NCBI GenBank assembly: GCA_003518365.1 | Contig: DOYU01000021.1 | Location: 492 to 64,491 of the forward strand | From: Candidatus Magasanikiibacteriota bacterium | GTDB taxonomy: Bacteria > Patescibacteriota > Patescibacteriia > Magasanikbacterales > UBA922 | DNA length: 64,000 nucleotides | Reading direction: 5' to 3' | Shown: one piece after another, positions 1 to 64,000 of the stretch | Layout: each line of letters begins with the position of its first letter | Numbering within the stretch: the first letter of the stretch is position 1 | The notes under the pieces: model-generated | What the model saw: only the letters and a program-made list of their open reading frames with translations | Told to the model about the DNA's origin: nothing | Database searches by the model: none | Translations under genes and position numbers: made by a program

Positions 1-348
1 TCCGTCAACTGCACTTGTATCAATATCGTCATCACTTTGGGAAGCAACTGGTGGAGTCATGGCAGCAGCTGGTGCAGCACTGCGATATGCAGGGCCACGA
101 CCACCTTCTGGTTCATTGATCTTCAGATTAACGCGAGCGTTATTCTTTGCACCAACAATCTTCAAAAGTGTTCGAACTGATCGTGCGGTTTGACCTTGGC
201 GACCGATGACGTATGCCATGTCGCTAGGATCGACGTCGAGAGTGATGAGCACACCACGCTCATCAACGGTGCGAGTTGCCTTCACTTTGTCTGGGTTGTT
301 GACAATAGCTTTGACGACGTAATCCACAAAAGATTGATCTTGTTCCAT
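1..348 (-). CDS. KH-domain RNA-binding protein (YlqC/UPF0109-like). It is 5'-complete and runs off the window start.
   Basis: Reverse-complement translation from the ATG at ~346-348 gives MEQDQSFVDYVVKAIVNNPDKVKATRTVDERGVLITLDVDPSDMAYVIGRQGQTARSVRTLLKIVGAK..., a typical KH motif VIGRQGQTxRxxR. Position directly downstream of rpsP matches the conserved rpsP-KH gene order. Confidence 0.7.
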   Translation of the reverse strand, partial: MEQDQSFVDYVVKAIVNNPDKVKATRTVDERGVLITLDVDPSDMAYVIGRQGQTARSVRTLLKIVGAKNNARVNLKINEPEGGRGPAYRSAAPAAAMTPPVASQSDDDIDTSAVDG

Positions 349-508
349 AGAATTCGTTTCAGAATGTAAATTTGTGAAGAACTGTCGACATTTCCCGAGC
401 ATATCGGGCCAGTTCTATCGTGAGAGTAGTATATACAGATGGGTGGATTTTGTCAATGTCATAAAAAAGACACACCTCACGGCATGTCTTTTTTATTATT
501 TCAAAATA

Positions 509-1021
509 TTACTCTGCTTTCTTTTCTTCTTCAGCTGGAGTTTCCTCAGCAGCAAGAGCTTCCTCTGCCTTTGGCTCTTCAACAGCTGCAGGAGCTTCAC
601 TTGCAGCTGCCTCCGCAGCCTTTGCTGCTTCTTCAGCTTCTCGTGCTGCTTGTTCTTCCGCTTCCTTCGCTGCTTTTGCAGCTTCTTCTGCCTTGCGTTT
701 TGCTTCTACGGCAGCATTTTTTACTGCATCGATCTTTCCTTGTCGTTTCTGTGAGATACTGACTGCTTTCTTTTTGTCGCCAGTCAAAATTCCTTCGCGA
801 ACAAACAAGTTGTGCACGGCTTCTGATGGAGTCGCACCTTGTGCGAGCCAGTGCTTGATGCGATCTGTATTGAGTGATACTACTTTTGGATTTGCGACAG
901 GGTTGTAGTTGCCGAGAATCTCGAGCGCACGTCCCTGTGTGTCGCGAGCATTTTCTGAGATCACCAATCGGTAACTAGGTGATTTTTTTCTTCCGATGCG
1001 TTGAAATCTAATACTAAGCAT
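509..1021 (-). CDS. rpsP: 30S ribosomal protein S16 with an Ala/Glu/Lys-rich C-terminal extension
   Basis: Track ORF 509..1054. An internal Met gives MLSIRFQRIGRKKSPSYRLVISENARDTQGRALEILGNYNP, the canonical S16 N-terminus. Start chosen by homology; the upstream Met at 1054 is also possible. Confidence 0.85.
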   Translation of the reverse strand: MLSIRFQRIGRKKSPSYRLVISENARDTQGRALEILGNYNPVANPKVVSLNTDRIKHWLAQGATPSEAVHNLFVREGILTGDKKKAVSISQKRQGKIDAVKNAAVEAKRKAEEAAKAAKEAEEQAAREAEEAAKAAEAAASEAPAAVEEPKAEEALAAEETPAEEEKKAE

Positions 1022-1181
1022 AATGTCATTAAATGATGTAAACAATCCAATCAACGCAACAACAAACTGTTAGTTGTTAAAAGTTAATTGTTACTTGATT
1101 TGAGAGCAAAATTCTGGTTTCCCAGAGGTTTTTCGTGATGTTGGCGAGTATACAGGAAAGCTCTTCAGCTGTCAATACCAT

Positions 1182-4100
1182 CTAGGACGATGCCTTCTCT
1201 ACCACCTTCTCTGCTTCTCCGAGCTTCACAGAAAGCAGCCGACTCATCCCATCATTTCCCATCGTGACGCCATAGAGCGCGTCTGCTGCGTGCATACTCA
1301 CACGATTGTGTGTGATGAGGATAAACTGTGACTCGGTTGCAAGCTCTTGCAAGATATTCGTAAAGCGGAGTGTGTTTGCTTCGTCGAGGGCAGCCTCGAC
1401 TTCATCGAGAAAGACAAATGGTGATGGATTGGTGCGAAGAATCGCACACACAAGAGCAATCGATACCATGGTTCGCTCTCCTCCAGAAAGTGACTGAATA
1501 TTTTTAATTTTCTTGCCAGGTGGATTTGCCTTGACATCAATCCCCTGCAAAATTTCTTTGCCGCGCTTTTTCCGCCGACTCTTTGCGTCATCCTCGTCAT
1601 CAAGAAGATCATCTTCAACAAGAAGTGCTTCTTCATCGGTTTCATCTAAGGCGGATCCGCCTTGGGCGGATTCTTCCCCATATATCTCAATTAAATCCGC
1701 TTCCCCACCTTCAAACAGCGTCGTAAAATAGCGCTTGAATTCTGTCTTGATTTGTTTGAATGCCTTTTTTCGTTTTTTTCTCATCATTTCATCGAGCTCG
1801 GCAATAAGTGTTTCCAAATCTTTTGCCGTCTTTGTCAGATCATCGAGCTGCAACGATAAATGACTGTGTCGCGTTTTTGTTTCTTCATATTCATCCATGA
1901 CTTCCTGATCAATGCCGCCGATGAGCGACAATTTGTATTTCAATTTATCTATTTCTGCTTGCACTGCTTCGAGCCTATCCATCGTAAGCATAGTCTCAAC
2001 ACGATTCATCACTTCGCCGAGCGACATGTGGAGCTCGTGATAGATTTCTTCTTCGAGATCTTCCATCTTTGTTTCGAGCTTTGCAATCTCGACTTGGAGC
2101 GTATTGCGCTGTTCAGAGATACCATTAAGTGATGTCTGCACGCCTTGCATCTCATCCTGGAGTGCAAACACTCGTTTTCGTTTCTTTTCTTCTTCTGCAT
2201 TGAATGCATCGATCTTTGCTTGTGCTACGGCAAGTTCTTTTTCGACTGTTTCAATATCGTCATCCAGGGCATCCCGTTCTTGCTGAAGTTTTTTCATTGC
2301 AGCATCATAATCTCCTTCACTCATTGATGAGAGAGACAACTCTTGTTCAAACCCTGCTTTTTCTTTATCTATCTCATGCTTTTGCGATTCGAGAAGCTCT
2401 CGTTTGTTTGTGCGCTTGCCAATCTCTGCTTCGAGTGTTCGCAATGTTTCGTCTTCTTGTCGATGAACAGAGGTAAGCGCCGTAAGTTTGTGGTCAAGAG
2501 AAAGCAGTTCTTCTTTTATTTCTTCTTCATTATATTTTGCTCCATACATGGATTCTTGTGAAAAGCTCAGTCCCGTACTCTTTTGTTTTCGATAGCCACC
2601 TTTCATGCTGCCGCTCTTTTCGAGGATATCTCCATCGAGCGTGACCATGCGCACACGTCCGACACCAATCTCACGAGCAGTCTCGATATCTTCGACAATC
2701 AGCGTATCGCCAAGCACGTACGAAAAAATCTCTTCAAACTTTTCATCATATGTCACAATATCGAGCGCAAGACCAATCACGCCCTTCCTTCCAAGATAGC
2801 TTTCGATATCGTGTGAAATATGTCTCCCACGAATTTTTGTCAGTGGAAGAAATGTTGCATAACCAAGTTTACTTTCACGAAGATATCTGATGCAGCTTTC
2901 TGCCACTCGTTCATCTTCGACAACAATTGACGTCAGGTGCGCGCCTGCTGCGATATCGAGTGCAAGCTGATATTCTGCTGCAACGCGACCAAGCTGCGCC
3001 ACAGCGCCAGACACACCACCAAATCGACGGCGTTCAGACAGAATCGCTTCCACTGCACGCAGTCCCGTGTATTGGAAGACCGACGTTTGGGTTTCTGCCT
3101 CACGGAGCATGCGTTCGAGGTCCTGTTTTTTCCGATGCAATTCTTGTATGTCGAGAGACACCTCTTGCACTTTTTTTATCGCAGACATGCGCTTTTGTAC
3201 AAAGTCTGTTTCTTCTTTTTGTATACGAGCGATCTCATCAGCAAGAGTCGCCACTTTCGTATCCACGTCATCACGCTTTTGCTCAAGCCATCCGATATTT
3301 TGCTTGCCGGCTTGGCTATAGGCTGTCTGCATCCGACCGGAGAGAATTGCTCGTTCACGTTCGAGTTCATTCTTTTTTTTCTGTACATCACTATATGCGC
3401 GCTGCAACTCTGCAAAAACATCTTCACGCGATGCACCTTGCGCCAGGGTCGCAAGTTCTGTCTGAATTTCTGACAACGAACGACTCAGGTCATCGTATGT
3501 TTTTTGGATGCCAAACAAATCACTCCGTCCTTTTTCAAGTGCACTGTGATAATGCCCGCCCAAAGTGACATAGTATCCTTCTTGCAATTCGCGCAGCGCG
3601 ATTTCCACTTCTTTCCGCTGTTCAAGTTTTTTTACTTGTCGAGACAAGGCCTTCAATCGTGGCGTAATTTCGTTCAACAAGAGGGATGCCTGATCAATAT
3701 GTTCCTTACTTTTTCGAAGTTTGAGAAATGATTGGTGTCGCTTAATTTGAAATTCTTTGATGCCAGCCGCTTCGTCAAAAAATGCTTTTCGCTCTGAAGG
3801 AGATTGGAGCAGCATGCGATCGATCGTCCCCTGCCCGATGACGCTGTAAGAACCATGAGCAAACTGCGCTTTTGCTAATAAAATCTGAAGATCAATAAGA
3901 CGAACAGTGCCGCCATTGACCAGATACTCGCTCTCGCCAGAACGATAAAGGTTTCGCGTAATGATCAAATCTTCGTATTCTATTGGCGCGCTGTGATCAC
4001 TATTGTCAAAGTGTAAGCTCACGCTCGCCACACTCATTTGTCCCTTGGTGGCAGACCCGGCAAAAATCACGTCCGCCGTCTTTTTTCCTCGCAATTGCTT

Positions 4101-4277
4101 CACACTCTGCTCACCCAGCACCCACCGAATCGCGTCTGAGATATTGCTCTTGCCACTCCCATTTGGCCCCACGATTGCCGTAATACTTTGGCGGTCTTTA
4201 TATGGCGGCAAAAAAGATACCGTTGTCTTATCAGCAAAGGATTTGAAGCCGTGGAGTTCGATGGATTTGAGATGCAT
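1182..4277 (-). CDS. smc: Chromosome segregation protein SMC
   Basis: Track ORF 1182..4487. An internal Met gives MHLKSIELHGFKSFADKT...GPNGSGKSNISDAIRWVLGEQS (Walker A), a long coiled coil and a hinge. C-terminal LSGGERTMVSIALVCAI...FLDEVEAALDEAN is the ABC signature plus D-loop. Confidence 0.9.
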   Translation of the reverse strand: MHLKSIELHGFKSFADKTTVSFLPPYKDRQSITAIVGPNGSGKSNISDAIRWVLGEQSVKQLRGKKTADVIFAGSATKGQMSVASVSLHFDNSDHSAPIEYEDLIITRNLYRSGESEYLVNGGTVRLIDLQILLAKAQFAHGSYSVIGQGTIDRMLLQSPSERKAFFDEAAGIKEFQIKRHQSFLKLRKSKEHIDQASLLLNEITPRLKALSRQVKKLEQRKEVEIALRELQEGYYVTLGGHYHSALEKGRSDLFGIQKTYDDLSRSLSEIQTELATLAQGASREDVFAELQRAYSDVQKKKNELERERAILSGRMQTAYSQAGKQNIGWLEQKRDDVDTKVATLADEIARIQKEETDFVQKRMSAIKKVQEVSLDIQELHRKKQDLERMLREAETQTSVFQYTGLRAVEAILSERRRFGGVSGAVAQLGRVAAEYQLALDIAAGAHLTSIVVEDERVAESCIRYLRESKLGYATFLPLTKIRGRHISHDIESYLGRKGVIGLALDIVTYDEKFEEIFSYVLGDTLIVEDIETAREIGVGRVRMVTLDGDILEKSGSMKGGYRKQKSTGLSFSQESMYGAKYNEEEIKEELLSLDHKLTALTSVHRQEDETLRTLEAEIGKRTNKRELLESQKHEIDKEKAGFEQELSLSSMSEGDYDAAMKKLQQERDALDDDIETVEKELAVAQAKIDAFNAEEEKKRKRVFALQDEMQGVQTSLNGISEQRNTLQVEIAKLETKMEDLEEEIYHELHMSLGEVMNRVETMLTMDRLEAVQAEIDKLKYKLSLIGGIDQEVMDEYEETKTRHSHLSLQLDDLTKTAKDLETLIAELDEMMRKKRKKAFKQIKTEFKRYFTTLFEGGEADLIEIYGEESAQGGSALDETDEEALLVEDDLLDDEDDAKSRRKKRGKEILQGIDVKANPPGKKIKNIQSLSGGERTMVSIALVCAILRTNPSPFVFLDEVEAALDEANTLRFTNILQELATESQFILITHNRVSMHAADALYGVTMGNDGMSRLLSVKLGEAEKVVEKASS

Positions 4278-4480
4278 GTTTTCGGGACTAGAAGCTAGAA
4301 ACTGGACACTAGGGACAGAATCGCAAATATGGGATAATAATATCATATTTTGGGAGAGAGGAACAAGGTATTGACATTTTTTAGAAAATACGGTAGAGTC
4401 ATCGGCTTGTCTTTCTTCGCTCACGTATTTATAGTAAAAGGACGCAGTAACGAATTCCTCGTCACAAAGTCCAAACATAT

Positions 4481-5491
4481 ATGCCAAAACGGGTAGCCAC
4501 CCACATTTTCAAGGCCATCCAGGCAGCGAGAAAGATTCTCCTTGTGTCTCACAAAAATCCTGACGGAGACACGCTCGGATCTCTTGCTGCAATGATGCAA
4601 TACCTTCGCCATATCGAAAAACCACATGTGGCATTTTGTGCTACCGATATTTCTCCGTCACTGATGTTTTTGCCACACATCGACTATGTGACGCATACAC
4701 CGACCGTGTGGGATGATAAAGATATTGATCTCGTGATTGTATTTGATTCATCCAGTCCAGACTATGCTGGGGTAGAACACTTGCTCCCGATTATGAAAGA
4801 ACGTGGTGCACAGATCGCAAATATCGATCATCACAATACCAATCTTCAATATGGAGATTTCAACCTCGTCTTGCCAAAAGCAAGCTCAACGACAGAAATT
4901 GTCCATGACTTTTTTGCGCACAATAAAATAACCATCACACCAGCAATGGCAACATGCCTGCTCACTGGTATCATTACGGATACGGGGAATTTCACCAATG
5001 CAGCGACCACAAAACACTCGATGAATATTGCAAGCAAACTGATTGAAAAAGGCGGCAACATGGCACTCATTCAAGGATGGGTCCTGAAAGATAAGACTAT
5101 CAATGGACTCAAACTCTGGGGCACCGTACTCAGCAGAATGGCGCATCATGAAAAACTAGACATTGTCTACACGTATGTCACAAAAGAAGATATAGCAAAA
5201 CACGGCGTGACCGAACACGAAGTAGAAGGTATTGCAAACTTTATGAATAATATCAAAGATGGACGTGCTGGCATGATTCTAAAGGAAACAGAAGACGGCA
5301 ATTTCAAAGGGAGTTTTCGTACCACACATGATCATGTCGACGTCTCAGCTTTTGCAAAACTCTTTGGTGGCGGTGGACACAAAAAAGCAGCAGGCTTTTC
5401 TGTAGAAGGACCTATCGAACATGCACTCGAACATATCTTCGAAAAAATTCATCTTTTTGAGAATGGCGAACTTGCACTTGCTGAGGTGTAA
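4481..5491 (+). CDS. nrnA: DHH/DHHA1 phosphoesterase, NrnA-like bifunctional oligoribonuclease / pAp phosphatase
   Basis: Motifs DGDTLGS, NIDHHNTN and FGGGGHKKAAGF (DHHA1 GGGH). Confidence 0.8.
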   Translation: MPKRVATHIFKAIQAARKILLVSHKNPDGDTLGSLAAMMQYLRHIEKPHVAFCATDISPSLMFLPHIDYVTHTPTVWDDKDIDLVIVFDSSSPDYAGVEHLLPIMKERGAQIANIDHHNTNLQYGDFNLVLPKASSTTEIVHDFFAHNKITITPAMATCLLTGIITDTGNFTNAATTKHSMNIASKLIEKGGNMALIQGWVLKDKTINGLKLWGTVLSRMAHHEKLDIVYTYVTKEDIAKHGVTEHEVEGIANFMNNIKDGRAGMILKETEDGNFKGSFRTTHDHVDVSAFAKLFGGGGHKKAAGFSVEGPIEHALEHIFEKIHLFENGELALAEV

Positions 5492-5500
5492 CCATAAAAA

Positions 5501-5596
5501 CTCTCCCCCTAGTAGGGGGAGTTGGAGGGGGTTACCGCAGAAGCAAGAATAGTGGTAGTCCATAACCCCACCTTAATCCTCCCCTAGTAGGGGAGG
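5501..5596 (+). ncRNA. Two near-identical GC-stem hairpins with the same TAGTA loop, ~55 nt apart, immediately 3' of nrnA. Putative structured 3'-UTR element or small RNA.
   Basis: Read directly: CTCTCCCCC-TAGTA-GGGGGAG and CCTCCCC-TAGTA-GGGGAGG. Confidence 0.3.
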
Positions 5597-5606
5597 AAAT
5601 AATAAA

Positions 5607-5640
5607 AAAACAACTCACAAAAAATGTGAGCTGTTTTTTT
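5607..5640. terminator. Rho-independent terminator, bidirectional in form, after nrnA
   Basis: AAAAAAA-CAACTCACA-aaaaa-TGTGAGCTG-TTTTTTT: a stem-loop with A-run and T-run flanks. Confidence 0.7.
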
Positions 5641-5776
5641 ATTTCAAAAGGTTTCGTCTTTTGTCTTATGCTGAGAAGACTCATCAGTCCAGATATCATC
5701 TGAAAACCTCAATGCGACCCTGCAACACGATACCGAAGCATCGTGGCAGAGTCGCTGCAAGAGAACGTGGGAGGCA

Positions 5777-6274
5777 CTAGTACAGGTAGCGCACCACCTC
5801 GAACGTCTCAATTGCGCCTGGTTGCGGCGCAATCGGGACGAACGCCGAGATGTGCACGCCACCTTCCAGCCCGTCGACTTGGAAGACGTAGTCTTCCGTG
5901 TCCATGGTGAGGAACGCCCCACCGTAGACACCACCGTCGCCGGTGACGCCGAAGACCTCGATCTCGAAGATCATTCCGGCGTAGACCTGTACGGGGATCT
6001 CGCCGACGAACTCGTACTCGAACAGCGCGATGTCCGGATCGATGGGATCCCAGACCTGTTGCGCAAAGCCTGCCTCGTCCACCACGGTCAGCCGACAGAC
6101 CGAGATGCACTCGACCCACGCCAAGGGCGGGGTGATGGTCTCATCGCTCGGCGTCGTCGTGTCCACCTGCTCGGGGCAGGCGGCCTGGACGGGCGCGAGG
6201 GTGTCGGAGTCGCAGGCGGCGGCGAGGGTCAGGGTCAGGGTCAGGGCGATGGTGGCGACGAAGAAGCTACGCAT
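5777..6274 (-). CDS. Secreted lipoprotein, copy 1 of a tandem paralogous family, on the GC-rich island
   Basis: Internal Met at MRSFFVATIALTLTLTLAAACDSD (signal peptide plus lipobox Cys), with GGAGGA 8 nt upstream. C-terminal region FEYEFVGEIPVQVYAGMIFEIEVFGVTGDGG resembles copies 2 and 3. Sequence is visibly GC-rich. Confidence 0.6.
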   Translation of the reverse strand: MRSFFVATIALTLTLTLAAACDSDTLAPVQAACPEQVDTTTPSDETITPPLAWVECISVCRLTVVDEAGFAQQVWDPIDPDIALFEYEFVGEIPVQVYAGMIFEIEVFGVTGDGGVYGGAFLTMDTEDYVFQVDGLEGGVHISAFVPIAPQPGAIETFEVVRYLY

Positions 6275-6423
6275 CGGAATCCTCCGGTGATGCGGTCTCA
6301 CGATGTACTTTACTACAGCATTTCTGCAGCAAGCACGATCGAATGAACCGCACCACCAACATGTTCTCTTGCATTGTAAAAAGCATGTCAAAAGAGGTAC
6401 TTGTGTCCTATTTTGAACGGCTG

Positions 6424-6452
6424 AATATAACATAAAAACACACTTTTGTCAA
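6424..6452 (-). promoter_or_regulatory. Putative sigma70 promoter for lipoprotein copy 1
   Basis: On the minus strand: TTGACA, a 17-18 nt spacer, then TATATT, about 150 nt upstream of the start. Confidence 0.4.
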
Positions 6453-6516
6453 GTGTATAACTAAAAAAATTGCCTTATGTTAGCAATTTTCTTCTTTTTT
6501 AGAAGTTTGCAAACAG

Positions 6517-6560
6517 TCGACGCAGCGCACTCCGAAGAGCGCGCCGCGTCGACCGCGAAG
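6517..6560. terminator. GC-rich palindrome 3' of lipoprotein copy 2. A homologous copy sits at 7318-7375, 3' of copy 3.
   Basis: GTCGACGC...CTCCGAAGAG...GCGTCGAC. The related sequence GCGCAGCGC-TGCAACTCCGAAGAGTGCGCGCC follows copy 3. Confidence 0.45.
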
Positions 6561-6565
6561 AAAGA

Positions 6566-7102
6566 TCAGATGCCGTCTTGCCATCCGGGGTCGTAGACCA
6601 CTTGAATGGTGTACCTGCTCCCAGGTGTCCAGTCGTAGATGGGAAATCTCAGCTTTGGTGAGGTCTCGACACCATCATTGACTCGCAGGAGAAATTTGAA
6701 CATGAGGTTGTGGGACACGAGTTCGAGTGTCACACCGCCATTCATAGGGGGCGCGACCATCAGCTCGACCTCGATCTCTGCACCTTCAAGGAGCTGAAAA
6801 TCGAAGATCTCGTTACTCGCGAGATACTCATCGAGCGTAGGTCCCTCTTCATCACTCACATAGTACTCTCCATGAAAGAACCAAATGGGAGCGACCTCCC
6901 CATCCGGCAGGGTGACCGTCACCTTCCACACACCATTGGCCCAGAGAGAAGCGAAGGCTCCTTCTCCACCATAATGAAAGGTGATGCTTGGCTCAGAGGA
7001 ATCTTCCTCCTGCGGAATTTCCACATCTGGAAGGATGGTGGTGTCACAGCCGCCAGAGCTGTAGACGAAACCGAACAGAGCGAGAAAGATAAGTGCGTGC
7101 AT
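6566..7102 (-). CDS. Secreted lipoprotein, copy 2 of the tandem family
   Basis: Internal Met at MHALIFLALFGFVYSSGGCD (lipobox). LDEYLASNEIFDFQLLEGAEIEVELMVAPPMNGGVTLELVSHN aligns with copy 3. Confidence 0.65.
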   Translation of the reverse strand: MHALIFLALFGFVYSSGGCDTTILPDVEIPQEEDSSEPSITFHYGGEGAFASLWANGVWKVTVTLPDGEVAPIWFFHGEYYVSDEEGPTLDEYLASNEIFDFQLLEGAEIEVELMVAPPMNGGVTLELVSHNLMFKFLLRVNDGVETSPKLRFPIYDWTPGSRYTIQVVYDPGWQDGI

Positions 7103-7116
7103 GAAATACCTCAGTG

Positions 7117-7166
7117 TGAATGCGACCATTCGTCAACGTACGGGACCACCCCGCACGTAAACGTAT
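7117..7166 (-). promoter_or_regulatory. Conserved 5' leader element shared by lipoprotein copies 2 and 3. The second copy is at 7917-7965.
   Basis: About 50 nt are nearly identical directly upstream of both start codons: GAAT(G/A)CGACCATTCGTCA(A/G)CGTACGGGACCACCCCG(C/A)AC...AAACGTATC. It contains a CGGG-ACCAC-CCCG hairpin. Confidence 0.45.
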
Positions 7167-7376
7167 CAATCACATCCACATGACGTTGATCTTTCAAACG
7201 TATGATACCATACGTTTGACAGTAAAAAATAGCAGAAAAAACAATTTTGTCAAGTGTCCAAATAAAAAATTGCCTCATATTAGCAATTTCAAATATTTTT
7301 CAAAAGTGAAGCGAAGCGGCCGGCGCAGCGCTGCAACTCCGAAGAGTGCGCGCCACGCCGGTCGCAAGGTGAGAGA

Positions 7377-7895
7377 TCAGGAGCAGGTGCCGTCCGGCAC
7401 GAGCTCCACGAAGTAGGCACGAGGTTCACCCACCGATGTGTAGATGGGCAGATAACACGTGGGCACTCCCCGGTTATTCGTGAACTGATACGCCTGTTGA
7501 TGGGAGACCAAGGTCATCTGCTCGGCACCATTCTCTGGTGGAGATTCGATGAGCTCGACATGGATGGTCTGTCCCTCTGTCAGCTCAAAATCCAGGAACT
7601 CATTCTCCGCCAGGTAGCCATCCAGCTTCCCGGCATCTTCATCAAGGACTTCGTACGGTCCAAGAGAGCGCCAAATCGAAGCAGCAGACCCGTCCGGATT
7701 AAGAACGCTGATCTCGCAGGCTCCTCGGCACCAAAAGGTTCCAAAGTTCTTCTCTCCGAGGTCATGCACTACAACTTTTGCGCCGTCTGCCTTCCCGACC
7801 TTTGGTGTGTCGGATATGCCCTCAATGTCCACATCGCAACCACCAATGAAGATGGCGACCAGCGCAAGAATCATGGTGATAATCGTGAGATGCAT
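7377..7895 (-). CDS. Secreted lipoprotein, copy 3 of the tandem family
   Basis: Internal Met at MHLTIITMILALVAIFIGGCD, with GGAGGA upstream. LDGYLAENEFLDFELTEGQTIHVELIESPPENGAEQMTLVSHQ is paralogous to copy 2. Confidence 0.65.
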   Translation of the reverse strand: MHLTIITMILALVAIFIGGCDVDIEGISDTPKVGKADGAKVVVHDLGEKNFGTFWCRGACEISVLNPDGSAASIWRSLGPYEVLDEDAGKLDGYLAENEFLDFELTEGQTIHVELIESPPENGAEQMTLVSHQQAYQFTNNRGVPTCYLPIYTSVGEPRAYFVELVPDGTCS

Positions 7896-8201
7896 CGCGT
7901 CCTCCATAGAAGTATGAATACGACCATTCGTCAGCGTACGGGACCACCCCGAACACAAACGTATCTGCCGCATCCATACTTCTGTGATCTCTCAAAAATA
8001 TCATATCAAACTAGGAGTATTTTTCCTAGTTTGAATAGATGAAGATAGCGTATTTTGCGACGTTTGTCAATATATTAAATATCTGGCTGTATTGCTTACG
8101 CATGTTTCATTGTCAAATTGTTACATTGTTATATTGTTGATGATATTAAATAGATTGATATATGATAATTGTTATTTGCTATCTGAAATGTTAGCACTCT
8201 C

Positions 8202-8230
8202 TTGACAAGACTGATAATCTTCTCTATGCT
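8202..8230 (+). promoter_or_regulatory. Sigma70-type promoter for clpP
   Basis: TTGACA, a 17 nt spacer, then TATGCT, about 55 nt upstream of the clpP ATG. Confidence 0.5.
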
Positions 8231-8284
8231 ATACTTCTTTACATAATCTATTTCTAGTTACCAGTTACTGGTTCCTAGTCCCCT

Positions 8285-8875
8285 ATGTTTATGCATTCTC
8301 AATACCTCATCCCAACCGTCATCGAAAAAACATCACACGGTGAACGTGCATACGATATTTACTCTCGCCTTTTGAAAGATCGCATTATTTTTCTTGGCAG
8401 CGCGATCGATGACGGCGTCGCAAATACCATCATCGCTCAGCTCCTCTTCCTGGCAAATCAAGACGCGGAAAAAGATATCAAACTCTATATCAACTCCCCT
8501 GGTGGATCCGTCACCGCAGGTATGGCCATCTACGACACCATGCAATTTGTAAAACCACATGTTTCGACGATTTGTATCGGCATGGCAGCAAGTATGGGAT
8601 CAGTCCTCCTCGCAGCAGGAGAAAAAGGAAAACGTTTTGTCCTCCCAAATAGTGAAGTGATGATTCATCAAGTCCTCGGTGGGACACAAGGGCAAGCAAG
8701 TGATATTCAGATTCATGCAGAACGCATTGTCAAAATGAAAAAACATCTGAATGAAATTCTTGCAAAACACTGTGGCCAAACATTTGAAAAAGTAGAAAAA
8801 GACGCAGACCGAGATTACTTCATGAGTGCGGAAGAAGCTGTGACATACGGACTTGTGGACAAAGTTATATCGTAG
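8285..8875 (+). CDS. clpP: ATP-dependent Clp protease proteolytic subunit
   Basis: [11 protein letters not shown]...[20 protein letters not shown]...[14 protein letters not shown]...MIHQ places the catalytic Ser, His and Asp in context. Confidence 0.95.
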
Positions 8876-8904
8876 TTCACGAGTCACTTAACACGTAGCA
8901 CGAA

Positions 8905-9135
8905 ACAATCTTACTCTGAACGGGAGGAAACCTTGCCAGGCAAGACTACGCTTCGCTAAGATTATGTTTCACCTACGGTGAAACAAGATTGAAGATTACT
9001 TCACAAAAAGAAGGACATGCATGATATGCATGTCCTTCTTAGCATGTAACATAATCTTCAATCTTTTTTGCCGTAAGGCAAAAGTAATCTTAGTGGAGCG
9101 AAGCGAAACGCAATCTTACGTTGCACTAGGACACA
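8905..9135. repeat. Imperfect palindrome of about 230 bp between convergent genes. It has a perfect 15 bp central hairpin, branch hairpins and AATCTTAC direct repeats. Candidate structured ncRNA or compound bidirectional terminator.
   Basis: The arms pair CGCTTCGCTAAGATTA with TAATCTTAG-GCGAAGCG, and GATTGAAGATTA with TAATCTTCAATC. The centre is AAGAAGGACATGCAT-gat-ATGCATGTCCTTCTT at ~9008-9040. Side hairpins are GTTTCACC-tacg-GTGAAAC and TTTTGCC-gtaa-GGCAAAA. Confidence 0.5.
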
Positions 9136-9170
9136 CGTTGTCACATACTATGTGACTCGTGTCTCGTGAA

Positions 9171-10364
9171 CTACGTGAACAAAACAAACACACTATACAC
9201 TGCTCCAACAGTCAACACGAGCAAGAGCAATGCACCAAGGAGTGCGATATGATGCAATTTATATTTTCCAGGATCAAGATCACCCAATTTTTTTGCGCGC
9301 CAATAAATCAGAAGAATGAGCAACATCTCAATACTACCAAACACACCACCGACAATATTGATCGCGGCAACAAATTGTCGAAGACCTAATAAAAAAATGA
9401 TACAAGGAATACCAAGTGTCACCACCGTCGCAATGCGCCCACTCATATGATAATCCCATGACAGTGAATCTTTGAGCGATACACCATTGAGCAAAAAGCT
9501 GGTCGCCATGGCAAAGAATGCAAACGCATTGCCAAACAAAAACAACGTGTGGCCGAGCCTATTGCCAAGGCCTATCGTTGCAATTTCTGTTGTCCCCTGT
9601 CCTGTCACCCCTACAACGACGAGCGCAAATGTCAGATACAGCGCCATGACGAGCAACCCTCCTATGAGGATCGCGCGACGAAATGCTCCGTTATCATCTT
9701 TCAAAAGGGCATGTATCTCAGGCACTGCTGTCGTACCATGGAGAGAAAATAAGACCACACCATAGGGAAGAAAGAGATAGGCAAGATTTGTGGTATAGAG
9801 ATGGGTGATGTCAATATGTGGCACACTCAGTGACGTGATAAACAACACAATCACCAAAATGCCAATGGTGAGAATCAGTTCAGCGGTCTTCACAGTGCGA
9901 AGCCCGAGCATCACAAGGAGTGCTGCGAATACAAAGAACACCAGACTCCACTCTACGCTACTGCCCCCAAAGAGCGCAGCAAGCGTTTCCCCTTCTCCAA
10001 TCAGATAAATCACGAGCGCGCCAAACAGCATGCCATACATCATGACGGTCATGATCATCCCGCCTGCCTTTCCTAAATATTTTTTTGCAAACCCAACGAG
10101 CTGAAACGACCCATGTGTTCTCACTGCGACTTCGCCAAGCATGAGATTCAGTCCGATCATAAGCGCGCCTAAGCCAATAATATAGAGCACCCCAATCAAC
10201 ACACCCGCTTGTGCTACAGCATAGGGCAATCCGAGCACTCCAGCACCGATCGTCCCACTGATCATGAGTGCAACGCCTTCAGCCATAGAAAGTTTGCGTC
10301 GAAAAATTCCTTGATGCATGGCAAGGTCTGTGATTTCTAGTTGTGGGCGTTTTCGAAAGAACAT
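9171..10364 (-). CDS. Amino-acid permease, Aa_trans / aromatic amino acid (Trp/Tyr) permease-like, 11-12 TM
   Basis: Highly hydrophobic. N-terminal SMAEGVALMISGTIGAGVLGLPYAVAQAG resembles amino-acid/H+ symporters. The start is ambiguous between 10364 and 10319. Confidence 0.55.
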   Translation of the reverse strand: MFFRKRPQLEITDLAMHQGIFRRKLSMAEGVALMISGTIGAGVLGLPYAVAQAGVLIGVLYIIGLGALMIGLNLMLGEVAVRTHGSFQLVGFAKKYLGKAGGMIMTVMMYGMLFGALVIYLIGEGETLAALFGGSSVEWSLVFFVFAALLVMLGLRTVKTAELILTIGILVIVLFITSLSVPHIDITHLYTTNLAYLFLPYGVVLFSLHGTTAVPEIHALLKDDNGAFRRAILIGGLLVMALYLTFALVVVGVTGQGTTEIATIGLGNRLGHTLFLFGNAFAFFAMATSFLLNGVSLKDSLSWDYHMSGRIATVVTLGIPCIIFLLGLRQFVAAINIVGGVFGSIEMLLILLIYWRAKKLGDLDPGKYKLHHIALLGALLLLVLTVGAVYSVFVLFT

Positions 10365-10368
10365 GCGA

Positions 10369-11592
10369 TTAAATAGCAACAAGCGTGATAAGGAGCAACA
10401 GAAGACCAAGTGTTTGCACGGTCACATGATGATGCTGATATCGAATCTCCCAAAAGATATTCATGAGAAGTGCGATGGTAAAGAAACCAATAAAGAAAAA
10501 GAATATGCCATTTGTAATATCAAACAAGTTTGTAATAGAAGACAGCAATGATTTCGAGGCAGTGTATTGTTCGATTGGTGTCATTTGTACTTTTGGCAGG
10601 TGCTGCCAATGCAGTGCATAGCTCACAACGTCACCACTCGCGAGTGTCACACGAAGCTCTGGTGCGAGTACTGCAGAGAAATACTCAGACACAGATTCAT
10701 CAATATCGACTGATCCAGAGACAACTCCATAACTTCCTCCCTCTTCTGTGAGAGGAATCGCCGTGTCACCTATCAATACAGCCGCTGAACGATAGTCTTC
10801 GTTGATACTCGCAAATGCAGCAATACGAAATTGTGTGTCACTGATTTCTTCATACCGAACAAACGAACGATCAATATCAACCGGTGGAAGTGTTTCTTCT
10901 TGAACGTCTTCTGGCTCAACACTCACGGCAACAACTTCAGGTGTTGTATCTTCATCAAGAACAATGTCTTCAGCAACGGTTTCTTCTTCTTTTGTCCCGA
11001 GCACGTCGCCAAATGTGGTACTCGATACCACAGGAGCTGGTTCTTCGATTGCTACAAGGGCAAGTTCAGTGACATCCTCAAGAGGTGTATCGGTTACTTC
11101 TTCAAGAGTAGGAGCAACGACACTGCCAGACTTCTCAGCACCAAAGTGCTGCGCCACATACACGACCGGCACGCCATCATACATTCCTGCCGCGAGTCCA
11201 ATACCAGTATCGTGATATTCTGGATCAATAAGATTTGCCAAATGCGTGGGACTATTCACCCAAGCATTGACGAGCGCGCGTGGATCAGAAAAACCAATGG
11301 CAAGATTTTCTCCTGCGGCGCTGTATGGATAGCCAACATCACTAAGCCAAGATGCCAGAGACTTTCCGTCAGGGCCGGTGTGCGCAAAATACGATGCACT
11401 CGCCATGTCTGTGGCTTTGTGTTGTGATGATGCAAAAAGGCGTTGCTCTGATGTGAGTGGCGCGATACCGTTTGCCACGCGCACCTCATTTGTGAGGGTA
11501 AAGAGTCTTGCCTGCTGATCTGCCAAAACATCTGGGATCACATATACCTCCACAGGAACAAGCAGCACAAAGGCAACCACGATCGCTTTCAT
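10369..11592 (-). CDS. CAP/SCP/PR1-like (YkwD-type) domain protein with signal peptide and C-terminal TM anchor
   Basis: CAP-like block NEVRVANGIAPL...YFAHTGPDGKS...GENLAIGFSDP...VNAWVNSPTHLANLIDPEYHDTGIGLA. The start at MKAIVVAFVLLVPV was chosen as a signal peptide. Confidence 0.6.
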   Translation of the reverse strand: MKAIVVAFVLLVPVEVYVIPDVLADQQARLFTLTNEVRVANGIAPLTSEQRLFASSQHKATDMASASYFAHTGPDGKSLASWLSDVGYPYSAAGENLAIGFSDPRALVNAWVNSPTHLANLIDPEYHDTGIGLAAGMYDGVPVVYVAQHFGAEKSGSVVAPTLEEVTDTPLEDVTELALVAIEEPAPVVSSTTFGDVLGTKEEETVAEDIVLDEDTTPEVVAVSVEPEDVQEETLPPVDIDRSFVRYEEISDTQFRIAAFASINEDYRSAAVLIGDTAIPLTEEGGSYGVVSGSVDIDESVSEYFSAVLAPELRVTLASGDVVSYALHWQHLPKVQMTPIEQYTASKSLLSSITNLFDITNGIFFFFIGFFTIALLMNIFWEIRYQHHHVTVQTLGLLLLLITLVAI

Positions 11593-11732
11593 CGCCAAAA
11601 ATAGTCCACTATAAAAAATCGCCCGCTTTGTATGTAAGATATGCGGATGATAATTGTTCTCGCTATGTGGTATGAAAAAATGCTTGAGGGATGCCATACA
11701 AGAATGTCTGTAGTATAGCAATAAAGGAGTAT

Positions 11733-14399
11733 TTATGACAACGTATCTACCAATGAGTCTGCCAATCCAATATATTTTTCTGGTGTCAGTGTAAAAAGAA
11801 ATTGTTTGTCTTCTTCAGAAATATCAAGTGTTGCGACAAAATTCCTAATTGTTAGGCTATCAAGTCGTGTTCCCCTACTCAATTCTTTTAATCGTTCATA
11901 CGCATCCTGCTGTCCATACTTTCGCAACATGGTTTGGATTGCTTCGGTAACGATTTCCGGATGTGCCTGCAATTCTTGCACAAGCGCAGACTGATTTGGG
12001 GTAATCGTAGCCATTCCTTTTATCATACTTTTTACTGCCAAGAATGCATGCGCAAGTGCTACGCCTTGATTGCGTATCATTGTGCTTCCGCTAAGATCTC
12101 TTTGCATACGTGAGACTGGCAGATGCGTCGCCAATGTTGTAAACAATCCGTTGGCAAGAGCAATATTGCCTTCAGCATGTTCAAAGTGAATCGGATTTAC
12201 TTTATGCGGCATGGTACTTGATCCAACATGTTCTTTCTCTACCATTTGTCCAAACATTCCTCGACTAATATAGAGCCACATGTCTCGCGCCAGATCGAGA
12301 AGGATGGTATTTATACGAGAAACAATCTGATAACTTTCTGCAAGTGAATCATATGTATTGACTTGCGTCGTGAGCAGTAATTGTTCAAAGCCAAGGCTTG
12401 CAAGAAATGATTTGTGAAATCGAGGCCAGTCCACGTGCGCATCGAGTATCTGGTGTGCAGCAAACGTTCCTGTTGCCCCACTGCACTTTGCATCAAATGT
12501 CATGTTTGTAAGATTCGCACGCTGCTTTTTCAGTCTCTCTACAAAGACGGCAATTTCTTTCCCGACCGTAGTGGGTGTTGCCGCTTGTCCATGCGTGAGG
12601 GCAAGCATGGGGAGTCTCGCATGTGTCTTTGCAAATGTGGTTAGTGTGCTCATCAATCTATCAAGCGTTGGAACAAAGACCGTGCTCAGTGAATCACGCC
12701 AGAGTGACAGATATGCAATGTTATTGATATCTTCTGATGTCAGTGCGATATGAATAAAGGGAATTGCATGTGAAAGACCAAGCAATGGCAATCGTTCTTG
12801 CAAAAATATTTCAACGGCTTTTACATCATGATGAATCCTTTTTTCAATCTGTTTTACACGCGCAGCATCTTCGAGAGAAAACAATGTTGAAATGTTTCTA
12901 AGCTGCTCTTTTTGTATGTCTGAAAACGAAACCAACGCCGTGAAGGTTGTTTCTTCTGCGAGTGCAATAAGATATGCAATTTCAATATGCACACGAGAGC
13001 GAATCAATGCGTATTCTGAATGATATGCTGCAAGTTCTTGGACTTGTTCATAATATCGTCCGTCGATTGGGGAAATAGCAGTCAATGCGTTGTCAGCACC
13101 TTCTGCAAGATGTGAAGACAACACAACGGTTTCTGAACGCTTTGGACCAAATGACACAATACCGATCGGACACCCGACTTCTTTTTCTATGAAAGAGAGA
13201 TATGTCTGCACTGCAGGGTCAAATCCTTGCATCGTTGTTGGCATCTCGCCTGTGTACACCTGTTGCCATCCAGAGAGCGTGGTGTACACGGGCTGCGCCT
13301 TTCGCATGTCAGACAAACTTGCCGGCATTTCGTGAACAAGTTTTCCATCAATATAATACGCCGTACATACCTTCAATTCATCAAATCCATTCAAGACATC
13401 GAGCTTTGTAATTGCAATTTCAGTGAGTGGATGTACGCGGGCACTTTGCCTTACTTGCACCAAATCAAGCCAACCAATGCGACGCGCTCTCCCTGTCGTT
13501 GTCCCATATTCTTGTCCAAGTTCGCGGATACGGTCCCCGACCGAATCAGTCAATTCTGTCACAAACGGACTTGTCCCGACACGACTAACGTATGCTTTTA
13601 CCACACCGACAATCCGCTTTGGCGCATTGATGCCAAGTCCACTTCCGACTTCTGCGTGCGCTGCGACATTGTTTGAACTTGTCGTATGTGGATACAATCC
13701 ATGATCAGGATCGAGTGACATTCCTTGTGCTCCTTCAAAAAGGATACGTTTCCCTGCTGTATACGCGTGTGCGAGTTCCACTTCGGTATCAGCAATATAT
13801 TGTTTGAGTTGTTGTCCGTATGCAAGATATTGATTCGTGATTTCTTCTTTTGAAGATTGGAAGGTGCCACGAAGAACATTGGTAATCATGCCCACGTTGA
13901 AATCATACGCTTTGTCCAATTTTTCTCGAAACAGCTCTGGCTCGAGCAAATCGCCCATACGAATTCCATGGCGATACATTTTATCTGCATAGACCGGGGC
14001 AATACCACGCTTGGTGCTTCCGGCAGCGAGCGCACCCTGATGCCCAGAGAGTGCTTCATCCATGGCAATGTGATACGGCATGATGACATGCGCGCGTTCG
14101 CTGATAGCAAGTTTCAGTGGTCTACCGTTTTTTGTGATTTCTGCGATTTCTCCGAGAAGCACGCTGGGATCAATGACAACGCCATTTCCTATCACAGAAT
14201 GGGTGTGTTCAGATACCACGCCACAGGGCAACAGATGCAATTTGTATGTTTGTTCTCCAACGACAATCGTATGCCCAGCATTATTTCCTCCGTGAAATCG
14301 AACAACATACTCTGCATCACTCGCAAGCACATCTGTGATTTTTCCTTTCCCCTCATCCCCCCATTGAGCACCCACGACAACGGTTGTTTGTGGTTTCAT
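11733..14399 (-). CDS. purA-purB: Fused adenylosuccinate synthetase (PurA, N-terminal ~425 aa) and adenylosuccinate lyase (PurB, C-terminal ~445 aa) in one 888-aa ORF
   Basis: N-terminus VVVGAQWGDEGKGKITD...GGNNAGHT is the PurA P-loop. Junction ...IVSFGPKRSETVVLSSHLAEGADNALTAISPIDGRYYEQ... has no stop; I checked it by reading the DNA. The C-terminus carries the fumarate-lyase signature GSSTMPHKVNP and the PurB start motif SPIDGRY. Confidence 0.85.
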   Translation of the reverse strand: MKPQTTVVVGAQWGDEGKGKITDVLASDAEYVVRFHGGNNAGHTIVVGEQTYKLHLLPCGVVSEHTHSVIGNGVVIDPSVLLGEIAEITKNGRPLKLAISERAHVIMPYHIAMDEALSGHQGALAAGSTKRGIAPVYADKMYRHGIRMGDLLEPELFREKLDKAYDFNVGMITNVLRGTFQSSKEEITNQYLAYGQQLKQYIADTEVELAHAYTAGKRILFEGAQGMSLDPDHGLYPHTTSSNNVAAHAEVGSGLGINAPKRIVGVVKAYVSRVGTSPFVTELTDSVGDRIRELGQEYGTTTGRARRIGWLDLVQVRQSARVHPLTEIAITKLDVLNGFDELKVCTAYYIDGKLVHEMPASLSDMRKAQPVYTTLSGWQQVYTGEMPTTMQGFDPAVQTYLSFIEKEVGCPIGIVSFGPKRSETVVLSSHLAEGADNALTAISPIDGRYYEQVQELAAYHSEYALIRSRVHIEIAYLIALAEETTFTALVSFSDIQKEQLRNISTLFSLEDAARVKQIEKRIHHDVKAVEIFLQERLPLLGLSHAIPFIHIALTSEDINNIAYLSLWRDSLSTVFVPTLDRLMSTLTTFAKTHARLPMLALTHGQAATPTTVGKEIAVFVERLKKQRANLTNMTFDAKCSGATGTFAAHQILDAHVDWPRFHKSFLASLGFEQLLLTTQVNTYDSLAESYQIVSRINTILLDLARDMWLYISRGMFGQMVEKEHVGSSTMPHKVNPIHFEHAEGNIALANGLFTTLATHLPVSRMQRDLSGSTMIRNQGVALAHAFLAVKSMIKGMATITPNQSALVQELQAHPEIVTEAIQTMLRKYGQQDAYERLKELSRGTRLDSLTIRNFVATLDISEEDKQFLFTLTPEKYIGLADSLVDTLS

Positions 14400-14470
14400 A
14401 CTATTGCTAATTTACGTTGAACAGTGTCTCCAATATCTGCGTAATCATTTTATAATCAGTGTAATCCATG

Positions 14471-15913
14471 CTAGGTGATAGGATTGACATCATGCACACC
14501 ACTTTCTCGCGAACCAGCGCTGGTGATGCGCACAAATGTTACGTTTTCTTGCAGCTCGGCGATCGTGTGTGCATTGGTGTAGCTCATACCCGAGCGAAGC
14601 CCCCCAACAAGCTGATACACAATATCTGCCACCACACCTTTGTATGGCACGATTGACTCTACGCCTTCTGGCACCACGTGCGATAGTTCTTTTTGTTCTT
14701 GTCCTTTTTGCTGGCGTTTTTGCGCCTGAGTAAAGCTGGCACTACCGCGAGATATTTTGAATTTTTTATCCCCTTTTGTCATCACGACGCCCGGACTTTC
14801 TGCCGTGCCTGCAAACATACTGCCAATCATCACTGTGTCCGCGCCTGCGCCAATTGCTTTCACAATATCACCAGACGTTTTGATGCCACCGTCTGCGATC
14901 ACCGGAACGCCGTATGTTTTTGCCACTTTTGCGACTTCACTCACGGCAGTGAGCTGTGGCATGCCGCAACCGGTGACCAAACGAGTAATACAAATTGATC
15001 CAGGACCCACGCCAACTTTCAATGCATCAACACCTGCGTCACACAAATCTTTTGCCGCCTGCGCAGTTGCGATATTTCCGGCGATGAGTGGGGTGCCTGG
15101 CACGGCTTGTTTTAATGCTGCAATGGCATTGATCATGAGATCAGAGTGTCCGTGCGCGATATCAATCACGAGAACATCTGCGCCCGCTGTCACAACAGCT
15201 TTTGCTCGCTCGACAAAATCCCCATGCACGCCCACGGCAGCACCGACAATCAATCGTCCGTCTGTATCAAGATTTGCATCAGGAAAATCTACACTAAGTT
15301 TCATATCATCACTCGTAATAAGTCCGATAATGGTATTTTCTTCATCAACAAGTGGAAGTTTTTCTATTTTATGCCGTGCAAATATTGCTCGTGCATCTTC
15401 AAATGTTGTTTCTTTATTTCCAACAACAAGTTTTTCTCTTGGCGTCATAATCTGTGATACACGTGTATCACCATTTGGTGCATAGAGAAAATCTCGTCGT
15501 GATAAAATGCCAAGCAATTTTTTATCCGGACTTGCGACGAGCAGACCGGTGATGCCAATATCTGCGACATATTCTTTTGCAGAGGCAACGGTTTGATCTT
15601 GTTCTATGGTATAGGGATCTTCAATAATAAAATTTTGTGCGCGTTTTACACGCTTTACTTCTTCAACATTTTCTTCAATCGTATTGAAACGATGCAATAT
15701 ACCAATACCACCGAGGCGTGCCATGGCAATCGCCATGTCTGATCCTGTCACAGAATCCATGTTTGCTGTGACAATAGGTATGTTGATATCAAGCTGACGC
15801 GTCAATCTTGTTTTTGTCTGTGCATCGCTGCGAGAACTCAATGTAGAACGACGTGGGACGATGAGAACATCATCGTATGTGAGGGCAAATGGGATCTGCA
15901 TAGCAAAAGGCAT
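14471..15913 (-). CDS. guaB: IMP dehydrogenase
   Basis: ALTYDDVLIVP at the N-terminus, tandem CBS domains, catalytic loop GVGPGSICITR, and GGIKTSGDIVKAIGAGADTVMIGSMFAGTAESPG. Start chosen at MPFAMQ, with GGTGG 7 nt upstream. Confidence 0.9.
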   Translation of the reverse strand: MPFAMQIPFALTYDDVLIVPRRSTLSSRSDAQTKTRLTRQLDINIPIVTANMDSVTGSDMAIAMARLGGIGILHRFNTIEENVEEVKRVKRAQNFIIEDPYTIEQDQTVASAKEYVADIGITGLLVASPDKKLLGILSRRDFLYAPNGDTRVSQIMTPREKLVVGNKETTFEDARAIFARHKIEKLPLVDEENTIIGLITSDDMKLSVDFPDANLDTDGRLIVGAAVGVHGDFVERAKAVVTAGADVLVIDIAHGHSDLMINAIAALKQAVPGTPLIAGNIATAQAAKDLCDAGVDALKVGVGPGSICITRLVTGCGMPQLTAVSEVAKVAKTYGVPVIADGGIKTSGDIVKAIGAGADTVMIGSMFAGTAESPGVVMTKGDKKFKISRGSASFTQAQKRQQKGQEQKELSHVVPEGVESIVPYKGVVADIVYQLVGGLRSGMSYTNAHTIAELQENVTFVRITSAGSRESGVHDVNPIT

Positions 15914-16097
15914 AAAAAAACCACCAATTGGCGGCGTGTATACTAAAACGACATCTGCATGAATCCTCCTGTGTAGGATCGTGATTTCTTCATAGCAGAA
16001 GTATCGTAGCATGTTTCTTTTTTGTGGGCAAATACTCGACGAGAAAAGTTATCCGCAGTATACTGATGTGCAGAGCAGCCACAAAAGGAGGTCGCTC

Positions 16098-16397
16098 ATG
16101 CCCGACAATGCACAAAGCAGTGCCAATGGCGATACCCTTAGAGGGAATCCCTACATCGCCCGTGAACATGTCATCCTAAACCCTACAGATCCAAACTACG
16201 GAGGACGTCCCATCCCGAGGATCTGTGATCACTGCGTATTCCAACGCCGTGTGGGTACGACCAAGTACTCTGGTTGTTTGGTGGCCCACCAAAGGCCACT
16301 GACTGCCTTCCAGATCACGCAAGGTGATATACCTGATGTGCTTGATGGCAAACAGGTGGGGAACTACTGCACTTCATGGACACGTGTCGCACGCTGA
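16098..16397 (+). CDS. Small hypothetical Cys-containing protein of 99 aa, GC-rich
   Basis: Strong RBS AAGGAGG 6 nt before the ATG (MPDNAQSS...). Contains CDHC...C...C and is visibly GC-richer than its neighbours. Confidence 0.45.
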   Translation: MPDNAQSSANGDTLRGNPYIAREHVILNPTDPNYGGRPIPRICDHCVFQRRVGTTKYSGCLVAHQRPLTAFQITQGDIPDVLDGKQVGNYCTSWTRVAR

Positions 16398-16439
16398 GCA
16401 GACACGCGCGCGCGCCGGTGAGTCTCGTACTCACCGGCG

Positions 16440-16492
16440 CAGCGCATCAAAAAAAGATGACACATTTGTGCATCTCTTTTTTTATATATACT
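16440..16492. terminator. Tandem hairpins with a T-run after the small Cys protein gene; bidirectional
   Basis: GCCGGTGAG-tctcgta-CTCACCGGC, then AGATGACACA-ttt-GTGCATCT-CTTTTTTTAT. Confidence 0.55.
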
Positions 16493-16503
16493 CTTCCGCT
16501 TTT

Positions 16504-17505
16504 TTATTTTTTTGGTTGCAATGTATCTTGAATGAGCGCCCAATATCGATTGTCATCTTTTTGCGTTTTCATAAAGTACCACCACTCCACACCCCAAAAA
16601 TATACACGAGATGCACCAATGCGTGACGCATAGGAAATATTGTCTGCAAGAAATACCGGATTCATGGTCTGTTCCATGTCTTCGATCGTTGTATCAAGTG
16701 GTGTGCTGTCGGTAAACCATGGCTCTGCTTGCAATTCTGAAACAACAAATTGATCGTGTGGCTTATCCCACAGCGCTGCTTTCAAACGGTAAAAACCTGC
16801 TGGCAGCCACTTGTATGAAAAAATCATACCACCAGGTGTGCGTACTCGTCGATATAATGTAGTTCCTAATACATCTCCAAGTTTGCTTGGTCTTCGCCAT
16901 GATGCGAGTTCTCCACTATCTGTCATAACAATCTTACGATCAGGATCAAGGTGTTGAACCAACGCAAGTTCAGAGTAGACAGCCTCTTGATCAAACCTCG
17001 CACAGTCCCCAAATGCAAATCGGATAAACGCTTCGTTTTCTACTTGCCACAATTCAAGCGCTGGATGATCTTGATAGCGTTCTACAACCGTGCGGACATA
17101 GGCAAGCAGCTTTGTGCGATATGATTCTTGTTCAATACCATTGACCCATGCAGGGACATGGCACTCAGGCCAGCGTGGAGCTTTTTGTCCTACGACCAAC
17201 ATGACTTTCACATTATAGGTTGCTGCTTCTTCCATCATCCAGTCCACATTTGAAAAGTCATACGTACCTTCTTCACTCTCAATATCACTCCACATGGCAG
17301 CAATCCTGATATAGTTTGGATGCAGGTCAGTCAGCATTGCTTGATATGCCTGTCGCCAGTCAAGCCCGAGAGATGTTGCATGGTCAGGACTAAAACTAAT
17401 GCCATAGCCGACGTCGTACGTTTTGTGACTATAGGACCAGAAGACGATCCACAGTGCAAGTGCGATGAGAAGTATTGTGGCAAGAGTATATCCGAGGAGT
17501 TTCAT
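16504..17505 (-). CDS. Membrane-anchored TIM-barrel glycoside hydrolase (GH5/cellulase-superfamily-like)
   Basis: N-terminal TM helix MKLLGYTLATILLIALALWIVFW. WQVENE-type motif (ELWQVENEAF) consistent with a catalytic Glu in an NEP-like context. Many aromatic residues. Confidence 0.45.
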   Translation of the reverse strand: MKLLGYTLATILLIALALWIVFWSYSHKTYDVGYGISFSPDHATSLGLDWRQAYQAMLTDLHPNYIRIAAMWSDIESEEGTYDFSNVDWMMEEAATYNVKVMLVVGQKAPRWPECHVPAWVNGIEQESYRTKLLAYVRTVVERYQDHPALELWQVENEAFIRFAFGDCARFDQEAVYSELALVQHLDPDRKIVMTDSGELASWRRPSKLGDVLGTTLYRRVRTPGGMIFSYKWLPAGFYRLKAALWDKPHDQFVVSELQAEPWFTDSTPLDTTIEDMEQTMNPVFLADNISYASRIGASRVYFWGVEWWYFMKTQKDDNRYWALIQDTLQPKK

Positions 17506-17610
17506 AGATTTAGAATGTTGAATGTCCCGCAAAGCGGGATAGAATGTAGGATCTTGAATGCAGAATATGGAATGTTGAATGCAACATTCTACATTCTATA
17601 TTCCACATTC
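17505..17610. repeat. Array of at least 7 copies of the heptamer AGAATGT/ACATTCT in both orientations, plus one GTCCCGC-AAA-GCGGGAT hairpin, between the EamA and GH genes
   Basis: Read directly: ...GAATGTTGAATG TCCCGCAAAGCGGGA TAGAATGTAGG...GAATGTTGAATGCAACATTCTACATTCTATATTCCACATTCTAC... Confidence 0.5.
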
Positions 17611-18524
17611 TACAATACAAAAAGTGCTGAGCCCAGTATAACAAATATCATCGCCACTGTCTGTACGGCAATCTCTCGACGAGAAAATGTTTCTTTCAAA
17701 ACACGTGGCGCAAATTTGGTGAGGAGCACGATGAAGAGGGTCATCAAGGCATACTGCACACCAACAAGTGCATTCACGAGCGTCACACTACCAACTGCGA
17801 TCGCGAGCTGGATGAGGACCACACCGACCACGCCGAGGACTTTGTTACTCACAATAATCAGTATGCCTCTGACGCCGCGAAACGCAGCGTTTTCTCCTTC
17901 TGCTTTTTTCACTCGATGAAACGTATTGCGAACAGCAGGAGAAAAAAGACAAACAATCCCAACCAACCCGGTCGTGGCGCGCGTCCACACAAATCCGGTG
18001 AGAAATGGATAGAGTTCATACAAATATTTTGCTGTCACGTGTGAGATAGCAAAGAGAAGAGCCGCAAGGATTCCCCACGCAAAACTGCTGTTGAATTCTA
18101 CAAGCCCTTTCTCATTAAAAAATGCGAGTAACAATGTTGCTCCTGCAAGCACTGCCATGCCGGCGATCTCAATCGTGCGAAGTGTTTCCCCGAGAAAAAC
18201 AAACGCGAGCACAAAAATAACAATGGTAATCATCGCGCCAATAAATGGGTTGATATGGCTTGCTTCTCCCTTTTTTACGGACAAAAACATTGCCCACAAA
18301 CCAAATCCAAATCCAAGCCCAGAGACAAGTGCCCAGAGCCAATCAATCCCATGTAAAAGCCCTACTCCAAACGGAAACGCAAGCAGCGCGCCAAACATGA
18401 AGATGGTAGAATAAAACGTATACACAATAGGATTGCTAAGTGTTTTTGTGAGGATCAATTTGTCGAGCACAAACACAATCGCAAGTGCAACGTATCCGGC
18501 AAGAGCAAGAAGTAACCAAAGCAT
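17610..18524 (-). CDS. EamA/DMT-family transporter (10 TM)
   Basis: Two-repeat hydrophobic topology typical of EamA. No soluble domains. Confidence 0.6.
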   Translation of the reverse strand: MLWLLLALAGYVALAIVFVLDKLILTKTLSNPIVYTFYSTIFMFGALLAFPFGVGLLHGIDWLWALVSGLGFGFGLWAMFLSVKKGEASHINPFIGAMITIVIFVLAFVFLGETLRTIEIAGMAVLAGATLLLAFFNEKGLVEFNSSFAWGILAALLFAISHVTAKYLYELYPFLTGFVWTRATTGLVGIVCLFSPAVRNTFHRVKKAEGENAAFRGVRGILIIVSNKVLGVVGVVLIQLAIAVGSVTLVNALVGVQYALMTLFIVLLTKFAPRVLKETFSRREIAVQTVAMIFVILGSALFVL

Positions 18525-18527
18525 AGA

Positions 18528-19430
18528 TTAAGAAAAATACGGAATCCCCCACCAAAGAGATGGCTCAACATAACGGTGCGGGATTTCAAGTGCGAGTAAC
18601 TTCGTTATATCTTCTTGTGACAATGTGAAAGAAATTGCATCGATATTTTCAGCAATGCGTGACGGCGTGGTACTTTTTGGAATGACCACAACACCTCGGT
18701 CAAGGCCAAAACGAAGGAGCACCTGTGCTGGTGTTTTTCCATACGCTTTAGCAATCGACATAACAATGGGATGATCAATCAGTTTTGGGGTAGGATCTCC
18801 TTCATGCTGTCCGCCAGGACGACCAAGTGGTGAATACGCCGTTATATGAATATTTTTTTCATGACAAAATGCGCGGAGGGATTCTTGTGGCAAGTACGGA
18901 TGCATTTCCACTTGATTCATCGCCGGCACAATTGCCACTCGCTCGAGCAGCGATGTGAGCATGTCTTCTGTAAAATTTGACACACCAATTGCGCGGACTA
19001 ATCCCGTTTCAACCAACATCTCCATTGCTTGCCATGTTTCTTCAAAAGGAATATCAATAATCTCACCTGTATCATTTTGTGCAATTCTCCAATGCATCAG
19101 ATACAAATCTAGATAGTCGAGCTGTAGGTCTTTCAATGTCTTTTCACACGCATGGCGCACACGAGTTGGATCATGTTCGGTATTCCAGAGTTTGCTTGTG
19201 ATGAAGACGTCCTCTCGTTTCACACTGCCACGAGAAAACACACTGCTCAGTGCCTCTCCGATTTCTGCTTCATTTTCATAAATCGCCGCACAATCGATGT
19301 GCGTGTATCCAGCCTCTTCGAGCGCATAGCGCACCGCCTCCCCCACTTTCCCAGCCTCAGCCTTCCACGTCCCCAGCCCAATCTGTGGCATGTTCATCCC
19401 AGTATTCAACTCGATCATCGGAAGAACCAT
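18528..19430 (-). CDS. Aldo/keto reductase
   Basis: IGLGTWK, catalytic D/Y/K context, LDYLDLYLMHW, and IPKSTTPSRIAEN at the C-terminus. Confidence 0.85.
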   Translation of the reverse strand: MVLPMIELNTGMNMPQIGLGTWKAEAGKVGEAVRYALEEAGYTHIDCAAIYENEAEIGEALSSVFSRGSVKREDVFITSKLWNTEHDPTRVRHACEKTLKDLQLDYLDLYLMHWRIAQNDTGEIIDIPFEETWQAMEMLVETGLVRAIGVSNFTEDMLTSLLERVAIVPAMNQVEMHPYLPQESLRAFCHEKNIHITAYSPLGRPGGQHEGDPTPKLIDHPIVMSIAKAYGKTPAQVLLRFGLDRGVVVIPKSTTPSRIAENIDAISFTLSQEDITKLLALEIPHRYVEPSLWWGIPYFS

Positions 19431-19455
19431 ATTTGAAATTAGAAATTAGAAATTT

Positions 19456-19488
19456 GTCCCGCAGAGACGGGATCCCGCTTTGCGGGAC
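19456..19488. promoter_or_regulatory. Overlapping alternative GC hairpins GTCCCGCagagaCGGGATCCCGCtttGCGGGAC immediately after the glycosyltransferase stop, followed by a (GAAATTA)n repeat before the AKR gene
   Basis: Segments A=GTCCCGC, B=CGGGATCCCGC and C=GCGGGAC can pair as A:B or B:C locally, or A:C at long range. Same motif family as the hairpin at 17524-17540. Confidence 0.4.
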
Positions 19489-20856
19489 TTACATTAAATG
19501 CATATCTTCTATCTCACTCCTCTTTCCCTTCAGCACAATCTCTTCTATATGATACGCACCATTTCTCGGCGCATTGAGAAAGCCACTCATGGCAGCCTCA
19601 GCCAGCCAGCCGGATTCGAGCCAGTCAAAGAGCCATTCGTGTGTAAACGCCGGATCTTCTTGTTCAAATCCTGCATTCACGGCATGAAGCCAGGCCTTAT
19701 TGTATTCTTCTTGCGACCCAATTGTTGGTGCGATAATGATCGGAATACCAAGGCCGGCGTAAAATGACAATTCACTCGGCTTTGTCCAAAGAATATCTGT
19801 GGTGCGGAGTACTTCGTTAAATTGTGAAAAATAATCCAGCTTATGTTTTGCAAACATAATATTCACCGTACCACCAAGATGTTTTTCGAGATGAAGTTCT
19901 TTTACTTTTTCATCATAAAATCGATACACATCATTGCGTGAACCAGCGACAAGATTGAGACGAACAGTTCCTTTTTCTATATGTACACGCAAACTTTCGA
20001 GAATCGTGACTCCCACATCTCGCTGAGCACCAGCACCACCGACAGCGAAGGTAATGGTCAATGGATGTTTTGCATTCAAATTGCAATACTGCTTGCCGAG
20101 GTAGGTATGCAACGTGCTTTCGTATTTTTTTTGATATTTTCCATGCGGATCGAGATTGCCAATACGACACCCAAGATCTTCTTTGAGTGTTTTGATAGTC
20201 TTCCCCCCAATATTTTCTTTTGGTAATGGAAATCCTGTCACAAAAATATTTTTTTCTTTCACCCCATACAGCATGAGACGCTGTTTTACTCGCTTTGTAG
20301 GTGCAAAGTACTGAATTCTACTTTTTTCAGGATGAAGCGGAGCCCAGGCACGACTAATATCCGTATCTGTACACAAGCAAAAAATGTCCCCTTTGTATCC
20401 ATGCTCTTCGGCAAAAAATGCCGTGATGAAAAAGGACGTGACAAATGGTTTTGGATCTTCATTGAGCACCTCTATAAGATGTTTCCCCCACCCTTTTGAA
20501 ATCATCTTATAAATTTGTTTGAGCTGAAGTGATGGCGCTGACAAATCTCTCTTTGGATAAAATGGTTTGATCCGCTGGACATAGTCCATGATATCAAAAA
20601 TCGGCTGGCCAATGAGCGGAATCTTTTTCATACGAGAAATAGTCTCGTACACTTTTTGATTATTTTCCCACGTTCGTTTGTCTTTTTTGGGAATACCGCC
20701 GTAATTGTTTGCCGTGATGATCCCAGCTTGTTGCCACCCTACCGGGCAGGCAGCCATATCTTTCAATGGATATACCGCCCGCTGATGTCCGTATCCCATG
20801 TCTACTGTGACAATATAGGCCTCTTTGTTTGATTGTGGTGTTTTTTTCGTTGCCAT
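19489..20856 (-). CDS. Glycosyltransferase, GT28-like (MurG/MGDG-synthase/UgtP fold)
   Basis: N-terminal VTVDMGYGHQRAVYPL resembles the GT28 Gly-rich N-domain. C-terminal FAVGGAGAQRD nucleotide-sugar-binding-like motif. Start set at MATKKTPQ. Confidence 0.5.
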   Translation of the reverse strand: MATKKTPQSNKEAYIVTVDMGYGHQRAVYPLKDMAACPVGWQQAGIITANNYGGIPKKDKRTWENNQKVYETISRMKKIPLIGQPIFDIMDYVQRIKPFYPKRDLSAPSLQLKQIYKMISKGWGKHLIEVLNEDPKPFVTSFFITAFFAEEHGYKGDIFCLCTDTDISRAWAPLHPEKSRIQYFAPTKRVKQRLMLYGVKEKNIFVTGFPLPKENIGGKTIKTLKEDLGCRIGNLDPHGKYQKKYESTLHTYLGKQYCNLNAKHPLTITFAVGGAGAQRDVGVTILESLRVHIEKGTVRLNLVAGSRNDVYRFYDEKVKELHLEKHLGGTVNIMFAKHKLDYFSQFNEVLRTTDILWTKPSELSFYAGLGIPIIIAPTIGSQEEYNKAWLHAVNAGFEQEDPAFTHEWLFDWLESGWLAEAAMSGFLNAPRNGAYHIEEIVLKGKRSEIEDMHLM

Positions 20857-20964
20857 AGCGAGTATGAATAGTATATCACAAAAATTATTCTGCTCACATG
20901 GCGAGTCTTGATTTTTTCGTGTATATTGAGTATTATAGCGAAGCAAAAAAAGATGGGCTTGTCC

Positions 20965-21023
20965 TGCCTTTCGCGAAAGGCGGAGCGCGTCCCTCCCTTC
21001 ACGAAGGGAGGGATATATCGTAT
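20965..21023. repeat. Two adjacent GC hairpins of one family. Hairpin A is repeated at 21322-21353, so the GIY-YIG gene is flanked by it on both sides.
   Basis: GGGCTTGTCCTGCCTTTCGCGAAAGGCGGA at 20965-20994, then TCCCTCCCTTCACGAAGGGAGGGA at 21000-21023. TGGCTTGTCCCTGCCTTTCGCGAAAGGCGGGA at 21322-21353. Both flanks also carry a TATAGTG motif. Confidence 0.5.
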
Positions 21024-21047
21024 AGTGTGTATCAAACAGGAGGGGCT

Positions 21048-21296
21048 ATGTTCTATACCTACCTATTGCAAAGTACAAAGGACAACAATTTTTATATTGG
21101 ATCAACGACGGATTTAAAAAGAAGATTCACCGAACATAACGATGGGAAAGTTTCTTCAACAAAATTTCGTCGTCCAATGAAATTGGTATATTACGAAGCC
21201 TATCCAGAAGAACATCTGGCACGAGTACGCGAACAAAAATTAAAAGATTTTGGTTCAGCATACACAGCACTATTAAAAAGATTAGGGTATAAATAA
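21048..21296 (+). CDS. GIY-YIG nuclease-superfamily small protein (82 aa)
   Basis: MFYTYLLQSTKDNNFYIGSTTDLKRRFTEHNDGK...YYEAYPEEHLARVREQKLK carries the YIG motif, conserved Arg and Glu. RBS AGGAGG upstream. Confidence 0.8.
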   Translation: MFYTYLLQSTKDNNFYIGSTTDLKRRFTEHNDGKVSSTKFRRPMKLVYYEAYPEEHLARVREQKLKDFGSAYTALLKRLGYK

Positions 21297-21411
21297 TATA
21301 GATATATAGTACGTTGTATAGTGGCTTGTCCCTGCCTTTCGCGAAAGGCGGGATAAATACTGTGGTCTTCAAAAGAAGATGAGGCAAACAAAAAAATGCA
21401 TATACATACAT

Positions 21412-21484
21412 GGGCGCATCGTATAGTGGTAGTACATTGGTCTCCAAAACCAATTGCGTGGGTTCGATTCCTACTGCGCCTGCA
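21412..21484 (+). tRNA. tRNA-Trp (anticodon CCA)
   Basis: Manual fold: acceptor GGGCGCA/TGCGCCT with a G1-U72 wobble, D-arm GTAT/GTAC, anticodon stem TTGGT/ACCAA with loop CTCCAAA, T-arm GTGGG-TTCGATT-CCTAC. CCA is not encoded. Confidence 0.8.
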
Positions 21485-21538
21485 CTGGAAAACATACCAA
21501 AAATAAGGTATGTTTTTATAGATAATAGAATAAACGAT

Positions 21539-21973
21539 ATGAAAAAAATAACCATCTCCCCCATGCCGACAATAGATTTTCTCTACATATTTTTTGCAGG
21601 TCTTTTGGGGGCAATCAGCTTCGGCATTGTATTTGGACTCATTGGTCTCTTGTTTGCAGATTATCTCGGCTTTCCACTCGCGGTAGGATCTGAAGAATTT
21701 ATGATGGGAGCTAGCATGATCTTCTACAGTACGCTTGCAATACCAGTCGGCGCATATATTGGATGCCTCAAAACTGCAAAATATTTATCATATACAACAA
21801 AAGACCTATACTCTTATTTTACAGGGTTTGTCCTTATTGCGATTGGATTATTTTTGAAAGATTATGTAAGTGTCTATTCATTGCTAGCATTCGGTGCAGT
21901 CAGTGCATTGGTCTTTGCAATGGTAATGGGGGTCTCTGCAAGCAAATCACAAAAGTCTGACATGACAAAATAG
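21539..21973 (+). CDS. Hypothetical integral membrane protein (4 TM)
   Basis: The track ORF 21410.. overlaps the tRNA, so I trimmed it to MKKITISPMPTIDFLYIFFAGLLG. Confidence 0.5.
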   Translation: MKKITISPMPTIDFLYIFFAGLLGAISFGIVFGLIGLLFADYLGFPLAVGSEEFMMGASMIFYSTLAIPVGAYIGCLKTAKYLSYTTKDLYSYFTGFVLIAIGLFLKDYVSVYSLLAFGAVSALVFAMVMGVSASKSQKSDMTK

Positions 21974-22059
21974 GTCAAATCGATTTAATCGTTATTCATA
22001 TCCAGCCCCAAGCTGAATTTTGAAGTATCGTTCCAAGTGCGTCTCACAACGCATGCTAA

Positions 22060-22095
22060 CAAGATAAGACTTACCCTAGTCTTATTTTTTTTACC
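22060..22095 (+). terminator. Rho-independent terminator
   Basis: AAGATAAGACTTA-ccc-TAGTCTTATTTTTTTT. Confidence 0.6.
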
Positions 22096-22176
22096 AAAAA
22101 TTGGATAATGTTTCTATAATAATATACTATATATGATAATCAAGAATATATTATTCAAGATTAATAGATATAGATT

Positions 22177-22827
22177 ATGTATAGAAAAGGAGAAGTCATA
22201 GGTGTCGGGAATGACAAACGCATATATGCTGACGCAATAACTCCTGAGACAAGAGTTATTGCTGAATTTCGCAAGGAACAAACACCTGAAGAAATAAAGA
22301 GTGTGTACTATCTTGGGAACATAGCTCATATATTATTCCCTCAAAATGTACCCAAAGTATATGAAGCAGGGATGCATCCACAAGAACATACGAAAGTAGA
22401 AAGAAAAAAGGTGGATGTCAATCATAAAAATACGGCTGATCTCATGGTGACATACGAAGATTATTTCATGGGAGATGGTGAAACGGGACCTTCTTCAGAA
22501 GAAGATAGTGAGATGGATGTAGATATAGAAAAAAAAGAAACCGATCCAAGAGTAAAACAACTTTTAACAAAAGCGTCTTCTGTCGGATTATATTTTGATA
22601 CAGGCGGACAAAATTTTTCTTTTGACGATTTGGGTACTGTCCAATATCTTGAAGTGAATCCAGCATTTCATATAGAAAAAAACCACGTCCGTTTGCACTT
22701 CAACGAAAGCAAATTAAGAGATGCCATACAAGCATTAGAAAATGAAAAAGAGAAAAAAAAGGCTACACTATATTTCGAACGATTGATGTCTTTGATCCAA
22801 GTAGCACAAAATAATCTTATACAATAG
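22177..22827 (+). CDS. Hypothetical acidic protein of 216 aa, AT-rich, apparently monocistronic between two terminators
   Basis: No recognisable motifs and an acidic middle region (SSEEDSEMDVDIEKKE). Confidence 0.4.
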   Translation: MYRKGEVIGVGNDKRIYADAITPETRVIAEFRKEQTPEEIKSVYYLGNIAHILFPQNVPKVYEAGMHPQEHTKVERKKVDVNHKNTADLMVTYEDYFMGDGETGPSSEEDSEMDVDIEKKETDPRVKQLLTKASSVGLYFDTGGQNFSFDDLGTVQYLEVNPAFHIEKNHVRLHFNESKLRDAIQALENEKEKKKATLYFERLMSLIQVAQNNLIQ

Positions 22828-22911
22828 TTCCAACTTCCTCCTTCCTCTACGATCCCCTGCACCTCCTGCAGTAGCTCCTGCCGGCAGGCAGGTTAGCGAA
22901 GGCACGGCACT

Positions 22912-22946
22912 TGAAAAACAGAGTGAAAAACACTCTGTTTTTCTTT
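22912..22946 (+). terminator. Rho-independent terminator
   Basis: AAAACAGAGTG-aaaaa-CACTCTGTTTTTCTTTTTG. Confidence 0.65.
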
Positions 22947-22951
22947 TTGAC

Positions 22952-23212
22952 ATGAAGGGAAGAACGGAGTATTGTACAAGTAAACATATACATTATATTG
23001 GTATGGCTCATCAAAAAAATACAATCGGAAAAAACATCAAACGATTACGGCAAGAACAAAAAATTTCCCAAGATCGTCTTTCAAAACTTGCGGATCTTTC
23101 TTTGAATACTATTGTTACCGTTGAAAGTGGCGCAAACGAAAATCCTACTATTGATACGCTCACAAGGATTGCGAAAGCGTTTCAAGTTGGCGTGGATGAC
23201 CTCATAACATAA
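22952..23212 (+). CDS. XRE-family HTH transcriptional regulator, first gene of the defence operon
   Basis: IGKNIKRLRQEQKISQDRLSKLADLSLNTIVTVESG is a classic Cro/C1 HTH. The true start may be the internal Met at 23003. Confidence 0.75.
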   Translation: MKGRTEYCTSKHIHYIGMAHQKNTIGKNIKRLRQEQKISQDRLSKLADLSLNTIVTVESGANENPTIDTLTRIAKAFQVGVDDLIT

Positions 23213-23220
23213 CACCCACT

Positions 23221-24198
23221 ATGTCTAAACAAACACCTACCAATAATCTCGCTATCTACCAAGCTAAAAACGGCGCGATTGAATTTCGCGGTGATTTTGA
23301 GCAAGAGACGGTTTGGGGAAATTTAAATCAAATTGCCGATCTTTTTGGTCGCGACAAGTCCGTTGTTTCCCGCCATATAAAAAACATCTATAAAACAGGC
23401 GAATTAAACGAAACGGCAACTGTTGCAAAAATTGCAACAGTTCAAAAGGAAGGAAGGAGAGAAGTGATGCGTGAAATTGAGTACTTCAACCTTGATGTTA
23501 TTTTGTCCGTTGGGTACAGAGTAGATTCCAAGCAAGCCACGCAATTCCGCAAATGGTCAACGCAAGCGCTCAAGGCACACCTTGTAGACGGGTATACCAT
23601 CAACAAAAAACGCATCGGTAATAACTACGAACACTTTTTGCGTGCAGTGGCAGAAACAAAAGCACTCCTCCCTGTGGGCAACAAGGTTTCTACCGAGGAT
23701 ATACTTGAACTCGTGAACGCATTTGCTGCTACGTGGTTTTCGCTCGATGCATATGACAAAGACGCATTTCCTCAAAAAACAGCCTCAAAAAAGTCAGTTT
23801 CAGTTGACACTGTAAAGCTACTCAATGCGATTGGTGAGTTGAAGCAAGAACTGATAACCAAAAAGCAAGCAACAAACCTATTTGCACAAGAAAGGAAGAC
23901 GGGAACAGTAGAAGGAATCGTCGGAAATGTATTTCAGTCTGCCTTTGGCAAAGATGTATATCCAAGTATAGAAGAAAAGGCCGCACACATCCTCTACTTC
24001 ATGGTAAAAAATCATCCATTCACCGATGGCAACAAGCGCAGCGGAGCCTTTGCATTTGTTTGGTTTCTACGAAAAGCTGGTTTACTCCGACCAAGTCTTA
24101 CTCCAGAAGCGTTGACTGCCATTACCCTCCTCATTGCAGAGAGTAATCCAAAAGATAAAGACAAAATGGTGGGACTAGTGGTGATGTTAATCAAATAA
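23221..24198 (+). CDS. RhuM-family N-domain fused to a Fic/Doc-type C-domain
   Basis: RhuM-like N-terminus: NLAIYQAKNGAIEFRGDFEQETVWGNLNQIADLFGRDKSVVSRHIKNI...YFNLDVILSVGYRVDSKQATQFRKWSTQ. C-terminal HPFTDGNKRSG matches the Doc/Fic motif HxFx(D/N)GNKR. Confidence 0.7.
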   Translation: MSKQTPTNNLAIYQAKNGAIEFRGDFEQETVWGNLNQIADLFGRDKSVVSRHIKNIYKTGELNETATVAKIATVQKEGRREVMREIEYFNLDVILSVGYRVDSKQATQFRKWSTQALKAHLVDGYTINKKRIGNNYEHFLRAVAETKALLPVGNKVSTEDILELVNAFAATWFSLDAYDKDAFPQKTASKKSVSVDTVKLLNAIGELKQELITKKQATNLFAQERKTGTVEGIVGNVFQSAFGKDVYPSIEEKAAHILYFMVKNHPFTDGNKRSGAFAFVWFLRKAGLLRPSLTPEALTAITLLIAESNPKDKDKMVGLVVMLIK

Positions 24199-24200
24199 CT

Positions 24201-25322
24201 ATGGCAAATAAAAACCTTACAAAAGCAAAAAAGGCAAAAAATGATGAATTTTATACTCAATTTTCAGATATTCAAAAAGAAGTTGAGTCTTATCTTGAGT
24301 ATAACCCAGATACTTTTAAAGATAAGATAATTTACAGTAATTGTGACGACCCGTTCGAAAGTAATTTCTTTCGCTATTTTGTATTAAATTTTGATCGTTT
24401 AGGACTAAAGAGACTTATTTCAACGAGCTACAAACCCTCACCTGTTGCCAATACGCAACTGGGATTATTTGGCGATGACAAAACACTTGAAAAAGTAAAA
24501 GGCCGTCCAAAAGTAACCGCTAACAAATTCATCATCAACGAAGTTGGCGATATCGACGGCGACGGCTCTTTTACGCTAGAAGATATTGCCCAACAGCTTC
24601 GAGCGAATAAAAATAACGAATGGACTCCGCTTGAGGGCGATGGTGATTTTAGAAGTGCCGAATGTGTCGAGTTGCTCAAACAATCTGACATCGTAGTTAC
24701 TAATCCTCCATTTAGTTTATTCCGTGAATATATTACGCAACTTTTCGAACACAAAAAGCAATTTCTAATTATTGGTAGCATGAACTCAATTACTTACAAA
24801 GAAATCTTTGTGTTGATTAAAAATAATAAATTGTGGTTAGGTAATGGGTTTAATGCTGGCAATGCATATTTTTCAACTCCCAATGCGCGAAAAGATTTTG
24901 CTTCTGGTGTGTATGATGAAAAAACTGGTCTTGTAAAATTTCGGAATTGTCATTGGTTTACTAATTTAGATCATGGTCGTCGTCATCAGCCTCTTAATCT
25001 GATGACAACAAATGAAAACCTAAGATTTAATAAAAAAATGCAAGGCAAAACTACTTATGATCGTTATGACAATTATGACGCTATTGATGTACCATTTACA
25101 AAAGCTATCCCTTCTGACTACGAAGGAGTAATGGGTGTTCCTATAAGCTTTCTCGATAAGTACAATCCTAATCAGTTTGAGATATTGGGCTCTGACACAG
25201 ACATAAAAGAAGGTAAACTTCCACTTTTAATAATAAGTAAATGGAATGGAAAGCTAGACAGAGGTTATATACATGGAAAGAGAATCTTCAGTAGAATGTT
25301 TATTAAGCACAAAAAGAAATAA
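24201..25322 (+). CDS. N6-adenine DNA methyltransferase (NPPF motif), tentatively EcoRI-methylase-like family
   Basis: TNPPF catalytic motif in [15 protein letters not shown]-terminal [10 protein letters not shown] block. Starts 3 nt after the upstream stop. Confidence 0.6.
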
Positions 25323-25323
25323 T

Positions 25324-26487
25324 ATGAAAACAACCTTAAAAAATGATATCACCGTTAAAGAAGTTTGCGACGGCTTTGAATACAACGAATTTGAAGGAAA
25401 AGGTTTGTTTGGTCTCTCTGGCAAACTAACTATTCAGCCAGAGTATCAGCGTAATTATATTTATGCTGACGGCAAACGTGACGTTGCTGTAATTGACTCA
25501 ATTTTAAAGGGTTATCCTATCGGTTTGATCTATTTCAATCAGGCTGGTAAAGACGAGTTTGAAGTATTAGATGGTCAACAGCGCATCACGAGTATAGGTC
25601 GTTTTGTTACTGGCAAATTTGCTGTTAAAGATAAAAACGGTCACGAGCAATACTACAGCGGTATGTCTGAGAGTCAGCGTGAGCAAATTATGAAGACTAA
25701 GTTGTTGGTGTATGTGTGCGAAGGTGACGAGCCTGAGATCAAAGATTGGTTCAAGACTATTAACATTGCTGGAGTGCCATTAACTGAACAAGAGATTCTT
25801 AACGCGGTATATTCTGGGCCATTCGTTACTCGAGCTCGTGAAGAGTTTAGTAATAGTCAAAATACCAACATCCAGAAATGGAGTGCGTACATCGCAGGTG
25901 ATATCAAGCGTCAGGCATACTTGGAACGAGCTCTAGATTGGGTTTCTGATGGATCAATCGATAGTTATATGAGCAAACACCGCAATGACAAAAATATTAC
26001 TGAACTAAAAAAACATTTTGATACTATCATTGACTGGGTCTCAACTATCTTTACTGACGTTGAGAGCGATATGAAAGGCCTTGAGTGGAACAGGATTTAT
26101 GAGACATATCACAAGAAGAAATACAATCCGACTACCATCTCTGCTTCTGTTCAGAAGCTCTATGCTGATGGTTTCGTAAAAAGTCGCAAAGGCATTTTTG
26201 AATATGTTTTAGGCGGAGAAGTTGAAACTAAACTACTTGAAATACGAGTATTTGAGGACTCAACAAAACGTTCAGTTTACGAAGCTCAAACTGCTATTGC
26301 AAAGAAAAAAGGTGTTTCAAACTGTCCACATTGTGCTATTGGGCATGATGCCAATAAAGAAAAAATTTGGACTTTAAGCGATATGGATGCTGATCATGTG
26401 GCTGCTTGGAGTAAAGGTGGAAAAACGGAAGCAAAAAACTGTGAGATGTTGTGTAAAACGCATAATCGTGCCAAAGGTAATCGGTAA
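25324..26487 (+). CDS. DUF262 (ParB/Srx-like) N-domain plus C-terminal HNH nuclease; GmrSD/SspE-like architecture
   Basis: DUF262 hallmark [11 protein letters not shown]...[13 protein letters not shown]-terminal CPHCAIGHD...[12 protein letters not shown]...[10 protein letters not shown] (CxxC...DH...N...CxxHN). Start MKTTLK sits 2 nt after the MTase stop. Confidence 0.65.
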
Positions 26488-26493
26488 AATATT

Positions 26494-27987
26494 ATGCACC
26501 TCACAAAAACCGACTATCTCGAATATACCTTTTGCAAAAAGAACCTTTGGCTCAAAAAACATAAGCCAGAGCTTTTTGAAGATGTAGAATTGTCGGAATT
26601 TGAAAAAAAAATTATTGAGGAAGGGAATTTGGCTGATGAGGCTGCAAGAAATTTATTTCCTGATGGAGAATTGATCGGTATCGTCGGAGTAAATGCTATA
26701 CCTGTTACAAAAAAGATACTGGAGAAAAACCCACCAGTATTATTTCAAGGTGCATTTTCATTCAATGACTTTTTTGTTCAAGCGGATATTTTACGTTACA
26801 ACGACATTTTAAAGGGTTGGGAACTTTACGAAGTAAAAGCAACAAATGATGTAAAACGAGAAATCCCTCATCACCATATCAACGACCTTGCGTTTCAAAA
26901 AATTGTAATTGAACAAAATGGGATACACATTATAAAAGCAGGCGTTATTCACCTTAACGGCGAATATAGACAACGAGGCAAAGTAAACTATAACGAACTG
27001 TTCATCATTGCCGAGCTTACTGATGAAGTACTAGAAGCGGAAGAACTTGTACGTGGGCAGATGCGTGATATTCACACATATATGGACATGGCAGAAGAAA
27101 AAAATTGTGAATGTTTGTATCGAGGTAGAAATGCACAATGTACAACGTTCGCTTACTCTAATCCTGAAGTGCCTGAATACTCTGTTCACGATATCAATAG
27201 AATTGGCGGAAGCAAAAAACTGTTTTTTGACTGGATAGATAGAGGGATCTACCGGCTCGAAGATATAGATAACCCAGAAAATCTTACAGGATCAAAAAAG
27301 GCACAATATACTGCGTACATAACAGGTAAGCCTCTCATAGACAAAGAAGCAATACAAAAAGAACTTGGTGAATTGGTTTTTCCTCTCCAATTTTTTGATT
27401 ACGAAGGATATTCTAGTGCTATCCCCAGCTTTAACGGCTTCGGTGCGTATGAACAAGTGCCTTTTCAATATTCACTACATACGCTCCATGAAGACGGAAC
27501 GCTTGAACACCGAGAATATCTCATCACAGAGCCAGAGAATGATTTGACTTTGCCATTGGTAGAAAGAATGAAAGAAGACTTTGATGATGTTGGTACTGTC
27601 ATATCTTGGTACAAATCATACGAATCACAACGAAACGACAAACTAGCAGAACTTCATCCAAATCATGCAGACTTTCTTATTGGCCTCAATGACAGAATGT
27701 TTGACCTCATGACAATGTTTTCCAAAAATTATTATGTGGATGCACGGTTCAAAGGGAGTGCAAGCATAAAAAATGTTCTGCCGGTCATTGTACCGGAATT
27801 AACGTACAAAGTACTTGGTATTCAAAAAGGAGATCAAGCAGTAGAACGTTGGGAAAAAATGATATTTGCAGATATTCATCCAGATGAAAAGAAAGAAATA
27901 AAAAAAGATTTGCTTGAGTATTGCAAATTGGATACTTTGGCGATGGTGAGGATTTGGGAGTTTCTAATGAAAATAAAAAATGTATGA
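26494..27987 (+). CDS. DUF2779-family protein (predicted PD-(D/E)xK-like nuclease N-domain plus RNase-H-like C-domain)
   Basis: N-terminal LTKTDYLEYTFCKKNLWL and C-terminal YCKLDTLAMVRIW are the blocks I recall for DUF2779. The identification is from memory, not searched. Confidence 0.5.
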   Translation: MHLTKTDYLEYTFCKKNLWLKKHKPELFEDVELSEFEKKIIEEGNLADEAARNLFPDGELIGIVGVNAIPVTKKILEKNPPVLFQGAFSFNDFFVQADILRYNDILKGWELYEVKATNDVKREIPHHHINDLAFQKIVIEQNGIHIIKAGVIHLNGEYRQRGKVNYNELFIIAELTDEVLEAEELVRGQMRDIHTYMDMAEEKNCECLYRGRNAQCTTFAYSNPEVPEYSVHDINRIGGSKKLFFDWIDRGIYRLEDIDNPENLTGSKKAQYTAYITGKPLIDKEAIQKELGELVFPLQFFDYEGYSSAIPSFNGFGAYEQVPFQYSLHTLHEDGTLEHREYLITEPENDLTLPLVERMKEDFDDVGTVISWYKSYESQRNDKLAELHPNHADFLIGLNDRMFDLMTMFSKNYYVDARFKGSASIKNVLPVIVPELTYKVLGIQKGDQAVERWEKMIFADIHPDEKKEIKKDLLEYCKLDTLAMVRIWEFLMKIKNV

Positions 27988-29219
27988 ATATGCACAGCCC
28001 TCTTTCTTCAATTCAACAACTACAATCAATATTAAGTAGTCCTTCGAAAAAAATCGGATTCCTTTTTGGGGCTGGAATTTCAATGGAAAAAAAAGATAAG
28101 AGTGATTTGGTGGTAGGAACTGATGACAAAAAAGATGAGAACGGTAATGTAATAAAAGAAGGAATGACAAGTCTCGCAATTAAAAATTTATCAGAGGAAC
28201 AAAAAAAAGCTGTAGATTTAATAAAGAATGAGGTTGAAACAGAAAATAAAAAATTTAACATCGAAAGTCTCTTATCAAAAATTTCTGAAAAAGAAAGAGC
28301 TGTTGGCGATCAAGAGCTTTGTGGTTTAACAAAAGAAAAATTATTAAATTTGAGAAAGGATATACAGGATAAAATAAGAGATTTGGTTTCCGTACATAGG
28401 GTGGATGATAAAGAAATTGATATTGAGGCATTAAATCACAGCACATTTGCTCAATGGATTAGTAATGCTGATAGAGAATTCTCAGTAGAAATTTTTACAA
28501 CAAATTACGATTATCTACTAGAACTAGCACTTGAAAAACAAGGAATTCCCTATTTCGATGGTTTTGTGGGTAGTTATGAAGCATTTTTTTGCCCTGAATG
28601 GATTGAAGATGACACGCCTGTCAAAAATTGGGTAAAGCTATGGAAATTACATGGTTCACTTGGTTGGGCACAGAATAGTAAAAAAGAAATAATTAGAACA
28701 TCTGGTAATACCGGTGCGGCGATGATATACCCTTCATTTTTGAAATATGACCATTCCAAAAAACAGCCATACTTGAGCTATATGGATAGATTGTCCGATT
28801 TTTTAAAGCAAGAAGATTCTGTCTTATTTGTTTGTGGTTATTCATTTGGAGATGAACATATAAATGAAATAATTTTGACAGCACTTACGCACTCTCGCTC
28901 ATCACATGTATTTGTGTTGAAAAATGGAGAAATGGAAAAATCTAGCCATCTTTCAAAAGAAATTGCACAAAAAAATTCTAGAATTTCAGTTTATGCAAAA
29001 CGTACCTGTATTATTGGAGGTAAATTTGGAGAATGGAAGCTCGATAGAGAACCAGACAGAAATGAATCCTACAACATATTAGATTATGCTTTTGATGAAG
29101 ACGCTACACCTGATGGAGTACCATGGACAGGAAGAGGTGATTTTCGTCTTGGAGACTTTAAAAAATTTACGGAGTTTTTAGAGCTTTTCTACCATAATTC
29201 GAGATATATCAATAAATGA
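27984..29219 (+). CDS. sir2: SIR2-family domain protein, the NADase partner of the SIR2-HerA system
   Basis: GFLFGAGIS...FTTNYDYLLE...KLHGSLGW...VCGYSFGDEHINEII is the SIR2_2-type motif set. The start ATG overlaps the DUF2779 stop (ATGA). Confidence 0.75.
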   Translation: MNMHSPLSSIQQLQSILSSPSKKIGFLFGAGISMEKKDKSDLVVGTDDKKDENGNVIKEGMTSLAIKNLSEEQKKAVDLIKNEVETENKKFNIESLLSKISEKERAVGDQELCGLTKEKLLNLRKDIQDKIRDLVSVHRVDDKEIDIEALNHSTFAQWISNADREFSVEIFTTNYDYLLELALEKQGIPYFDGFVGSYEAFFCPEWIEDDTPVKNWVKLWKLHGSLGWAQNSKKEIIRTSGNTGAAMIYPSFLKYDHSKKQPYLSYMDRLSDFLKQEDSVLFVCGYSFGDEHINEIILTALTHSRSSHVFVLKNGEMEKSSHLSKEIAQKNSRISVYAKRTCIIGGKFGEWKLDREPDRNESYNILDYAFDEDATPDGVPWTGRGDFRLGDFKKFTEFLELFYHNSRYINK

Positions 29220-29220
29220 C

Positions 29221-30999
29221 ATGAGAAATAAAGAGACATTTATAGGTAAAGTGAGAAGTGTCACAGGTAGTACGCTTGCTATTGAGTTACACGAAGATAT
29301 TAGATCAACGTTACCTATTATTGATGGGATATTATATAGAATTGGACAAATTGGTTCTTTTATAAGAATTCCTTTTGGTTATGTTGATTTATATGGAGTA
29401 ATTACACAAGCTGGATCAGACGCTATACCAGAAAAATTAGCGGAGCAAGAGGGTTTGAAAGGATCTCGCTGGATTAAGGCTACTCTTATTGGAGAAAGGG
29501 TCGGTAATAGATTTGAAAGAGGGGTGTTGCAATTTCCTATTGCTGATGACGAAGTTCATTTGGTCACGAAGGATGATTTGGAATTGATATATGGTGGAAT
29601 TGATGAATCAAAGTCAATAGTAGTTGGACAGGTCAGTGCCTCTGAAAATCTGTCAGCAAGAATAGATATAGACAGATTAATTAATAGACATTGCGCCATA
29701 CTTGGCTCTACAGGAAGTGGAAAATCAAATACAGTTTCTGTAATACTAGAAGCAATTGCTTCTAGACATCATGATGATGAAAATATAAAAAGTACGAGAA
29801 TTCTTTTGGTCGACCCTCATGGTGAGTATGGCGATATTTTAAAAAATTATAGTCAAATATTTAAGTTAGGAGCAGACTTGTCAAAAGGAGAAAAAGAACT
29901 AGTTGTTCCATATTGGGCTTTACCTTTTCAAGAATTTATAAAAAGTTTTCCAGGTAATCTAACTGAAAAGCAGGAAGAGTACATACGTGAAGAAATTCTA
30001 CAAAGAAAGATTAAGGCTTCTAAAAAATTAAATCCTATTCCACAAGAGGAGGCAATTACAGCTGATAGCCCTATCCCTTTCAGTATTAAACAACTATGGT
30101 TTGACCTTATTGATATAGAGCAAAAAACTTTTAATAACAAGGAGTTAACCGAAGTCGCACTCGAATCACTAGGCGATCCTGAGGCACTTAAGCCTAACAA
30201 ATACTCCATAGCGTCAACAAATAATACAGCCCCTTTCAGTAATAACAGGGTTGCGCAGGGTATTTCAAGTTTTTTAAACTTAATGCGGAATAGAATTTTA
30301 GATCAAAGATTTAAGTTTTTATTCAAACTAGACACGCTCTCTCCTGGTATTGACGGAACTATTTCAAGTGATTTAGACAGTCTCATTGAAAGTTGGATTG
30401 GGACAGAGAAACCAATAACTATTTTAGACCTATCGAGTATACCCTCTGAAATCATGGGTTCAATTTCTGGTTCTTTGCTTTCAATAATTTATGAATTTCT
30501 ATATTGGGGACAGAATGAAGATGTGGGAGGTCGCCAAACACCTATTCTGTTTGTACTAGAAGAGGCACATAATTATCTAAAGTCAGGCGAGAATTCTATT
30601 GCCTCAAGAACTGTACAAAAAATTGCAAAAGAGGGTAGAAAATATGGTTCAGGTTTACTACTCGTAACCCAACGACCTTCTGAACTGGATGATACTGTTT
30701 TGAGTCAATGTGGTTCAGTTATCGCGTTGAGAATGACAAATTCTAGCGATAGAGGCCACGTAAAGAGTGCTGTCGAGGATTCCCTAAACGAGTTAGTTGA
30801 TTTGCTTCCGAGCCTAAGAACAGGTGAAGGTTTAATTATGGGTGAATGTGTAAAATTACCTATGCGAACTAAATTTTCTAAAACTAGGGAATCTAAAAGT
30901 ACAGACCCACTTGTTTCTAAGCAGTGGAAAACAACTCTTCCAGAATCCTCTAACTATAATAAAGTTTTAGAAAATTGGAGAAATAATAAATTTTCTTAA
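29221..30999 (+). CDS. herA: HerA-like (DUF87) ATPase/helicase, partner of SIR2
   Basis: Walker A AILGSTGSGKSNTVSVILE, Walker B ILFVLEEAHNYL, and LLLVTQRPSELDDTVLSQCGSVIALRMTN (sensor/arginine-finger region). Starts 2 nt after the SIR2 stop. Confidence 0.8.
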   Translation: MRNKETFIGKVRSVTGSTLAIELHEDIRSTLPIIDGILYRIGQIGSFIRIPFGYVDLYGVITQAGSDAIPEKLAEQEGLKGSRWIKATLIGERVGNRFERGVLQFPIADDEVHLVTKDDLELIYGGIDESKSIVVGQVSASENLSARIDIDRLINRHCAILGSTGSGKSNTVSVILEAIASRHHDDENIKSTRILLVDPHGEYGDILKNYSQIFKLGADLSKGEKELVVPYWALPFQEFIKSFPGNLTEKQEEYIREEILQRKIKASKKLNPIPQEEAITADSPIPFSIKQLWFDLIDIEQKTFNNKELTEVALESLGDPEALKPNKYSIASTNNTAPFSNNRVAQGISSFLNLMRNRILDQRFKFLFKLDTLSPGIDGTISSDLDSLIESWIGTEKPITILDLSSIPSEIMGSISGSLLSIIYEFLYWGQNEDVGGRQTPILFVLEEAHNYLKSGENSIASRTVQKIAKEGRKYGSGLLLVTQRPSELDDTVLSQCGSVIALRMTNSSDRGHVKSAVEDSLNELVDLLPSLRTGEGLIMGECVKLPMRTKFSKTRESKSTDPLVSKQWKTTLPESSNYNKVLENWRNNKFS

Positions 31000-31010
31000 T
31001 TATTAAACAT

Positions 31011-31223
31011 ATGGAAAGAAAACCAGTACAATCATCAAATCTTGCTGCTATTGGATATGATCCTTTGACAGAAACTTTGGAGGTGGAATTCACAGATGGG
31101 TCTGTCTATGAGTATAAGAACGTCTCTCAATTTATATACGATGAGCTGATGAATGCTTCGTCTCATGGTTCTTATTTTAATAGAGAAATCAGTAAAAGTT
31201 TTCCGTATGAGAAAATAGGTTAA
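31011..31223 (+). CDS. KTSC-domain small protein (70 aa), last gene of the operon
   Basis: PVQSSNLAAIGYDPLTETLEVEFTDGSVYEYKNVSQFIYDELMNASSHGSYFNREI matches the KTSC domain consensus. Confidence 0.7.
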   Translation: MERKPVQSSNLAAIGYDPLTETLEVEFTDGSVYEYKNVSQFIYDELMNASSHGSYFNREISKSFPYEKIG

Positions 31224-31242
31224 ATATGAAATAGGATTGTTT

Positions 31243-31289
31243 GAGGGAGGGGCAATTCTCCTTTTTGATTCCCCTCTTCCCCCTCCCCC
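31243..31289 (+). terminator. Putative imperfect G/C-tract hairpin with an internal T-run at the end of the defence operon
   Basis: GAGGGAGGGG-caattctcctttttgatt-CCCCTCTTCCCCCTCCCCC. Confidence 0.35.
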
Positions 31290-31401
31290 AAACCAGAAAT
31301 AGAAGTTTTGAATGAATAGAATTAATTGGATACAATTGGACGTAGTTAATATATCCAAAAACCAATAATCTGTTATACTTTCATAGAAGTATCATTCTCA
31401 C

Positions 31402-33249
31402 ATGAAACATTCAACATTCCACTATCATCTATCACGTATGACCCTCCTCTTTCTCATACTGATCCCCATCCTCATCATTATTGTGGGGATGTATGTTTTC
31501 TTTTGGAAAAACGCTGTACCAACAGGAGAACAATTTGTGACCGTATGCTCGGATGAAGATGTGTCGTGCCACCCGACGAATCTCCCGTATCAAGATGCAA
31601 CACTTCCGACTCAGGAACGAGTTGTTGATTTGCTCGGCAGGATGACTCTGGCAGAAAAAATAGGACAAATGGCACTTGTTGAAAAAAATAGTATTAAAAA
31701 CAACAATGACATTGCAACGTATGGACTTGGTGCCATTATGAGTGGTGGTGGAGGAAAACCCACTGACAATAGTCCTACAGGTTGGAAAGACATGATACAG
31801 TCATTTCAAACAAAGAGCCAAACAACACGTCTTCAAATTCCCCTCTTGTATGGCGTGGATGCAAATCATGGACATGGCAATGTACCAGGAGCAACAATTT
31901 TTCCACACGCTATCGGACTTGGCGCGACAAACAACGCGGAACTCGTAAAAAATATTGCAAAAGCAACCGCACAAGAAGCAGAAGCGACTGGCGTTAATTG
32001 GATATTTTCTCCAAATCTTGACGTGACAAACGATGTCAGATGGGGACGAACGTATGAGACGTTTGGTTCAAACACAGAAACCATCGCTAAACTTGGACAA
32101 GCATCTATAGAAGGTATGAACACGGTGCCGACGATGCTTGCGGGCGCAAAACACTTTATCGGGAATGGTGCGACCGAGTGGGGATCATCTGAAAACAAAA
32201 ATTTTTTTATCGACCAAGGCAATGCTTCTGTATCTGAAGAAGAATTGCGAAAGACGCATCTGATACCCTTTATCTCCGCCATTGATGCTGGAGCCAAATC
32301 AATTATGATTGGTCTCAATCAATGGAACAATGAAAAAATTATATTTCACACATATCTTATACAGGATGTATTAAAAGGTAAGCTTGGATTTGACGGATTT
32401 GTCTTCTCAGACTGGTATGGCGTATACGAGGGGGAATCAAATAAATCAACAGCACTCATCAGTGCCATCAATGCTGGCGTAGATATGGTGATGCTTCCCT
32501 ATGATTACACACAATTCTCTCGTATCATGCACCGCGCCGTACAAAATGGCGATATTTCAGAAGCACGGATTGATGATGCTGTGACGAGAATTCTCACGGT
32601 AAAATTTGATAAAGGACTTTTTGATACAACACCAACAAACGTCTCAGACCTCGACATCGTCGGATCAAAAGAACACAAAGATCTTGCACGAATTGCAGTA
32701 CAACAATCTCTGGTGTTGTTAAAAAATAAGAACGTCCTTCCCCTCTCTAAAAAAGTGAATTCCATATTTATAGCAGGATCGAGCGCAGATAATATTGGAA
32801 GACAATCTGGTGGGTGGACAGTAGAGTGGTCTGGTATTGATGGAAATTGGATCCCCGGAACGACGATATTGGAAGGAATAAAAAACACCGTATCCCCTAC
32901 CACGAATATTCAATATGACATGCAGGGATCATTTCCAACACAAACAGAAAAAGCAGATGTTGGTATTGCGATTGTAGGAGAAATGCCGTATGCAGAAGGC
33001 TGGGGAGACAATGCACACCCATCACTTTCTGAAGAAGATATCAATACTATTGAAGCATTGAAAGCACAGAGTAAAAAAATTGTAGTGATTATTGTTTCTG
33101 GTCGTCCGCTTGATATTGCCCCATATATTGACGAGTGGGATGCCGTTGTGGCCGTATGGCTTCCTGGTTCTGAAGGAATGGGAATTGCAGATGTTCTGTT
33201 TGGAGATGTTTCATTCACAGGGAAACTTCCTATTGAGTGGACATGGTAA
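31402..33249 (+). CDS. Glycoside hydrolase family 3 (beta-glucosidase / beta-hexosaminidase-like) with N-terminal TM anchor
   Basis: MTLAEKIGQM, GVDANHGHG, and GFDGFVFSDW with the GH3 catalytic Asp in context. Confidence 0.8.
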   Translation: MKHSTFHYHLSRMTLLFLILIPILIIIVGMYVFFWKNAVPTGEQFVTVCSDEDVSCHPTNLPYQDATLPTQERVVDLLGRMTLAEKIGQMALVEKNSIKNNNDIATYGLGAIMSGGGGKPTDNSPTGWKDMIQSFQTKSQTTRLQIPLLYGVDANHGHGNVPGATIFPHAIGLGATNNAELVKNIAKATAQEAEATGVNWIFSPNLDVTNDVRWGRTYETFGSNTETIAKLGQASIEGMNTVPTMLAGAKHFIGNGATEWGSSENKNFFIDQGNASVSEEELRKTHLIPFISAIDAGAKSIMIGLNQWNNEKIIFHTYLIQDVLKGKLGFDGFVFSDWYGVYEGESNKSTALISAINAGVDMVMLPYDYTQFSRIMHRAVQNGDISEARIDDAVTRILTVKFDKGLFDTTPTNVSDLDIVGSKEHKDLARIAVQQSLVLLKNKNVLPLSKKVNSIFIAGSSADNIGRQSGGWTVEWSGIDGNWIPGTTILEGIKNTVSPTTNIQYDMQGSFPTQTEKADVGIAIVGEMPYAEGWGDNAHPSLSEEDINTIEALKAQSKKIVVIIVSGRPLDIAPYIDEWDAVVAVWLPGSEGMGIADVLFGDVSFTGKLPIEWTW

Positions 33250-33262
33250 ACAGTGTTTTTCT

Positions 33263-33793
33263 ATGCCAACAATAACTTTCAAAACAACACTCCTCACCAT
33301 TGGCTCATGGACTATTCTTCGATTGCCAAAACAGGCAAGCGCGAAACTCCCCTCTCGCGGCATGTGTATGGTGGAAGGAAAAATCAATGATGTGCCATTT
33401 CAGACACCACTCGAACCAGATGGTGAAGGTAGTCATTGGTTTCGTGTCGATGCCACACTGGCAAAGAAAGCTGGTGTGCATGCAGGTGACACCGTCACAC
33501 TCGCAATCGAACCAATGAAAGAATGGCCAAACCCAACGGTGCCAGCAGATCTAAAAAAAGCACTTGCTACGAATAAAAAGGTTGCGCAAGTGTGGGAAGA
33601 CATCACACCAATCGCGCGCTGGGACTGGATCAGATGGATCCGTTCGACAAACAATGCCGACACACGAAAAAAACGCATCGACGTGGCATGCTCGAAAATG
33701 ACAAGTGGCATGAAGAGACCGTGCTGCTTTAACCGCAGCATGTGCACCGAACCGAAGGTGTCGAAAAGCGGTGTGCTACTCGACATAAAGTAA
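33263..33793 (+). CDS. DUF1905 plus YdeI/OmpD-associated (OmdA-like) family protein
   Basis: Pattern ...LPSRGMCMVEGKINDVPFQTPLEPDGEGSHWFRVDATLAKKAGVHAGDTVTLAIEP..., then WDWIRWIRSTNNADTRKKRI. The track ORF was trimmed to MPTITF because the upstream part overlaps the GH3 gene. Confidence 0.45.
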   Translation: MPTITFKTTLLTIGSWTILRLPKQASAKLPSRGMCMVEGKINDVPFQTPLEPDGEGSHWFRVDATLAKKAGVHAGDTVTLAIEPMKEWPNPTVPADLKKALATNKKVAQVWEDITPIARWDWIRWIRSTNNADTRKKRIDVACSKMTSGMKRPCCFNRSMCTEPKVSKSGVLLDIK

Positions 33794-33924
33794 TGCTTGA
33801 CTTTTGCCAAGCACTTCGATAGAGTATATTCACTATGAATCGACGAGCATACACAACATTTGTACCGCCAACCTACACTTCTCCCCCGGGTGTATAGATA
33901 TTTTTGTATCAAACTGTTACTAAG

Positions 33925-33952
33925 CACCCGATCGGGTGCTTTTTCTTACTTC
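33925..33952 (+). promoter_or_regulatory. Hairpin plus T-run only ~15 nt upstream of the proA start. Possible leader attenuator, or terminator of the upstream gene.
   Basis: AAGCACCCGATCGGGTGCTT-TTTCTTAC. Confidence 0.35.
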
Positions 33953-33966
33953 TCTTATATTCATCT

Positions 33967-35148
33967 ATGAAGACTGAACAAAAAAACAATGTCCTCACCT
34001 CCCTCGCCACATTACTCCGAGAGCAAACGGATGCCATCTTACACGCCAATACACAGGATCTCGACAATGCGTCTGATATGGATACAGCATTGCGCGAGAG
34101 ATTGGCACTCGATGCTACAAAAATTCAAAGCATGATTACGTCGATTCACACCATTCTGACACTGCCAGATCCTGAACAAAAAATCATTTCTGCATACACG
34201 CATGACAATGGCCTCGTGATAAAAAATATGACTGTGACTTTTGGCACGATCTTGATTATCTATGAATCACGTCCGGATGTGACGATAGAGGCATCCGCGC
34301 TCGCCTTCAAAGCAGGCAACACGGTACTGCTGAAAGGTGGAAAAGAATCTCTCCATACCAATCTCGCTCTCATCGATCTCTGGCACAAAGCATTGTCTAT
34401 ACATGATATTGATACGTCATATGTAACATATCTCGATATGGACAGAGATGACACGCAATCACTCATTGCAAACAACACACATGATGTTGATCTCATCATT
34501 CCACGCGGCGGCGAAGGGTTGATTTCGTTTGTAGAAACACATGCAAGCGTGCCAGTCCTCGTGAGTGGGCGCGGCAACAATTTTCTCTATCTTGATAGTG
34601 ACGCGGATATCGACATGGCAATTGATATTATAAAAAACGGAAAATCGCGCATAAGCGTGTGCAATGCACTTGATAAAGTATTGATCAATGAGCAGGTGTC
34701 TGACGAACATATCCGCATGATCACATCCACAGTGCATGATGCTGGCATTGCGCTCCTCGGCGACGAACACATTGTAGCAATTGATGAACGCGTGATGCGC
34801 GTCGAAGATATGGAAGCAATTCTCAAAAAAGAATTTCTTTCTGCGACGCTCTTTCTTCACGTGGTAGACACTCTCGACACAGCAATATATATGATCAATA
34901 CCTATTCTGGCGGACATTCAGCAAGCATCGTCTCAAACAATGCTGCACACGCGGACACATTTCAACAGCAGGTTGACTGTGCTGCCGTCTATCACAATGC
35001 ATCATCGCGTTTTACGGATGGCGGACAATTTGGACTTGGTGGAGAAATCGCAATCAGTACTCAAAAGCTCCACTGTCGTGGTCCCATCGGACTCGATAGT
35101 CTTGTGACAAATAAATGGTTCATCACTGGAACCGGACAAATTAGATAA
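33967..35148 (+). CDS. proA: Gamma-glutamyl phosphate reductase
   Basis: Start at MKTEQKNN aligns with the ProA N-terminus. C-terminal GPIGLDSLVTNKW is the ALDH-superfamily ProA end. Confidence 0.85.
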   Translation: MKTEQKNNVLTSLATLLREQTDAILHANTQDLDNASDMDTALRERLALDATKIQSMITSIHTILTLPDPEQKIISAYTHDNGLVIKNMTVTFGTILIIYESRPDVTIEASALAFKAGNTVLLKGGKESLHTNLALIDLWHKALSIHDIDTSYVTYLDMDRDDTQSLIANNTHDVDLIIPRGGEGLISFVETHASVPVLVSGRGNNFLYLDSDADIDMAIDIIKNGKSRISVCNALDKVLINEQVSDEHIRMITSTVHDAGIALLGDEHIVAIDERVMRVEDMEAILKKEFLSATLFLHVVDTLDTAIYMINTYSGGHSASIVSNNAAHADTFQQQVDCAAVYHNASSRFTDGGQFGLGGEIAISTQKLHCRGPIGLDSLVTNKWFITGTGQIR

Positions 35149-35155
35149 CCGTATT

Positions 35156-35923
35156 ATGAAAAGAAAAAAAATCGTCCTCAAACTTGGCACATCGACCCTC
35201 ACAGCAGGCAGCACCCATATCTCGTATGGAAAACTGGAAGACATTGCAAGACAACTACTCGCCTTGCGTGACACGTATGATATTATCGTTGTTTCTTCTG
35301 GTGCGATCGCCACAGCAAAACAATTTGTGTCTCTCTCCGGCAATGGCAACACCGTTGAATTGAAGCAGGCACTCTCAGCGATTGGCCAGCCAAAATTGAT
35401 GAGTATGTATGACGAAGTGTTTGAAAAGTTTGGCTTACACATGGCGCAGTGTCTGCTCACAAATCGCGATATTGACCACGATGTCTCACGAACAAACATA
35501 AAAAATACGCTTGATGTGTTGCTTGCAAATGGATACACACCTATCATCAATGAAAATGATACAGTCGCCATCGAAGAAATTATGTTTGGTGACAACGATG
35601 CACTTGCTGCACACGTGGCCGTGATCGCCGAGGCAGACTTGGTCGTGCTTGCATCAGACGTGGATGGCTTGTATGATCGAAATATACACATAGATAAAGA
35701 TGCCATCCTTATCACCGAGGTGTCAGATTTGCAATCTGTCGAATCATACATTGGAGAAAGTACGACAACACTCGGCACCGGTGGCATGAGATCAAAATTA
35801 AAATCAGTTGAAATTTGTAGAAACGCGGGCATTGAAGTCTGGATTGTGAACGGTCAAAAACAAAACTTTCTTGTCGATGCACTCGAACATAAGATTCAAT
35901 TCACTACATTTACCACCACCTAA
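35156..35923 (+). CDS. proB: Glutamate 5-kinase (no PUA domain)
   Basis: IVLKLGTSTL...VVSSGAIA...NENDTVA...FGDNDALAAHVA. Confidence 0.85.
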   Translation: MKRKKIVLKLGTSTLTAGSTHISYGKLEDIARQLLALRDTYDIIVVSSGAIATAKQFVSLSGNGNTVELKQALSAIGQPKLMSMYDEVFEKFGLHMAQCLLTNRDIDHDVSRTNIKNTLDVLLANGYTPIINENDTVAIEEIMFGDNDALAAHVAVIAEADLVVLASDVDGLYDRNIHIDKDAILITEVSDLQSVESYIGESTTTLGTGGMRSKLKSVEICRNAGIEVWIVNGQKQNFLVDALEHKIQFTTFTTT

Positions 35924-35924
35924 T

Positions 35925-36692
35925 ATGAAACATGGATTTATTGGATTTGGGAATATTGCGCACGCCCTCCATGCAGGATTGCAAAAAAATCAAGACAACA
36001 CATTCAAATATATCTCAAAGAGTACGCCAAACGAGAATCTCGATGCGGCAAAGAATATTGGTGACCTCGCAGAATGGGCAGATGTGATTTGGCTTTGCGT
36101 GAAACCACAACAAGCAGCCGAGGTTCTCTCTGAACTGCGCGGCGCAGATCTCTCAAACACGATCGTTGTCTCCCCTATTGCCGGAGTAAAGATCTCAACA
36201 CTGCAAGAAACACTCGGCACAGATATGCCTCTTGTCAGAATTATGCCAAATCTTGCCTTGCAGTACGGACATTCTGTCACTGCGTTTTGTGCGAGTGAGA
36301 TGGATGATGATGTGAAAAAAGTGTACGTTGCACTCGAAACCATGGGCATTGTATTGCATCTGACTGAAGACAAATTTGATCTGTTCACTGCCCTGTTTGG
36401 CAGTGGCCCAGCATTTTTGCTCCGCGTGTTGAACGTCTTTCAAGAGCAAGCCATTGTCTTGGGAATTTCTGAGCAAGAAGCTGCATCACTGGTATTAACA
36501 TTACTGAAAGGGACTACTGCATATCTAGGTGAAAACAAAGAGCAAAGTATCACAGAACTCATTGCACAAGTCGCAAGTAAAGGCGGCGTGACAGAAGCTG
36601 GATTGCACTATTTTGATGACCATCATATAGCGCAGTCATTTCAAGATATGATCTCAATTGCAAAGGAACAATCTGCACGTCTGGGGACGTAA
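35925..36692 (+). CDS. proC: Pyrroline-5-carboxylate reductase
   Basis: Internal Met gives MKHGFIGFGNIAHAL (NADP Rossmann fold) and a P5CR C-terminus (GGVTEAGL). Confidence 0.8.
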   Translation: MKHGFIGFGNIAHALHAGLQKNQDNTFKYISKSTPNENLDAAKNIGDLAEWADVIWLCVKPQQAAEVLSELRGADLSNTIVVSPIAGVKISTLQETLGTDMPLVRIMPNLALQYGHSVTAFCASEMDDDVKKVYVALETMGIVLHLTEDKFDLFTALFGSGPAFLLRVLNVFQEQAIVLGISEQEAASLVLTLLKGTTAYLGENKEQSITELIAQVASKGGVTEAGLHYFDDHHIAQSFQDMISIAKEQSARLGT

Positions 36693-36758
36693 TACATTAC
36701 CATTCTTTTGTCATGAACGACAAAGTGGTATATCATACGACATACATACACTATCACT

Positions 36759-37283
36759 ATGGCTGCAACGCAGGGAGATATCGAACAACTCTTCATGACA
36801 CTCTACGACACGTATCAAGATGCGATTTTTCGGCATTGCTATTTTCGTGTCTATCATCGAGAGATTGCAAAAGAGCTTGCGCAAGAAGCATTCATGAAGG
36901 TCTGGAACTATCTGCAAAAAGGAAATACACTCGAACACCCCAAAGCATTTCTCTATAAAATAGCGACAAACACAGTCATCGACTACCGGCGACGAAAAAA
37001 AGAACAATCACTGGAACAACTCCAAGACACAGGATTTCAAATCGCTGATACCGATCGAATGGAAGAAACCGTGGACGGGAATATGGCCATGGCACACCTC
37101 AGAGAAGTCCTCGACACGCTCGAAGACATCTATCGCGAAGCCTTTCTCTTACGCTATATCGAAGGATTGAAACCAAAAGAAATCGCCGTGATGACTGGCG
37201 AAACCGTGAATGTCATCTCAGTAAGAATCACAAGGGCAAAACGTCAGGTACAGCAGAAGATGAAACACATCCCAACGGTATGA
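36759..37283 (+). CDS. ECF-type RNA polymerase sigma factor (sigma-70 regions 2 and 4)
   Basis: Region 2 FMKVWNYL...; region 4 LKPKEIAVMTGETVNVISVRITRAKRQV. Confidence 0.8.
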   Translation: MAATQGDIEQLFMTLYDTYQDAIFRHCYFRVYHREIAKELAQEAFMKVWNYLQKGNTLEHPKAFLYKIATNTVIDYRRRKKEQSLEQLQDTGFQIADTDRMEETVDGNMAMAHLREVLDTLEDIYREAFLLRYIEGLKPKEIAVMTGETVNVISVRITRAKRQVQQKMKHIPTV

Positions 37284-38626
37284 AAAAGCTACACAAACAA
37301 TTGAACCATGTCAGATTGACAAAGCAAGAATCGGCAGATATGCGTGGTGAGATGTTGTCATACATGAAAGAACACCCAGCAGCGGTAAGTCCTGTAAGAA
37401 AATCTGATCCTATCCGACATAGTATGGGTATAGGGAAACACTTCCCTATACGCTTACTCGTAACACACAATCGTATGTTTGCAGGAATCTTACTTGCCAT
37501 TGTGGCAGCACTCAGTGGAGGGACCGTATTTGCAGCACAAGGAGCATTGCCAGGAGATATGCTGTACCCAATAAAAGTGAACGTCAACGAAGAAGTACGT
37601 GGTGCCTTCACATTGAATACAGAAGCAAAAGTCGCATGGGAGACTACCCTTGCAGAACGTAGATCACACGAAGCAGCAACACTTGTGACAGAAGGAACAC
37701 TTGACGAAGACGTCGCAGCAGACCTTTCAGCCAGGCTCGCAACACATCTTGACAAAGCCGAATCGCTCATGGCAGAGCTGGAAGCAAAAGGAAATCTGGA
37801 AGCCGCTGCCAATGCCCAAAGTAGACTGGAAGCGTTATTGAACGTCCAACAACGCATCTTCCAATCACTTGAAGATGACGCAACCGCTGACACAGAAGAC
37901 AACACCACTACAAGCACTACAACCACAACAACGTCAACAGATACTGACGACGAGGATGATGATACAAATGATGACAATCGAAAAAATGTGTCATCAATCA
38001 CCCATATCCTCGACGCACTCGAACATAAAGCTGATGTTCAAGAACGGGTGAGAGCAGACTACGCAGACAAACTTGAGGAAAAAGATGAAGACGACCGAGC
38101 TCGTACGCTCGCTCAAACAAAACAAGTCACTGAAACAAAAATTGCAACCACAGAAAAAATCCTTCTCGCATTTGAAGAAAAAAATGGCGCACGAACAGAA
38201 GCACACACAGCATTTAACGCAGCTGTCAAGGTAAAACAAGAAGCTGATCAAAAACTTCTTGCAAAAGAATACGGCGATGCATTTGAACTCTATCACAAGG
38301 CGCAAACCATGCTTGATCGCGTTCATCTCTTCTTACGCACTTCAGCCGCTATTGGGATTGATCTCCAGATAGACACTGATCGTGATGACGACGGGGACGA
38401 CGACCGAAATCGATCAGACGAAAAACGTGAAGATGTGAATGATGAAGATACAGACGACGAGCAAAATGCTGATGATGCAGACGAGAAAGAAGATGAAGAG
38501 AAAAATGATGATGATACTGATGAAGATGACGCACTCAATATTGAGATAGAAACCGACGCACTTCTCGATATTGACGACAAAGAGACACGCAGCGAATCAA
38601 AGAGTCGCGTGAACATTGGATTGTAA
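37280..38626 (+). CDS. Anti-sigma-like membrane protein (DUF5667-type LPGDxLYPIK motif) with a highly acidic low-complexity tail
   Basis: Four-nt overlap with the sigma gene. One TM helix, LPGDMLYPIK, and D/E/T-rich repeats. Confidence 0.55.
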   Translation: MKKLHKQLNHVRLTKQESADMRGEMLSYMKEHPAAVSPVRKSDPIRHSMGIGKHFPIRLLVTHNRMFAGILLAIVAALSGGTVFAAQGALPGDMLYPIKVNVNEEVRGAFTLNTEAKVAWETTLAERRSHEAATLVTEGTLDEDVAADLSARLATHLDKAESLMAELEAKGNLEAAANAQSRLEALLNVQQRIFQSLEDDATADTEDNTTTSTTTTTTSTDTDDEDDDTNDDNRKNVSSITHILDALEHKADVQERVRADYADKLEEKDEDDRARTLAQTKQVTETKIATTEKILLAFEEKNGARTEAHTAFNAAVKVKQEADQKLLAKEYGDAFELYHKAQTMLDRVHLFLRTSAAIGIDLQIDTDRDDDGDDDRNRSDEKREDVNDEDTDDEQNADDADEKEDEEKNDDDTDEDDALNIEIETDALLDIDDKETRSESKSRVNIGL

Positions 38627-38729
38627 ATAACAATTTTTACATGATAAACCACTTGCATTCATGCTGGTGGTTTATATTTACGCTCGTTCTAATTCTATGG
38701 ATGCTTTTGATAACGGCTACAAGTAAACA

Positions 38730-38852
38730 AAGGGTTTTGAGGGGGAAGCTGTTCGAGCCTCATCGCTTGTCAATGAGTACTTTATTAGCGCCGACACAGG
38801 CGAGTTCTTCCCCCCAACACTTTTTGTTACTTTTTGGTGACAAAAAGTAAGG
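38730..38852 (+). repeat. Copy A of a ~120 bp structured repeat element: a long-range stem, internal hairpins, a T-run and a terminal 9-bp hairpin. Copy B lies at 54781-54904 and fragment C at 52066-52122.
   Basis: A and B are ~85% identical. The enclosing stem shows a compensatory change: GAGGGGGAAG/CTTCCCCCC in A versus AGGGGAAAG/CTTTCCCCT in B. Both end CACTTTTTG-TTACTTTTT-ggtgac-AAAAAGTAA-GG. Confidence 0.55.
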
Positions 38853-39001
38853 AAAGAAGTGACTTACAGTGGGTGACCTAAAAATTTGTTTACAGAATAG
38901 ACTCTCATATACTGAATGACGTTCAAACGTGCAGCATGTTACTTTCTCACGATTCTATCGTATACTATAGTAGAAGCATACAAAAAGATATCTTTTTCCC
39001 C

Positions 39002-39571
39002 ATGAACAACACACATATACAGCGTTGGGCCGATGCCGCATCACACGGAGATCGTGAAGCTTTTGGTCGTCTCTATGATCTGTATATCAAAGAGATCTAT
39101 CGCTTTGTCTATTACAAAACACATCACACACAAACGGCAGAAGATTTGACTGCAGATATTTTTGTCAAAGCAATCAAAAATATTTCCTCATATGTTCACA
39201 CCCACGGATCCTTTCGCACATGGCTCTATACCATCACGCGAAGTGCAGTCATCGATCACTATCGGACACAAAAACATGATTCGCCCATAGAAGATGCATG
39301 GGACATCGTGCCAACAAAAGATACCACACAACAAATCCATGCACGCATAGAGATAGATCAGCTCAAACCGTATCTGGCACAATTGTCATCAGAACAGCGA
39401 GATATTCTTGTTCTCAGGCTATGGCAAGCAAAAAGCTATAAAGAAATAGCAGACATCCTCGGCAAAAGTGAAGCAAGCTGCAAAATGGCATTCTCCAGAT
39501 CTCTCAAAACACTTCGTGACAACATGCCCCTTCATCTCTTCCTCATGTTTCTTACCACTCCATTCTTATGA
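39002..39571 (+). CDS. ECF-type RNA polymerase sigma factor
   Basis: YKEIADILGKSEASCKMAFSRSLKTLR is a region 4 HTH. Start at MNNTHIQRW. Confidence 0.75.
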   Translation: MNNTHIQRWADAASHGDREAFGRLYDLYIKEIYRFVYYKTHHTQTAEDLTADIFVKAIKNISSYVHTHGSFRTWLYTITRSAVIDHYRTQKHDSPIEDAWDIVPTKDTTQQIHARIEIDQLKPYLAQLSSEQRDILVLRLWQAKSYKEIADILGKSEASCKMAFSRSLKTLRDNMPLHLFLMFLTTPFL

Positions 39572-41067
39572 AAAAAATACATACATTTCTCAAAGAACTC
39601 TACGCCATCGATCCAACGCTGAAAGCGCATGAAACAGAACTCATCATACTCCTCACGCGCATGCTCGAACAAAAACCAGACGTACATATCGACGACGCAT
39701 TTGTATCCTCACTTCGAAAACGACTTGTGGGGACACCGGTACCGTCATCACCTTCATTCTTCACGCATCTTTTTATGAACAAACAACCAGCCTTCATTGC
39801 AACAGGTGCAGTCCTCTCGCTCGCGTTGCTCGTGGGTGTCTATCACTATGGCACGACACGTACAGGCATGATCTCAGGAGGCCAATTTGCTTCGATCTTT
39901 TCACCAAATGAGGTCGTCCACAGAAATGCAGGAGCCTTTGGTGTGCTCTCGTCAACAGAAAGCGCTGCCGCACCGACAGCAGAATCAGTCTCCTTTGATA
40001 CCAGTATGCTCAGCAGCCGTATGCCAGCAGATACGGTGGTCGGCATGGGTGGCGATGGCGTGGATGCAAAGATGATGATCGCGCCAGCACCATACCGCTA
40101 CACATACACGTATACTGGCGAGCCGCTCGAGCTCACTGACACCACGCTCCCAGTCTATCGACGCATCGTGCCAACGAATGCATCACAGGCACTCGGTACA
40201 CAACTCAGCAATGTCGGCACAGGTCTTGTCGATTTGTCCTCATTTGGCACACTGCATGCAGAAACGATTTCTATCTATGACAACGAATATCGTATCACTA
40301 TCGATATTGCCAATGGGCAAGCAAGTATTTATGAAAATTACGACAATCGACAGGACATCTATCGTGAAGCCACAGAAGCAGACATGTTGCCAGAACAACA
40401 ATTGATCGACATCGCAGATGCATTTTTACGCGCACACAATATCAGCACAGCGGGTTATGGCACACCAGTCGTAGATATGCAGTGGAAAACAGTGCAAGCA
40501 AAGCAAGAAACTGCTGATGCAGCATACCAGACGTATATTCCAAATATCATCACGATCATCTATCCATTCCAGCTCGAAGATCATACTGCGCATGACTATA
40601 GCGGATTGCCAGAGGGCATGCGTGTGAATGTCGACATCTTCACAAAAAAAGTAAATAATGTCTCAAATCTCATGGCAGGAGGATTTGAAGCATCAGACTA
40701 CGATGTGACGACAGACAGTAGCCGCGTGATCTCACTTGCAGAGCAAGGTGGACTCAACATGTATCCATGGTATGCAGAAGAGTCAGAAGAACGAATCCTC
40801 GAGCTCGGCACGCCAACGCTCGTCTATATCCAGCACTACTTGCCACAGGAAGGCAATGCACGTTCGTACGAAGTGTTTATCCCTGCACTCCAATTCCCTG
40901 TACAAAATATCCCAACAGATGAACCATTCTACAGCTCACGCATTATCACGATCCCGCTGGTCACCAATATTCTCGATGAAGAAAGAGACCGCCCGATCCC
41001 TACAGAACCACCGATCCTCCTGATGAAAGATGGTGCAGAGCCGGCAGTGGAACCTGCGGTAAGATAA
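39568..41067 (+). CDS. Membrane-anchored protein cotranscribed with the ECF sigma gene (4-nt overlap); putative anti-sigma or sensor
   Basis: Single TM helix (FIATGAVLSLALLVGVY) and a large extracytoplasmic domain without recognisable motifs. Confidence 0.4.
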   Translation: MKKIHTFLKELYAIDPTLKAHETELIILLTRMLEQKPDVHIDDAFVSSLRKRLVGTPVPSSPSFFTHLFMNKQPAFIATGAVLSLALLVGVYHYGTTRTGMISGGQFASIFSPNEVVHRNAGAFGVLSSTESAAAPTAESVSFDTSMLSSRMPADTVVGMGGDGVDAKMMIAPAPYRYTYTYTGEPLELTDTTLPVYRRIVPTNASQALGTQLSNVGTGLVDLSSFGTLHAETISIYDNEYRITIDIANGQASIYENYDNRQDIYREATEADMLPEQQLIDIADAFLRAHNISTAGYGTPVVDMQWKTVQAKQETADAAYQTYIPNIITIIYPFQLEDHTAHDYSGLPEGMRVNVDIFTKKVNNVSNLMAGGFEASDYDVTTDSSRVISLAEQGGLNMYPWYAEESEERILELGTPTLVYIQHYLPQEGNARSYEVFIPALQFPVQNIPTDEPFYSSRIITIPLVTNILDEERDRPIPTEPPILLMKDGAEPAVEPAVR

Positions 41068-41084
41068 CAATTTATTTCAACAAA

Positions 41085-41160
41085 AAAGCCACTCACTTCC
41101 CCCCTGTACTGATGCTGAGAATCTCAGAAGCAATACAGGATGTGTGAGTGGCTTTTGTTG
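41085..41160. terminator. Bidirectional terminator with a 13-bp outer stem enclosing an inner hairpin
   Basis: AAAAGCCACTCAC...CTGAGAatCTCAG...GTGAGTGGCTTTT. Confidence 0.6.
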
Positions 41161-41210
41161 TACCGCCCACGCATCCCGTTGTCAGGGTTGGGGCGTGGGT
41201 GGAGCAGAGG

Positions 41211-42287
41211 CTACGCGAAGCCACGAACCTTCAGCTCGTGTCGAACCTGGTCTCCTACCAAGATCGGTGGGTAGAGGCTATCAATCGCAGCCAGGTGGTC
41301 CTCATTGAGGCCTTCCAAGAACATCGGTAATGGGCGAAGCATGTGATCCGATCGGAAATGAACAAAGAATGTGGACGACACACTGACCAACGGCCATCCC
41401 TCTTGTTCGGAATACTCCATCGCTTTAATGGTCTCTGGTAGGGAGACAACCTCGCTGAAGCTTGCCAAAAGCTTACCCCCGGTAAGCCACTCGAGCTGCT
41501 GTCCGACCTGCACGAGGAGCCAGCCATCAGGCACACAAACCTTCTTCGGCTGTCCGTCGGGGCCCCAGATAATGAGCCCTGGAAACCGAGACTTGCCGTG
41601 GATCGTCAATGCGTTCAAATCCGTATTGAAGGCATTGATGATCGTGTCCTTCTTGCCATGTTCTCGAAGGTTCACACCACTCGGAACCAGGAGATGTGGG
41701 GCTTTTTTCAACAAACGAGAGAAGGTATCACGTTTGAGCCCCTGTGCCAGCGCAAGCATTTCACAGACCGTACGAGCGGTCTCCAGCATCTTCTCTCCCA
41801 ATGCGTCCATCGTGCTGGCCCACTCATTCTTGAATCCGCTCGGGATTACCCGATCAGCGGCGTTCTGCACAGGAAAGGCGGTGGACGCCGGACGCTCACC
41901 AATAGGCCAGGAAAAACGCTCTCCCGGATCTCCCTTACAGTTGCAGGGCGTCACATAAGGGCGATATTCAGGCGGCATGCGGGCGATGAAACCACGATAA
42001 TCAGGAGGGCGCTCAATGTACGGTGGAGAAACTCCCACATGATAGCCCAGATCCGGTCGTTGATCATGGACCCGATCTTTGTAGGGGTTGCCGAAGTAAT
42101 CCTCAAGCATGTTCAGGTATCTTTCGTTGTCACTCGGCAAAATCCGCGGATCGCGCACAAAAACTGCTGAGTGCTGCTTCAACGATTTGAAGAGTCTCCT
42201 GGCCTGCGACATGTCGTGTTTCAATCCCTTCCTGCCTACAAATGTGGACAAGTGGACATATGGAATACCCAACGCCCCGTATCGCAT
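41211..42287 (-). CDS. 2OG-Fe(II) oxygenase superfamily protein (IPNS/clavaminate-synthase-like), GC-rich
   Basis: Jelly-roll region NTDLNALTIHGKSRFPGLIIWGPDGQ...VPDGWLLVQVGQQLEWLTGGKLLASFSEV resembles the 2OG-oxygenase C-domain. GAGGTG RBS 5 nt before the ATG. Visibly GC-rich. Confidence 0.5.
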   Translation of the reverse strand: MRYGALGIPYVHLSTFVGRKGLKHDMSQARRLFKSLKQHSAVFVRDPRILPSDNERYLNMLEDYFGNPYKDRVHDQRPDLGYHVGVSPPYIERPPDYRGFIARMPPEYRPYVTPCNCKGDPGERFSWPIGERPASTAFPVQNAADRVIPSGFKNEWASTMDALGEKMLETARTVCEMLALAQGLKRDTFSRLLKKAPHLLVPSGVNLREHGKKDTIINAFNTDLNALTIHGKSRFPGLIIWGPDGQPKKVCVPDGWLLVQVGQQLEWLTGGKLLASFSEVVSLPETIKAMEYSEQEGWPLVSVSSTFFVHFRSDHMLRPLPMFLEGLNEDHLAAIDSLYPPILVGDQVRHELKVRGFA

Positions 42288-42471
42288 GATTCACCTCGCT
42301 TTCTCACCAATACGAACATCGTATTGGGAAGTAAAGATACACTACACGACGTATTTCTGACGGTCAAGGTATGGGTTTGGAAGAGTGTTTTTTTGAAAGA
42401 AAATACGTTCGTATACGTACTACGTATATATGAGTACACAGTAGCGTAGATATTTTTTTTTATTACTCGTT

Positions 42472-43065
42472 ATGAACAAACATATTCTCGTTTCATTGTC
42501 TTTTTTATCAGTAGCTCTGGTAATTTCTGGTTGTGGAAATAACACAACTACACCCAATGCTTCTGATACAGGTACAGAGCCAGGTCAAGAACGATTTGGG
42601 AATAATCCAAATGCTCCACAAACTCAGGCTGATATTGTGGGTATTGTGAAATCTATGGTTGGGAATGAAGTGACCATTACTCAAATCGATATGGACAAAA
42701 TGCGTGAGGCAATGGCTGCCAGTAGGCCAGATAGCCAACCTGCAACGGGTGAGGAAGGAAGGAGTAATAATTTTGTCGCAGGAACAGGACCAGGTATGGG
42801 ACCGGGGGGCGGTATGGGTCCTGGTGGTGGTATGGGACCAGATGGTGCCAATATTGATAGTGAAGAAAGAAATCAAGCACTCTCTGACATGATGAAAGAA
42901 TATAGTGCAGGAGACGTAAAAGTAATACTTCCTGTAGGGATTGCGATGAACCGTCGTGGGGAAACAGCAAGTTTAGCTGATGTTGCTGTTGGTGCCAATC
43001 TTTCTATTTGGTTAAATACGTCAGTCAGTGACAAAAAAGTAGCTGAGTATGTAAGTATTAGATAA
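42472..43065 (+). CDS. Lipoprotein with a Gly/Pro/Met-rich repeat (GPGMGPGGGMGPGGGMGPDG)
   Basis: Signal peptide plus lipobox LVISGCGNN. Confidence 0.6.
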   Translation: MNKHILVSLSFLSVALVISGCGNNTTTPNASDTGTEPGQERFGNNPNAPQTQADIVGIVKSMVGNEVTITQIDMDKMREAMAASRPDSQPATGEEGRSNNFVAGTGPGMGPGGGMGPGGGMGPDGANIDSEERNQALSDMMKEYSAGDVKVILPVGIAMNRRGETASLADVAVGANLSIWLNTSVSDKKVAEYVSIR

Positions 43066-43066
43066 T

Positions 43067-44905
43067 ATGTCTCAAGAAGAATCAATCATTGCTCAAAGCA
43101 AAAAATTTCGTCGTGGAGGATACATACCAAAACTTTTGAAAAATAAAAAAGTACTGATGATAGTGCTTGTTTTGGTAATGACTCTTTCAGGCGGATATTA
43201 TGTGTATTCAAAAATCGCAAAGAACAATGATACCGCTGTTGCTACGAAAAAAACATATACCGTAAAAAAAGGTGATATTCGTATTTCTACCAATGCTGAC
43301 GGCAGTATTGTTGCCAAAGATGGTGTGAGTTTGTCTTTTTCGAGTACAGGTGTCACGATAAAAAATGTATATGTAAAAGAAGGCGATATCGTCAAAAAAG
43401 GTGACAACATTGCAACAGCCGATACAGGTACCCAAAGCATTGATTTGCAATCAGCGTATGCTTCGTATACGTCTGCGAAAGCAAGTTATGAAGAAAAAAT
43501 TGCAGGACCTACAGAAAATGATTTGGCTTCCTACAAAAATTCTGTTGAAAGTGCTCAAGCAAGTCTTGATAAGACGTTGAAACAAAATGAATATGCAATA
43601 CAGAGTGCGGAAAGTTCTCTAGAAACAGCTCTTGCTAATTTGAAATTGTCAGAAGGTGGTGAACAGAGTCAGATAGTACAAGATGCGTACAACGATATAT
43701 ATCTGGATTCACTCAGTGCGGTGACGAATCTGAATGCAGCGCTTACTGCCTCAGATAATATTCTTGGTATTGACAACATATTTGCCAATGATGTTTTTGA
43801 AAATGTATTATCAGTCTTAGATAGTGCGAGCATTTCTCAGGCAAGAAATTCTTATCTTGTTGCAAAACATACGTTGACAACTGCAGAAAATGCCGTTGTG
43901 GTATTGAATGCTTCTTCTCCTCAAGGAGATATGTTGGCGAGTGCCCAATTAGTTCTAGTAGCTATTACCCAAATGCATCAGCATTATTATGATATGCAAG
44001 AAATGCTTGTAGCAACGCTACCCATTGGTGATCTGTCACAAAGCTCCTTAGAGAGTATGCGAAGCAGTGTGAATAGCAAAAAATCATCCATGGTTTCTTT
44101 GCTCAGTTCTTTCAATGCTTCTCTGAAAGCCATAGATACAGCAACATCAAGTTATGATTCATATAAAAGAGCATATGAAAATGCTCTCCAAGCATTGGAA
44201 AAAGCAAAGAGTGATGCTGAGTCTTCTGAAATAAGTGCCAGATTGAGTCTACAAAATGCAGAACAACAGTTGAAAGAGGCATCGGCTCCTTTGACAGAGT
44301 CTGAGCGTAGTTCCGCCAAGAGTAGTCTTGCAAATGCAAGTGCAAGTGTACAAAAACTTCAATATCAAATAGATCAATCTACGCTCAAATCCCCGATTGA
44401 TGGTGAAGTGGTATTGTTGAATGGGAAAACAGGAGACATCATCGTGGATGAAAAAAATTCTCCTTTTGTAACAATTTTGAATAAAGAAACATTTTTTGTT
44501 GAGACAAATATAGAGGAATCTGAAATAAGTAACATCCAAGTTGGTCAAAAAGCTCACATCATTGTTGATGCACTCGATGAAGCAACGCTTGAGGGTACGG
44601 TCAATTTTATTTCCCTTACTTCTGAAAGTGGTACTGGTGGTGTTGTGACGTACCTTGTGCGTGTGTTGCTAGATGATACAGAGTATGTTGATGTGAGAGA
44701 AGGAATGACGGCAGGTGTGGACTTCGTGATTGCGGAATCAAATGATGTCCTGATGGTGCCAGTGCAAGCAGTACAAAATGTAAATGGCAAACCTGCAGTA
44801 ACCATGAACAATGGAGATACCAGAGACGTTGTCACTGGTTTTACAGATGGACAAACAGTGGAGATTATTTCTGGATTAGAAGTTGGAGAACAAGTAACCT
44901 ATTAA
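43067..44905 (+). CDS. HlyD/MacA-family periplasmic adaptor (membrane-fusion protein)
   Basis: N-terminal TM helix, long coiled coil, C-terminal beta-barrel region. Sits upstream of an ABC ATPase and permease. Confidence 0.7.
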   Translation: MSQEESIIAQSKKFRRGGYIPKLLKNKKVLMIVLVLVMTLSGGYYVYSKIAKNNDTAVATKKTYTVKKGDIRISTNADGSIVAKDGVSLSFSSTGVTIKNVYVKEGDIVKKGDNIATADTGTQSIDLQSAYASYTSAKASYEEKIAGPTENDLASYKNSVESAQASLDKTLKQNEYAIQSAESSLETALANLKLSEGGEQSQIVQDAYNDIYLDSLSAVTNLNAALTASDNILGIDNIFANDVFENVLSVLDSASISQARNSYLVAKHTLTTAENAVVVLNASSPQGDMLASAQLVLVAITQMHQHYYDMQEMLVATLPIGDLSQSSLESMRSSVNSKKSSMVSLLSSFNASLKAIDTATSSYDSYKRAYENALQALEKAKSDAESSEISARLSLQNAEQQLKEASAPLTESERSSAKSSLANASASVQKLQYQIDQSTLKSPIDGEVVLLNGKTGDIIVDEKNSPFVTILNKETFFVETNIEESEISNIQVGQKAHIIVDALDEATLEGTVNFISLTSESGTGGVVTYLVRVLLDDTEYVDVREGMTAGVDFVIAESNDVLMVPVQAVQNVNGKPAVTMNNGDTRDVVTGFTDGQTVEIISGLEVGEQVTY

Positions 44906-44916
44906 GACTGAATGGT

Positions 44917-45627
44917 ATGAGTGAAGAAGTTGTCATACAATTGAAAGATGTCCACAAATCTTATTATTTAGGCAATGGCGAAGAAGTACAGGTCTTAAAA
45001 GGGGTTGATGTAGAAATAAAAAAGGGAGAATTTGTCGCACTCATGGGAGAGTCTGGTGGTGGAAAAACCACGTTACTCAATATTCTAGGATGCCTCCATC
45101 CCCTCTCTTCTGGTACATATTTACTCGAAGGAGAAAATATTGGAGATGTCCGTGATGATGGAACGCTCGCGTTTATCCGTAACAAAAAAATGGGCTTTGT
45201 GTTTCAACAATTCAATTTGTTGTCACGTCTCAGTGCTCTCAAAAATGTGGCATTGCCAAGTCTGTATGCAGGAGTCGACAAAGAAACGAGAAACACAAAA
45301 GCAAAAGAACTGTTAAAACTTTTATCAATGGAAGAAAGAACAGAACACAAACCAACAGAGCTTTCGGGTGGTCAACAACAACGTGTCGCCATAGCACGCG
45401 CGCTGATGAACGACCCTGAAATAATTTTGGCAGATGAACCGACAGGTGCTCTTGATTCAAAAAATGGTTTGGAGATTATGGAAATTTTCAAAAATTTCAA
45501 AAACCAACAAAAGACGGTCGTGATGGTAACGCATACCGCAGAAGTTGCAAAATACGCTGACAGAATTATCTATATGCGTGATGGTAAAATTTTGGATACT
45601 CATTATCAGTTGAAGAGTGAGTACTAA
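44917..45627 (+). CDS. ABC transporter ATP-binding protein (MacB/LolD-type)
   Basis: GESGGGKTTLLNILG (Walker A), [26 protein letters not shown]. Confidence 0.9.
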   Translation: MSEEVVIQLKDVHKSYYLGNGEEVQVLKGVDVEIKKGEFVALMGESGGGKTTLLNILGCLHPLSSGTYLLEGENIGDVRDDGTLAFIRNKKMGFVFQQFNLLSRLSALKNVALPSLYAGVDKETRNTKAKELLKLLSMEERTEHKPTELSGGQQQRVAIARALMNDPEIILADEPTGALDSKNGLEIMEIFKNFKNQQKTVVMVTHTAEVAKYADRIIYMRDGKILDTHYQLKSEY

Positions 45628-45685
45628 TTTTTTGTGAATATACTAGGTAAAAAATTAGAGTTTACGAGGATCATTTGTTGAACGT

Positions 45686-46894
45686 ATGTTTTTAGAAATA
45701 TTAAAAATGGCAGGTGAAGCACTTTGGTCCAATAAGATCCGAAGTTTTTTGTCAGTGCTTGGTATTATTATTGGGGTGTCTACGGTTATCGTAGTAGTAG
45801 GCATTGGGACTGGAGCAAAAAAACAAATAGAAGAACAATACAAAAATCTGAGTGCGACGACCATCATGGTCATGAAACAGATGGGACGAGATGCTGTTTC
45901 TTCTTCAAAACTGGAAGCAGAAGATGCCACTGTTATTTCTCAAAATATTGAACATATAAAGAGTACCACCGTTTTTATTTCGGGCAACTCAACGGTTGCG
46001 TATGGACAAGAATCTGGTTCAGTAAATACATTTGGTATCTATGATACTTTTTTTGATATAGGTAATTTAGAGCTAGAAGCTGGGAGACTTCTCACTCAAG
46101 AAGATGTGAGTAATAAATCAAAAGTCATTGTCATTGGTTCAGGTGCGTTGACGACACTTTTTGGTGAGGAGGCTGAGACTACTCAAGCGGTCGGTCAATT
46201 TATTACTGTTTCTAATAAAAAAATGGAAATAGTCGGCATCCTCAAAGAAAATGGAGGAAGTGTGATGGGGAGAATGTCTTATGATGATGCGGTGTTTGTC
46301 CCATATACGACGGCTGAAAGTATGTTGGGAAATCAAGCCAACATGATGATTGTGGTACTTATGGATGATGTGGACAATTTGCAAACAGGCATGGATGATA
46401 TTACCACTATCTTGCGAATTCAGCATAAACTCAAAGCAAGTCAGGCTGATGATTTTCGTATTTTTGATCCTGGTTCTATTGTCGGCGCTGCCCAAAGTTC
46501 TGCAGATACCATGTCATTACTGTTGGTATCGATCGCAACGATTGTGCTTATTGTATCTGGCGTCGGTATTATGAATGTCATGTTTGTGACGGTGGCAGAA
46601 AGAACAAAAGAAATTGGTATTGCAAAAGCAATTGGGGCACAAAAACAAGATATCTTGACTCAATTTTTGGCTGAATCAGTGATTTTATCAATTGGGGGAG
46701 GAATGGTAGGAGCATTACTTGGTCAAATCATCATTCCCATTTTGAATACATTTGAAGGTTGGTATGTTGTTCCATCTGTTTCTGGAGTGATATTGTCTTT
46801 TACGTTCTCAGCTATTGTAGGTTTATTTTTTGGATTTTATCCAGCACTCAAAGCAAGCAAACTCGATCCTGTAGATGCGTTGAGGAGTGAATAG
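45686..46894 (+). CDS. ABC transporter permease, FtsX/MacB-like
   Basis: N-terminal TM helix, large periplasmic domain and a C-terminal 3-TM FtsX bundle (LDPVDALRSE end). Confidence 0.8.
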   Translation: MFLEILKMAGEALWSNKIRSFLSVLGIIIGVSTVIVVVGIGTGAKKQIEEQYKNLSATTIMVMKQMGRDAVSSSKLEAEDATVISQNIEHIKSTTVFISGNSTVAYGQESGSVNTFGIYDTFFDIGNLELEAGRLLTQEDVSNKSKVIVIGSGALTTLFGEEAETTQAVGQFITVSNKKMEIVGILKENGGSVMGRMSYDDAVFVPYTTAESMLGNQANMMIVVLMDDVDNLQTGMDDITTILRIQHKLKASQADDFRIFDPGSIVGAAQSSADTMSLLLVSIATIVLIVSGVGIMNVMFVTVAERTKEIGIAKAIGAQKQDILTQFLAESVILSIGGGMVGALLGQIIIPILNTFEGWYVVPSVSGVILSFTFSAIVGLFFGFYPALKASKLDPVDALRSE

Positions 46895-46942
46895 CACATT
46901 TTGATTGATGTATACATATACTTGACTTTTTCTGATATTTCA

Positions 46943-47023
46943 TACAGTATAGAAGTATACTTACTTCTCTGGACTTCCGATTTCTACCACAAATTCACAG
47001 AGTATAGTATACTTAAAAAGTAC
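46943..47023 (+). promoter_or_regulatory. Two copies of the perfect palindrome AAGTATACTT / TAGTATACTTA upstream of hicB; probable TA autoregulatory operator
   Basis: CAGTATAGAAGTATACTTACTTC and AGAGTATAGTATACTTAAAAAG. Confidence 0.5.
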
Positions 47024-47036
47024 GTAAACATTTTAT

Positions 47037-47354
47037 ATGTGGAACACTATATATCGTTTTTTCTTCCCAGCGCTTTCGCCTGCTGAAATAAAAAAAACAT
47101 ATAATATCCCAAACAAATTTAATCTACGCATCCGATTTACTCCTGATGGTTTTTTTGTCTTGACCTGTGAAGAATTGCCAGGCCTCGTAACAGAGGCAAA
47201 AAATGGCAAAGATCTTATAAGAATGTTTAACGATGCCGTATTATCTTACTATGATGTTCCTAAAAAAATAGGAGATGTGGTCCATGAGAAAATGATTATT
47301 GACGGATACGGAACATTTGTATTGCAGGACAACAAGGTTGTCCAACCAGCGTAA
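47037..47354 (+). CDS. hicB: HicB-family antitoxin
   Basis: FTPDGFFVLTCEELPGLVTEAKNGKDLIRMFNDAV matches the HicB N-domain pattern (F.v...dlPG..t.g.t.eea). Confidence 0.65.
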   Translation: MWNTIYRFFFPALSPAEIKKTYNIPNKFNLRIRFTPDGFFVLTCEELPGLVTEAKNGKDLIRMFNDAVLSYYDVPKKIGDVVHEKMIIDGYGTFVLQDNKVVQPA

Positions 47355-47359
47355 ACCAT

Positions 47360-47620
47360 ATGGGGAGGCAAGATTTCAATAGAAAACAATGTATACGAGC
47401 ATTACTAAAACTGGGATTTGTAAAAGATAATAAACGACGTGGGAGTCATGACAAATTCAAGGCACCCGAACATGTATTACAACAAAGACAAGCAAATCAG
47501 CCCCCTTTTATCATGGTTCCAAGGTCAAGACAACTTCACTGCCAGTTGGAAATATTGAAAGAACTATGGGCTTTTGGTGGCGATGCATTTGTGGAAGAAT
47601 TTTTAGGCCATATAAAATAA
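47360..47620 (+). CDS. hicA: HicA-family toxin (YcfA-like mRNA interferase)
   Basis: CIRALLKLGFVKDNKRRGSHDKFKAP...FIMVPRSRQLHCQLEILKEL matches the HicA pattern. Confidence 0.65.
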   Translation: MGRQDFNRKQCIRALLKLGFVKDNKRRGSHDKFKAPEHVLQQRQANQPPFIMVPRSRQLHCQLEILKELWAFGGDAFVEEFLGHIK

Positions 47621-47630
47621 AAACACAGTT

Positions 47631-47924
47631 GTGTCCTTATTAAGGGGAAAAAACAATTCGAGAACAAATAGAAATATAGTCTTCTTTGTAGTCTCTTTTT
47701 TTATTACATTGAATCTTTTTGGTTACACCGGACCACATATTCTAAATCTAATTTTATACTTAGCTTTTTCCGCGTGGTTGACTATCCCCATATTTTCCTA
47801 TAAAGAAGAAAATGTTGACCTAACAAAGTTAATTATCGGTTACCTTTTGTGGGTCGCTATCCAATATTCCATTGTACTATTTGGCATTGCACCTCCAGAA
47901 GGATCGGGAATCCCTCATTTTTAA
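47631..47924 (+). CDS. Small hypothetical membrane protein (97 aa)
   Basis: Two or three predicted TM helices. AT-rich. Confidence 0.4.
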   Translation: MSLLRGKNNSRTNRNIVFFVVSFFITLNLFGYTGPHILNLILYLAFSAWLTIPIFSYKEENVDLTKLIIGYLLWVAIQYSIVLFGIAPPEGSGIPHF

Positions 47925-47943
47925 TGATTACCTCCAATAACTT

Positions 47944-48375
47944 ATGGACAAAGAAAAGATTGATTTTGAATTTCTAAAAATTCAAATGGACTCATTGCAT
48001 ACTTCAGTACGTTCTAAATTAGCGATTGTTCCACAAATTGCTGCTTTGTCAGCAACAGTTCTTGTTATAGCAACTTTTAGCGATGAACTTTTACAAATAA
48101 CAGGATTATTTAAAGCATCATTATCAGTATTACTCGCATTAATACCAATATCACTTTTGTTTTATCTAATTGAGGTTCATATATCTATAGATAAAGGTGT
48201 TAAAATTATTGAAGAAATTACTAAAGCTGCGCCAGGAGAATTGATGAAAAAAGTAACAGAGAAGCAACCGAAAAAAATAGTATTATTCAATTTTTTGGCA
48301 AATTACTATCCTTTTTTTGCTACAATTCTGTTATCACTCGTGATAGTCTATACTATTTCCCAAATTTGGTGTTAA
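47944..48375 (+). CDS. Hypothetical membrane protein (143 aa)
   Basis: Predicted TM helices. AT-rich. Confidence 0.4.
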   Translation: MDKEKIDFEFLKIQMDSLHTSVRSKLAIVPQIAALSATVLVIATFSDELLQITGLFKASLSVLLALIPISLLFYLIEVHISIDKGVKIIEEITKAAPGELMKKVTEKQPKKIVLFNFLANYYPFFATILLSLVIVYTISQIWC

Positions 48376-48386
48376 GGTGACTCTCC

Positions 48387-50183
48387 CTACACCAACCTCC
48401 CCAACTCCCCTTCCATTCCATCAATCTTCTCTTGAATAAGAAGCCACTCCTTCTCTACTCCCTCGAGCTCGTAGGTGATATGATCTACCTGCTCTTTTTT
48501 TATACGTGAAAAACTATTTGGATTTTGTTCAAACCAAACAAACAACTCTTGCTTTTCTTTTTCCAGCTCCATCATCCTCACTTCTGCATCATGCAGATTC
48601 TTTTTTTCTTGCTTGAGTTCCTCTCTGATTTCAATGCGTCGTTCTTTCTTTTCGTTTGGGGTTTTTTCTTCTTCTGCGAGCTCTGGCATGGCGATGTGCA
48701 GACGTTCTTTCAGATGATAAATATAATTTTCATAATCATGAAGCGATCGACGTACTTTTCCGCCACCTACTTCGATAATACTCGTCGCAATATTATTTAC
48801 AAACGTTCTATTGTGACTCACAAAAAGAATAGTGATATTCGTCTCTGACAGAGCTTCAGCAAGAGCTTCAACAGTTTCAAAATCGAGATGGTTTGTCGGC
48901 TCGTCGAGGAGAAGGACATCATTCTTTTGGAGCAAAAGTCCTGCCAGACACAGCCGTGCCTTTTCTCCCCCACTCAGGACAGAAATCGGCTTTTTCAGAT
49001 CCTCGTCTGAAAAAAGAAAATTGCCTGCCATCTGAAAGACATCTTGATCTTTTACCTCTGGACCAGCCATATGCACGAGATGATCACCGACTTGATCTTT
49101 TGGATTGAGCATGTCAGGCACATGCTGAGCATAGTAGCCAATGCGAATATGCACACCAAACTTGTATGATCCTGCAAGTGGCGTGAGTGCTCCGGCAATA
49201 GTTTTGAGAAGCGTAGTTTTTCCTTGTCCATTGTTTCCCACGATTGCCACATGCTCTCCCCGCTCGATGTGAAATGAAATATCACTCGCAACGGTATACT
49301 CCGGATACCCGATCGACATCTCGTGCAGAGAAAGTGCTGTTCCTTTTTTATCAGATACAGAAGGAATCGCTATCATGGCACTGCGACTAGGATTCACGAT
49401 CGTGATCGTCTGCAATTTATGAAGTTGCTTCAATTTTGATTGTGCTTGCGATGCTTTTGATGCTTTGTATCGAAAACGGTCGACAAAGGATTGCAAGTGT
49501 CGTTGTTCTTTTGCAATTTTTTTATTGTACCTGCGTGCAAATTCTTCTTGTTGTTCTTTATAGAGCAGATATGCTTCGAGTGGTTGAGGAAAAAAACTTG
49601 CCTTGCCCTGTGCAATCTCGAGTGTCTCTGTGCACGTACGCTTCAAGAATTCTCTGTCATGCGAGATGAGCAAAAAACTTCCAGAAAAGTTTCGCAAAAA
49701 TTGTTCGAGAAGGAGCAGTGTCGAAAGATCGAGATAGTTTGTCGGCTCGTCGAGCAAAAGCAAGTTTGGATCTTCGAGAAGCATCGCCACGATCTTCACG
49801 CGCATCTGATATCCTCCGGCAAAGGATCCGATCTCGCGCGTGAGTTGTGCTTTTTTCAAATGAAATTGTCCAGCCATCTTTGCACATTCCCATTCTTCCT
49901 TGCCGCTCGAACGCATGAGAAAACCGATGACAGTTTCTGTGAGTTCAAAGGGATTTTCTTGCTGACGCAGATAGCCGATGCGCGCATTCTGATGAATCTT
50001 TACTTCTCCCTCCTCTGCCTCTTCGAGTCCCATGATGATTTTGAAAAGCGTCGACTTCCCCGCTCCATTTCTCCCCACCACCCCAATATGCTGCCCAGTA
50101 GACACGGTCAACGACAAATTATCAAACAAAGGATTGATATCATATGACTTTTTCAGATTTGCGACCTGGAGGAGAATCGACAT
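48387..50183 (-). CDS. ABC-F family ATPase (Uup/YheS-like) with two ABC domains and a C-terminal coiled coil
   Basis: Two Walker A sites (GRNGAGKST, GNNGQGKTT), two LSGGE signatures and an EEEK-rich coiled-coil tail. Start at MSILLQVANL. Confidence 0.85.
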   Translation of the reverse strand: MSILLQVANLKKSYDINPLFDNLSLTVSTGQHIGVVGRNGAGKSTLFKIIMGLEEAEEGEVKIHQNARIGYLRQQENPFELTETVIGFLMRSSGKEEWECAKMAGQFHLKKAQLTREIGSFAGGYQMRVKIVAMLLEDPNLLLLDEPTNYLDLSTLLLLEQFLRNFSGSFLLISHDREFLKRTCTETLEIAQGKASFFPQPLEAYLLYKEQQEEFARRYNKKIAKEQRHLQSFVDRFRYKASKASQAQSKLKQLHKLQTITIVNPSRSAMIAIPSVSDKKGTALSLHEMSIGYPEYTVASDISFHIERGEHVAIVGNNGQGKTTLLKTIAGALTPLAGSYKFGVHIRIGYYAQHVPDMLNPKDQVGDHLVHMAGPEVKDQDVFQMAGNFLFSDEDLKKPISVLSGGEKARLCLAGLLLQKNDVLLLDEPTNHLDFETVEALAEALSETNITILFVSHNRTFVNNIATSIIEVGGGKVRRSLHDYENYIYHLKERLHIAMPELAEEEKTPNEKKERRIEIREELKQEKKNLHDAEVRMMELEKEKQELFVWFEQNPNSFSRIKKEQVDHITYELEGVEKEWLLIQEKIDGMEGELGRLV

Positions 50184-50276
50184 ATGCGGACATGCTAGCA
50201 GAAATATGCAGAAAAATCCAGGGAAACAATACAACAAAAAACGCCTTTTGAAAAAGCGTCCTTTGTAAAAAGTATG

Positions 50277-51302
50277 TTATGAAATTCTGACACTTTCCCC
50301 ACTTTCCATAGACGCATATGAAGCTTCCACAATCTCGAGCGTCGATAAGACTTCATCTTTTGTAATATAGGCAGGAGCATGGTGAAACATCACATCATAC
50401 ATATTTTGGATCACACCAATATGCCCATATCCATAGACCGTATCTGCAGTATCGGGAAATGATACGGCTCGATACGCGTCTTCTCCGAGCCCTTGCCAAG
50501 AAACAATTTCATCCATTGCTTTGCCACCAATTTTGACTGTGGCATGTTCAAAACACATCGTAATACTTCCTTCTAAATTTTCTGGATACGAAATAGTATT
50601 CACCTGACACGATCCTATCACATCATTATGAAATTTTACTTGCAATGAGACGACATCTTCACTCTCCATTGCATGTCCATAATTGCCACCAAACGCAAAC
50701 ACATGTTTTGGTGTAGACTCGACGACATGACACATCATATCGACATAATGAATTCCCTGATTCATGAGCACACCACCTTCCAAATCTTTTTTGCCATGCC
50801 ATCCATCATCATAATAACTTTGTGGACGATACCAAAAACAAGATGCATTGACATATTGCAATGTCCCGACAACATCTCTTTGCGTCTGCAAAAATCGTAC
50901 CGGAGGATTAAATCTATTTTGCATCACAGGCAACAACAATCTGCTATATTCTGTTGCCACATCAAACATATCTTTTGCATCAGAGAATTTCATGGCAAGT
51001 GGTTTTTCAACAATCACATCTTTTCCAGCTTTCATACTATCTATGGCAATCTGCCGATGTGATGCAGGAGGCGTACAGATAGCAATAACATCCACCGTGT
51101 CATCTTGAAGCAACGCCTGATAGTCCGTATACATGCGTACACTTCCGTCTATTGTATGGACCAAGGCATCCATTCTTGCCTGATCAGTATCACAGAGAGC
51201 AACAATGGTTGCGTGTGTTACCGCATGGACAGCGTGAATATAGGTAGAAGCAATACGCCCACATCCAATAAGTCCAATGCGAAGAGATTTGTGTGTTGTC
51301 AT
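50277..51302 (-). CDS. Gfo/Idh/MocA-family NAD(P)-dependent oxidoreductase
   Basis: Internal Met gives LRIGLIGCGRIA (Rossmann fold) and EKPLA. Confidence 0.75.
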   Translation of the reverse strand: MTTHKSLRIGLIGCGRIASTYIHAVHAVTHATIVALCDTDQARMDALVHTIDGSVRMYTDYQALLQDDTVDVIAICTPPASHRQIAIDSMKAGKDVIVEKPLAMKFSDAKDMFDVATEYSRLLLPVMQNRFNPPVRFLQTQRDVVGTLQYVNASCFWYRPQSYYDDGWHGKKDLEGGVLMNQGIHYVDMMCHVVESTPKHVFAFGGNYGHAMESEDVVSLQVKFHNDVIGSCQVNTISYPENLEGSITMCFEHATVKIGGKAMDEIVSWQGLGEDAYRAVSFPDTADTVYGYGHIGVIQNMYDVMFHHAPAYITKDEVLSTLEIVEASYASMESGESVRIS

Positions 51303-51638
51303 ACGTGTCTCAGTTAAAAAACAGGATCGATATATATCGTACCATATATGTAAAAACTGCATAGGGTGTCTCCTATCTTGGCTTTTTGTATAAAAAAAGA
51401 TAGAATGACCTACTTTTTGATTTGACATCGCTTTTTTGTACGTGATTCTCTCCCGTATACAAAAGCTGGGTCAACTCGACCAAAGAAATACCTCGGAGGA
51501 ATTTCCATGATCAAGTTCATCGTCACCGCCGGGCCGGCGCTGACACCCATGACCCACTCTCTCCGGAGGTGGGTCTGTTGCTTTCTATCGCATTCTATTT
51601 TACTATGAATAGTATAATAACCTTTTAAGCCTTCCCCT

Positions 51639-51995
51639 ATGCCGGAACAACTCCACCACGGCAGCTGCCACTGCGGCGCTGTCGCATACGATGTGACCAT
51701 GTCACTCGACAACACAATCACCTGCAATTGTTCTATGTGCGGACGCGCAGGAACCATTCTTGCGTTTGTGCCAGCAGAAAAATTCACCCTTCTCTCAGGA
51801 GAAGACGCACTCACAAATTATCAATTCAATAAAAAAGTGATTGATCATCTCTTTTGCAGCATCTGCGGGATCAAAGCATTTGGGAAAGGAAAAGACAACG
51901 ATGGGAATGATACCGTTGCAGTAAATGTTCGCTGTCTTGATGGTGTTGATATTGAAAGTCTTTCCCCGTATCAGTACGATGGCAAAAATGTATAA
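51639..51995 (+). CDS. GFA (glutathione-dependent formaldehyde-activating / CENP-V-like) family protein
   Basis: CHCGAV...CNCSMC...C Zn-binding Cys pattern. Confidence 0.7.
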   Translation: MPEQLHHGSCHCGAVAYDVTMSLDNTITCNCSMCGRAGTILAFVPAEKFTLLSGEDALTNYQFNKKVIDHLFCSICGIKAFGKGKDNDGNDTVAVNVRCLDGVDIESLSPYQYDGKNV

Positions 51996-52173
51996 GAAAT
52001 CCCCATCGACAAATTACGTTTGCCAACAATGTTCATCATAATGTATGTACATTACAGCAACCCTCTTCCCTTAAGCTGTTTGTCCCGATTTGATCGGGAT
52101 TGGTGACAAAAAGTAAGGGAGGAAATAAAAAACGTTCGCCATATCAGCAAACGTTTTTACTATATCATGAATA

Positions 52174-53046
52174 TTATTTCTTCTCCTGCGGAGATTTTGG
52201 GAGTTGTATGTCTGACATCGGCGGTTGCTGCGGCATCTTTTTCATACCGTAGAAAAGAGCGCCAAACATGAACCCAAGGAGAATGATCGAGTATACATAC
52301 GGCACAGGAAAGACCATCAAAAGCATGATGAGCTGCACAATCGTAGGAACGGTCAGTGCATACACACCGATGGTGAACACCTGCCAATAGGTAATAGGCT
52401 TTTTGTCTGCGCGCGCGACCACGTAGACCAGCCATGACATAATACCCAGAAAAAACAATTTCCACATGCCCAGAAAACCGGTAATCACAAGCGCAATAGC
52501 AAGCAAAATCCACGGCATGGCACCCTGAAAAAATGTTGTTAATTTGTCACTCACCTGCTGTCTTGTCACAGAAAAGGAAGGAACATTTTTGATATATTCT
52601 GTTTGGACATTCTTCAAATCCTGATCATAGACTTTGATCAGTTTACTCGTGAGCACGAGCGTTGGTATCTCATCGACAACATCGCCACGCGCGTCTTCGA
52701 TACTCACAGAACTCGTTGTCACGGTATCAACATAGAGGAGCATGGCATCACCTTCTGTACTTTCAAAAATCTGACGATATGGCTGTTCCAATCCTGAAAT
52801 GGATAAGGTGCCATCCTGCACTGATACAGCAACATCTGGTGCATTCTCAGTCACTTCATTCCAATACACCAATGCTTGTGATGGCAAATCTCGGACGAAC
52901 AGATAGCCACCAATCACCACGACAAGAAAAAAGAATATGAAAAAATACGCAAGCGCGCTGCCAAGTTTTTCTCGGTTTGATGCCAGCCAGGTGACATCAT
53001 AACAACTTTTGTAGAAGGCTGTTGCAATATGTTTGAGAAATTTCAT
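52174..53046 (-). CDS. DUF1189-family membrane protein
   Basis: N- and C-terminal TM segments with a central soluble region, consistent with DUF1189-type architecture. Medium-confidence recall. Confidence 0.45.
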   Translation of the reverse strand: MKFLKHIATAFYKSCYDVTWLASNREKLGSALAYFFIFFFLVVVIGGYLFVRDLPSQALVYWNEVTENAPDVAVSVQDGTLSISGLEQPYRQIFESTEGDAMLLYVDTVTTSSVSIEDARGDVVDEIPTLVLTSKLIKVYDQDLKNVQTEYIKNVPSFSVTRQQVSDKLTTFFQGAMPWILLAIALVITGFLGMWKLFFLGIMSWLVYVVARADKKPITYWQVFTIGVYALTVPTIVQLIMLLMVFPVPYVYSIILLGFMFGALFYGMKKMPQQPPMSDIQLPKSPQEKK

Positions 53047-53166
53047 AATAAATCCTGATATGCGGATAATCCAGATCAACAGATACGTATCCGTGGATCT
53101 GGATTATCTGGATATCCGTATGCTGCTACAAACAAAAACACCCCTGTTACGGGGCGTAGTGTACCA

Positions 53167-53322
53167 TTACTTGGTTTCCTTGTGCAAAGTATGAGTGCCG
53201 CAAGTTGGGCAGAGTTTCTTGAGCTCGAGGCGATCCTTGAGCTTTTGTTTATTTTTTCTAGAAAAATGGTTGATCTGCTTGCACTGCTCACATTGCAGCT
53301 TGATCATCTGTTTCTGTGCCAT
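53167..53322 (-). CDS. rpmG: 50S ribosomal protein L33. Not in the ORF track (under 60 aa); it replaces the spurious 53076..53291 and 53182..53397 ORFs.
   Basis: Manual translation: MAQKQMIKLQCEQCKQINHFSRKNKQKLKDRLELKKLCPTCGTHTLHKETK. Coordinates come from the printed numbering (+/-2). Confidence 0.85.
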   Translation of the reverse strand: MAQKQMIKLQCEQCKQINHFSRKNKQKLKDRLELKKLCPTCGTHTLHKETK

Positions 53323-53449
53323 ATGATTAATTACAGAATGATGTTAGTAGTGCAAAGACTATACAGGATTGCGGGAGATTTGTCAATACACACATAAAGG
53401 GAAGAGCCTCCATTGATTTTTGGCTCTATTATGCTATCCTCTGTCATAT

Positions 53450-54700
53450 ATGAGAGTAGCCATCGTAGGTGGAGGCGCCGCTGGCATGATGTGCGCCGCA
53501 ACTATCGCAGAGGAATATCCACATGTGGAAATCTTTGTGCTCGAAAAAAACGCCTCTCTTGGCAAAAAAGTCATTATTTCCGGTGGTGGGAGATGTAATG
53601 TTACGACCGGTATAGAAGACATTGCATTGGTACTCGAAAAATATCCTCGCGGCAATAAATTTCTCCAATCTGCCATGCATCGATTTTCTCCGAGCATGGT
53701 CTATGCTTGGTTTGAAGCACATGGCGTTCCACTCAAATGTGAAGACGATTTGCGAGTGTTTCCCGTATCAAATAATGGGAAAGATATTGTGGCGGTGTTT
53801 GAAGATATATTTGAAGAAGCAGACGTTCACGTCAAATATAAACACAATGTACAAGATATAACAAAAAAAGAAACAGGATTTGTTCTTTCTTTCAAAGATC
53901 AAAATGATCTCGAGGTAGACAAGGTCGTCATGGCACTCGGTGGACAAGCGTATCGTCACACCGGATCTACTGGCGACGGATATTATATCCTCGAACAATT
54001 GGGACACACAATCACTCCCCTTGCACCAAGTCTCAATTCTTTTTTGACAAAAGAATCCTGGCCAAAAGAACTTTCTGGCCTTTCATTTCAAAAAGCAACC
54101 ATTTTTGTACACGGACAAAAAAAACAATATAACAGTACCGGCCCATTTCTCTTTACCCATACTGGTGTCAGCGGCCCGGCAGTGTTTGCACTGTCTTCTC
54201 GAATTGCATTTCTTGACTATGACAAAACGAATCCACTCGCAATACAGATAGATGTCTTTCCAGACCAGACAGAACAAGAACTTCTTGAAAGACTTCAACA
54301 AACGAGAGAAGAACACATGCAAAAAACATTCAAAAATACGTTACCCCACTTGGTAGCGAAGTCACTTGCAGAAGAAATGTGTATCCAACTCGATATTCCC
54401 CTCGATAAAAAAAATGCCGACATGAGTAAAAAAGAATTGGCACGTATCGCAACATATGTAAAAGGAATACCACTCGAAGTAATTGGACGCGGTGCAGGAG
54501 ATGAATTTGTGACTGCCGGTGGCGTCGAACTCACAGAGGTCGACCCAAAAACAATGGAATCAAAAATATGTCCTGGACTGTACTTTGCAGGAGAAATTCT
54601 TGACGTCGACGGCTATACAGGCGGATTCAACTTACAAGCGTCTTGGGCAACTGGGAATGCTGCGGGTATAGCGATTGGAAGTAATGTGCCATTAGCCTAA
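53450..54700 (+). CDS. HI0933/BaiN-like NAD(P)/FAD-dependent oxidoreductase
   Basis: VAIVGGGAAGMMCA (FAD dinucleotide fold), GGGRCNVTT, and GEILDVDGYTGGFNLQ at the C-terminus. Confidence 0.8.
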   Translation: MRVAIVGGGAAGMMCAATIAEEYPHVEIFVLEKNASLGKKVIISGGGRCNVTTGIEDIALVLEKYPRGNKFLQSAMHRFSPSMVYAWFEAHGVPLKCEDDLRVFPVSNNGKDIVAVFEDIFEEADVHVKYKHNVQDITKKETGFVLSFKDQNDLEVDKVVMALGGQAYRHTGSTGDGYYILEQLGHTITPLAPSLNSFLTKESWPKELSGLSFQKATIFVHGQKKQYNSTGPFLFTHTGVSGPAVFALSSRIAFLDYDKTNPLAIQIDVFPDQTEQELLERLQQTREEHMQKTFKNTLPHLVAKSLAEEMCIQLDIPLDKKNADMSKKELARIATYVKGIPLEVIGRGAGDEFVTAGGVELTEVDPKTMESKICPGLYFAGEILDVDGYTGGFNLQASWATGNAAGIAIGSNVPLA

Positions 54701-54955
54701 ATACCAACAATTTTGGATTTGTCACCATGACCATGACGTCTGACATTAATTTGAATTACGAAAAACATTTCTTCTTATCCAAGGGGTTTTAAGGGGAAAG
54801 CTGTTTGAGCCTAAGTGCTTGCCAATGAGTATTTTCTTAGCACCGACACAGGCGAGTTCTTTCCCCTAACACTTTTTGTTACTTTTTGGTGACAAAAAGT
54901 AAGGGAAGAAGTATATATATTATTATCTGAAACATCTTTCTTAAAAAAGAAAGTA

Positions 54956-56086
54956 TTATTTCTTATAATACTTCTTTCCCTGCAACTTCTCCGGCAAAAA
55001 ACTTTTCTTTGATCTCATCTCATACCCTTCACCATATCCAAGTTCTTTCATCAAGGCTGTCGGGGCATTCCGGACTTCCATAGGAATAGACAAATTTCCA
55101 TGTGCCTTCACATCTGCCTCTGCCGCGCGGAGGGCATCGTAGGCAGATCGATCTTTTTTACTTTCTGCGAGATAGACGACGCCGTGAGCCAAATTGATCG
55201 CGCATTCCGGCAATCCTATTGTCTCTACTGATCGAAATACTTCATTTGCCACGACGAGCGCGGTTGGCTGCGCCATGCCGATGTCTTCACTCGCAAAGAC
55301 GACCATCCTTCGCGCAATAAACTTTGGGTCTTCACCAGCATCAAGCATCCGTGCGAGATAGTACACCGCCGCATCCGGCTGGCTCGCGCGCATAGATTTG
55401 ATAAAGGCGCTAATCGTGTTGTAATGTTCCTCCCCTTTTTTATCGTAGCGCAGATGTTTTGATTGCAGCGCTTCTTTCAAATGCTCGACAGTAATGGTGG
55501 TATATAATTCTTTTGTCTGCTCTAGCATGGTCAGTGCTTGGCGTGCGTCACCGTTTGCCATAGCAATGAGCCATTCCATAGCATCGTCTGGAATATACAT
55601 CTTTGTGGCTGTCAAAATAACGCGCATATCATCTGGCGTATGTTCGTGCAAGACAAACACCCGACATCGTGATAAGAGCGCGGAGATGACTTCAAAGCTG
55701 GGATTTTCTGTGGTCGCGCCGATCAACACGATTTCTCCAGATTCCACAAACGGGAGCAGATAATCTTGTTGCGCTTTATTGAAGCGATGAATTTCGTCGA
55801 GAAACAATATTTTTTGCGAATCACTTTCTGTCTTGATCACTTTTTCTACATCAGCCTTTTTTGCAGAGACAGCAGAGAGTTCAAAAAAATTTGCACCGAG
55901 ACTTTCTGCATATATTTTTGCCAATGTTGTCTTGCCACTTCCCGGAGGCCCCCAAAGAAGAAATGAAAACATATGCCCCTGCTCGATCGCTTTGCGAAGT
56001 GGCTTTCCGGGTCCCACAAGATGTTCTTGACCAATAAAGTCGTCAAGTGCCCGCGGACGGAGTTGTGTGGCGAGTGGGGTTTTCAT
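54956..56086 (-). CDS. rarA: Replication-associated recombination protein A (AAA+)
   Basis: LRPRALDDFIGQEHLVG...LLWGPPGSGKTTLA...LFLDEIHRFNKAQQD. Confidence 0.85.
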   Translation of the reverse strand: MKTPLATQLRPRALDDFIGQEHLVGPGKPLRKAIEQGHMFSFLLWGPPGSGKTTLAKIYAESLGANFFELSAVSAKKADVEKVIKTESDSQKILFLDEIHRFNKAQQDYLLPFVESGEIVLIGATTENPSFEVISALLSRCRVFVLHEHTPDDMRVILTATKMYIPDDAMEWLIAMANGDARQALTMLEQTKELYTTITVEHLKEALQSKHLRYDKKGEEHYNTISAFIKSMRASQPDAAVYYLARMLDAGEDPKFIARRMVVFASEDIGMAQPTALVVANEVFRSVETIGLPECAINLAHGVVYLAESKKDRSAYDALRAAEADVKAHGNLSIPMEVRNAPTALMKELGYGEGYEMRSKKSFLPEKLQGKKYYKK

Positions 56087-56128
56087 ATATACCAGCAGTA
56101 AGCAATAAGCAGAGTAAGCAGAATATGC

Positions 56129-56515
56129 TTATCGCTTATCTACTGACTGAAATCCAAGCGAAAGGGAATTGATACAATACCGCTTACCAGTCTCTGTCGG
56201 ACCGTCGTCAAAGATGTGGCCAAGATGAGAACCACACTGTGCGCAGCGTACTTCTGTTCTCGTCATGCCCAGAGTAGTATCATCGAGAAATGTCACTGTC
56301 CCCTCTCCCATATCACGATCAAAACTCGGCCATCCACAATGGGAGTCAAATTTTGCGCCAGAAGCAAATAACACATTGCCGCAAGCTGCACATGTGTAGG
56401 ATCCGTCTTCTTTGTGATCGAGAAATTTGCCGGAAAATGGCGCTTCGGTACCACGTTCTCTAAGAATGTGATATTGTTCTTGGGTAAGTTTCTCTCTGAA
56501 CTCTTGGTCGTTCAT
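56129..56515 (-). CDS. msrB: Peptide-methionine (R)-S-oxide reductase
   Basis: Two CxxC pairs (CAACGNVLF...HCGWPSF...RTEVRCAQCGSHLGHIFDDGP). Confidence 0.85.
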   Translation of the reverse strand: MNDQEFREKLTQEQYHILRERGTEAPFSGKFLDHKEDGSYTCAACGNVLFASGAKFDSHCGWPSFDRDMGEGTVTFLDDTTLGMTRTEVRCAQCGSHLGHIFDDGPTETGKRYCINSLSLGFQSVDKR

Positions 56516-56650
56516 ATAGGGAGGTGTGAGAAAGTACAATGTATAGGTTCATCGTACGTCGAATTGGCAGGTTGGTCAACTCACAGCATTGTATTGACTA
56601 CTTGACGGGAATACGGTATAGTTAGCCTCGCAAAAAACAATGGATTTTAT

Positions 56651-56727
56651 GCGCGCCTAGCTCAGTTGGTTAGAGCATCTCGTTTACACCGAGAGGGTCG
56701 GGGGTTCGAATCCCTCGGCGCGCACCA
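56651..56727 (+). tRNA. tRNA-Val (anticodon TAC), with CCA encoded
   Basis: Manual fold: acceptor GCGCGCC/GGCGCGC, D-arm GCTC-AGTTGGTTA-GAGC, anticodon stem TCTCG/CGAGA with loop TTTACAC, T-arm GGGGG-TTCGAAT-CCCTC, then ACCA. Confidence 0.8.
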
Positions 56728-56812
56728 AGAACATAAGCAATAAACACTAAACAATAAACAGTCGTTACTCAAAATTGTTTATTGCCTGCTGTTTATTGTT
56801 TATTTTTTTCAT

Positions 56813-56888
56813 GCCGTCATAGCTCAGTTGGTAGAGCGCATCCATGGTAAGGATGAGGTCTCGGGTTCGATTCCCGATGTCGGCTCAA
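56813..56888 (+). tRNA. tRNA-Thr (anticodon GGT)
   Basis: D-arm GCTCAGTTGGTAGAGC, anticodon stem CATCC/GGATG with loop ATGGTAA, T-arm TCGGG-TTCGATT-CCCGA. There is one T-T mismatch in the acceptor stem. Confidence 0.7.
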
Positions 56889-56889
56889 A

Positions 56890-56926
56890 AAAAACATTGC
56901 TACATCAAGCAATGTTTTTTTTGCAA
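56890..56926 (+). terminator. Rho-independent terminator after the tRNA pair
   Basis: AAAAAAAACATTGCT-acatca-AGCAATGTTTTTTTTG. Confidence 0.7.
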
Positions 56927-57148
56927 TCAATGTTTGAACTGAGCATCAAGAATATTCTATTCATTTTCAATACATCTCACACCAACAAAAAAGTACCTCG
57001 CTCATCACCAAAATTCCTCCTATATATTTATTCATAACATAGACATGTTAGCATCTACTACTCTAAGTCAAACCATGCCTTATACGCTCTACATCTCCTA
57101 CACATTATGTGATATACTCTTATCAATAATGACCTCCTCTGCCTGTCT

Positions 57149-58501
57149 ATGCCAGCAGCTATTTCAATTCACAATCTTTCTGTTACCTATTTTCCTGGAA
57201 AGAGCAATGAAGTAAAAGCACTCAGTAATGCTACTCTTGATATTTATTCAGGAGAATTTATTATTTTTTTTGGTCCTTCTGGTTGTGGAAAATCCACCCT
57301 CCTCTACACTATTGCTGGTCTTGAAAGACCCACAGAAGGAGAAGTTGTTGTCCAAAATTTAACATTGCATGACCTGAAAAATAAAGAACTAGAATATTAT
57401 CACCAGTTTACCACCGGCATGGTCTTTCAGGCGTTTCATCTGATTCCCTCTCTGAGTGTTGAAAAAAATATCTTGTTGCCGCAAATCGCAGTCGGAGGAA
57501 AACGGAAGGAACGCCAAGCAGAAGCAGAACGCCTCATGAAATATTTTGGCGTGTATGAACAACGAGGCAAATTGCCAAACGAACTTTCCGGTGGGCAGCA
57601 GCAACGTGTTGCTATTTGTCGTTCGCTCATCAATGATCCTGAAATTATCTTTGCTGATGAACCGGTCGGAAATCTTGATTCAAAATCAGCACAAGACGTG
57701 CTTGCCCTTATTCAAGAATTGAACATCAAACAAAAAAAGACGATCATTCTCGTCACGCATGATCCTTCCCACCTCGATATAGCGGATCGCGTGTTCTTTA
57801 TGAAAGATGGGAAAATCATTAATACCAAGGAAAATCCCAACAAACGACACATTACGCCAGGTGAACTCGCTGCGGCTCCAGCACCACCAAAGACAAACCT
57901 CGAATTGGTCTCCACATCATTTACCAAAGAAGGTGCCTTTGGGCTGGAAGGCATGTTGCTCGACTATACAGCAAAAGAAATTGTTGCAGAGGCACTCACT
58001 GGATTTACGGCAGAAGAAATCAATCGTATCGAACAGTATGTGAAGTCATATCTGACCGATGTAAAAGCAAAACCGAGCACATTGCAGGAATATCTCAATG
58101 AAGATTATATGACAGCCAATGGATTGGCTCTCAATAAACGCTCTGCCAAAAGGCTGACAACCTTGCTCACGCATACAGCAAAGGAAATGCGTGACCTTCA
58201 CGACAGAGTTATCAGCAAACATAAGAAAAAACCAAACTATGCAGCAGAACTACGCTACTATTTGCTCGGGACGTTTGATGTGTCACTGAGAAATACTGAG
58301 GCAATTGATGCCATGGATGCCGTTATCAAGGATAGAATCAATGACAGGACAGATAGAAAAGGCGCGCAAGCGATGTTTGAGTTGCCTATCTCTCGTGGGG
58401 GTGTAGGTCTTCGCAAAAGAGTTGCAAGAAAAATGGCAAAGCACCTCGACGTGGTATTACTCGCAAGATATCGTGTTGAAAAAAAGGCAAAAAAAATATA
58501 A
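57149..58501 (+). CDS. ABC transporter ATP-binding protein with a ~220-aa C-terminal extension of unknown function
   Basis: [36 protein letters not shown], then a non-ABC C-terminal domain ending [11 protein letters not shown]. Confidence 0.8.
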
Positions 58502-58520
58502 TACGTAATGACTGGCTCGC

Positions 58521-59810
58521 ATGAAAAAAGATGTGAACACAATCTCACAAAAAAACACCCCAATTGCGGGGGGACAACCTCATCCAAAAAGAAAACGGAT
58601 GGCTTTTCAAGATGTGTTGATGCTCTCTACGCGTACATTTCGGACAAGACCCTTGCGTACATCACTCACCATTTTAGGTATGAGTGTTGGTATAGGTGCC
58701 GTCTTATTTTTGGTATCCCTGGGATATGGTCTCCAAGAAACGGTATTAAATCGTATTACAACCGCAGATGCCCTCCTCAGTCTCGACGTCAGCCCAGGAG
58801 ATACAGAACTCATCCAACTCAATAATCAGAGTATCGACAAGATAGCTTCTTTGGAGCATGTTGAAGAAGTGAGTCCTGTGGCAGCACTTCCTTCTCAGAT
58901 TGCTTACGGAGAACTGACAGGTGTCGTCACGATGTACGGCGTCAAACCATCCTTTTTTGGTCTGAGTGGTCTGAACCCCATGATTGGTGACTTCTTTTCA
59001 GACGAAGATCTGAATAATGGACGCCATGATATAGTCGTATCGTCTGCGTTGTCGGCAATATTTGATGTTCCTCCAGAAGACATGATTGGACACAACGTCA
59101 CGCTCACAGCCTTTTTGCCATTCATCGATGAGGCTGGATTTGAAGAAATAAAAACAGTAGACATTCCTGCAACATTTACCATCAGTGCCGTCATTGACGA
59201 TGAAGGAGAAAGCTTTATTTACGCACCATCATCATTGCTCGAAGGAATCCAAGTGAATACCTACATAGGCATAAAGGTAAAAGCGACAGATCCTGAATAT
59301 ATGAGTGCACTCAGAGATCAAATTATTGAAATGGGATTCTTTGTATCAGTCCTCCAAGATACCATTGATCAAGTAACAAAAATCTTCACCATTATTCAGG
59401 TAGTCCTCGGATTGTTTGGTCTCATAGCTCTCATCGTCTCTGCGATTGGGATGTTTAATACGATGACGGTCATGCTCCTCGAAAGAACGAATGAAATCGG
59501 TATTATGCGCTCTATTGGCGTCACAAAAAGTGACGTAAAAAAACTCTTTATTATTGAAGCAATGGTAATGGGATTTTTAGGTGGTTTTGGTGGAGTTGCC
59601 CTCGGTCACATTGGAGGTGTTTTAGCAAATGTAGGGGTAAACATCCTCGCAAAAAGTTTTGGTGGACAAGCACTGGACCTCTTCTCATACCCCTCAATAT
59701 TTATCCTTGTAATCGTCATTTTTTCAACAATTATTGGACTTCTCACCGGTCTCTTCCCTGCTCGACGTGCCGGCAAGCTCAAACCCCTCGATGCGCTCAG
59801 ATATAAGTAA
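58521..59810 (+). CDS. ABC transporter permease, FtsX/MacB-like
   Basis: N-terminal TM helix, periplasmic domain, C-terminal FtsX 3-TM region (LKPLDALRYK end). Confidence 0.75.
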   Translation: MKKDVNTISQKNTPIAGGQPHPKRKRMAFQDVLMLSTRTFRTRPLRTSLTILGMSVGIGAVLFLVSLGYGLQETVLNRITTADALLSLDVSPGDTELIQLNNQSIDKIASLEHVEEVSPVAALPSQIAYGELTGVVTMYGVKPSFFGLSGLNPMIGDFFSDEDLNNGRHDIVVSSALSAIFDVPPEDMIGHNVTLTAFLPFIDEAGFEEIKTVDIPATFTISAVIDDEGESFIYAPSSLLEGIQVNTYIGIKVKATDPEYMSALRDQIIEMGFFVSVLQDTIDQVTKIFTIIQVVLGLFGLIALIVSAIGMFNTMTVMLLERTNEIGIMRSIGVTKSDVKKLFIIEAMVMGFLGGFGGVALGHIGGVLANVGVNILAKSFGGQALDLFSYPSIFILVIVIFSTIIGLLTGLFPARRAGKLKPLDALRYK

Positions 59811-59864
59811 TATCATGCACAATGTGTCTCATATCGAAAAATCCTTTAGGTAAGGGCTTTTCTA

Positions 59865-59893
59865 TTGACAAGAACAACAGGATCCGCTATACT
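59865..59893 (+). promoter_or_regulatory. Sigma70-type promoter for typA, followed by a leader hairpin plus T-run at ~59908-59932
   Basis: TTGACA, a 17 nt spacer, then TATACT. Leader: ATTCTCC-agctc-GGAGAAT-TTTATT. Confidence 0.5.
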
Positions 59894-59963
59894 TGTGCCC
59901 TATAGAGATTCTCCAGCTCGGAGAATTTTATTATAAAAAAATTACGAACTAGTACCACAAGAT

Positions 59964-61748
59964 ATGGATATTCGAAATATCGCCATCATCGCACACGTAG
60001 ACCATGGCAAAACCACCCTCACAGACGCCCTCCTCCGCCAAACAGGGATGATTGAGGAAACAGGCAGTATGGATAGTAACTCGCTTGAACAAGAGCGAGG
60101 TATTACGATTTATGCAAAAAACACCACGCTCTATTACAAAGATGTAAAAATCAATATCGTTGACACACCAGGCCATGCGGATTTTGGCTCAGAAGTAGAA
60201 CGAGTCCTCCGATCGATTGATTCTGTGATCCTCGTTGTAGATGCACAGGAAGGGCCAATGCCACAGACAAAATTTGTCTTGAAAAAAAGTCTCGAGCTTG
60301 GTCTCAAGCCGCTTGTGGTACTCAATAAAATTGACAAACCTGCAGCAAGACCAGACGAAGTCCATGAAGAAGTACTGGAATTATTTATGGATCTTGGTGC
60401 CAATGATGAACAAATGAACTTCCCGTATTGTTATGCCATCGGCAAACAAGGAATTGCGAAAAAAACACTCGACGATGCATCAACTGATATGAATCCCCTC
60501 CTGGATCTCATTCTCGAGCACGTTCAGCCAGCACCTCATGACATCACTGTCCCATTTCGCATGCAACCCTTCAATCTTGCCTATGATGACTTTGTTGGTC
60601 GTCTTGCGATTGGACGTATTTACGAAGGAATTGTGCATGTCGGTGATAAAGTCATTATCAAAAAACCAACAGGTGAAACACGCAGTGGCACGATTACAAA
60701 ACTGCAGCAATTCAAAGGGTTTGATCGTGTTGACGCCACAGAAGCGCTTGCTGGTGACATTGTCATGTTAGCAGGCATTGCAGACATCGATATTGGAGAA
60801 ACCATCTGTCACAGCGCCAATCAAGAACCACTCCCAGCGATTCATGTGGATGAGCCAACTATCGGGATTGACTTTTTAGTCAATAATTCTCCCTTTGCCG
60901 GCAAAGAAGGAAAATTTGTCACGACAAGACAGATCAAAGAACGACTTGAAAAAGAATTGGAAATTAATGTAGGGCTCAAAATCGACTTTTCTGAATCAGA
61001 CAAATTCAAAGTCTATGGCCGTGGAGAACTCCATATTGCTATTTTGCTTGAACAAATGCGCAGAGAAGGATTTGAATTGCAAGTCAGCCAGCCACAGGTT
61101 ATTATCAAAGAAATCGAAGGCGTCAAAAGCGAACCATTTGAAGAAGTCACGATCGATATTCCTGAAGAATTCACGGGAACGATTATCGAAAAATTGAGTA
61201 AACGCAAAGGTCTCATGACAAACATGGTCTCAAAAAACGGCCATGCGCGTCTTACCTTTGAAATTCCTTCTCGTGGCCTCCTTGGTTACCGTGGTCAATT
61301 TATCATGGACACAAAAGGCGAAGGTATCATGGCAAGCCAAGGCGCAGGGTTCCGTAAATATGTTGGAGAGATAGAAAAACGAAATGTTGGCTCTATGATC
61401 TCCATGGTCACAGGCAAAGCGCTTGGCTATTCACTCGCAAATCTCCAAGAACGAGGTGCCCTCTATATCGGACCAAACGTCGAAGTATACGAAGGTATGG
61501 TCATCGGAAATACTGCAAAGGGAGAAGACATGGCGGTCAATCCTATCAAAGGAAAGCAACTCACCAATATGCGTGCCAGTGGTACGGATGAGGCGCTGAA
61601 CCTGACACCACCATTGGACATGACGCTTGAACGTGCGCTGGAAACCATTGCAGAAGACGAATACCTTGAAATCACGCCATTAAGTGTCCGCATTCGAAAA
61701 CAATTTCTTACAGAAAATGATCGAAAGAGATCCGGACGCAAGGCCTAG
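59964..61748 (+). CDS. typA: Translational GTPase TypA/BipA
   Basis: IRNIAIIAHVDHGKTTL (G1), DTPGHADF (G3), NKID (G4), EF-G-like domain layout, ~594 aa. Confidence 0.9.
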   Translation: MDIRNIAIIAHVDHGKTTLTDALLRQTGMIEETGSMDSNSLEQERGITIYAKNTTLYYKDVKINIVDTPGHADFGSEVERVLRSIDSVILVVDAQEGPMPQTKFVLKKSLELGLKPLVVLNKIDKPAARPDEVHEEVLELFMDLGANDEQMNFPYCYAIGKQGIAKKTLDDASTDMNPLLDLILEHVQPAPHDITVPFRMQPFNLAYDDFVGRLAIGRIYEGIVHVGDKVIIKKPTGETRSGTITKLQQFKGFDRVDATEALAGDIVMLAGIADIDIGETICHSANQEPLPAIHVDEPTIGIDFLVNNSPFAGKEGKFVTTRQIKERLEKELEINVGLKIDFSESDKFKVYGRGELHIAILLEQMRREGFELQVSQPQVIIKEIEGVKSEPFEEVTIDIPEEFTGTIIEKLSKRKGLMTNMVSKNGHARLTFEIPSRGLLGYRGQFIMDTKGEGIMASQGAGFRKYVGEIEKRNVGSMISMVTGKALGYSLANLQERGALYIGPNVEVYEGMVIGNTAKGEDMAVNPIKGKQLTNMRASGTDEALNLTPPLDMTLERALETIAEDEYLEITPLSVRIRKQFLTENDRKRSGRKA

Positions 61749-61765
61749 GCACATATACTCCTGGA

Positions 61766-61800
61766 AGCCCCTGTTATCTACATAGCAGGGGCTTTTGTAT
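61766..61800 (+). terminator. Rho-independent terminator of typA
   Basis: GAAGCCCCTG-ttatctacata-GCAGGGGCTTTTGTATTG. Confidence 0.65.
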
Positions 61801-61852
61801 TGCAATGAAAGAAATGAGTGATACCGTGCGTATTACATCATAGAGGAAAAGT

Positions 61853-62449
61853 GTGTATACTCTCAGCATGACTGATTATTCTGCCGATACAGATGAATCC
61901 CTTGCTCTGCGCTCGACGACCGATCACGACGCATTTGGAGCACTCGTTGGGCGATATGAGCAAAAGCTCTATCGCTATGTTCGTCGTATCACAGATGCGA
62001 GTCATGAAGAGTGTGAAGATATTTTGCAAGAAATTTTTTTAAAAACATATCGCTATCTACATAATTTTGATGATTCACTTTCATTTTCTTCATGGATCTA
62101 TCGAATAGCACACAATGAAACGATCAGCCACTTCCGAAAACGATCAGTAAGACCACAGACCATCCGAGAAGAAGATGGGACTCTCTACCTCCAAAATATT
62201 GAAGCAGATATGGATATTGCCGCAGAGATAGATACCAAAGCTCTTCAACAACAAATTCAAAAAATCCTAGATACCCTTGGCCCAAAATATAAAGATGTTC
62301 TCCTCCTGAGATACCTCGAAGAAAAAAATTATCAAGAAATTTCAGATATTCTCAAAATACCCGTAAAAACAGTAGGGACAAGAATCAATAGAGCAAAAAA
62401 ACAACTGCATCAGAGTATTACAGAACAGGGCCTGTTCATTACTCCATAA
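61853..62449 (+). CDS. ECF-type RNA polymerase sigma factor
   Basis: Region 2 FSSWIYRIAHNETISHFRK; region 4 YQEISDILKIPVKTVGTRINRAKKQL. Confidence 0.8.
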   Translation: MYTLSMTDYSADTDESLALRSTTDHDAFGALVGRYEQKLYRYVRRITDASHEECEDILQEIFLKTYRYLHNFDDSLSFSSWIYRIAHNETISHFRKRSVRPQTIREEDGTLYLQNIEADMDIAAEIDTKALQQQIQKILDTLGPKYKDVLLLRYLEEKNYQEISDILKIPVKTVGTRINRAKKQLHQSITEQGLFITP

Positions 62450-62453
62450 TCAT

Positions 62454-63239
62454 ATGGATATCAAACAAAAAATCCTAGATACAATCAAAAACGAACACAT
62501 CACCCCTATTCCCGCATGGAAATTCTTCATGGGGACATATGGCTTATGGATGCTTTCTGGAGTGCTTCTCATACTCGGTTCCTTTGGTGTGGCATCGATT
62601 GTTTTTCTCTTTACAAAAAATGATTGGGATATTTATACCGAATTGTCTGAATCAAAATTCACACATATTGTATCAACACTCCCCTATTTGTGGCTTGCCA
62701 TTTTTGTCATCATGCTCATTTTGCTCTATGTCGATATTCGTCATACAAAACGAGGATATTCCTATACATCACTGCATCTTTTCTTCGCAGCATTAGGAGC
62801 AAGCATACTCCTCGGGTTTGGGCTTCATGTGATAGGCGTTGGACAAAAAATCGACACGATCATCACAAAAACAGACCCCCACTATGCTCACATGTTCAAT
62901 CCTCGCCTGAGAGCGTTGAGCCAGCCAGAAAAAGGTATTCTTATGGGAAAGGTCACCAACATAGAGACTATATCCTCGACAACAACACGCATGTATGTCG
63001 AAAATCCTCTCTTAGAAGGTACCTGGGTTGTGATTGTTCAGCCAACAACTATTCTTCCACCCTCAGGAATACAGATTCAAGATCGTATTCGTGTACTTGG
63101 AGAAGAAATAAAAGATGTCGACACAGCAGAACATCAATTTTTTGCTCACATCATCCTTCCCTTTGACACACTCGGCATAGAACCAGGATGGAAAAGACGG
63201 AACATGCAACCACCCCCTCTCCAACGTCCTATCCGCTAA
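62454..63239 (+). CDS. Membrane protein cotranscribed with the ECF sigma gene; putative anti-sigma or sensor
   Basis: Three TM helices near the N-terminus and a C-terminal domain with no recognisable motifs. Confidence 0.4.
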   Translation: MDIKQKILDTIKNEHITPIPAWKFFMGTYGLWMLSGVLLILGSFGVASIVFLFTKNDWDIYTELSESKFTHIVSTLPYLWLAIFVIMLILLYVDIRHTKRGYSYTSLHLFFAALGASILLGFGLHVIGVGQKIDTIITKTDPHYAHMFNPRLRALSQPEKGILMGKVTNIETISSTTTRMYVENPLLEGTWVVIVQPTTILPPSGIQIQDRIRVLGEEIKDVDTAEHQFFAHIILPFDTLGIEPGWKRRNMQPPPLQRPIR

Positions 63240-63374
63240 GAACCACATACAAAGAGAAAAGAGAGAGGCACATACGCTTCTCTCTTTATTATGAAAGAAA
63301 ATATGAGAAGGATACGTACTATATAGCAGAAGGGCCCGAGAACAACAATCTATACTCAATAATTCATATCTCCT

Positions 63375-64000
63375 ATGAACAAGCCACAAATAACGACAAC
63401 AGCAGCCATTCTCTTTGCCGTTGCAACTATGGGAATTGGTCTGGCAAATGCACAAGGAAGTGCATCTTCAGAAGGAGCAAATCCTCCTCAACGATCTTTT
63501 GGACAAGCACAACATCAACGCATGGATCAGGTACTCGAAGCCACAGATTATGCATCATTTGTCGATGAAGTAGGCACTGATGCAAAAATTCTTGACGTCA
63601 TTACTGAAGACAATTTTGGTCAATTCCTCAAAATGCATGAACTCATGCAATCCGGAGATTTAGACGGTGCAAAGACTATTGCAGATGAGCTAGACATGCC
63701 ATATGGAATGAAAGACATGCGTCAGGATGGAAGAGGAAGAGGTGCAGAAGGTATGGGACAAAGAGGTGGTAACAGAGGACAACTTTCAGAAGAAGAAAGA
63801 ACTGCGGTAGACGCAGCGATGGAATCTGGAGATTACCAGGCTTTTATAAAAGCACATGGAGCAGATTCAGATATAACATCTCGAGTGAGTGAAGAACAAT
63901 TCAAGGACATGGTGACTCGTCATAAAGAAAATGAAACACGCCGAGATGCAGTACAGGCATCCATTGATGCACGAGATTACGACTCCTTTGTGAAAGCAGT
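63375..64000 (+). CDS. Secreted repeat protein, 3'-truncated by the window end and not in the ORF track
   Basis: Manual translation from the ATG at ~63375: MNKPQITTTAAILFAVATMGIGLANAQG (signal peptide), then repeated DY(A/Q/D)(S/A)F(V/I)... motifs. The frame is open to 64000. Confidence 0.45.
   Translation, partial: MNKPQITTTAAILFAVATMGIGLANAQGSASSEGANPPQRSFGQAQHQRMDQVLEATDYASFVDEVGTDAKILDVITEDNFGQFLKMHELMQSGDLDGAKTIADELDMPYGMKDMRQDGRGRGAEGMGQRGGNRGQLSEEERTAVDAAMESGDYQAFIKAHGADSDITSRVSEEQFKDMVTRHKENETRRDAVQASIDARDYDSFVKA

Follow-up and report, generated by a model that had tools for sequence, protein, structure and literature searches.

A PurA–PurB fusion carries both enzymes of the IMP-to-AMP branch in a single open reading frame of Candidatus Magasanikbacteria

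Enzyme fusions are well characterised in purine biosynthesis; the classical cases, trifunctional GART, bifunctional PAICS and ATIC/PurH, belong to the de novo route that leads to IMP. PurA (adenylosuccinate synthetase) and PurB (adenylosuccinate lyase) are the two enzymes of the IMP-to-AMP branch, and to our knowledge their fusion is not among the classical fusions of purine metabolism. The locus described here follows the same principle as GART, PAICS and ATIC/PurH, namely pathway neighbours on one chain; it lies in a 64-kb stretch of DNA (hereafter the window) from a groundwater bacterium of the tiny-celled Candidatus Magasanikbacteria in the Candidate Phyla Radiation (CPR), or Patescibacteria. 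No description of a PurA–PurB fusion was found in the searchable full-text literature, and the matches for "bifunctional adenylosuccinate" have, judging by their titles and abstracts, other subjects. An initial sequence-only reading of the window had known of no description of the fusion, in agreement with the papers searched, but the protein is already deposited in GenBank and other PurA/PurB fusions, in both orders, are public.

The fused purA-purB gene spans positions 11733..14399 of the minus strand (888 codons plus stop). Both the list of open reading frames and the raw sequence give a single, unbroken ATG-to-stop frame of 888 amino acids, in which Pfam and NCBIfam profiles recover both enzymes at full length. 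The purA/purB junction reads ...FGPKRSETVVLSSHLAEGADNALTAISPIDGRY..., identical to the letters quoted in the sequence-only reading, to which we add the strand (minus). That reading had proposed an in-frame fusion of this length, free of a stop or frameshift at the junction, with an intact PurA P-loop and an intact PurB fumarate-lyase signature; all of these were borne out, the two motifs at the residues given below. The full-length product would have a mass of ~98 kDa (separate PurA and PurB products, ~47 and ~50 kDa), and the tryptic peptide spanning the junction is SETVVLSSHLAEGADNALTAISPIDGR.

We compared the N-terminal half (aa 1–427; 13119..14399, minus strand), delimited by alignment with E. 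coli PurA and unfused relatives, with stand-alone PurA (EC 6.3.4.4). Homology to the E. coli (1ADE) and Bacillus anthracis (4M0G) enzymes is full-length (E 1e-108 to 1e-121; 8e-122 for 4m0g), covering residues 4–426 of 431 in E. coli PurA (1ade). Pfam Adenylsucc_synt (PF00709) matches at aa 7–425 across profile positions 1–416 of 416 (530 bits), and the NCBIfam PurA equivalogs are passed (NF002223, 527.7 bits against a cut-off of 402; TIGR00184, 460 against 395.55). A candidate assignment to PurZ, the phage succino-amino-deoxyadenylate synthase (NF038379), was rejected: the score of 125.6 bits lies far below the cut-off of that model (300), while the PurA equivalogs are passed. The GTP P-loop GDEGKGK is complete at aa 14–20 of the fused protein, and by alignment 12 of the 12 named functional residues are identical to those of E. 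coli: D15, K18, N40, H43, T129 and R143 correspond to E. coli D13, K16, N38, H41, T129 and R143, while Q225, T302, R304, R306, K332 and D334 correspond to Q224, T301, R303, R305, K331 and D333. These include the catalytic Asp13 and His41 (D15 and H43), every residue of the IMP, aspartate and guanine-specificity contacts (E. coli N38, T129, R143, Q224, T301, R303, R305, K331, D333) and the inter-subunit R143. The half thus shares the P-loop, the catalytic Asp/His pair and the substrate contacts of stand-alone PurA, but its C-terminus is not free: the chain runs on from L427 through a linker of 10 residues to PurB, whereas purA of unfused relatives ends at the L427-equivalent position or a few residues away.

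The C-terminal half (aa 438–888 plus stop; 11733..13088, minus strand), delimited by alignment with E. coli PurB, is an E. coli-type PurB (EC 4.3.2.2) with an ASL_C domain. Homology to stand-alone enzymes of this type (2PTS/2PTR; Legionella 3BHG) is again full-length (E 1e-112 to 1e-120), with E. coli PurB residues 5–455 aligned (2pts, E 2.5e-112) and the Legionella enzyme 3bhg matching at E 1.7e-120. Pfam places Lyase_1 (PF00206) at aa 447–743 (140 bits) and ASL_C (PF08328) at aa 763–877 (129 bits); NCBIfam PurB NF006764 scores 568.3 bits over aa 437–887 (cut-off 446), and TIGR00928, which describes another PurB subtype, falls just under its cut-off (322.1 against 326.2), as expected because this half is E. 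coli-type. The fumarate-lyase signature loop GSSTMPHKVNP is complete at aa 726–736, and all 9 named functional residues are identical by alignment: H524, T554/S555, H603, Q679 and S727 match E. coli H91, T122/S123, H171, Q247 and S295, and K733, N735, E740 and R767 match K301, N303, E308 and R335. The catalytic serine S295 and the general acid His171 of E. coli are thereby kept as S727 and H603; these equivalents and the SSTMPHKVNP loop are common to stand-alone PurB, in contrast to which PurA is attached here at the N-terminus and the original start methionine has been lost.

We then examined the locus in related genomes. In other Magasanikbacteria (L009, L010, L011, L013, L014, L016), at 56–67% identity, a separate purB sits immediately downstream of purA, with the gene order and orientation unchanged; taken by domain, these orthologues are 64–67% (PurA) and 51–55% (PurB) identical. 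They still end purA with a stop (TAA, TAG or TGA) and open purB with a start of its own, neither of which persists in the window clade. In L010 the purA TAA is followed by the purB ATG in frame, in L009 an in-frame TAG and 14 codons separate the genes, in L014 the two overlap at ATGA, and other relatives show other spacings. The fused gene occurs in the window species and in two others at 78–79% identity (L007, L008); the three are monophyletic with 100/100 bootstraps for PurA, PurB and their concatenation, and are nested among unfused species. The nesting of this fully supported clade among unfused relatives, two of which are one stop codon away, indicates a single origin by stop-codon loss, and an adjacent pair of separate genes is the likely ancestral state. 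Fusion arose once, in the common ancestor of this small clade, when the purA stop codon was lost in a tightly packed purA-purB pair; what had been the stop, the brief intergenic stretch and the start of purB turned into a flexible linker of ~10 residues. We consider it very probable that the gene encodes a genuine bifunctional Candidatus Magasanikbacteria enzyme, fused once by loss of the purA stop in an adjacent purA-purB pair.

Among the fused species, dN/dS is 0.06–0.10 for PurA and 0.11–0.14 for PurB at dS of 1.1–1.8; both domains are under purifying selection. The strongest competing account accepts the fusion as real and regards it as selectively neutral: a stop codon disappeared from a compact operon, yielding a product that works as well as the two separate proteins, with no gain in channelling or regulation. 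This account differs from our preferred one only in why the fusion exists, not in what it is, and we place it somewhat short of an even chance. It is favoured by the L009 and L010 genes, which are one point mutation short of fusion, by a PurA/PurB join that has no designed spacer, and by rarity, as fused loci make up only 2 of ~47 Magasanikbacteria-like species loci and PurA/PurB fusions account for ~9 of the best 150 matches among 1.84 billion cluster representatives. Against neutrality, the frame has stayed open while synonymous sites changed more than once each on average, with no stop or frameshift regained, and PurA/PurB fusions have formed independently several times in both orders, a recurrence that suggests at least a mild advantage.

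These other fusions, all from public metagenomes, comprise chains in A–B order (P0002, P0028, P0031) and in B–A order (P0005, from Microgenomates; P0008, P0010, P0013), chains with extra domains (PurB-PurA-HAD, P0003; Ham1-PurB-PurA, P0012) and an ADSL_C-type PurB-PurA (P0062), whose PurB subtype differs from that of the window. The other A–B fusions have similarly short linkers (16–20 residues between motifs), and P0008 also lies near IMPDH. Their origins are independent: identity to the window protein is only 33–44%, most have the opposite order and some have additional domains. Overall, PurA/PurB fusions are rare, yet have emerged on several occasions, with either enzyme placed first.

The linker SSHLAEGADN (aa 428–437; 13089..13118, minus strand), defined by alignment with unfused relatives, probably derives from what used to be the stop of purA, the gap between the genes and the start of purB. 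Between the final motif of PurA and the first of PurB lie 18 residues, which matches the summed free tails of the E. coli enzymes and therefore indicates an end-to-end join with no extra spacer. The stretch aa 429–440, which covers most of the linker, is only 33% identical in the two other fused species, at conserved length, against 72–87% for the domains; with dN/dS of 0.63–0.73, this stretch evolves almost freely. In the AlphaFold2 single-chain model both domains are confidently folded (mean pLDDT 82) and the linker is modelled as disordered, with pLDDT <50 at aa 429–435; at a pTM of 0.53 the relative placement of the domains is unreliable, so the model was not used for geometry. A disordered linker is potentially open to protease, and codon 439 of the window gene is a TTG in frame, so the two enzymes might share one transcript but be made or used apart, if translation also starts inside the gene near the junction or if a protease cuts the linker. 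We judge this improbable: at codon 439, L007 has CTG and L008 has TTA, none of the three fused lineages retains the ancestral purB ATG, and neither an internal start codon nor a Shine-Dalgarno-like motif near the junction is shared by the three.

In principle, whenever enzymatic or paralogous domains are fused, one of them can give up catalysis and take on a regulatory or scaffolding role; nothing specific speaks in favour of this at the present locus. It is very improbable here, given that both domains keep all checked catalytic and binding residues, pass equivalog-level NCBIfam cut-offs and are each under strong purifying selection, and that the 64-kb window contains no second copy of purA or purB.

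We also evaluated the reproducibility of the frame; the source genomes are metagenome-assembled. In public data the identical fused protein (e.g. GenBank KKS52285.1) recurs on at least 16 contigs, which come from several samples of the Rifle aquifer and from several assemblers and include NCBI MAGs, ENA re-assemblies and a MEGAHIT assembly. In one copy 3 nucleotides differ, at silent positions, and the frame is still intact. The search for fused homologues that the sequence-only reading had suggested was successful, as L007 and L008, from a different study site, share the fusion at ~74% nucleotide identity, both under purifying selection, with the same linker length and in frame in all three species. 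That reading had also proposed that separate genes in related genomes, at high read support, would speak against the fusion; more distant relatives do have separate genes, but these show the origin of the fusion and not an error. An assembly or sequencing artefact, in which a stop or frameshift between two genes was lost in the consensus and for which the separate, adjacent purA and purB of close relatives might be cited, is effectively refuted by the agreement of these contigs, the silent variant and the two other species, and has next to no probability left.

The gene 71 nt upstream of the fusion on the same strand (14471..16012, minus) is guaB, as had been proposed from its sequence. Precomputed Pfam matches on the identical locus assign IMPDH and CBS domains to it, and by tblastn the open reading frame is 49.9% identical to an IMP dehydrogenase from another locus. 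The two genes are probably part of the same transcription unit. A scan of positions 10200–16600, whose counts did not clearly rise above shuffled controls, gave no convincing promoter or terminator between guaB and the fused gene and no usable operon boundaries. An Rfam scan of the whole window returned three tRNAs and nothing else; neither guaB nor purAB has a purine riboswitch or other regulatory RNA nearby. Besides adenylosuccinate, PurB can act on SAICAR, in the lyase step of de novo purine synthesis. None of the genes in the 64-kb window belongs to that pathway, yet related lineages carry complete, heavily fused de novo purine operons; that PurB serves AMP synthesis alone here would be conjecture.

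From the conserved residues, both catalytic activities are predicted in the fused protein. The N-terminal PurA would convert IMP, aspartate and GTP into adenylosuccinate, which the C-terminal PurB would split into AMP and fumarate; the entire IMP-to-AMP branch would thus reside on one polypeptide, encoded directly downstream of guaB, whose product opens the competing branch from IMP to GMP. PurA requires a dimer because R143 reaches the IMP site of the partner, and PurB a tetramer because several subunits build its active sites; the most likely assembly that reconciles these needs is a PurB-tetramer core bearing paired PurA domains. Tethering a dimer-forming to a tetramer-forming domain through a short linker could be sterically awkward. 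Likely benefits of the preferred single-chain enzyme are a fixed 1:1 expression and the closeness of the active sites for successive steps; true channelling of the substrate may occur, and any kinetic advantage is conjecture. In Magasanikbacteria and related CPR lineages we observed further purine-enzyme fusions, namely PurA-PurL, PurA-PurM, PurC-PurE, PurF-PurD, PurN-PurH and HAD-PurB. A bolder proposal would make the present gene part of a wider, undescribed tendency of these lineages towards purine fusions, with C2 PurA tethered by ~18 residues to D2 PurB forcing a closed particle or an open filament or lattice that channels adenylosuccinate, a covalent "mini-purinosome" of the AMP branch in an operon with GuaB; we regard this as unlikely.

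Although real and conserved, the fusion departs only modestly from familiar enzymes, and its significance is moderate because the enzymes and their chemistry are textbook. GenBank names the fused protein only "Adenylosuccinate synthetase", and databases generally label PurA/PurB fusions by one enzyme; metabolic reconstructions of these small genomes would therefore wrongly score purB as missing. The locus offers a very clean case of the birth of a fusion, as sister species keep the state that is one stop codon away. If active as one chain, the protein would be a natural single-polypeptide converter of IMP to AMP and a handy model for channelling between consecutive purine-nucleotide enzymes, and it would show how a dimeric enzyme and a tetrameric one can share a single chain and both stay functional.

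The fused purA-purB gene (window 11733..14399) forms a single ATG-to-stop frame of 888 codons both in the list of ORFs and in the sequence itself, and its junction (...FGPKRSETVVLSSHLAEGADNALTAISPIDGRY...) exactly reproduced the one quoted in the sequence-only reading, which had described an in-frame ORF without a stop at this point; the strand (minus) is the sole addition to that observation. Pfam profiles revealed a complete Adenylsucc_synt domain at aa 7–425 (416/416 profile positions, 530 bits), followed C-terminally by the PurB half, with Lyase_1 (aa 447–743) and then ASL_C (aa 763–877). Scores exceeded the cut-offs of the NCBIfam equivalogs both for adenylosuccinate synthase (527.7 bits against 402) and for adenylosuccinate lyase (568.3 bits against 446); the cut-off of the model for the phage enzyme PurZ was not reached (125.6 bits vs 300), and this identity was rejected for the PurA half. 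The PurA half aligned end to end with E. coli 1ADE (residues 4–426 of 431) and also matched B. anthracis 4M0G (E 8e-122), and the PurB half aligned end to end with E. coli 2PTS (residues 5–455) and also matched Legionella 3BHG (E 1.7e-120). With functional-residue numbers carried over through alignments to solved structures, every residue checked was identical in PurA (D13, K16, N38, H41, T129, R143, Q224, T301, R303, R305, K331, D333) and in PurB (H91, T122/S123, H171, Q247, S295, K301, N303, E308, R335), the S295 equivalent sitting in the GSSTMPHKVNP loop. These results bear out the earlier claims that both enzymes lie in one polypeptide with intact motifs and that guaB adjoins them: the IMP dehydrogenase ORF (window 14471..16012) lies 71 nt upstream on the same strand (minus). 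No second purA or purB copy was found in the 64-kb window.

The end of the fused gene overlaps or abuts the next ORF downstream (450 aa; window 10369-11721, minus), which encodes a CAP (cysteine-rich secretory protein) domain, has a hydrophobic segment at either end and is followed by an amino-acid transporter gene, with no obvious tie to purine metabolism. Several genes past guaB, window ~22000-24400 (positions 1-2400 of the compared loci L001-L004) is variable among strains of the same population; it contains genes for an EcoRI-like methylase, for Fic/RhuM-domain proteins and for HTH proteins. Contigs differ in whether the Fic/RhuM gene is intact or else split or partly missing, and one HTH gene is found in some of them only.

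The window gene is a biologically real fusion. We observed the identical 888-aa protein on at least 16 contigs. Their sources are two metagenome-assembled genomes at NCBI (GCA_000998635.1 and GCA_001000125.1), three further samples from this aquifer series as re-assembled in ENA, and a MEGAHIT assembly made independently. Over the gene, five of six retrieved copies were nucleotide-identical and the sixth differed at three positions, encoding the same protein; their flanks vary from strain to strain. A search for fused homologues in related genomes, as had been suggested from the sequence, yielded two more species: surveying a single genome for each GTDB species recovered the fusion, again as one ORF, in two Magasanikbacteria of a different site series (L007, PFLZ01000047.1; L008, PFPJ01000040.1), with 78–79% protein and ~74% nucleotide identity. 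Identical copies in independent assemblies, together with these two fusions, effectively exclude an assembly error.

Among the three fused lineages, the PurA domain showed 84–87% identity (dN/dS 0.06–0.10) and the PurB domain 72% (dN/dS 0.11–0.14); judged from these substitution patterns, both catalytic halves are constrained. The 12-aa linker (aa 429–440) was 33% identical at constant length, with dN/dS of 0.63–0.73 for the window against either relative. Synonymous divergence reached 1.1–1.8 per site, so the frame has stayed open while synonymous sites changed more than once on average. Separate translation of PurB from a start at the junction is argued against, since no in-frame start codon and no Shine-Dalgarno-like motif there is common to the three lineages; codon 439 is TTG in the window and CTG and TTA in the other two. 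An AlphaFold2 model (input alignment n = 25 sequences) folded the two domains confidently (mean pLDDT 82), with pLDDT below 50 in linker stretch 429–435; confidence was also low elsewhere, for instance at residues 722–734, the lyase catalytic loop; pTM was only 0.53, leaving the relative domain orientation undefined in this model.

The evolutionary origin of the fusion is unusually clear. In unfused Magasanikbacteria relatives (PurA 64–67%, PurB 51–55% identical), a separate purB immediately follows purA on the same strand. Locus L010 (7225-7374) reads ...GPKRSETIFR-TAA, then directly ATG-IEELNKISPIDGRY, with purB in the same frame, and L009 (1217-1366) has an in-frame TAG and 14 codons before the Met of purB. 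The purA stop overlaps the purB start as ATGA in L014, L011 has a TAG and a short spacer, out of frame, L013 and L016 have gaps of ~180 nt, and in L023 another gene separates the two. In L009 and L010, purA and purB share one frame with a lone stop (TAG or TAA) between them; both loci are one point mutation from fusion, and any stop-codon read-through would already yield the fused protein. The three fused species formed a clade (100/100 bootstraps) nested among unfused species in neighbour-joining trees built from PurA, from PurB and from the two concatenated. Most simply, the purA stop codon was lost once, in a compact purA-purB pair of their ancestor. In the junction alignment, unfused PurA terminates at the L427 equivalent or a few residues off and the former purB Met maps to about position 435-437, suggesting that the linker SSHLAEGADN (aa 428–437, window 13089-13118) most likely derives from the former stop codon together with the spacer and the start. 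In each of the three fused species, 18 residues separate the last conserved PurA motif (GPxRxxT) from the first PurB motif (SPxDGRY), as many as the free tails of the two E. coli enzymes add up to (9 + 9), indicating an end-to-end join without added spacer.

PurA/PurB fusions are rare: both domains occurred in only ~9 of the best 150 of 28,478 matches among 1.84 billion cluster representatives, and only 2 of ~47 Magasanikbacteria-like species loci (one genome per GTDB species) were fused. Across 5.8 billion proteins, we found fusions in the same order (P0002, 875 aa, two JGI samples; P0028; P0031) and in PurB-PurA order (P0005, NCBI, Candidatus Microgenomates; P0006, P0008, P0010, P0013, P0015), PurB-PurA with a C-terminal HAD domain (P0003, 1296 aa, and others) or a Ham1/ITPase-like domain ahead of it (P0012, 1374 aa), and an ADSL_C-type PurB-PurA (P0062, 144 member sequences). 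These share 33–44% identity with the window protein and differ in order and partners, indicating several independent fusion events. In P0008 (871 aa; L090 6001-10563; seven contigs read, longest among those listed 1.05 Mb), NUDIX hydrolase and IMP dehydrogenase genes follow, so the guaB link recurs in an unrelated fusion lineage of opposite order.

Purine-gene fusing seems pervasive in lineages around the window's PurA. At two loci, where PurA shares 58–63% identity with that of the window, nearly all genes of the de novo purine operon are fusions: L094 3768-19186 (GCA_900089805.1, FLOH01000114.1) encodes PurA-PurM (783 aa), PurC-PurE (493), PurF-PurD (933) and PurN-PurH (712), with a large PurL, FolD and a separate PurB, and L093 8006-17037 (GCA_041294365.1) encodes FolD, PurA-PurL (1242 aa), PurM and PurQ-PurC-PurE (946 aa). 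Some Magasanikbacteria and Parcubacteria have a HAD-family hydrolase, one possibility being a nucleotidase, at the PurB N-terminus (stop-to-stop ORFs of 712–773 aa; L012 7292-9442, directly 3' of purA; L018 3581-5716; L022 3657-5975; L032 2917-5064). Six loci titled 'uncultured Gammaproteobacteria bacterium' (L010, L015, L017, L023, L024, L026) have PurA 62–66% identical to the Magasanikbacteria protein, L010 and L023 also sharing its purA...purB arrangement; these taxonomic labels are probably wrong.

PurA converts IMP, aspartate and GTP to adenylosuccinate and works as a dimer in which R143 of one subunit completes the IMP site of the other; PurB, a tetramer with active sites built from residues of several subunits, converts adenylosuccinate to AMP and fumarate. 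Here one gene directly downstream of guaB encodes both modules, complete and constrained, on a short flexible tether. With R143 and the PurB site residues kept, the fusion would still have to form both interfaces; the likely form has a PurB tetramer at its centre, and its four PurA domains would pair up as dimers, either inside one particle or across particles. As a likely benefit, the fusion would fix a 1:1 stoichiometry and bring consecutive active sites close together at the IMP branch point, and adenylosuccinate channelling between them is possible. A nearly neutral event, in which a compact operon lost a stop codon, fits the data equally well.

Full-text searching of the literature turned up no paper that describes a PurA-PurB fusion, and NCBIfam has no model for the bifunctional form; InterPro/UniProt architecture tables presumably show it. 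The sequence-only reading, too, knew of no description of such a fusion, but public data hold PurA/PurB fusions in either order, labelled by one half only in their sources. Records of the window protein (KKS52285.1, KKT03874.1, KKT25731.1, HCC14005.1) name it 'Adenylosuccinate synthetase' of Candidatus Magasanikbacteria, a Candidate Phyla Radiation member. The fusion gives two textbook enzymes a new and apparently undescribed domain architecture but does not amount to a new kind of system; since joined enzymes of consecutive purine steps are well known, specialists would regard it as neat, not startling. Its main uses would be as a model for channelling and for the assembly of mismatched oligomers, and in annotation correction.

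Follow-up and report, generated by a model that had tools for sequence, protein, structure and literature searches.

The closest described relative of the locus reported here is the SIR2-HerA system of Paenibacillus sp. 453MF (the Gao et al. 2020 system; PDB 8w9l, 8wiv, 8wld), which has adjacent SIR2 and HerA genes in the same order and for which cryo-EM structures are available (Nucleic Acids Res 2024, PMC11472057). That description presents a two-gene system, and the term KTSC does not appear in it. The Sir2-HerA systems of Escherichia coli (Nezha, PDB 8j4u, and types I-III) share the logic of a SIR2 NADase combined with a HerA ATPase, the NADase being gated by ATP and DNA ends (PMC13434337). 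Iyer, Burroughs, Anantharaman and Aravind mentioned HerA-KTSC-endoDNase neighbourhoods as unpublished observations in 2022 (PMC9503650). Cas4-like PD-(D/E)xK nucleases and the DUF2779 domain have been treated separately (PMC3985635, PMC13621843).

Here we analyze an eight-gene block within a 64,000-nucleotide stretch of Candidatus Magasanikiibacteriota DNA (hereafter the window). Unlike the Paenibacillus system, its SIR2-HerA module forms part of a co-directional array that also includes a nuclease and a restriction-modification (R-M) pair. We consider it likely that the block represents a compact anti-phage defence island of horizontal origin, carried by a CPR/Patescibacteria genome, built from four independently mobile modules placed head to tail and probably co-transcribed. 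The window matches the metagenome-assembled genome GCA_000998635.1, and the island is present in >20 assemblies of that population.

Layout and composition of the block

All eight genes lie on the plus strand between 22952 and 31223, as the earlier note had described, with successive gaps of 8, 2, 1, 6, -4, 1 and 11 nt, hence its range of -4 to +11 nt. The negative value is the ATGA overlap between the DUF2779 stop and the SIR2 start (27984 versus 27987), which it had also read correctly. Its domain calls held throughout: every Pfam match (HTH_3, Virulence_RhuM+Fic, EcoRI_methylase, GmrSD_N+HNH, DUF2779, SIR2_2, DUF87+HerA_C and KTSC) exceeded the curated cut-off, and the PADLOC models for PDC-S23, MTase_II, REase_II, SIR2 and HerA agreed (Table 1). 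The longest ORF of the first gene starts at 22952 (86 aa); the promoter candidate at 22947-22975 points instead to a start at 23003, which is more likely, and one public gene call (L007) likewise gives 69 aa.

Table 1. Features of the block and its upstream flank (window positions)
Feature	Position	Strand	Evidence
tRNA-Trp (CCA)	21412..21483	+	ARAGORN; AT-rich stretch starts nearby
Intrinsic-terminator-like hairpin	22913..22943	+	13-bp stem + T-run; closes upstream 216-aa ORF, insulates block
Sigma-70-like promoter candidate, TTGACA-17-TATTGT	22947..22975	+	10/12 matches, consensus match only
XRE/Cro-C1-type HTH regulator, 69 aa	23003..23212	+	Pfam HTH_3 43.8 bits
RhuM N-terminal domain fused to Fic/Doc	23221..24198	+	Virulence_RhuM 81.9 bits, Fic 48.5 bits; motif HPFTDGNKR; PADLOC PDC-S23 372 bits
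EcoRI-family N6-adenine DNA methyltransferase	24201..25322	+	NPPF motif; EcoRI_methylase 425 bits; PADLOC MTase_II 354 bits
DUF262/ParB-like (DGQQR) + HNH endonuclease, putative restriction half	25324..26487	+	GmrSD_N 81 bits, HNH 25 bits; PADLOC REase_II 295 bits
DUF2779 protein: Cas4/MGME1/RecE-like PD-(D/E)xK + DEDDy 3'-5' exonuclease	26494..27987	+	Pfam DUF2779 120 bits
SIR2-family NADase effector, 411 aa	27984..29219	+	SIR2_2 78 bits; PADLOC SIR2 PDLC04093 359 bits
HerA hexameric ATPase/translocase, 592 aa	29221..30999	+	DUF87 128 bits + HerA_C; PADLOC HerA PDLC04105 500 bits
KTSC-domain protein, 70 aa	31011..31223	+	Pfam KTSC 89.6 bits

The AT-richness noted earlier is confirmed, with a GC content of 36.6% in the block versus 43.9% in the rest of the window; GC falls at ~21 kb, from about 0.43-0.45 to 0.36-0.38. 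Individual genes range from 33% to 42%, indicating a mosaic composition. The tRNA-Trp gene, placed by the earlier note about 1.5 kb away, lies 1469 nt upstream of the block. We take it as island context rather than as an established attachment site; neither a tRNA-derived direct repeat, looked for at the far end too, nor, in the called genes, a Pfam domain of integrase type marks the ends of the island. Of the two terminators thought to bracket the block, the upstream one (~22912) is a perfect hairpin followed by a T-run. The candidate at ~31243 was not confirmed: it consists of G-run/C-run pairing around a 27-nt loop with no U tract, has a folding z-score of -0.77 and is absent from the terminator-scan output.

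A three-gene SIR2-HerA-KTSC module

Both core proteins match their Paenibacillus counterparts. HerA aligns with 8wiv_A over its full length (475 bits; residues 3-590 versus 9-604) and SIR2 with 8w9l at 190 bits, its invariant N174, D176 and H223 corresponding to the catalytic N163, D165 and H212. E. coli Nezha (8j4u) is more distant, at 110 bits for HerA and 66 bits for SIR2, and the window genes did not reach the NCBIfam equivalog cut-offs of the E. coli subtypes.

The window HerA stops inside the "arm domain", without the distal KTSC part that is fused in the solved Paenibacillus HerA. The KTSC protein aligns with residues 629-695 of 8wiv_A (E = 1.5e-12), and its gene is thus a detached HerA C-terminal domain. 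It matches none of the other solved HerA chains. Unlike in Paenibacillus, KTSC is a separate gene in the window, as in 58 related loci; it is fused in five more, so that KTSC follows HerA in 63/63 loci whose contig extends past HerA, at SIR2 identities of 32-73%. The idea that KTSC is an extra passenger was rejected on this alignment and this distribution. KTSC would be the third subunit of the module, and SIR2-HerA of the Paenibacillus type always carries KTSC, here as the third gene, a modest new point. The neighbourhoods of PMC9503650 are similar in coupling a HerA-like ATPase to a KTSC gene with nucleases in the vicinity; there, however, an endoDNase stands in place of the sirtuin, whereas here and in the 63 loci SIR2, HerA and KTSC occur together and the nuclease is extra and variable.

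By analogy with Paenibacillus, a HerA hexamer would assemble with a SIR2 oligomer and control it, SIR2 acting as the NADase effector that depletes NAD+ in abortive infection. Supplied in trans, the KTSC protein would take the place of the C-terminal tip that the HerA arm domain lacks here.

The restriction-modification pair and the RhuM-Doc gene

The methyltransferase and the DUF262-HNH protein match the PADLOC models MTase_II PDLC03297 and REase_II PDLC03418 over their full length and carry the NPPF, DGQQR and HNH motifs of type II R-M pairs, cleavage being putative. The two genes stand in the same order on plasmids of Moraxella, Enterococcus and Pseudarthrobacter, from three phyla, where SIR2, HerA and DUF2779 are absent. 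The window endonuclease is 61-68% identical to these plasmid copies, each preceded by an EcoRI-family methyltransferase, but only 40-43% identical to those of the R-M pairs adjoining SIR2 in two related loci, L054 and L056. It shares its N-terminal domain with the type IV enzyme GmrSD; unlike GmrSD, it has a classical HNH C-terminus and a cognate methyltransferase alongside. These features point to an autonomous type II R-M pair, in which the methyltransferase would shield self DNA and the DUF262(ParB-like)-HNH protein would cut unmodified incoming DNA.

Of the six closest loci, three (the window, L054 and L056) have a pair of an EcoRI-family methyltransferase and a DUF262-HNH gene ahead of the nuclease. 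This exceeds expectation for a family that is not especially common and counts against independent modules.

RhuM-Doc matches PDC-S23, itself only a candidate defence system, over its full length and has the Doc-type HPFxDGNKR motif. Unlike in Phd-Doc toxin-antitoxin pairs, its upstream partner is an XRE-type HTH gene, with no Phd antitoxin, and its NCBIfam DOC_P1 score is below the cut-off. Its homologues are solitary and occur in varied plasmid contexts. The HTH gene, which also matches the PADLOC HTH_VI, capH and R-M control-protein models, is conserved with none of the other modules across the related loci. Among these loci, only the window has the HTH and RhuM-Doc genes together with SIR2-HerA or DUF2779 relatives. 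RhuM-Doc is a solitary, single-gene candidate for a defence or toxin function, and the regulator preceding it would complete the first module.

The DUF2779 nuclease and the organization of the block

The DUF2779 protein resembles solo Cas4/DUF2779 (PF11074) and TM0106-family RecB-like nucleases (PF13482) in combining a Cas4-like PD-(D/E)xK domain and four cysteines with an RNase H-like DEDD exonuclease. A conserved-residue map of four subfamilies places D98, E113-x-K115 and Cys14/205/207/216 in the N-terminal nuclease and D302, E304, D404, Y476 and D480 in the C-terminal DEDDy domain; all catalytic residues are intact. The AF2 model (pLDDT 80.5) gave Foldseek matches to MGME1, Cas4, RecE and ExoI. 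Residues 3-187 match the PADLOC Cas4 models only weakly; the protein matches no other PADLOC model, and a search of 18 ORFs turned up no Cas1 or Cas2 family. By analogy with these relatives, this stand-alone dual exonuclease would most likely degrade or resect free DNA ends.

We surveyed about 130 related loci. Within 10 kb of the DUF2779 homologues in 43 of them (61-80% identity), there was no SIR2, HerA, MTase or REase match, and the neighbours were heterogeneous; sister TM0106-type nucleases adjoin a CBASS operon, a TIR gene, a HEPN gene and an R-M/HATPase locus. We therefore read the nuclease as a promiscuous companion that goes with many defence systems, again a modest new point. A role outside defence, in which the gene would encode an exonuclease for DNA repair or housekeeping, or belong to a mobile element, and merely sit inside the island, seems doubtful to us. 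In its favour, the minimal cell JCVI-syn3.0 has a quasi-essential DUF2779 gene (PMC13621843), housekeeping genes, among them ABC transporters and SAM synthetase, adjoin some solitary copies, and the sequence is very highly conserved (70-91%) between phylum-level lineages. However, the window gene has an island-like GC of 37% and lies between two defence modules, and Pfam-annotated loci of both subfamilies have mostly R-M, Shedu, TA, CBASS, TIR or HEPN neighbours. Moreover, lineages labelled Uhrbacteria, Bacteroidetes and Firmicutes share 70-80% identity, which speaks more for horizontal transfer than for vertical inheritance of a housekeeping gene.

The earlier note had asked whether DUF2779 recurs directly upstream of SIR2-HerA. 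A Cas4-like/RNaseH-like nuclease does adjoin SIR2-HerA-KTSC in 11/17 informative close-clade loci versus 2/31 distant-clade loci (Fisher p about 3e-5), but it belongs to four unrelated subfamilies and sits at either end, upstream of SIR2 in six close-clade loci (adjacent in five, one gene away in L065) and downstream of KTSC in five. This adjacency could make the nuclease a facultative but genuine accessory that makes or resects DNA ends, stimulating the HerA ATPase and releasing the SIR2 NADase from its ATP checkpoint, a proposal we likewise consider doubtful. It agrees with a 2026 study in which DNA ends activated the ATPase of the E. coli type III Sir2-HerA and licensed the NADase (PMC13434337). 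The ATGA overlap with SIR2 recurs in L056, whose nuclease is only 24% identical and of an unrelated subfamily, a hint of selected co-expression that speaks against independent modules. The distant clade, too, has another fourth gene right after KTSC in 16 loci (about 345 aa, GD...ExK motif), which co-diverges with SIR2/HerA (rho 0.52-0.60). The nuclease, in contrast, does not: its pairwise identity is uncorrelated with that of SIR2 or HerA (rho 0.03-0.04, versus 0.90 between SIR2 and HerA). For instance, L073 and L085 are 77/87% identical in SIR2/HerA and only 24% in the nuclease, whereas L062 and L124 are 82% identical in the nuclease and only 38/42% in SIR2/HerA. Close DUF2779 homologues abound without SIR2-HerA, nucleases of this type sit just as tightly against CBASS, TIR and HEPN genes, and the Paenibacillus two-gene system is reported as a complete defence (PMC11472057). 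The contrast between clades may also be confounded by taxonomy, nucleases being common in CPR genomes.

A coupled cascade of five or six genes is very unlikely. In it, DNA ends left by restriction of the invader would be processed by the nuclease and sensed by HerA, which would then set off NAD+ depletion as a second line of defence. The tightly spaced order MTase-REase-(x)-nuclease-SIR2-HerA-KTSC in the window, L054 and L056 and the DNA-end-to-HerA link published for another subtype (PMC13434337) favour it, but the R-M modules of these loci are different sub-lineages by the identities above, HTH and RhuM-Doc are confined to the window, and 14/17 informative close-clade loci lack this R-M family in their sequenced flanks or have another one (such as HaeIII, type I or Eco57I-like). 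The three exceptions are L054, L056 and L062, the last with a contig that starts at the nuclease.

The earlier note had left the choice between a multi-component system and stacked systems under one regulator. The comparative data back stacked systems and not a single eight-part system, since the R-M pair, RhuM-Doc and the DUF2779-type nuclease are each found elsewhere without the others. The analysis shows the identities of the domains, their catalytic motifs, the modular distribution of the genes and the universal presence of KTSC. Co-transcription of the stacked modules is inferred, as would be any cross-talk between them, and the enzymatic activities assigned here would be those of characterised homologues. 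The stacked systems themselves are mostly known; what is modestly new is that SIR2-HerA of this clade comes as three genes and that its nuclease companion is promiscuous.

Gene array, composition and boundaries

ORF listing and translation confirm the architecture ascribed to this block in an earlier note, namely eight co-directional genes separated by gaps of -4 to +11 nt near a tRNA-Trp gene. Along the block the gaps are 8, 2, 1, 6, -4, 1 and 11 nt, the negative value being the overlap (ATGA) of the DUF2779 stop with the SIR2 start. GC content is 36.6% in the block versus 43.9% elsewhere in the window, with single genes ranging from 33% to 42%, so that the reported AT-richness is also borne out. 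The domain calls were likewise correct, every Pfam assignment lying above its curated cut-off and the PADLOC models being concordant. Of the two terminators said to bracket the block, a strong hairpin stands on the 5′ side, whereas the 3′ candidate at ~31243 (27-nt loop) was rejected because it is no better than shuffled sequences (z-score -0.77) and has no U tract. The HTH gene more likely starts at 23003 than at 22952; one public gene call gives a protein of 69 aa.

Coordinates of the block genes, neighbouring elements and examples of the ~345-aa gene found 3′ of KTSC in comparison loci
Feature	Position	Strand	Basis
tRNA-Trp	21412-21483		
Strong terminator-like hairpin	22913-22943		
Promoter-like site TTGACA-17-TATTGT	22947-22975		
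HTH gene	22952-23212 (longest ORF); 23003-23212 (preferred start)	+	ORF listing, translation
RhuM-Fic/Doc gene	23221-24198	+	ORF listing, translation
MTase gene	24201-25322	+	ORF listing, translation
DUF262-HNH gene	25324-26487	+	ORF listing, translation
DUF2779 gene	26494-27987	+	ORF listing, translation
SIR2 gene	27984-29219	+	ORF listing, translation
HerA gene	29221-30999	+	ORF listing, translation
KTSC gene (70 aa)	31011-31223	+	ORF listing, translation
~345-aa gene, examples (range of loci L086-L137)	L094:13271-14305; L103:13312-14337; L080:11890-12921		

The island appears unaltered in more than 20 assemblies of the population to which the window corresponds (CPR/Patescibacteria MAG GCA_000998635.1). 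Population-level variation inside it takes two forms: in one assembly of the window's own population (L005:1886-2908) all that is left of the RhuM-Fic gene is a Fic-only ORF of 119 aa, and in three assemblies (L006, L009 and L010) a 409-aa SIR2 is called 3 nt past the DUF2779 stop, with no overlap. When the island's flanks were searched for att-like direct repeats of the 3′ end of tRNA-Trp, short AT-rich chance matches were all that turned up, and none of the called genes encodes an integrase-like Pfam domain.

Between tRNA-Trp and the HTH gene lie two AT-rich ORFs, one for a predicted membrane protein of 142 aa (21545-21973) and one of 216 aa (22177-22827); neither matches a Pfam or NCBIfam family above threshold, the latter also has no PADLOC match, and both are probably part of the same acquired region as the block. 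Just upstream of tRNA-Trp, the 21-nt palindrome CCTGCCTTTCGCGAAAGGCGG occurs twice without any difference (20963-20983 and 21331-21351) and flanks most of a GIY-YIG ORF (20898-21296), the first copy lying inside its 5′ end; this arrangement may represent a small mobile GIY-YIG cassette, or paired hairpins. A second AT-rich stretch of the window (43067-46894, GC 0.35-0.39) encodes an HlyD/MacA-like adaptor, an ABC ATPase and a MacB/FtsX permease, and is an ordinary MacAB-like efflux operon.

The SIR2-HerA pair and its KTSC protein

The SIR2 and HerA genes are adjacent and co-directional with a 1-nt gap, and their products exceed the Pfam cut-offs for SIR2_2, DUF87 and HerA_C and match the PADLOC models for SIR2 (PDLC04093, 359 bits) and HerA (PDLC04105, 500 bits). 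In PDB sequence searches they matched the solved SIR2 (8w9l, 190 bits) and HerA (8wiv, 475 bits) of Paenibacillus sp. 453MF. Residues N174, D176 and H223 of the window SIR2, invariant among 30 homologues, correspond with an offset of 11 in the 8w9l alignment to the Paenibacillus catalytic residues N163, D165 and H212 (PMC11472057). The window HerA carries Walker A (GSTGSGKS) and Walker B (VLEEAH) motifs. Gene adjacency, full-length profile similarity and SIR2 catalytic residues are therefore shared with the Paenibacillus sp. 453MF system, from which the window differs in supplying the distal (KTSC) part of the arm domain in trans. The Paenibacillus system is reportedly the first validated and structurally solved one of its family.

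Scores fell below the NCBIfam equivalog cut-offs for SIR2_antiphage (NF042942; 78.7 bits versus 500), HerA_antiphage (271 versus 850) and HerA_antiphage_2 (170 versus 800), and the window pair therefore represents a subtype other than that of these three equivalogs. The loci of the four SIR2 homologues nearest to the window's (64-73% identity) each combine SIR2-HerA-KTSC with an adjoining PD-(D/E)xK/RNaseH-like protein of ~495 aa, and an alignment-based metagenome scan contributed 80 further SIR2 loci.

A KTSC ORF follows HerA in all 63 loci whose contig continues past HerA (58 separate, 5 fused), and every one of the 20 seeming absences is a contig end. Of the 696 residues of 8wiv_A, 9-604 are matched by the window HerA and 629-695 by the 70-aa KTSC protein (E = 1.5e-12), which matches no other solved HerA chain. 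This argues that the eighth gene is a split-off HerA domain; it matched no PADLOC model. The structural paper on the Paenibacillus HerA assigns residues 576-696 to a 'C-terminal arm domain', which wraps around the adjacent subunit and lends stability to the hexamer (PMC11472057). The name KTSC is absent from that paper, our literature search found no paper naming KTSC in the solved HerA, and HerA-KTSC-endoDNase neighbourhoods are mentioned as unpublished observations by Aravind and colleagues (PMC9503650). The universality of KTSC in the window's SIR2-HerA clade, usually as a separate gene, appears to be a new if modest finding, and the predicted system of this clade is effectively one of three components (SIR2, HerA and KTSC).

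Neighbouring restriction-modification, toxin-like and nuclease genes

The MTase (Pfam EcoRI_methylase, 425 bits; NPPF motif) and the DUF262-HNH protein (PADLOC type II REase model, 295 bits) constitute a predicted autonomous type II R-M pair. As in type II R-M systems, an MTase with its catalytic motif adjoins a nuclease gene, and the pair is kept across unrelated replicons: the same order recurs on plasmids of Moraxella, Enterococcus and Pseudarthrobacter, where each DUF262-HNH protein (61-68% identical) comes right after an EcoRI-family MTase, with no SIR2, HerA or DUF2779 nearby. The R-M genes beside SIR2 in loci L054 and L056 belong to a different sub-lineage (40-43% identity). A GmrSD-type (type IV) assignment was rejected because, despite a GmrSD_N N-terminus, the C-terminus is HNH (PF01844) with no DUF1524 match and a cognate MTase lies directly upstream.

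The RhuM-Fic/Doc protein bears a Doc-type motif (HPFTDGNKR) and gives a full-length HMM match to PADLOC PDC-S23 (372 bits; residues 7-325 to model positions 4-324 of 327), itself only a candidate for defence activity; such genes also stand solitary in various plasmid settings. The HTH protein matched generic XRE models alone, and its pairing with any module was not conserved in the comparison loci. Roles as an R-M control protein or Doc antitoxin were considered and rejected, the PADLOC models matching at the generic HTH level only.

The DUF2779 protein scores 119.9 bits against PF11074 (cut-off 23.3) and possesses the PD-(D/E)xK and DEDD residues of this Cas4-like/DEDD family. Residues C14, D98, K115 and C216 in the N-terminal part and D302, E304, D404, Y476 and D480 in the C-terminal part are kept across four divergent subfamilies, and E113, C205 and C207 are invariant in close homologues. 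Foldseek searches with an AF2 model (pLDDT 80.5) related the N-terminal half to MGME1, Cas4 (SSO0001, Pcal_0546) and RecE, and the C-terminal half to E. coli ExoI, with probabilities of 0.87-1.0 but marginal E-values (1.5e-3 and weaker); a sequence search of the PDB gave no matches. Published predictions for DUF2779 agree with this fold and these motifs (PMC3985635, PMC13621843). A CRISPR-associated Cas4 was rejected, as PADLOC Cas4 matches were weak (E = 2e-5 to 6e-3) and the 18 ORFs searched contained no Cas family.

Relatives of the DUF2779 protein number in the thousands, the best 120 being 68-100% identical and drawn from many lineages. When all window proteins were compared by tblastn with 43 loci carrying 61-80% identical homologues, no SIR2, HerA, EcoRI-type MTase or DUF262-HNH was found within 10 kb. 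The 124 nearest neighbours of DUF2779 homologues are mixed (ABC transporters, RhuM, SocA/Panacea, NYN, HD, STAND NTPases). On contig L065 (6841-8151; AMFJ01000360.1), which apparently uses genetic code 4 and whose SIR2 is labelled 'uncultured bacterium (gcode 4)', most of a DUF2779-like nuclease ~1.9 kb upstream of SIR2 is recovered only with TGA read as Trp.

The idea that DUF2779 recurs upstream of SIR2-HerA survives in part. A Cas4-like/DEDDy nuclease adjoins SIR2-HerA-KTSC (once one gene away) in 11 of the 17 fully informative loci whose SIR2 identity is 40% or more, and in 2 of 31 loci of the 32-39% clade. However, these nucleases fall into four subfamilies, 21-37% identical to one another, and of the 11 close-clade copies 6 lie upstream of SIR2 and 5 downstream of KTSC. 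Nuclease identity does not track that of SIR2 or HerA (rho 0.03-0.04; SIR2 versus HerA, rho 0.90), and the window copy shares 91% identity with its L054 counterpart and 80% with a solitary one. The TM0106/PF13482-type subfamily, found beside SIR2 in L055-L057, is widespread at 62-95% identity. Copies 71-95% identical to that of L056 (L145:4605-7500, the P0253 locus, L146:2468-4716 and L144:3895-10014) occupy other settings: one follows a CBASS cyclase/SAVED-HNH operon at a distance of 4 nt, another a ThsB-TIR gene at 7 nt, and others lie before a HEPN gene or beside an unknown protein, a HATPase_c_3 protein and an MjaI R-M system.

The four subfamilies, the absence of identity tracking, the solitary copies and these CBASS, TIR, HEPN and R-M settings together argue that the nuclease is a promiscuous defence-island companion and, as judged by comparative genomics, not a dedicated partner of SIR2-HerA. 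Shared taxonomy may account for its excess in the close SIR2 clade, such nucleases being common in CPR genomes. Our literature search found no paper tying DUF2779 or Cas4 to SIR2-HerA; the recurrence of a fourth, putative nuclease gene beside the SIR2-HerA-KTSC operon and the apparent promiscuity of Cas4-like/DEDDy nucleases among varied defence systems are both new, though modest. Separately, two unrelated contigs (L015:1498-9488 and L055:1-8996) both carry an SNF2 helicase, a large Eco57I-like methyltransferase and a Cas4-like/RNaseH-like nuclease, with PLD or HATPase_c_3 additions, an arrangement that may be a distinct MTase-helicase-nuclease system.

A gene of ~345 aa lies directly 3′ of KTSC in 16 loci of the distant (32-39%) clade, a count that includes one close-clade locus (L080). 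Its invariant GD...ExK motif suggests a PD-(D/E)xK nuclease, and in contrast to the Cas4-like nuclease it co-diverges with SIR2 and HerA (rho 0.52-0.60). The two families are not detectably related, given an hhalign probability of 0.2%; for the ~345-aa family a PDB profile search was empty and no Pfam match exceeded its cut-off, with PDDEXK_15 sub-threshold at most.

Stacked modules and their possible coupling

Taken together, the neighbourhood and divergence patterns identify the eight-gene array as a stacked defence island rather than an eight-component system. Of the two readings offered in the earlier note, that of stacked systems is supported by the differing R-M sub-lineages and by nuclease divergence uncorrelated with SIR2 and HerA; the single XRE regulator that went with it is a hypothesis. 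A single undescribed system of eight (or five to six) genes is disfavoured, since its components neither recur together nor co-diverge across genomes: only SIR2, HerA and KTSC always co-occur, and among the compared loci HTH and RhuM-Doc are present only in the window. Tight co-directional packing is often misread in defence-island mining as a new multi-gene system, and here neighbourhood and co-divergence tests tell the modules of an eight-gene operon apart.

Judging from characterised homologues, the MTase would methylate host DNA and the REase would cut unmodified DNA, while the DUF2779 exonuclease would degrade or resect DNA ends. With KTSC completing it, the HerA hexamer would assemble with SIR2 oligomers, and infection would release the SIR2 NADase, leading to NAD+ depletion and abortive infection, as proposed from the homologue (PMC11472057). 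DNA ends are reported to act on HerA of an E. coli subtype, raising its ATPase activity and removing an ATP checkpoint that restrains the NADase (PMC13434337), which makes cross-talk of SIR2-HerA-KTSC with the neighbouring nuclease or R-M pair conceivable by analogy.

A broader reading, which we consider unlikely, is that Cas4-like/DEDDy exonucleases are an unrecognised 'universal companion' of defence systems, here coupling R-M, nuclease and SIR2-HerA-KTSC. DUF2779 and TM0106/PF13482 nucleases would then spread horizontally and become translationally coupled to SIR2-HerA-KTSC, CBASS, TIR, HEPN and R-M systems. The nuclease would turn restriction- or replication-generated DNA ends into end-exposed intermediates, and these would drive HerA ATP consumption and release the SIR2 NADase. 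If true, R-M, nuclease and SIR2-HerA-KTSC would form a functionally coupled, layered response.

In candidate-phyla bacteria, defence systems of very different kinds are found time and again next to a highly conserved Cas4-like/DEDDy nuclease. In PADLOC its matches, like those of the TM0106/PF13482-type copies, are confined to weak Cas4 models, which makes it a tractable candidate for a defence gene of a new kind, whether stand-alone or accessory. SIR2-HerA annotation is also incomplete, in that the Paenibacillus sp. 453MF family always comes with a KTSC domain, mostly as a separate 70-aa gene. Constructs or annotations that end at the HerA stop codon may thus leave out a structural part of the 'arm domain', to which the published structure ascribes the stabilising of the HerA hexamer.

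Follow-up and report, generated by a model that had tools for sequence, protein, structure and literature searches.

BanLI of Bifidobacterium animalis subsp. lactis is the closest described relative of the locus reported here, and its characterization is the only experimental study of the family (O'Connell Motherway et al. 2014, PMC3990576). Its 41.7-kDa methyltransferase M.BanLI, which was aligned with M.EcoRI by its authors, methylates one strand of the asymmetric sequence 5'-RTC(m6A)GG-3' in E. coli, and the 43.5-kDa nuclease R.BanLI is encoded adjacent to it (PMC3990576). The cloned BanLI region, consisting of an integrase-like gene, M and R, lowered the efficiency of plating of P1vir to ~0.1, i.e. 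~10-fold, the P1 used being unmodified phage grown on ordinary E. coli, and methylation by M.BanLI raised transformation 1.8-fold (PMC3990576). By both values BanLI restriction is weak, and its authors read it as an "incomplete Type IIS" system whose second methylase was lost (PMC3990576). The REBASE Type II restriction endonuclease with the site RTCAGG in B. animalis subsp. lactis corresponds to a gene annotated "DUF262 domain-containing protein" (PMC13091528, 2026).

Proteins of the GmrSD/BrxU group also join DUF262 to a nuclease domain, in this case DUF1524, in chains of ~560-600 aa. R.EcoRI is a PD-(D/E)XK Type IIP enzyme, and in Type III systems Mod is a beta-class methyltransferase and Res an SF2 ATPase with a PD-(D/E)XK nuclease. 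In BrxU the DGQQR motif positions and hydrolyses nucleotide, and DNA is cleaved only after NTP has been bound and hydrolysed (PMC8565348). SspE and DndI partner a modification module, and recognition of the mark is coupled to GTP hydrolysis and HNH licensing (PMC13251355).

The M and R genes of the window and their relation to BanLI

Within the window (the whole stretch of 64,000 nucleotides analysed), the gene for an N6-adenine DNA methyltransferase of the EcoRI/BanLI family (M; 24201..25322, + strand, 373 aa, 43.2 kDa) is followed by that for R (25324..26487, + strand, 387 aa, 44.2 kDa), in which a DUF262 (ParB/Srx-like NTPase) domain, a helical middle region and a zinc-finger HNH nuclease succeed one another. 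The initial annotation had proposed this pair of functions, and Pfam supports both open reading frames. It had also placed 2 nt between them; the M stop codon (TAA, 25320-25322) and the R ATG (25324) are in fact 1 nt apart, and the 2-nt gap is the one between the stop of the preceding RhuM-Fic gene (24198) and the M start (24201). The list of open reading frames puts the R start at an upstream ATG (25273), and since more than 100 homologues, starting MKTTL, are exactly 387 aa long, the start was set at 25324.

M matched Pfam PF13651 (EcoRI_methylase) end to end (425 bits, E 3e-127) and PADLOC MTase_II PDLC03297 (E 2.8e-106). It is 45% identical to M.BanLI over the full length (E 1e-102) and 42% identical to M.EcoRI over the whole length (E 5e-87), all motifs being common to M and M.EcoRI. 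These include DEFYT (aa 15), CDDP (aa 48) and the catalytic NPPF (motif IV, aa 168-171; 24702..24713, + strand), of which N168, P170 and F171 are invariant in an alignment including M.EcoRI and M.BanLI. R matched PF03235 (GmrSD_N/DUF262) at aa 36-163 (81.6 bits), PF01844 (HNH) at aa 344-387 (25 bits) and PADLOC REase_II PDLC03418 over the full length (E 1.5e-88). Alignment of 73 R homologues, down to 33% identity, revealed that within the DGQQR motif of the DUF262 domain (aa 83-87; 25570..25584, + strand), which is assigned to NTP hydrolysis in GmrSD/BrxU, D83, G84 and R87 are invariant and Q85 and Q86 at least 90% conserved, and that Q42-R43 and Q156/E157/N160 are invariant or nearly so. The HNH nuclease domain (26323..26487, + strand) carries the zinc-finger residues C334, C337, C377 and H380 together with D357-H358, N372 and N381; C334 and H358 are invariant and C337, D357, N372 and C377 at least 90% conserved in the same alignment, and N381 is kept among four aligned proteins. 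Judged from sequence, the catalytic motifs of both proteins (NPPF, CDDP and DEFYT in M; Q42, R43, DGQQR and the HNH residues in R) are intact, and the degenerate residues for which the initial annotation had allowed were not seen. PDB sequence searches with R alone, M alone and an M profile returned nothing significant, and NCBIfam has no model for M or for R.

The BanLI locus was recovered by searching a metagenome collection with the published banLI.M reverse primer, which led to five human-gut contigs. On one of them (L176) all four published BanLI primers map exactly, and it carries the integrase-like gene (2200-3420), M.BanLI (3498-4589) and R.BanLI (4589-5707), M and R abutting or overlapping. 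R of the window and R.BanLI share 40% identity (aa 6-387 against 5-372, E 1e-99) and one Pfam architecture (PF03235 plus PF01844), while PDLC03297 and PF13651 match both window M and M.BanLI. R.BanLI fills PDLC03418 completely (1-372 of 372, 905 bits), indicating that this PADLOC model is in effect R.BanLI. The M-to-R order and the close spacing of the two genes are shared as well. Both genes being full-length homologues of those of BanLI, the pair is a new member of a known, catalogued restriction-modification (R-M) family, and very probably constitutes an intact two-gene R-M cassette of the BanLI family. It can be annotated as such, neither as a Type IV enzyme nor as an oddity.

The two systems differ in several respects. 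Identity reaches only 40-45%, the host belongs to the candidate phyla radiation instead of Bifidobacterium, and a long co-directional defence array takes the place of the integrase neighbour. The two hypervariable segments of M described below are unrelated to those of M.BanLI, so the target of window M is probably not RTCAGG. When all 4-6-mers were compared with a maximal-order Markov expectation, neither GAATTC (ratio 1.11), RTCAGG (0.89-1.08) nor any single palindrome showed clear depletion, whether in the window or in the 912 kb of carrier loci, and the signals found were generic ones only (GGCC, GATC, TCGA). EcoRI differs on the nuclease side: window R, a DUF262-HNH protein, is unrelated to R.EcoRI, and the order on EcoRI plasmids is R then M (annotated R.EcoRI upstream) as against M then R here. 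The lack of GAATTC depletion in the window is a further difference from EcoRI.

Conserved nuclease, variable cassettes and the source of the target

In 74 loci with both genes complete, R was the better conserved partner in 93% of the 2701 pairs of loci, with mean identities of 76.5% for R and 66.9% for M; R is mostly 386-389 aa long, and M ranges from 358 to 444 aa. The divergence of M is concentrated in two hypervariable cassettes, var1 (aa 216-255; 24846..24965, + strand) and var2 (aa 329-362; 25185..25286, + strand), both candidate target-recognition elements. Where the R proteins of two loci are at least 88% identical, M averaged 81-88% identity in its core (aa 1-215), 45% in var1 and 19% in var2. 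Comparison of 194 M sequences revealed at least 16 discrete, mutually unrelated types of var1 and at least 32 of var2 (24-69 aa long), recombined into at least 64 combinations. The 14 R proteins closest to that of the window (89-93% identical) stand beside at least five var1 and at least seven var2 types, and among 27 close R proteins no column covaried with the cassette type of M, the highest-ranking columns being just those that vary most. Target-recognition domains of Type I, Type III and Type IIG enzymes likewise show hypervariable cassettes that are shuffled around a conserved core. The combination of a constant NTPase-HNH nuclease with a cassette-shuffling methylase is a pattern not described in the searchable literature, in which no paper on PF13651/EcoRI-family methylases paired with DUF262 treats the pair as a family. 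Residues Y204, C223 and H235 of M.EcoRI, in or next to var1, presumably contact DNA, an assumption that was not used as evidence.

If the cassettes set specificity, a near-constant R without matching specificity means that the target must come from M. We tentatively favour this reading, at rather less than an even chance: R may take its target from M as Res does from Mod in Type III, which would also agree with the one-strand methylation by M.BanLI, the invariant NTPase motif, the fixed M-to-R order and a natural single-chain M-R fusion (P0177). Wherever the specificity lies, M very probably adds N6-methyl groups to adenines of a short target sequence in host DNA. R, translated from the transcript of M starting 1 nt past the M stop, very probably acts as a restriction nuclease, attacking DNA that lacks the mark of M and cutting it with the HNH active site. 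It would need nucleotide binding or hydrolysis by its DUF262 domain, like BrxU and SspE. On the tentative reading above it would have no site reading of its own, the target being supplied by M and specificity set by the two shuffled cassettes.

Such an organization resembles Type III in the mod-then-res order, the single methyltransferase, the one-strand methylation of an asymmetric site (for BanLI only) and the placing of a methylase with variable segments beside a conserved NTPase-plus-nuclease subunit. There is no homology, however: an EcoRI-family methyltransferase and a ParB-like NTPase with HNH are found here, a complex of M and R is only conjectural, and Pfam detected none of the Type III domains (SF2 helicase-type ATPase, PD-(D/E)XK nuclease, beta-class Mod) in R or M. 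The BanLI family may be a separate, widespread R-M class outside Type II, an M-targeted NTPase-HNH system for which methylation of one strand is enough through NTP-dependent communication; to call it functionally Type III-like, built of unrelated parts, is an equally tentative step, and the label "Type II" for the family may be wrong. Should the target indeed come from M, one would have to reclassify the family as an M-guided restriction system that depends on NTP, and it would be a small (~760 aa in total), reprogrammable one.

The cassettes may instead be surface loops with no role in specificity, and the recognition elements could reside in M aa 78-145, a segment that differs among M.EcoRI, M.BanLI and window M. 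The intervening genes present at ~24 of 85 genome loci would be out of the ordinary if M and R were subunits of one enzyme, and the related M.EcoRI is partnered by a Type IIP nuclease that is self-sufficient.

A canonical Type II system (IIP or IIS) is a serious alternative, although it too falls short of being probable. In it R alone would recognise the target, presumably through the helical middle region, and require divalent metal only, whereas M would recognise the same site independently, as M.EcoRI does; the cassettes of M would be irrelevant loops, so that this alternative differs from an M-supplied target only in where specificity lies. The PADLOC labels of both proteins and the REBASE entry of the B. 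animalis homologue as a Type II restriction endonuclease agree with it, and so do the cargo genes often found between M and R and the 160-aa conserved middle region of R, which could bind DNA. Comparison speaks against it, though indirectly: R being more conserved than M is the reverse of the usual Type II pattern, and near-identical R proteins stand beside M proteins with unrelated cassettes. An invariant DGQQR NTPase motif would moreover be pointless in a metal-only enzyme, and where a single M marks just one strand of an asymmetric site, as M.BanLI does, simple Type II logic leaves one of the daughter duplexes unprotected after replication.

The closest solved folds to R are BrxU, SspE and DndI, with BrxU as the top structural match. 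The GmrSD/SspE-type architecture assigned to R at the outset needs dividing: the DUF262-plus-HNH plan and the DGQQR motif stand, but the C-terminal domain is a PF01844 HNH with a zinc finger and not DUF1524 (PF07510 gave no match in R at E <= 0.01), and R, with 387 aa, is ~200 aa shorter. Likeness to SspE and DndI raises the prospect that DUF262 senses the methyl mark on self DNA and thereby tunes the NTPase and nuclease, in place of a simple block of cleavage by the mark. Both are DUF262-NTPase and HNH effectors working with a self-marking host DNA-modification module, and mark sensing is known on their side only. Their mark is a phosphorothioate made by SspABCD or DndBCDE, whereas an m6A made by a single methyltransferase is predicted here, and their domain families and sizes differ from those of R. 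We regard this kind of mark sensing by R as improbable.

Linkage of M and R across genomes, plasmids and viruses

Database relatives of R number more than 8000, and 449 R clusters were obtained at E <= 1e-30 (50%-cluster level). The best 120 cluster representatives are 73-91% identical to R, most of them patescibacterial and some belonging to Gammaproteobacteria and other groups; the family as a whole is highly abundant, dominant in candidate-phyla-radiation bacteria/Patescibacteria, and spreads on plasmids and phages. On three unrelated contigs the flanks differed each time and an EcoRI_methylase gene was always directly upstream of R. Among 85 genome loci, comprising reference genomes and individually examined contigs (three of them the same place), M was upstream of R on the same strand in 82, and each of the three exceptions has less than 1.5 kb of upstream sequence. 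IMG/VR viral contigs gave the same arrangement in 71 of 80 loci; in one more (L163) M is downstream of R, and six of the eight loci without M end at a contig edge. Two R copies, both intact, lack an M within 4 kb. Taken together, 154 of 165 genome and viral loci have an EcoRI-family M alongside R, and the M-to-R order is kept in all M-containing loci examined except L163. Pairing with a methyltransferase, which the initial annotation had considered atypical, is thus the rule for the BanLI-type family and not an oddity; its proposal of an unusual R-M pair with an HNH endonuclease was right about the kind of system, given the BanLI homology, and wrong about its rarity.

The pair is also found on plasmids of Firmicutes, Actinobacteria and Proteobacteria, including those of Enterococcus, lactobacilli, Pediococcus, Leuconostoc, many Actinobacteria, Aeromonas, Variovorax, Sulfitobacter and others, and plasmid copies down to 36% R identity still adjoin an EcoRI-family M. 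Some plasmids of 9-11 kb carry little beyond rep, M and R. A truncated copy is present on a B. choerinum plasmid. In a Flavobacterium phage the pair is a moron next to the tape-measure gene.

This near-obligate linkage argues against a nuclease indifferent to the methylase, and hence bears on a Type IV, GmrSD-like reading in which R would target foreign modified DNA and have no relation to M. Such a reading, to which the earlier option of a modification-dependent nuclease amounts, could appeal to the GmrSD_N domain at the N terminus and to BrxU as top structural match. It is nevertheless very improbable: M and R keep together in more than 150 loci and at R identities as low as 36%, R has no DUF1524 domain, PADLOC gave no GmrSD, BrxU or SspE match (GmrSD-like models HEC-05/06 aligned weakly, at best E 6e-8, with short stretches of the N-terminal domain only), and unmodified P1 is subject to restriction by the cloned BanLI region, its M included. 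Obligate pairing with a methyltransferase and restriction of unmodified DNA by the homologue R.BanLI likewise set R apart from GmrSD/BrxU. That an orphan methyltransferase and a solitary nuclease are neighbours by chance or island clustering is hardly credible, dense as the defence island is and frequent as unrelated defence genes are around and between M and R in other genomes, since the flanks vary in every genome while M and R stay constant in order and strand, and a single-chain fusion of the two exists in nature. A toxin-antitoxin reading of the pair was considered and rejected.

At the ~24 genome loci mentioned above, M is separated from R by one to three co-directional genes, and more are packed tightly upstream of M. 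Genes inserted around M and R encode AAA_21/AAA_15 ATPases, DUF2130, AIPR, Bro-N, AntA, Dam methylase, RhuM, AbiEii, Fic, T5orf172 and MazG-like proteins. The cassette is therefore a frequent docking place for defence and mobile genes.

Neighbourhood and transcription of the window pair

G+C is low around the pair (0.32-0.38, compared with 0.44-0.47 farther out) in a stretch that extends from the end of a tRNA-Trp gene (21412-21483) to ~31.3 kb; here the pair is embedded in a dense, long co-directional defence array. From ~22.95 to 31.2 kb every gene is on the + strand, with spacing between a 4-nt overlap and an 11-nt gap. Upstream of M are a small XRE-type HTH protein (23003..23212; PF01381 E 2.6e-11, PADLOC 'Control_protein' E 1.4e-8) and a RhuM+Fic protein (23221-24198; PADLOC candidate PDC-S23, E 6.6e-112), and R is followed by a DUF2779 protein (26494-27987), SIR2 (27984-29219), HerA (29221-30999) and a KTSC protein (31011-31223).

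The RhuM-Fic gene separates the HTH gene from M in the window. In two other loci (L018 and L057) HTH homologues with 61-62% identity precede M by 5-15 nt, and the HTH protein may therefore control the R-M unit, with RhuM-Fic as an insertion. Alignment of six regions upstream of HTH genes revealed no conserved operator (C-box). A strong terminator-like hairpin (22913-22943) is followed by a promoter-like site (22947-22975), which lies downstream of the ATG at 22952 where the mechanical open reading frame of the HTH gene begins; hairpin and promoter-like site together suggest that the transcription unit starts near 22947-22975 and that the HTH protein begins at the ATG at 23003.

Genetic context of the M-R pair

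The methyltransferase gene M (24201-25322, +) and the DUF262-HNH nuclease gene R (25324-26487, +) lie in a defence array that as a whole forms a low-G+C island (21412-31300; G+C 0.32-0.38 versus about 0.45), beginning immediately past tRNA-Trp. A GIY-YIG ORF is located at 20898-21296, just upstream of this tRNA gene. The window's second low-G+C stretch (43067-46894, +) carries an ordinary-looking HlyD / ABC ATPase / MacB-FtsX transporter operon.

The XRE HTH gene (end at 23212, +) is preceded by a terminator-like hairpin with a 13-bp stem (22913-22943, +), followed by a promoter-like TTGACA-17-TATTGT (22947-22975, +), which makes ATG 23003 the probable start of the gene, rather than 22952. Because close homologues of the XRE HTH protein directly abut M in two other loci, L018 and L057, it may be a controller protein. 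Alignment of six upstream regions revealed no conserved operator upstream of the HTH genes. M starts 2 nt downstream of a gene (23221-24198, +) whose product joins an N-terminal domain of the RhuM family to a Fic/DOC domain. Over its full length this protein matches PDC-S23, a candidate system in PADLOC (E 6.6e-112). About 17 of 85 other loci have RhuM/Fic relatives near or within the M-R cassette.

Six nucleotides past R starts a DUF2779 gene (26494-27987, +) whose product shows, in its N-terminal part, a weak PADLOC match of the Cas4-like (PD-(D/E)xK) type; this gene adjoins the cassette in only 2/85 loci elsewhere. Its end overlaps the start of SIR2 in a SIR2-HerA anti-phage system (27984-30999, +; PADLOC, E 7e-108 for SIR2 and 2e-150 for HerA), followed by a KTSC-domain gene (31011-31223, +); SIR2-HerA and the KTSC gene share one co-directional array with the M-R pair.

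Variation of the cassette in other loci

The M-R interspace is an insertion hotspot (L007, L011, L018, L026, L051, L053, L061, L076 and others), and the inserted genes, which encode AAA_21/AAA_15 ATPases, DUF2130, AIPR, Bro-N and AntA proteins, a Dam-type MTase and several families without a Pfam match, are co-directional with M and R in every case. P0177 (L178 5001-7067) is a single-chain M-R fusion of 688 aa from an organism in which TGA is read as sense (7 TGA codons in frame; G+C 33%). The motifs of its M part are degenerate, with DEFYT replaced by NLFAS, CDDP by NAGDG and NPPF by TFPSF, and no second EcoRI-family M was found beside it within the 8-kb locus L178. Two R copies in prophage context (L104 4001-5176 and L124 4001-5173) retain all catalytic residues, and no M was detected within 4 kb upstream of either; in L104, a stretch of 17 aa just ahead of R may be left over from the C-terminus of M, but the match is not significant (E 1.9).

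In L033, whose R is 89% identical to that of the window, the hypervariable segment var1 of M (gene at about 4877-5990), GNGMGRWISGFIVPESYDLFGTEARLDEKGNRIVSTNSCLWLTNI, closely resembles the corresponding M.EcoRI segment, whereas its var2 is unrelated.

Layout of the tested BanLI construct

In the BanLI locus of Bifidobacterium animalis as recovered on the human-gut contig L176 (2200-5817), the forward primer published for pWSK29-RM.BanLI anneals at position 2200, where an integrase-like gene starts, rather than at M (3498). It follows that the construct tested contained the integrase as well as M and R and had its synthetic ribosome-binding site ahead of the integrase, and this integrase-first layout may bear on the reported weak restriction (PMC3990576).

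What the first reader, a model, noticed from the sequence alone, without database searches (positions are those of the whole stretch)
26494..29219. DUF2779 nuclease-like gene is translationally coupled to SIR2, hinting at a three-component DUF2779-SIR2-HerA variant
The DUF2779 stop TGA overlaps the first SIR2 ATG (GTATGAATATG), and the SIR2 stop is 2 nt from the HerA start. Canonical SIR2-HerA is two-gene. A coupled PD-(D/E)xK-like/RNase-H-like partner could be an added effector or sensor.
Basis: partly seen in the sequence, partly recalled or inferred. Interest (0 to 1): 0.6.

Follow-up and report, generated by a model that had tools for sequence, protein, structure and literature searches.

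The report
Exchangeable nuclease beside SIR2-HerA-KTSC defence cassette
The overlap between the DUF2779 nuclease gene and the SIR2 gene is real, and close relatives of this SIR2-HerA anti-phage system usually carry a similar double nuclease next door, but the gene that always travels with the system is a small KTSC protein, and the nuclease mostly occurs elsewhere without SIR2-HerA.

Summary
The DUF2779 stop (TGA 27985-27987) overlaps the first SIR2 ATG (27984) as ATGA, and HerA starts 1 nt after the SIR2 stop. The overlap itself says little: the whole run of eight same-strand genes (22952-31223) is packed at -4 to +11 nt, apart from one 50-nt ORF overlap that is probably a start-codon artefact.

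1. The invariant third gene is a 70-aa KTSC protein (31011-31223). It follows HerA in 62 of 62 related loci.
2. In the window's own SIR2 sub-clade (about 60-81% SIR2 identity), a Cas4-like plus RNase-H-like exonuclease gene sits beside the cassette in 11 of 14 loci. The figure is 4 of 46 in more distant loci.
3. That slot is filled by three different nuclease lineages, in Patescibacteria and Desulfobacterota, usually upstream of SIR2 and once downstream of KTSC.
4. Against a fixed three-component system, 53 of 53 loci of the window's nuclease lineage found by searching with the nuclease lack SIR2-HerA. In those loci restriction-modification genes lie upstream in 18 and downstream in none.
5. 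Base composition is mosaic, and the spacing between nuclease and SIR2 is not conserved.

Best reading: a facultative, exchangeable accessory nuclease, probably acting on DNA ends. This would be a new variant of SIR2-HerA. Simple co-residence in a defence island is not excluded.

The parts
21412..21483 (+). tRNA-Trp(CCA) at the left edge of the low-GC island
   Evidence: ARAGORN. GC falls from 0.43-0.47 to 0.32-0.40 between about 21.0 and 31.3 kb. No tRNA-derived direct repeat was found at the far end.
22913..22943 (+). Terminator-like hairpin (13-bp stem plus T-run) followed by a TTGACA promoter-like site. Likely start of the eight-gene co-directional array.
   Evidence: No other + strand terminator-like site with a comparable stem (the others have 5-6 bp) until 31467. 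These are pattern matches only.
22952..23212 (+). Small HTH (XRE-type) protein, first gene of the array
   Evidence: The identical gene in L001 carries HTH_3/HTH_19.
23221..24198 (+). RhuM/Fic-domain protein (PADLOC candidate PDC-S23)
   Evidence: Pfam Virulence_RhuM 6e-23 and Fic 1.6e-12; PDC-S23 6.6e-112.
24201..25322 (+). EcoRI-like adenine methyltransferase (type II R-M)
   Evidence: PF13651 3e-127; PADLOC MTase_II 2.8e-106.
25273..26487 (+). Restriction endonuclease (GmrSD_N/DUF262 plus HNH). The true start is probably the internal ATG near 25324.
   Evidence: PADLOC REase_II 1.7e-88, aligned from residue 23; Pfam GmrSD_N 1.3e-22 and HNH 2e-5.
26494..27987 (+). DUF2779 nuclease: N-terminal Cas4/MGME1/RecE-like PD-(D/E)xK domain with four Cys, fused to a C-terminal DEDDy 3'-5' exonuclease domain
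   Evidence: PF11074 1.1e-34. PADLOC Cas4 2e-5. These residues are invariant in 23 homologues (sequence context): C14, D98, E113, K115, C205, C207, C216, D302, E304, D404, Y476, D480. The AF2 model (pLDDT 78.6) matches MGME1, Cas4 and RecE, and ExoI weakly. The architecture is as described in PMC13621843 and PMC3985635.
27984..29219 (+). SIR2 (SIR2_2) NADase-type effector. Start is ATG 27984 (ATGA overlap) or ATG 27990.
   Evidence: PF13289 8.5e-22; PADLOC SIR2 PDLC04093 6.5e-108. N174, D176 and H223 are invariant in 24 homologues.
29221..30999 (+). HerA-family hexameric ATPase/translocase
   Evidence: PF01935 1e-36 and HerA_C 5e-10; PADLOC HerA PDLC04105 2.1e-150.
31011..31223 (+). 70-aa KTSC-domain protein, the invariant third gene of this SIR2-HerA subtype
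   Evidence: PF13619 on the identical gene in L001. A homologue directly follows HerA in 62 of 62 non-redundant loci that extend at least 250 nt past HerA. It is annotated as KTSC on E. coli plasmid NZ_CP010123. PADLOC has no model for it.

Best explanation
The window holds a roughly 9-kb low-GC defence island next to tRNA-Trp. It contains HTH-RhuM/Fic, a type II R-M pair, a DUF2779 double nuclease, and a SIR2-HerA-KTSC cassette. SIR2-HerA-KTSC is the real core unit. The DUF2779 gene is a facultative, exchangeable accessory. In the window's sub-clade of SIR2-HerA-KTSC, some Cas4-like (5'-3', Fe-S, PD-(D/E)xK) plus RNase-H-like (3'-5') fusion nuclease is almost always encoded next to the cassette, but the lineage that fills the slot changes. 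The same nucleases also serve, or sit behind, R-M systems without SIR2-HerA.

Proposed mechanism (inferred, not shown): the nuclease works on DNA ends, for instance on fragments made by the adjacent restriction enzyme, and resects both strands. HerA, with KTSC as a DNA-binding adaptor, engages such end-exposed DNA. In the studied E. coli type III system, end-exposed DNA drives the HerA ATPase and releases the ATP block on the SIR2 NADase (PMC13434337). The nuclease would then either feed the trigger to SIR2-HerA or be the first-line activity that SIR2-HerA backs up, leading to NAD+ depletion and abortive infection.

Shown: gene identities, catalytic motifs, adjacency statistics, lineage swapping. 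Inferred: any physical or functional interaction.
For: Nuclease adjacency is 11 of 14 in near-clade SIR2 loci against 4 of 46 in far-clade loci (Fisher p 1.1e-6).

Three nuclease lineages occupy the slot. They are 21-37% identical between groups, while SIR2 is 60-81% and HerA 71-86% identical. L148's SIR2 is closest to the window and L147 (both group A) yet it carries a group C nuclease.

L149/L150 repeat the window's layout exactly (EcoRI-type MTase, GmrSD_N/HNH REase, nuclease, SIR2, HerA, KTSC, including an ATGA overlap), but with a TM0106/TIGR03491 nuclease in place of DUF2779.

The arrangement occurs in Patescibacteria MAGs and in the isolates Desulfuromusa kysingii and Desulfoprunum benzoelyticum.

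All nuclease genes are co-directional with the cassette.

Both nuclease active sites and the four Cys are invariant, and the fold matches Cas4, MGME1, RecE and ExoI.

In group B loci the cassette is followed by SbcD/SbcC (Mre11/Rad50-like) genes. This recalls the archaeal herA-nurA-mre11-rad50 end-resection cluster (established knowledge).

Dependence of Sir2-HerA activation on DNA ends is reported in PMC13434337.
Against: 0 of 53 loci with 58-86% identical DUF2779 have SIR2 or HerA within 10 kb. Some are closer to the window's protein (L008, 86%) than L154's (68%), which does have the cassette.

In those loci the nuclease sits at the 3' end of R-M or RhuM genes (R-M upstream in 18 of 53, downstream in 0 of 53). 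It may therefore belong with the R-M module.

GC mosaicism suggests separate histories: L155 has nuclease 0.52 and SbcCD 0.50-0.52 against SIR2 0.35, HerA 0.41 and KTSC 0.36.

Group B loci have 46-54-nt spacers between nuclease and SIR2, each with its own Shine-Dalgarno-like sequence. L155 has a TGnTATAAT-like element.

L153 and L072 lack the nuclease although both flanks are visible.

The near-clade loci are not phylogenetically independent, and the near/far cut-off was chosen after seeing the data.

DUF2779 is quasi-essential in minimal Mycoplasma (PMC13621843), which implies a housekeeping role in at least some lineages.
Confidence: 0.5

Rival explanations
1. Independent neighbours in a defence island. 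The DUF2779 nuclease is an accessory or terminal gene of R-M operons, or a stand-alone defence gene. SIR2-HerA-KTSC is a highly mobile low-GC cassette that tends to embed in DNA-processing loci: between hsdS and hsdR, after R-M plus nuclease, or between DUF2779 and sbcCD. Adjacency and the ATGA overlap reflect genome compaction and do not indicate a shared mechanism.
For: R-M genes lie upstream of group A DUF2779 in 18 of 53 loci and downstream in none, and the Res gene overlaps DUF2779 by 4 nt in L043 and L047. Far-clade SIR2-HerA-KTSC loci are embedded among type I, IIG and III R-M genes. GC is mosaic. An OLD-family gene is inserted between KTSC and SbcD in L172, which suggests a variable slot. 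Spacing is not conserved, and SIR2 has SD-like or promoter-like elements of its own. Plasmid DUF2779 genes sit with SbcC-like ATPases, dGTPase and R-M, without SIR2-HerA.
Against: R-M adjacency is also common in the far clade, yet the nuclease is rare there (4 of 46) and frequent in the near clade (11 of 14). Three lineages that share only 21-37% identity cannot be a common sequence-specific insertion target. In L151/L152 and L155 the visible flanks show no R-M gene next to the nuclease.
Confidence: 0.37
2. The DUF2779 gene is a housekeeping DNA-repair nuclease, a substitute for RecB/AddB-like activities in small genomes. Its flank happens to be a hotspot where defence genes accumulate.
For: It is quasi-essential in JCVI-syn3.0 (PMC13621843). 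It is very conserved (58-86% identity) across Uhrbacteria and Magasanikbacteria MAGs. LexA, SmpB, trigger factor, fmt/def and FtsH are among its neighbours in some loci.
Against: In the window it lies inside the low-GC island rather than at its edge. There is no conserved synteny on either side in 53 loci. It is plasmid-borne in many taxa. A distant analogue replaces it in the same slot.
Confidence: 0.1

Closest known systems
SIR2-HerA (Nezha; E. coli types I-III; PADLOC 'SIR2-HerA')
   Same: A SIR2_2 protein is followed immediately by a HerA/DUF87 ATPase, with top PADLOC hits to the SIR2 and HerA models. The SIR2 N/D/H residues are conserved. The expected mode is NAD+ depletion gated by HerA and DNA (PMC11472057, PMC11514289, PMC13434337).
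   Different: It is described and modelled as a two-gene system. Here a KTSC gene always follows HerA, and in this sub-clade a Cas4-like/exonuclease gene usually flanks the cassette. Neither has a model in PADLOC-DB v2. No paper in the searched library links DUF2779 to HerA.
HerA-KTSC-endoDNase systems noted by Iyer, Burroughs and Aravind (PMC9503650, as an unpublished observation)
   Same: A HerA-like ATPase coupled to a KTSC DNA-binding protein and a DNase.
   Different: In their description the endoDNase replaces the sirtuin. Here sirtuin, KTSC and a nuclease occur together.
Archaeal/Deinococcus HerA-NurA with Mre11-Rad50 (DNA-end resection)
   Same: HerA plus a nuclease, and in group B loci SbcD/SbcC (Mre11/Rad50 homologues), in one gene cluster.
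   Different: The nuclease is Cas4-like plus DEDD, not NurA. A SIR2 effector and KTSC are present. The context is a defence island.
DUF2779 / UU173 family solo-Cas4-like nucleases (MMSYN1_0389)
   Same: The same two-domain architecture and catalytic residues (PMC13621843; NCBIfam UU173_fam 1.2e-16 over the C-terminal part, below cut-off).
   Different: All four Cas4 cysteines are kept here, whereas Mycoplasma keeps two. The setting is a defence island or R-M locus rather than a minimal-genome housekeeping context.
PrrC embedded in the EcoprrI type I R-M locus (abortive-infection effector guarding a restriction system)
   Same: A suicide-type module is embedded in or next to a restriction locus. 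Far-clade cassettes sit among hsd genes.
   Different: No evidence here for inhibition by, or sensing of, the neighbouring nuclease. This is an analogy only.

Membership tests
SIR2-HerA defence system | SIR2_2-domain protein with conserved NADase residues | tested here: met
   PF13289 8.5e-22; PDLC04093 6.5e-108. N174, D176 and H223 are invariant.
SIR2-HerA defence system | HerA (DUF87) ATPase gene immediately downstream, on the same strand | tested here: met
   1-nt spacer; PDLC04105 2.1e-150. HerA follows SIR2 in 75 of 80 related loci. The other five either end before a HerA gene could be seen or, for L073, use genetic code 4, under which HerA was later found.
SIR2-HerA defence system | Two-gene composition | tested here: not met
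   A KTSC gene follows HerA in 62 of 62 loci, so this subtype has at least three genes.
SIR2-HerA defence system | Anti-phage activity through NAD+ depletion | not testable with these tools
   Needs plaque assays and NAD+ measurement.
DUF2779 (PF11074) Cas4-DEDD fusion nucleases | PF11074 match above the gathering score | tested here: met
   119.9 bits against a cut-off of 23.3.
DUF2779 (PF11074) Cas4-DEDD fusion nucleases | N-terminal PD-(D/E)xK (D...ExK) with Cas4-type cysteines | tested here: met
   D98, E113, K115 and C14, C205, C207, C216 are invariant. PADLOC Cas4 2e-5. Foldseek finds MGME1, Cas4 and RecE. No enzymatic test was done.
DUF2779 (PF11074) Cas4-DEDD fusion nucleases | C-terminal DEDD(h/y) exonuclease residues | tested here: met
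   D302, E304, D404, Y476 and D480 are invariant. ExoI-like fold hits are weak.
Proposed DUF2779-SIR2-HerA multi-gene variant | Nuclease adjacency conserved among relatives of the SIR2-HerA cassette | tested here: met
   Met in the near clade only: 11 of 14, against 4 of 46 in the far clade and 0 of 7 in distant viral-contig loci.
Proposed DUF2779-SIR2-HerA multi-gene variant | SIR2-HerA adjacency conserved among relatives of the nuclease | tested here: not met
   0 of 53 group A loci found by searching with the nuclease. Only the window, L147 and L154 in that lineage carry the cassette.
Proposed DUF2779-SIR2-HerA multi-gene variant | Conserved gene order and translational coupling | tested here: not met
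   Gaps run from -4 to +54 nt. The nuclease is downstream of KTSC in L151, and a GmrSD gene intervenes in L073.
Proposed DUF2779-SIR2-HerA multi-gene variant | Physical or functional dependence | not testable with these tools
   No multimer prediction or experiment was available.
HerA-NurA end-resection module | NurA-domain nuclease partner | tested here: not met
   No NurA hit. The nuclease is Cas4-like plus DEDD.

The most novel reading that the evidence does not exclude
A previously unrecognised multi-gene SIR2-HerA subtype in which HerA, a KTSC DNA-binding subunit and an exchangeable Cas4-like/DEDD double exonuclease form a DNA-end-resection machine wired to a NADase suicide effector. In some hosts Mre11/Rad50-like SbcCD genes are part of the cluster. 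This would be a bacterial defence counterpart of archaeal HerA-NurA-Mre11-Rad50, with the nuclease slot filled repeatedly by different lineages.
Probability: 0.35. Interest if true: 0.75.

Novelty: new variant of a known kind. Interest (0 to 1): 0.6.

Why it matters
SIR2-HerA is studied and annotated as a two-gene system. If the KTSC protein and a flanking double exonuclease are working parts in a large sub-family, then reconstitutions with two genes miss components. Those components may decide how DNA ends are generated, recognised and coupled to NAD+ depletion. It would also give the widespread, uncharacterised DUF2779 and TM0106 nucleases their first testable role, as partners of R-M and abortive-infection systems. 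The cassettes in two cultured Desulfobacterota provide cloneable material.

Tried and rejected
1. The first phmmer survey of 80 SIR2 loci, using only the window's DUF2779 as query, found 6 hits and suggested a weak link. It missed the TM0106/PF13482-type analogues. HMMs built from both nuclease types corrected this.

2. An apparent SIR2 frameshift in the sister contig L001 looked like evidence that DUF2779 is kept without SIR2. It is a 10-N scaffold gap.

3. No tRNA-Trp-derived direct repeats were found as island att sites.

4. The promoter and terminator scan gave promoter-like counts at shuffle level (34 against 32.3). It cannot separate transcription units. Only the 22913-22943 hairpin stands out.

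5. A profile search of PDB sequences with the DUF2779 alignment found nothing. Fold search gave only weak domain-level matches.

6. Plasmid and viral collections held only distant SIR2 relatives (30-40% identity), without the nuclease.

7. No literature in the searched library links DUF2779 to HerA or SIR2.

8. The 343-aa gene that follows KTSC in far-clade loci has no hit in Pfam, NCBIfam, PADLOC or PDB.
Full report
**Observation**

- ORF 26494-27987 encodes a 497-aa protein with PF11074/DUF2779 (E 1.1e-34) and weak Cas4 hits in its N-terminal half.
- Its TGA stop (27985-27987) overlaps an in-frame ATG of the next ORF (27984-27986) as ATGA. A second in-frame ATG lies at 27990.
- The next ORF is a SIR2_2 protein (PADLOC SIR2 6.5e-108). 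Its stop is at 29217-29219. HerA (PADLOC 2.1e-150) starts at 29221, so the spacer is 1 nt.
- Homologues of the SIR2 protein begin M-x-x-H-N/D-P. This fits the first ATG. Public gene callers used the second ATG.

The overlap is not informative on its own.
- Eight co-directional genes from 22952 to 31223 are packed with gaps of -4 to +11 nt. The one larger ORF overlap (-50 nt, MTase/REase) probably reflects a mis-set REase start.
- No strong terminator-like site lies between the hairpin at 22913-22943 and 31467.
- In 53 loci of close DUF2779 homologues, 16 of 38 same-strand downstream genes lie within 10 nt. They belong to unrelated families.

**Surroundings**

The array consists of:
- an HTH protein;
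- a RhuM/Fic protein (PDC-S23);
- an EcoRI-like methyltransferase;
- a GmrSD_N/HNH restriction enzyme;
- the DUF2779 nuclease;
- SIR2;
- HerA;
- a 70-aa KTSC protein at 31011-31223.

It lies just downstream of tRNA-Trp (21412-21483). GC is 0.32-0.40 across most of the block, against 0.43-0.47 in the flanks. This is a defence island. No att-like repeat was found.

**The nuclease**

Twenty-three homologues share invariant C14, D98, E113-x-K115, C205-x-C207 and C216, which is a Cas4-type PD-(D/E)xK site with four cysteines. They also share D302-x-E304, D404 and Y476-x3-D480, a DEDDy exonuclease site. An AlphaFold2 model (pLDDT 78.6) gives domain-level matches to MGME1, Cas4 and RecE, and weaker matches to ExoI. 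This agrees with published descriptions of the family (PMC3985635, PMC13621843). No sequence-level PDB hit was found.

**Survey from the nuclease side**

A scan of one genome per species returned 59 loci with 56-87% identical proteins, mostly Uhrbacteria and Magasanikbacteria MAGs. Fifty-three of them carried a near-full-length gene, with 58-86% identity.
- None has a SIR2 or HerA homologue within 10 kb.
- Neighbourhoods are not syntenic. The largest neighbour family occurs in 7 loci.
- Upstream neighbours are rich in ResIII, N6_N4_Mtase, N6_Mtase, SWI2_SNF2 and RhuM.
- Downstream neighbours are ABC transporters and housekeeping genes.
- R-M genes lie within 4.5 kb upstream in 18 of 53 loci and downstream in 0 of 53 (binomial p about 8e-6).
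- In L043 and L047 the type III Res gene overlaps DUF2779 by 4 nt, and in L013 the Res ORF overlaps by 22 nt.

This lineage therefore usually sits at the 3' end of R-M or RhuM modules, without SIR2-HerA.

**Survey from the SIR2 side**

Eighty metagenome loci, nine viral-contig loci and ten context look-ups were analysed with phmmer and with two home-made nuclease HMMs.

First result: a KTSC homologue follows HerA in 62 of 62 non-redundant loci that extend past HerA.
- This includes loci with only 30-40% SIR2 identity.
- It includes an E. coli IncF plasmid, where PGAP annotates the gene as KTSC.
- KTSC has no PADLOC model.
- In the searched literature it is linked to HerA only by one sentence in PMC9503650.

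Second result: in the sub-clade nearest the window (SIR2 60-81% and HerA 71-86% identical), a Cas4-like plus RNase-H-like nuclease lies within one gene of the cassette in 11 of 14 loci.

| Nuclease lineage | Loci | Position and context |
|---|---|---|
| DUF2779 group A | window, L147, L154 | Upstream of SIR2 |
| DUF2779 group B (about 33% identical to A) | L070, L155 (Desulfuromusa kysingii), L156 (Desulfoprunum benzoelyticum), L172 | Upstream of SIR2. The cassette is followed by SbcD/SbcC. |
| Group C, TM0106 RecB-like (TIGR03491/PF13482; 21-27% identical to A and B) | L148, L149 | Upstream of SIR2 |
| Group C | L151 | Downstream of KTSC |
| DUF2779 (group not assigned) | L073 (genetic code 4) | Upstream, with a GmrSD gene between it and SIR2 |

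- L153 and L072 lack the nuclease with both flanks visible. L171 lacks it upstream, and its downstream flank is not visible.
- In the 40-52% clade the nuclease appears in 4 of 46 loci with at least one visible flank. In distant viral-contig loci it appears in 0 of 7.
- Near against far gives Fisher p = 1.1e-6.
- L149/L150 reproduce the window's layout gene for gene, including an ATGA overlap, but with a group C nuclease.
- L148's SIR2 is closest to the group A loci, yet L148 carries a group C nuclease. The slot has therefore been refilled at least once.

**Evidence against one co-transferred unit**

- In group B loci the nuclease and SbcCD share GC (0.44-0.52), while SIR2-HerA-KTSC between them is at 0.32-0.41.
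- An OLD-family gene is inserted after KTSC in L172.
- Spacers of 46-54 nt in group B loci carry their own SD-like sequences, and L155 has a TGnTATAAT-like element.
- Far-clade cassettes are embedded among type I, IIG and III R-M genes.
- Plasmid-borne DUF2779 genes (Arcobacter, Helicobacter and others) sit with SbcC-like ATPases, dGTPase and R-M, not with SIR2-HerA.

**Interpretation**

The asymmetry is the key fact. Cassettes of this clade nearly always have a double nuclease beside them, while the nucleases mostly occur without the cassette. The repeated refilling of the slot by distant lineages adds to this. The pattern fits a generic, exchangeable helper better than either a fixed subunit or a chance neighbour.

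The mechanism I favour is inferred. The nuclease processes DNA ends, for example restriction fragments. HerA-KTSC engages end-exposed DNA. In E. coli type III Sir2-HerA such DNA drives the ATPase and unlocks the NADase (PMC13434337). The nuclease would then either supply the trigger or be the first line that the abortive module backs up. The SbcCD genes in group B loci recall the HerA-NurA-Mre11-Rad50 cluster.

The main rival is pure co-residence. Under that view both modules are attracted to R-M loci. It explains the GC mosaic and the variable spacing. It does not explain the contrast between the near and far clades or the lineage swapping.

**Caveats**

- ORFs in fetched loci were called crudely, as the longest ORFs chosen greedily.
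- Many contigs are short.
- Near-clade loci are related to one another.
- The clade cut-off was set after inspection.
- No interaction or activity was tested.

**Verdict**

The system is best described as a SIR2-HerA-KTSC subtype with a facultative Cas4-like/exonuclease accessory. This is a new variant of a known kind, of moderate to good interest.

Noticed in passing
window 31011-31223; L068-L172: A 70-aa KTSC-domain gene follows HerA in 62 of 62 related loci, including an E. coli IncF plasmid (NZ_CP010123). It has no PADLOC model and is almost unmentioned in the SIR2-HerA literature. This subtype is really a three-gene system.
   Followed up: yes
L103:9337-10368 and 11 other far-clade loci (L095, L104, L111, L119, L124, L133 and others): An uncharacterised gene of about 343 aa lies directly after KTSC in 12 loci. 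It is 69-76% identical among seven members and has a conserved GDIIC...IECKF stretch that looks like a PD-(D/E)xK motif. It has no hit in Pfam, NCBIfam, PADLOC or PDB. It may be another nuclease occupying the accessory slot.
   Followed up: partly
L070, L155, L156, L172 (downstream of KTSC): SbcD/SbcC-like (Metallophos plus AAA_23/SMC_N) genes follow the cassette. Their GC matches the upstream DUF2779 and not SIR2-HerA-KTSC, as if the cassette, plus an OLD nuclease in L172, sits inside a DUF2779...SbcCD frame.
   Followed up: partly
L008-L063 (53 loci of close DUF2779 homologues): There is a strong orientation bias. R-M genes lie within 4.5 kb upstream of DUF2779 in 18 loci and downstream in none. 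Type III Mod-Res-DUF2779 recurs in L013, L015, L043, L047 and L154.
   Followed up: yes
window 21412-31300: A low-GC block (about 0.32-0.40 against 0.43-0.47 in the flanks) begins near tRNA-Trp and ends before the GH3 gene. It looks like a tRNA-adjacent genomic island, but no flanking direct repeat or integrase was found.
   Followed up: partly
L067 (JGI Ga0209728_1009678), equivalent to window 26636-26682 and 27103-27136: A contig that is otherwise nucleotide-identical has two in-frame deletions in DUF2779 (aa 48-63 and 204-215). The second removes C205 and C207 of the cysteine cluster. This could be a population variant or an assembly artefact.
   Followed up: partly
window 25273-25323: The 50-nt overlap between the methyltransferase and restriction-enzyme ORFs is probably spurious. 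An internal ATG near 25324, 1 nt after the MTase stop, fits the PADLOC REase alignment, which starts at residue 23.
   Followed up: no
window 22177-22827: A 216-aa ORF between the tRNA and the HTH gene has no significant family hit in Pfam, PADLOC or NCBIfam. It is conserved only in the sister contigs.
   Followed up: no
L001 (ENA ERZ28564383), equivalent to window 28982 and 31288: The sister scaffold has 10-N gaps that split SIR2 into two called ORFs. This is an annotation artefact that could be mistaken for a pseudogene.
   Followed up: yes
L151/L152 14059-15489: A Schlafen/AlbA_2 plus HATPase_c_4 protein (hits to PADLOC pAgo-associated models), a SocA/Panacea antitoxin-like gene and a RhuM gene lie downstream of the nuclease. 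This is another dense defence island in a Parcubacteria MAG.
   Followed up: no
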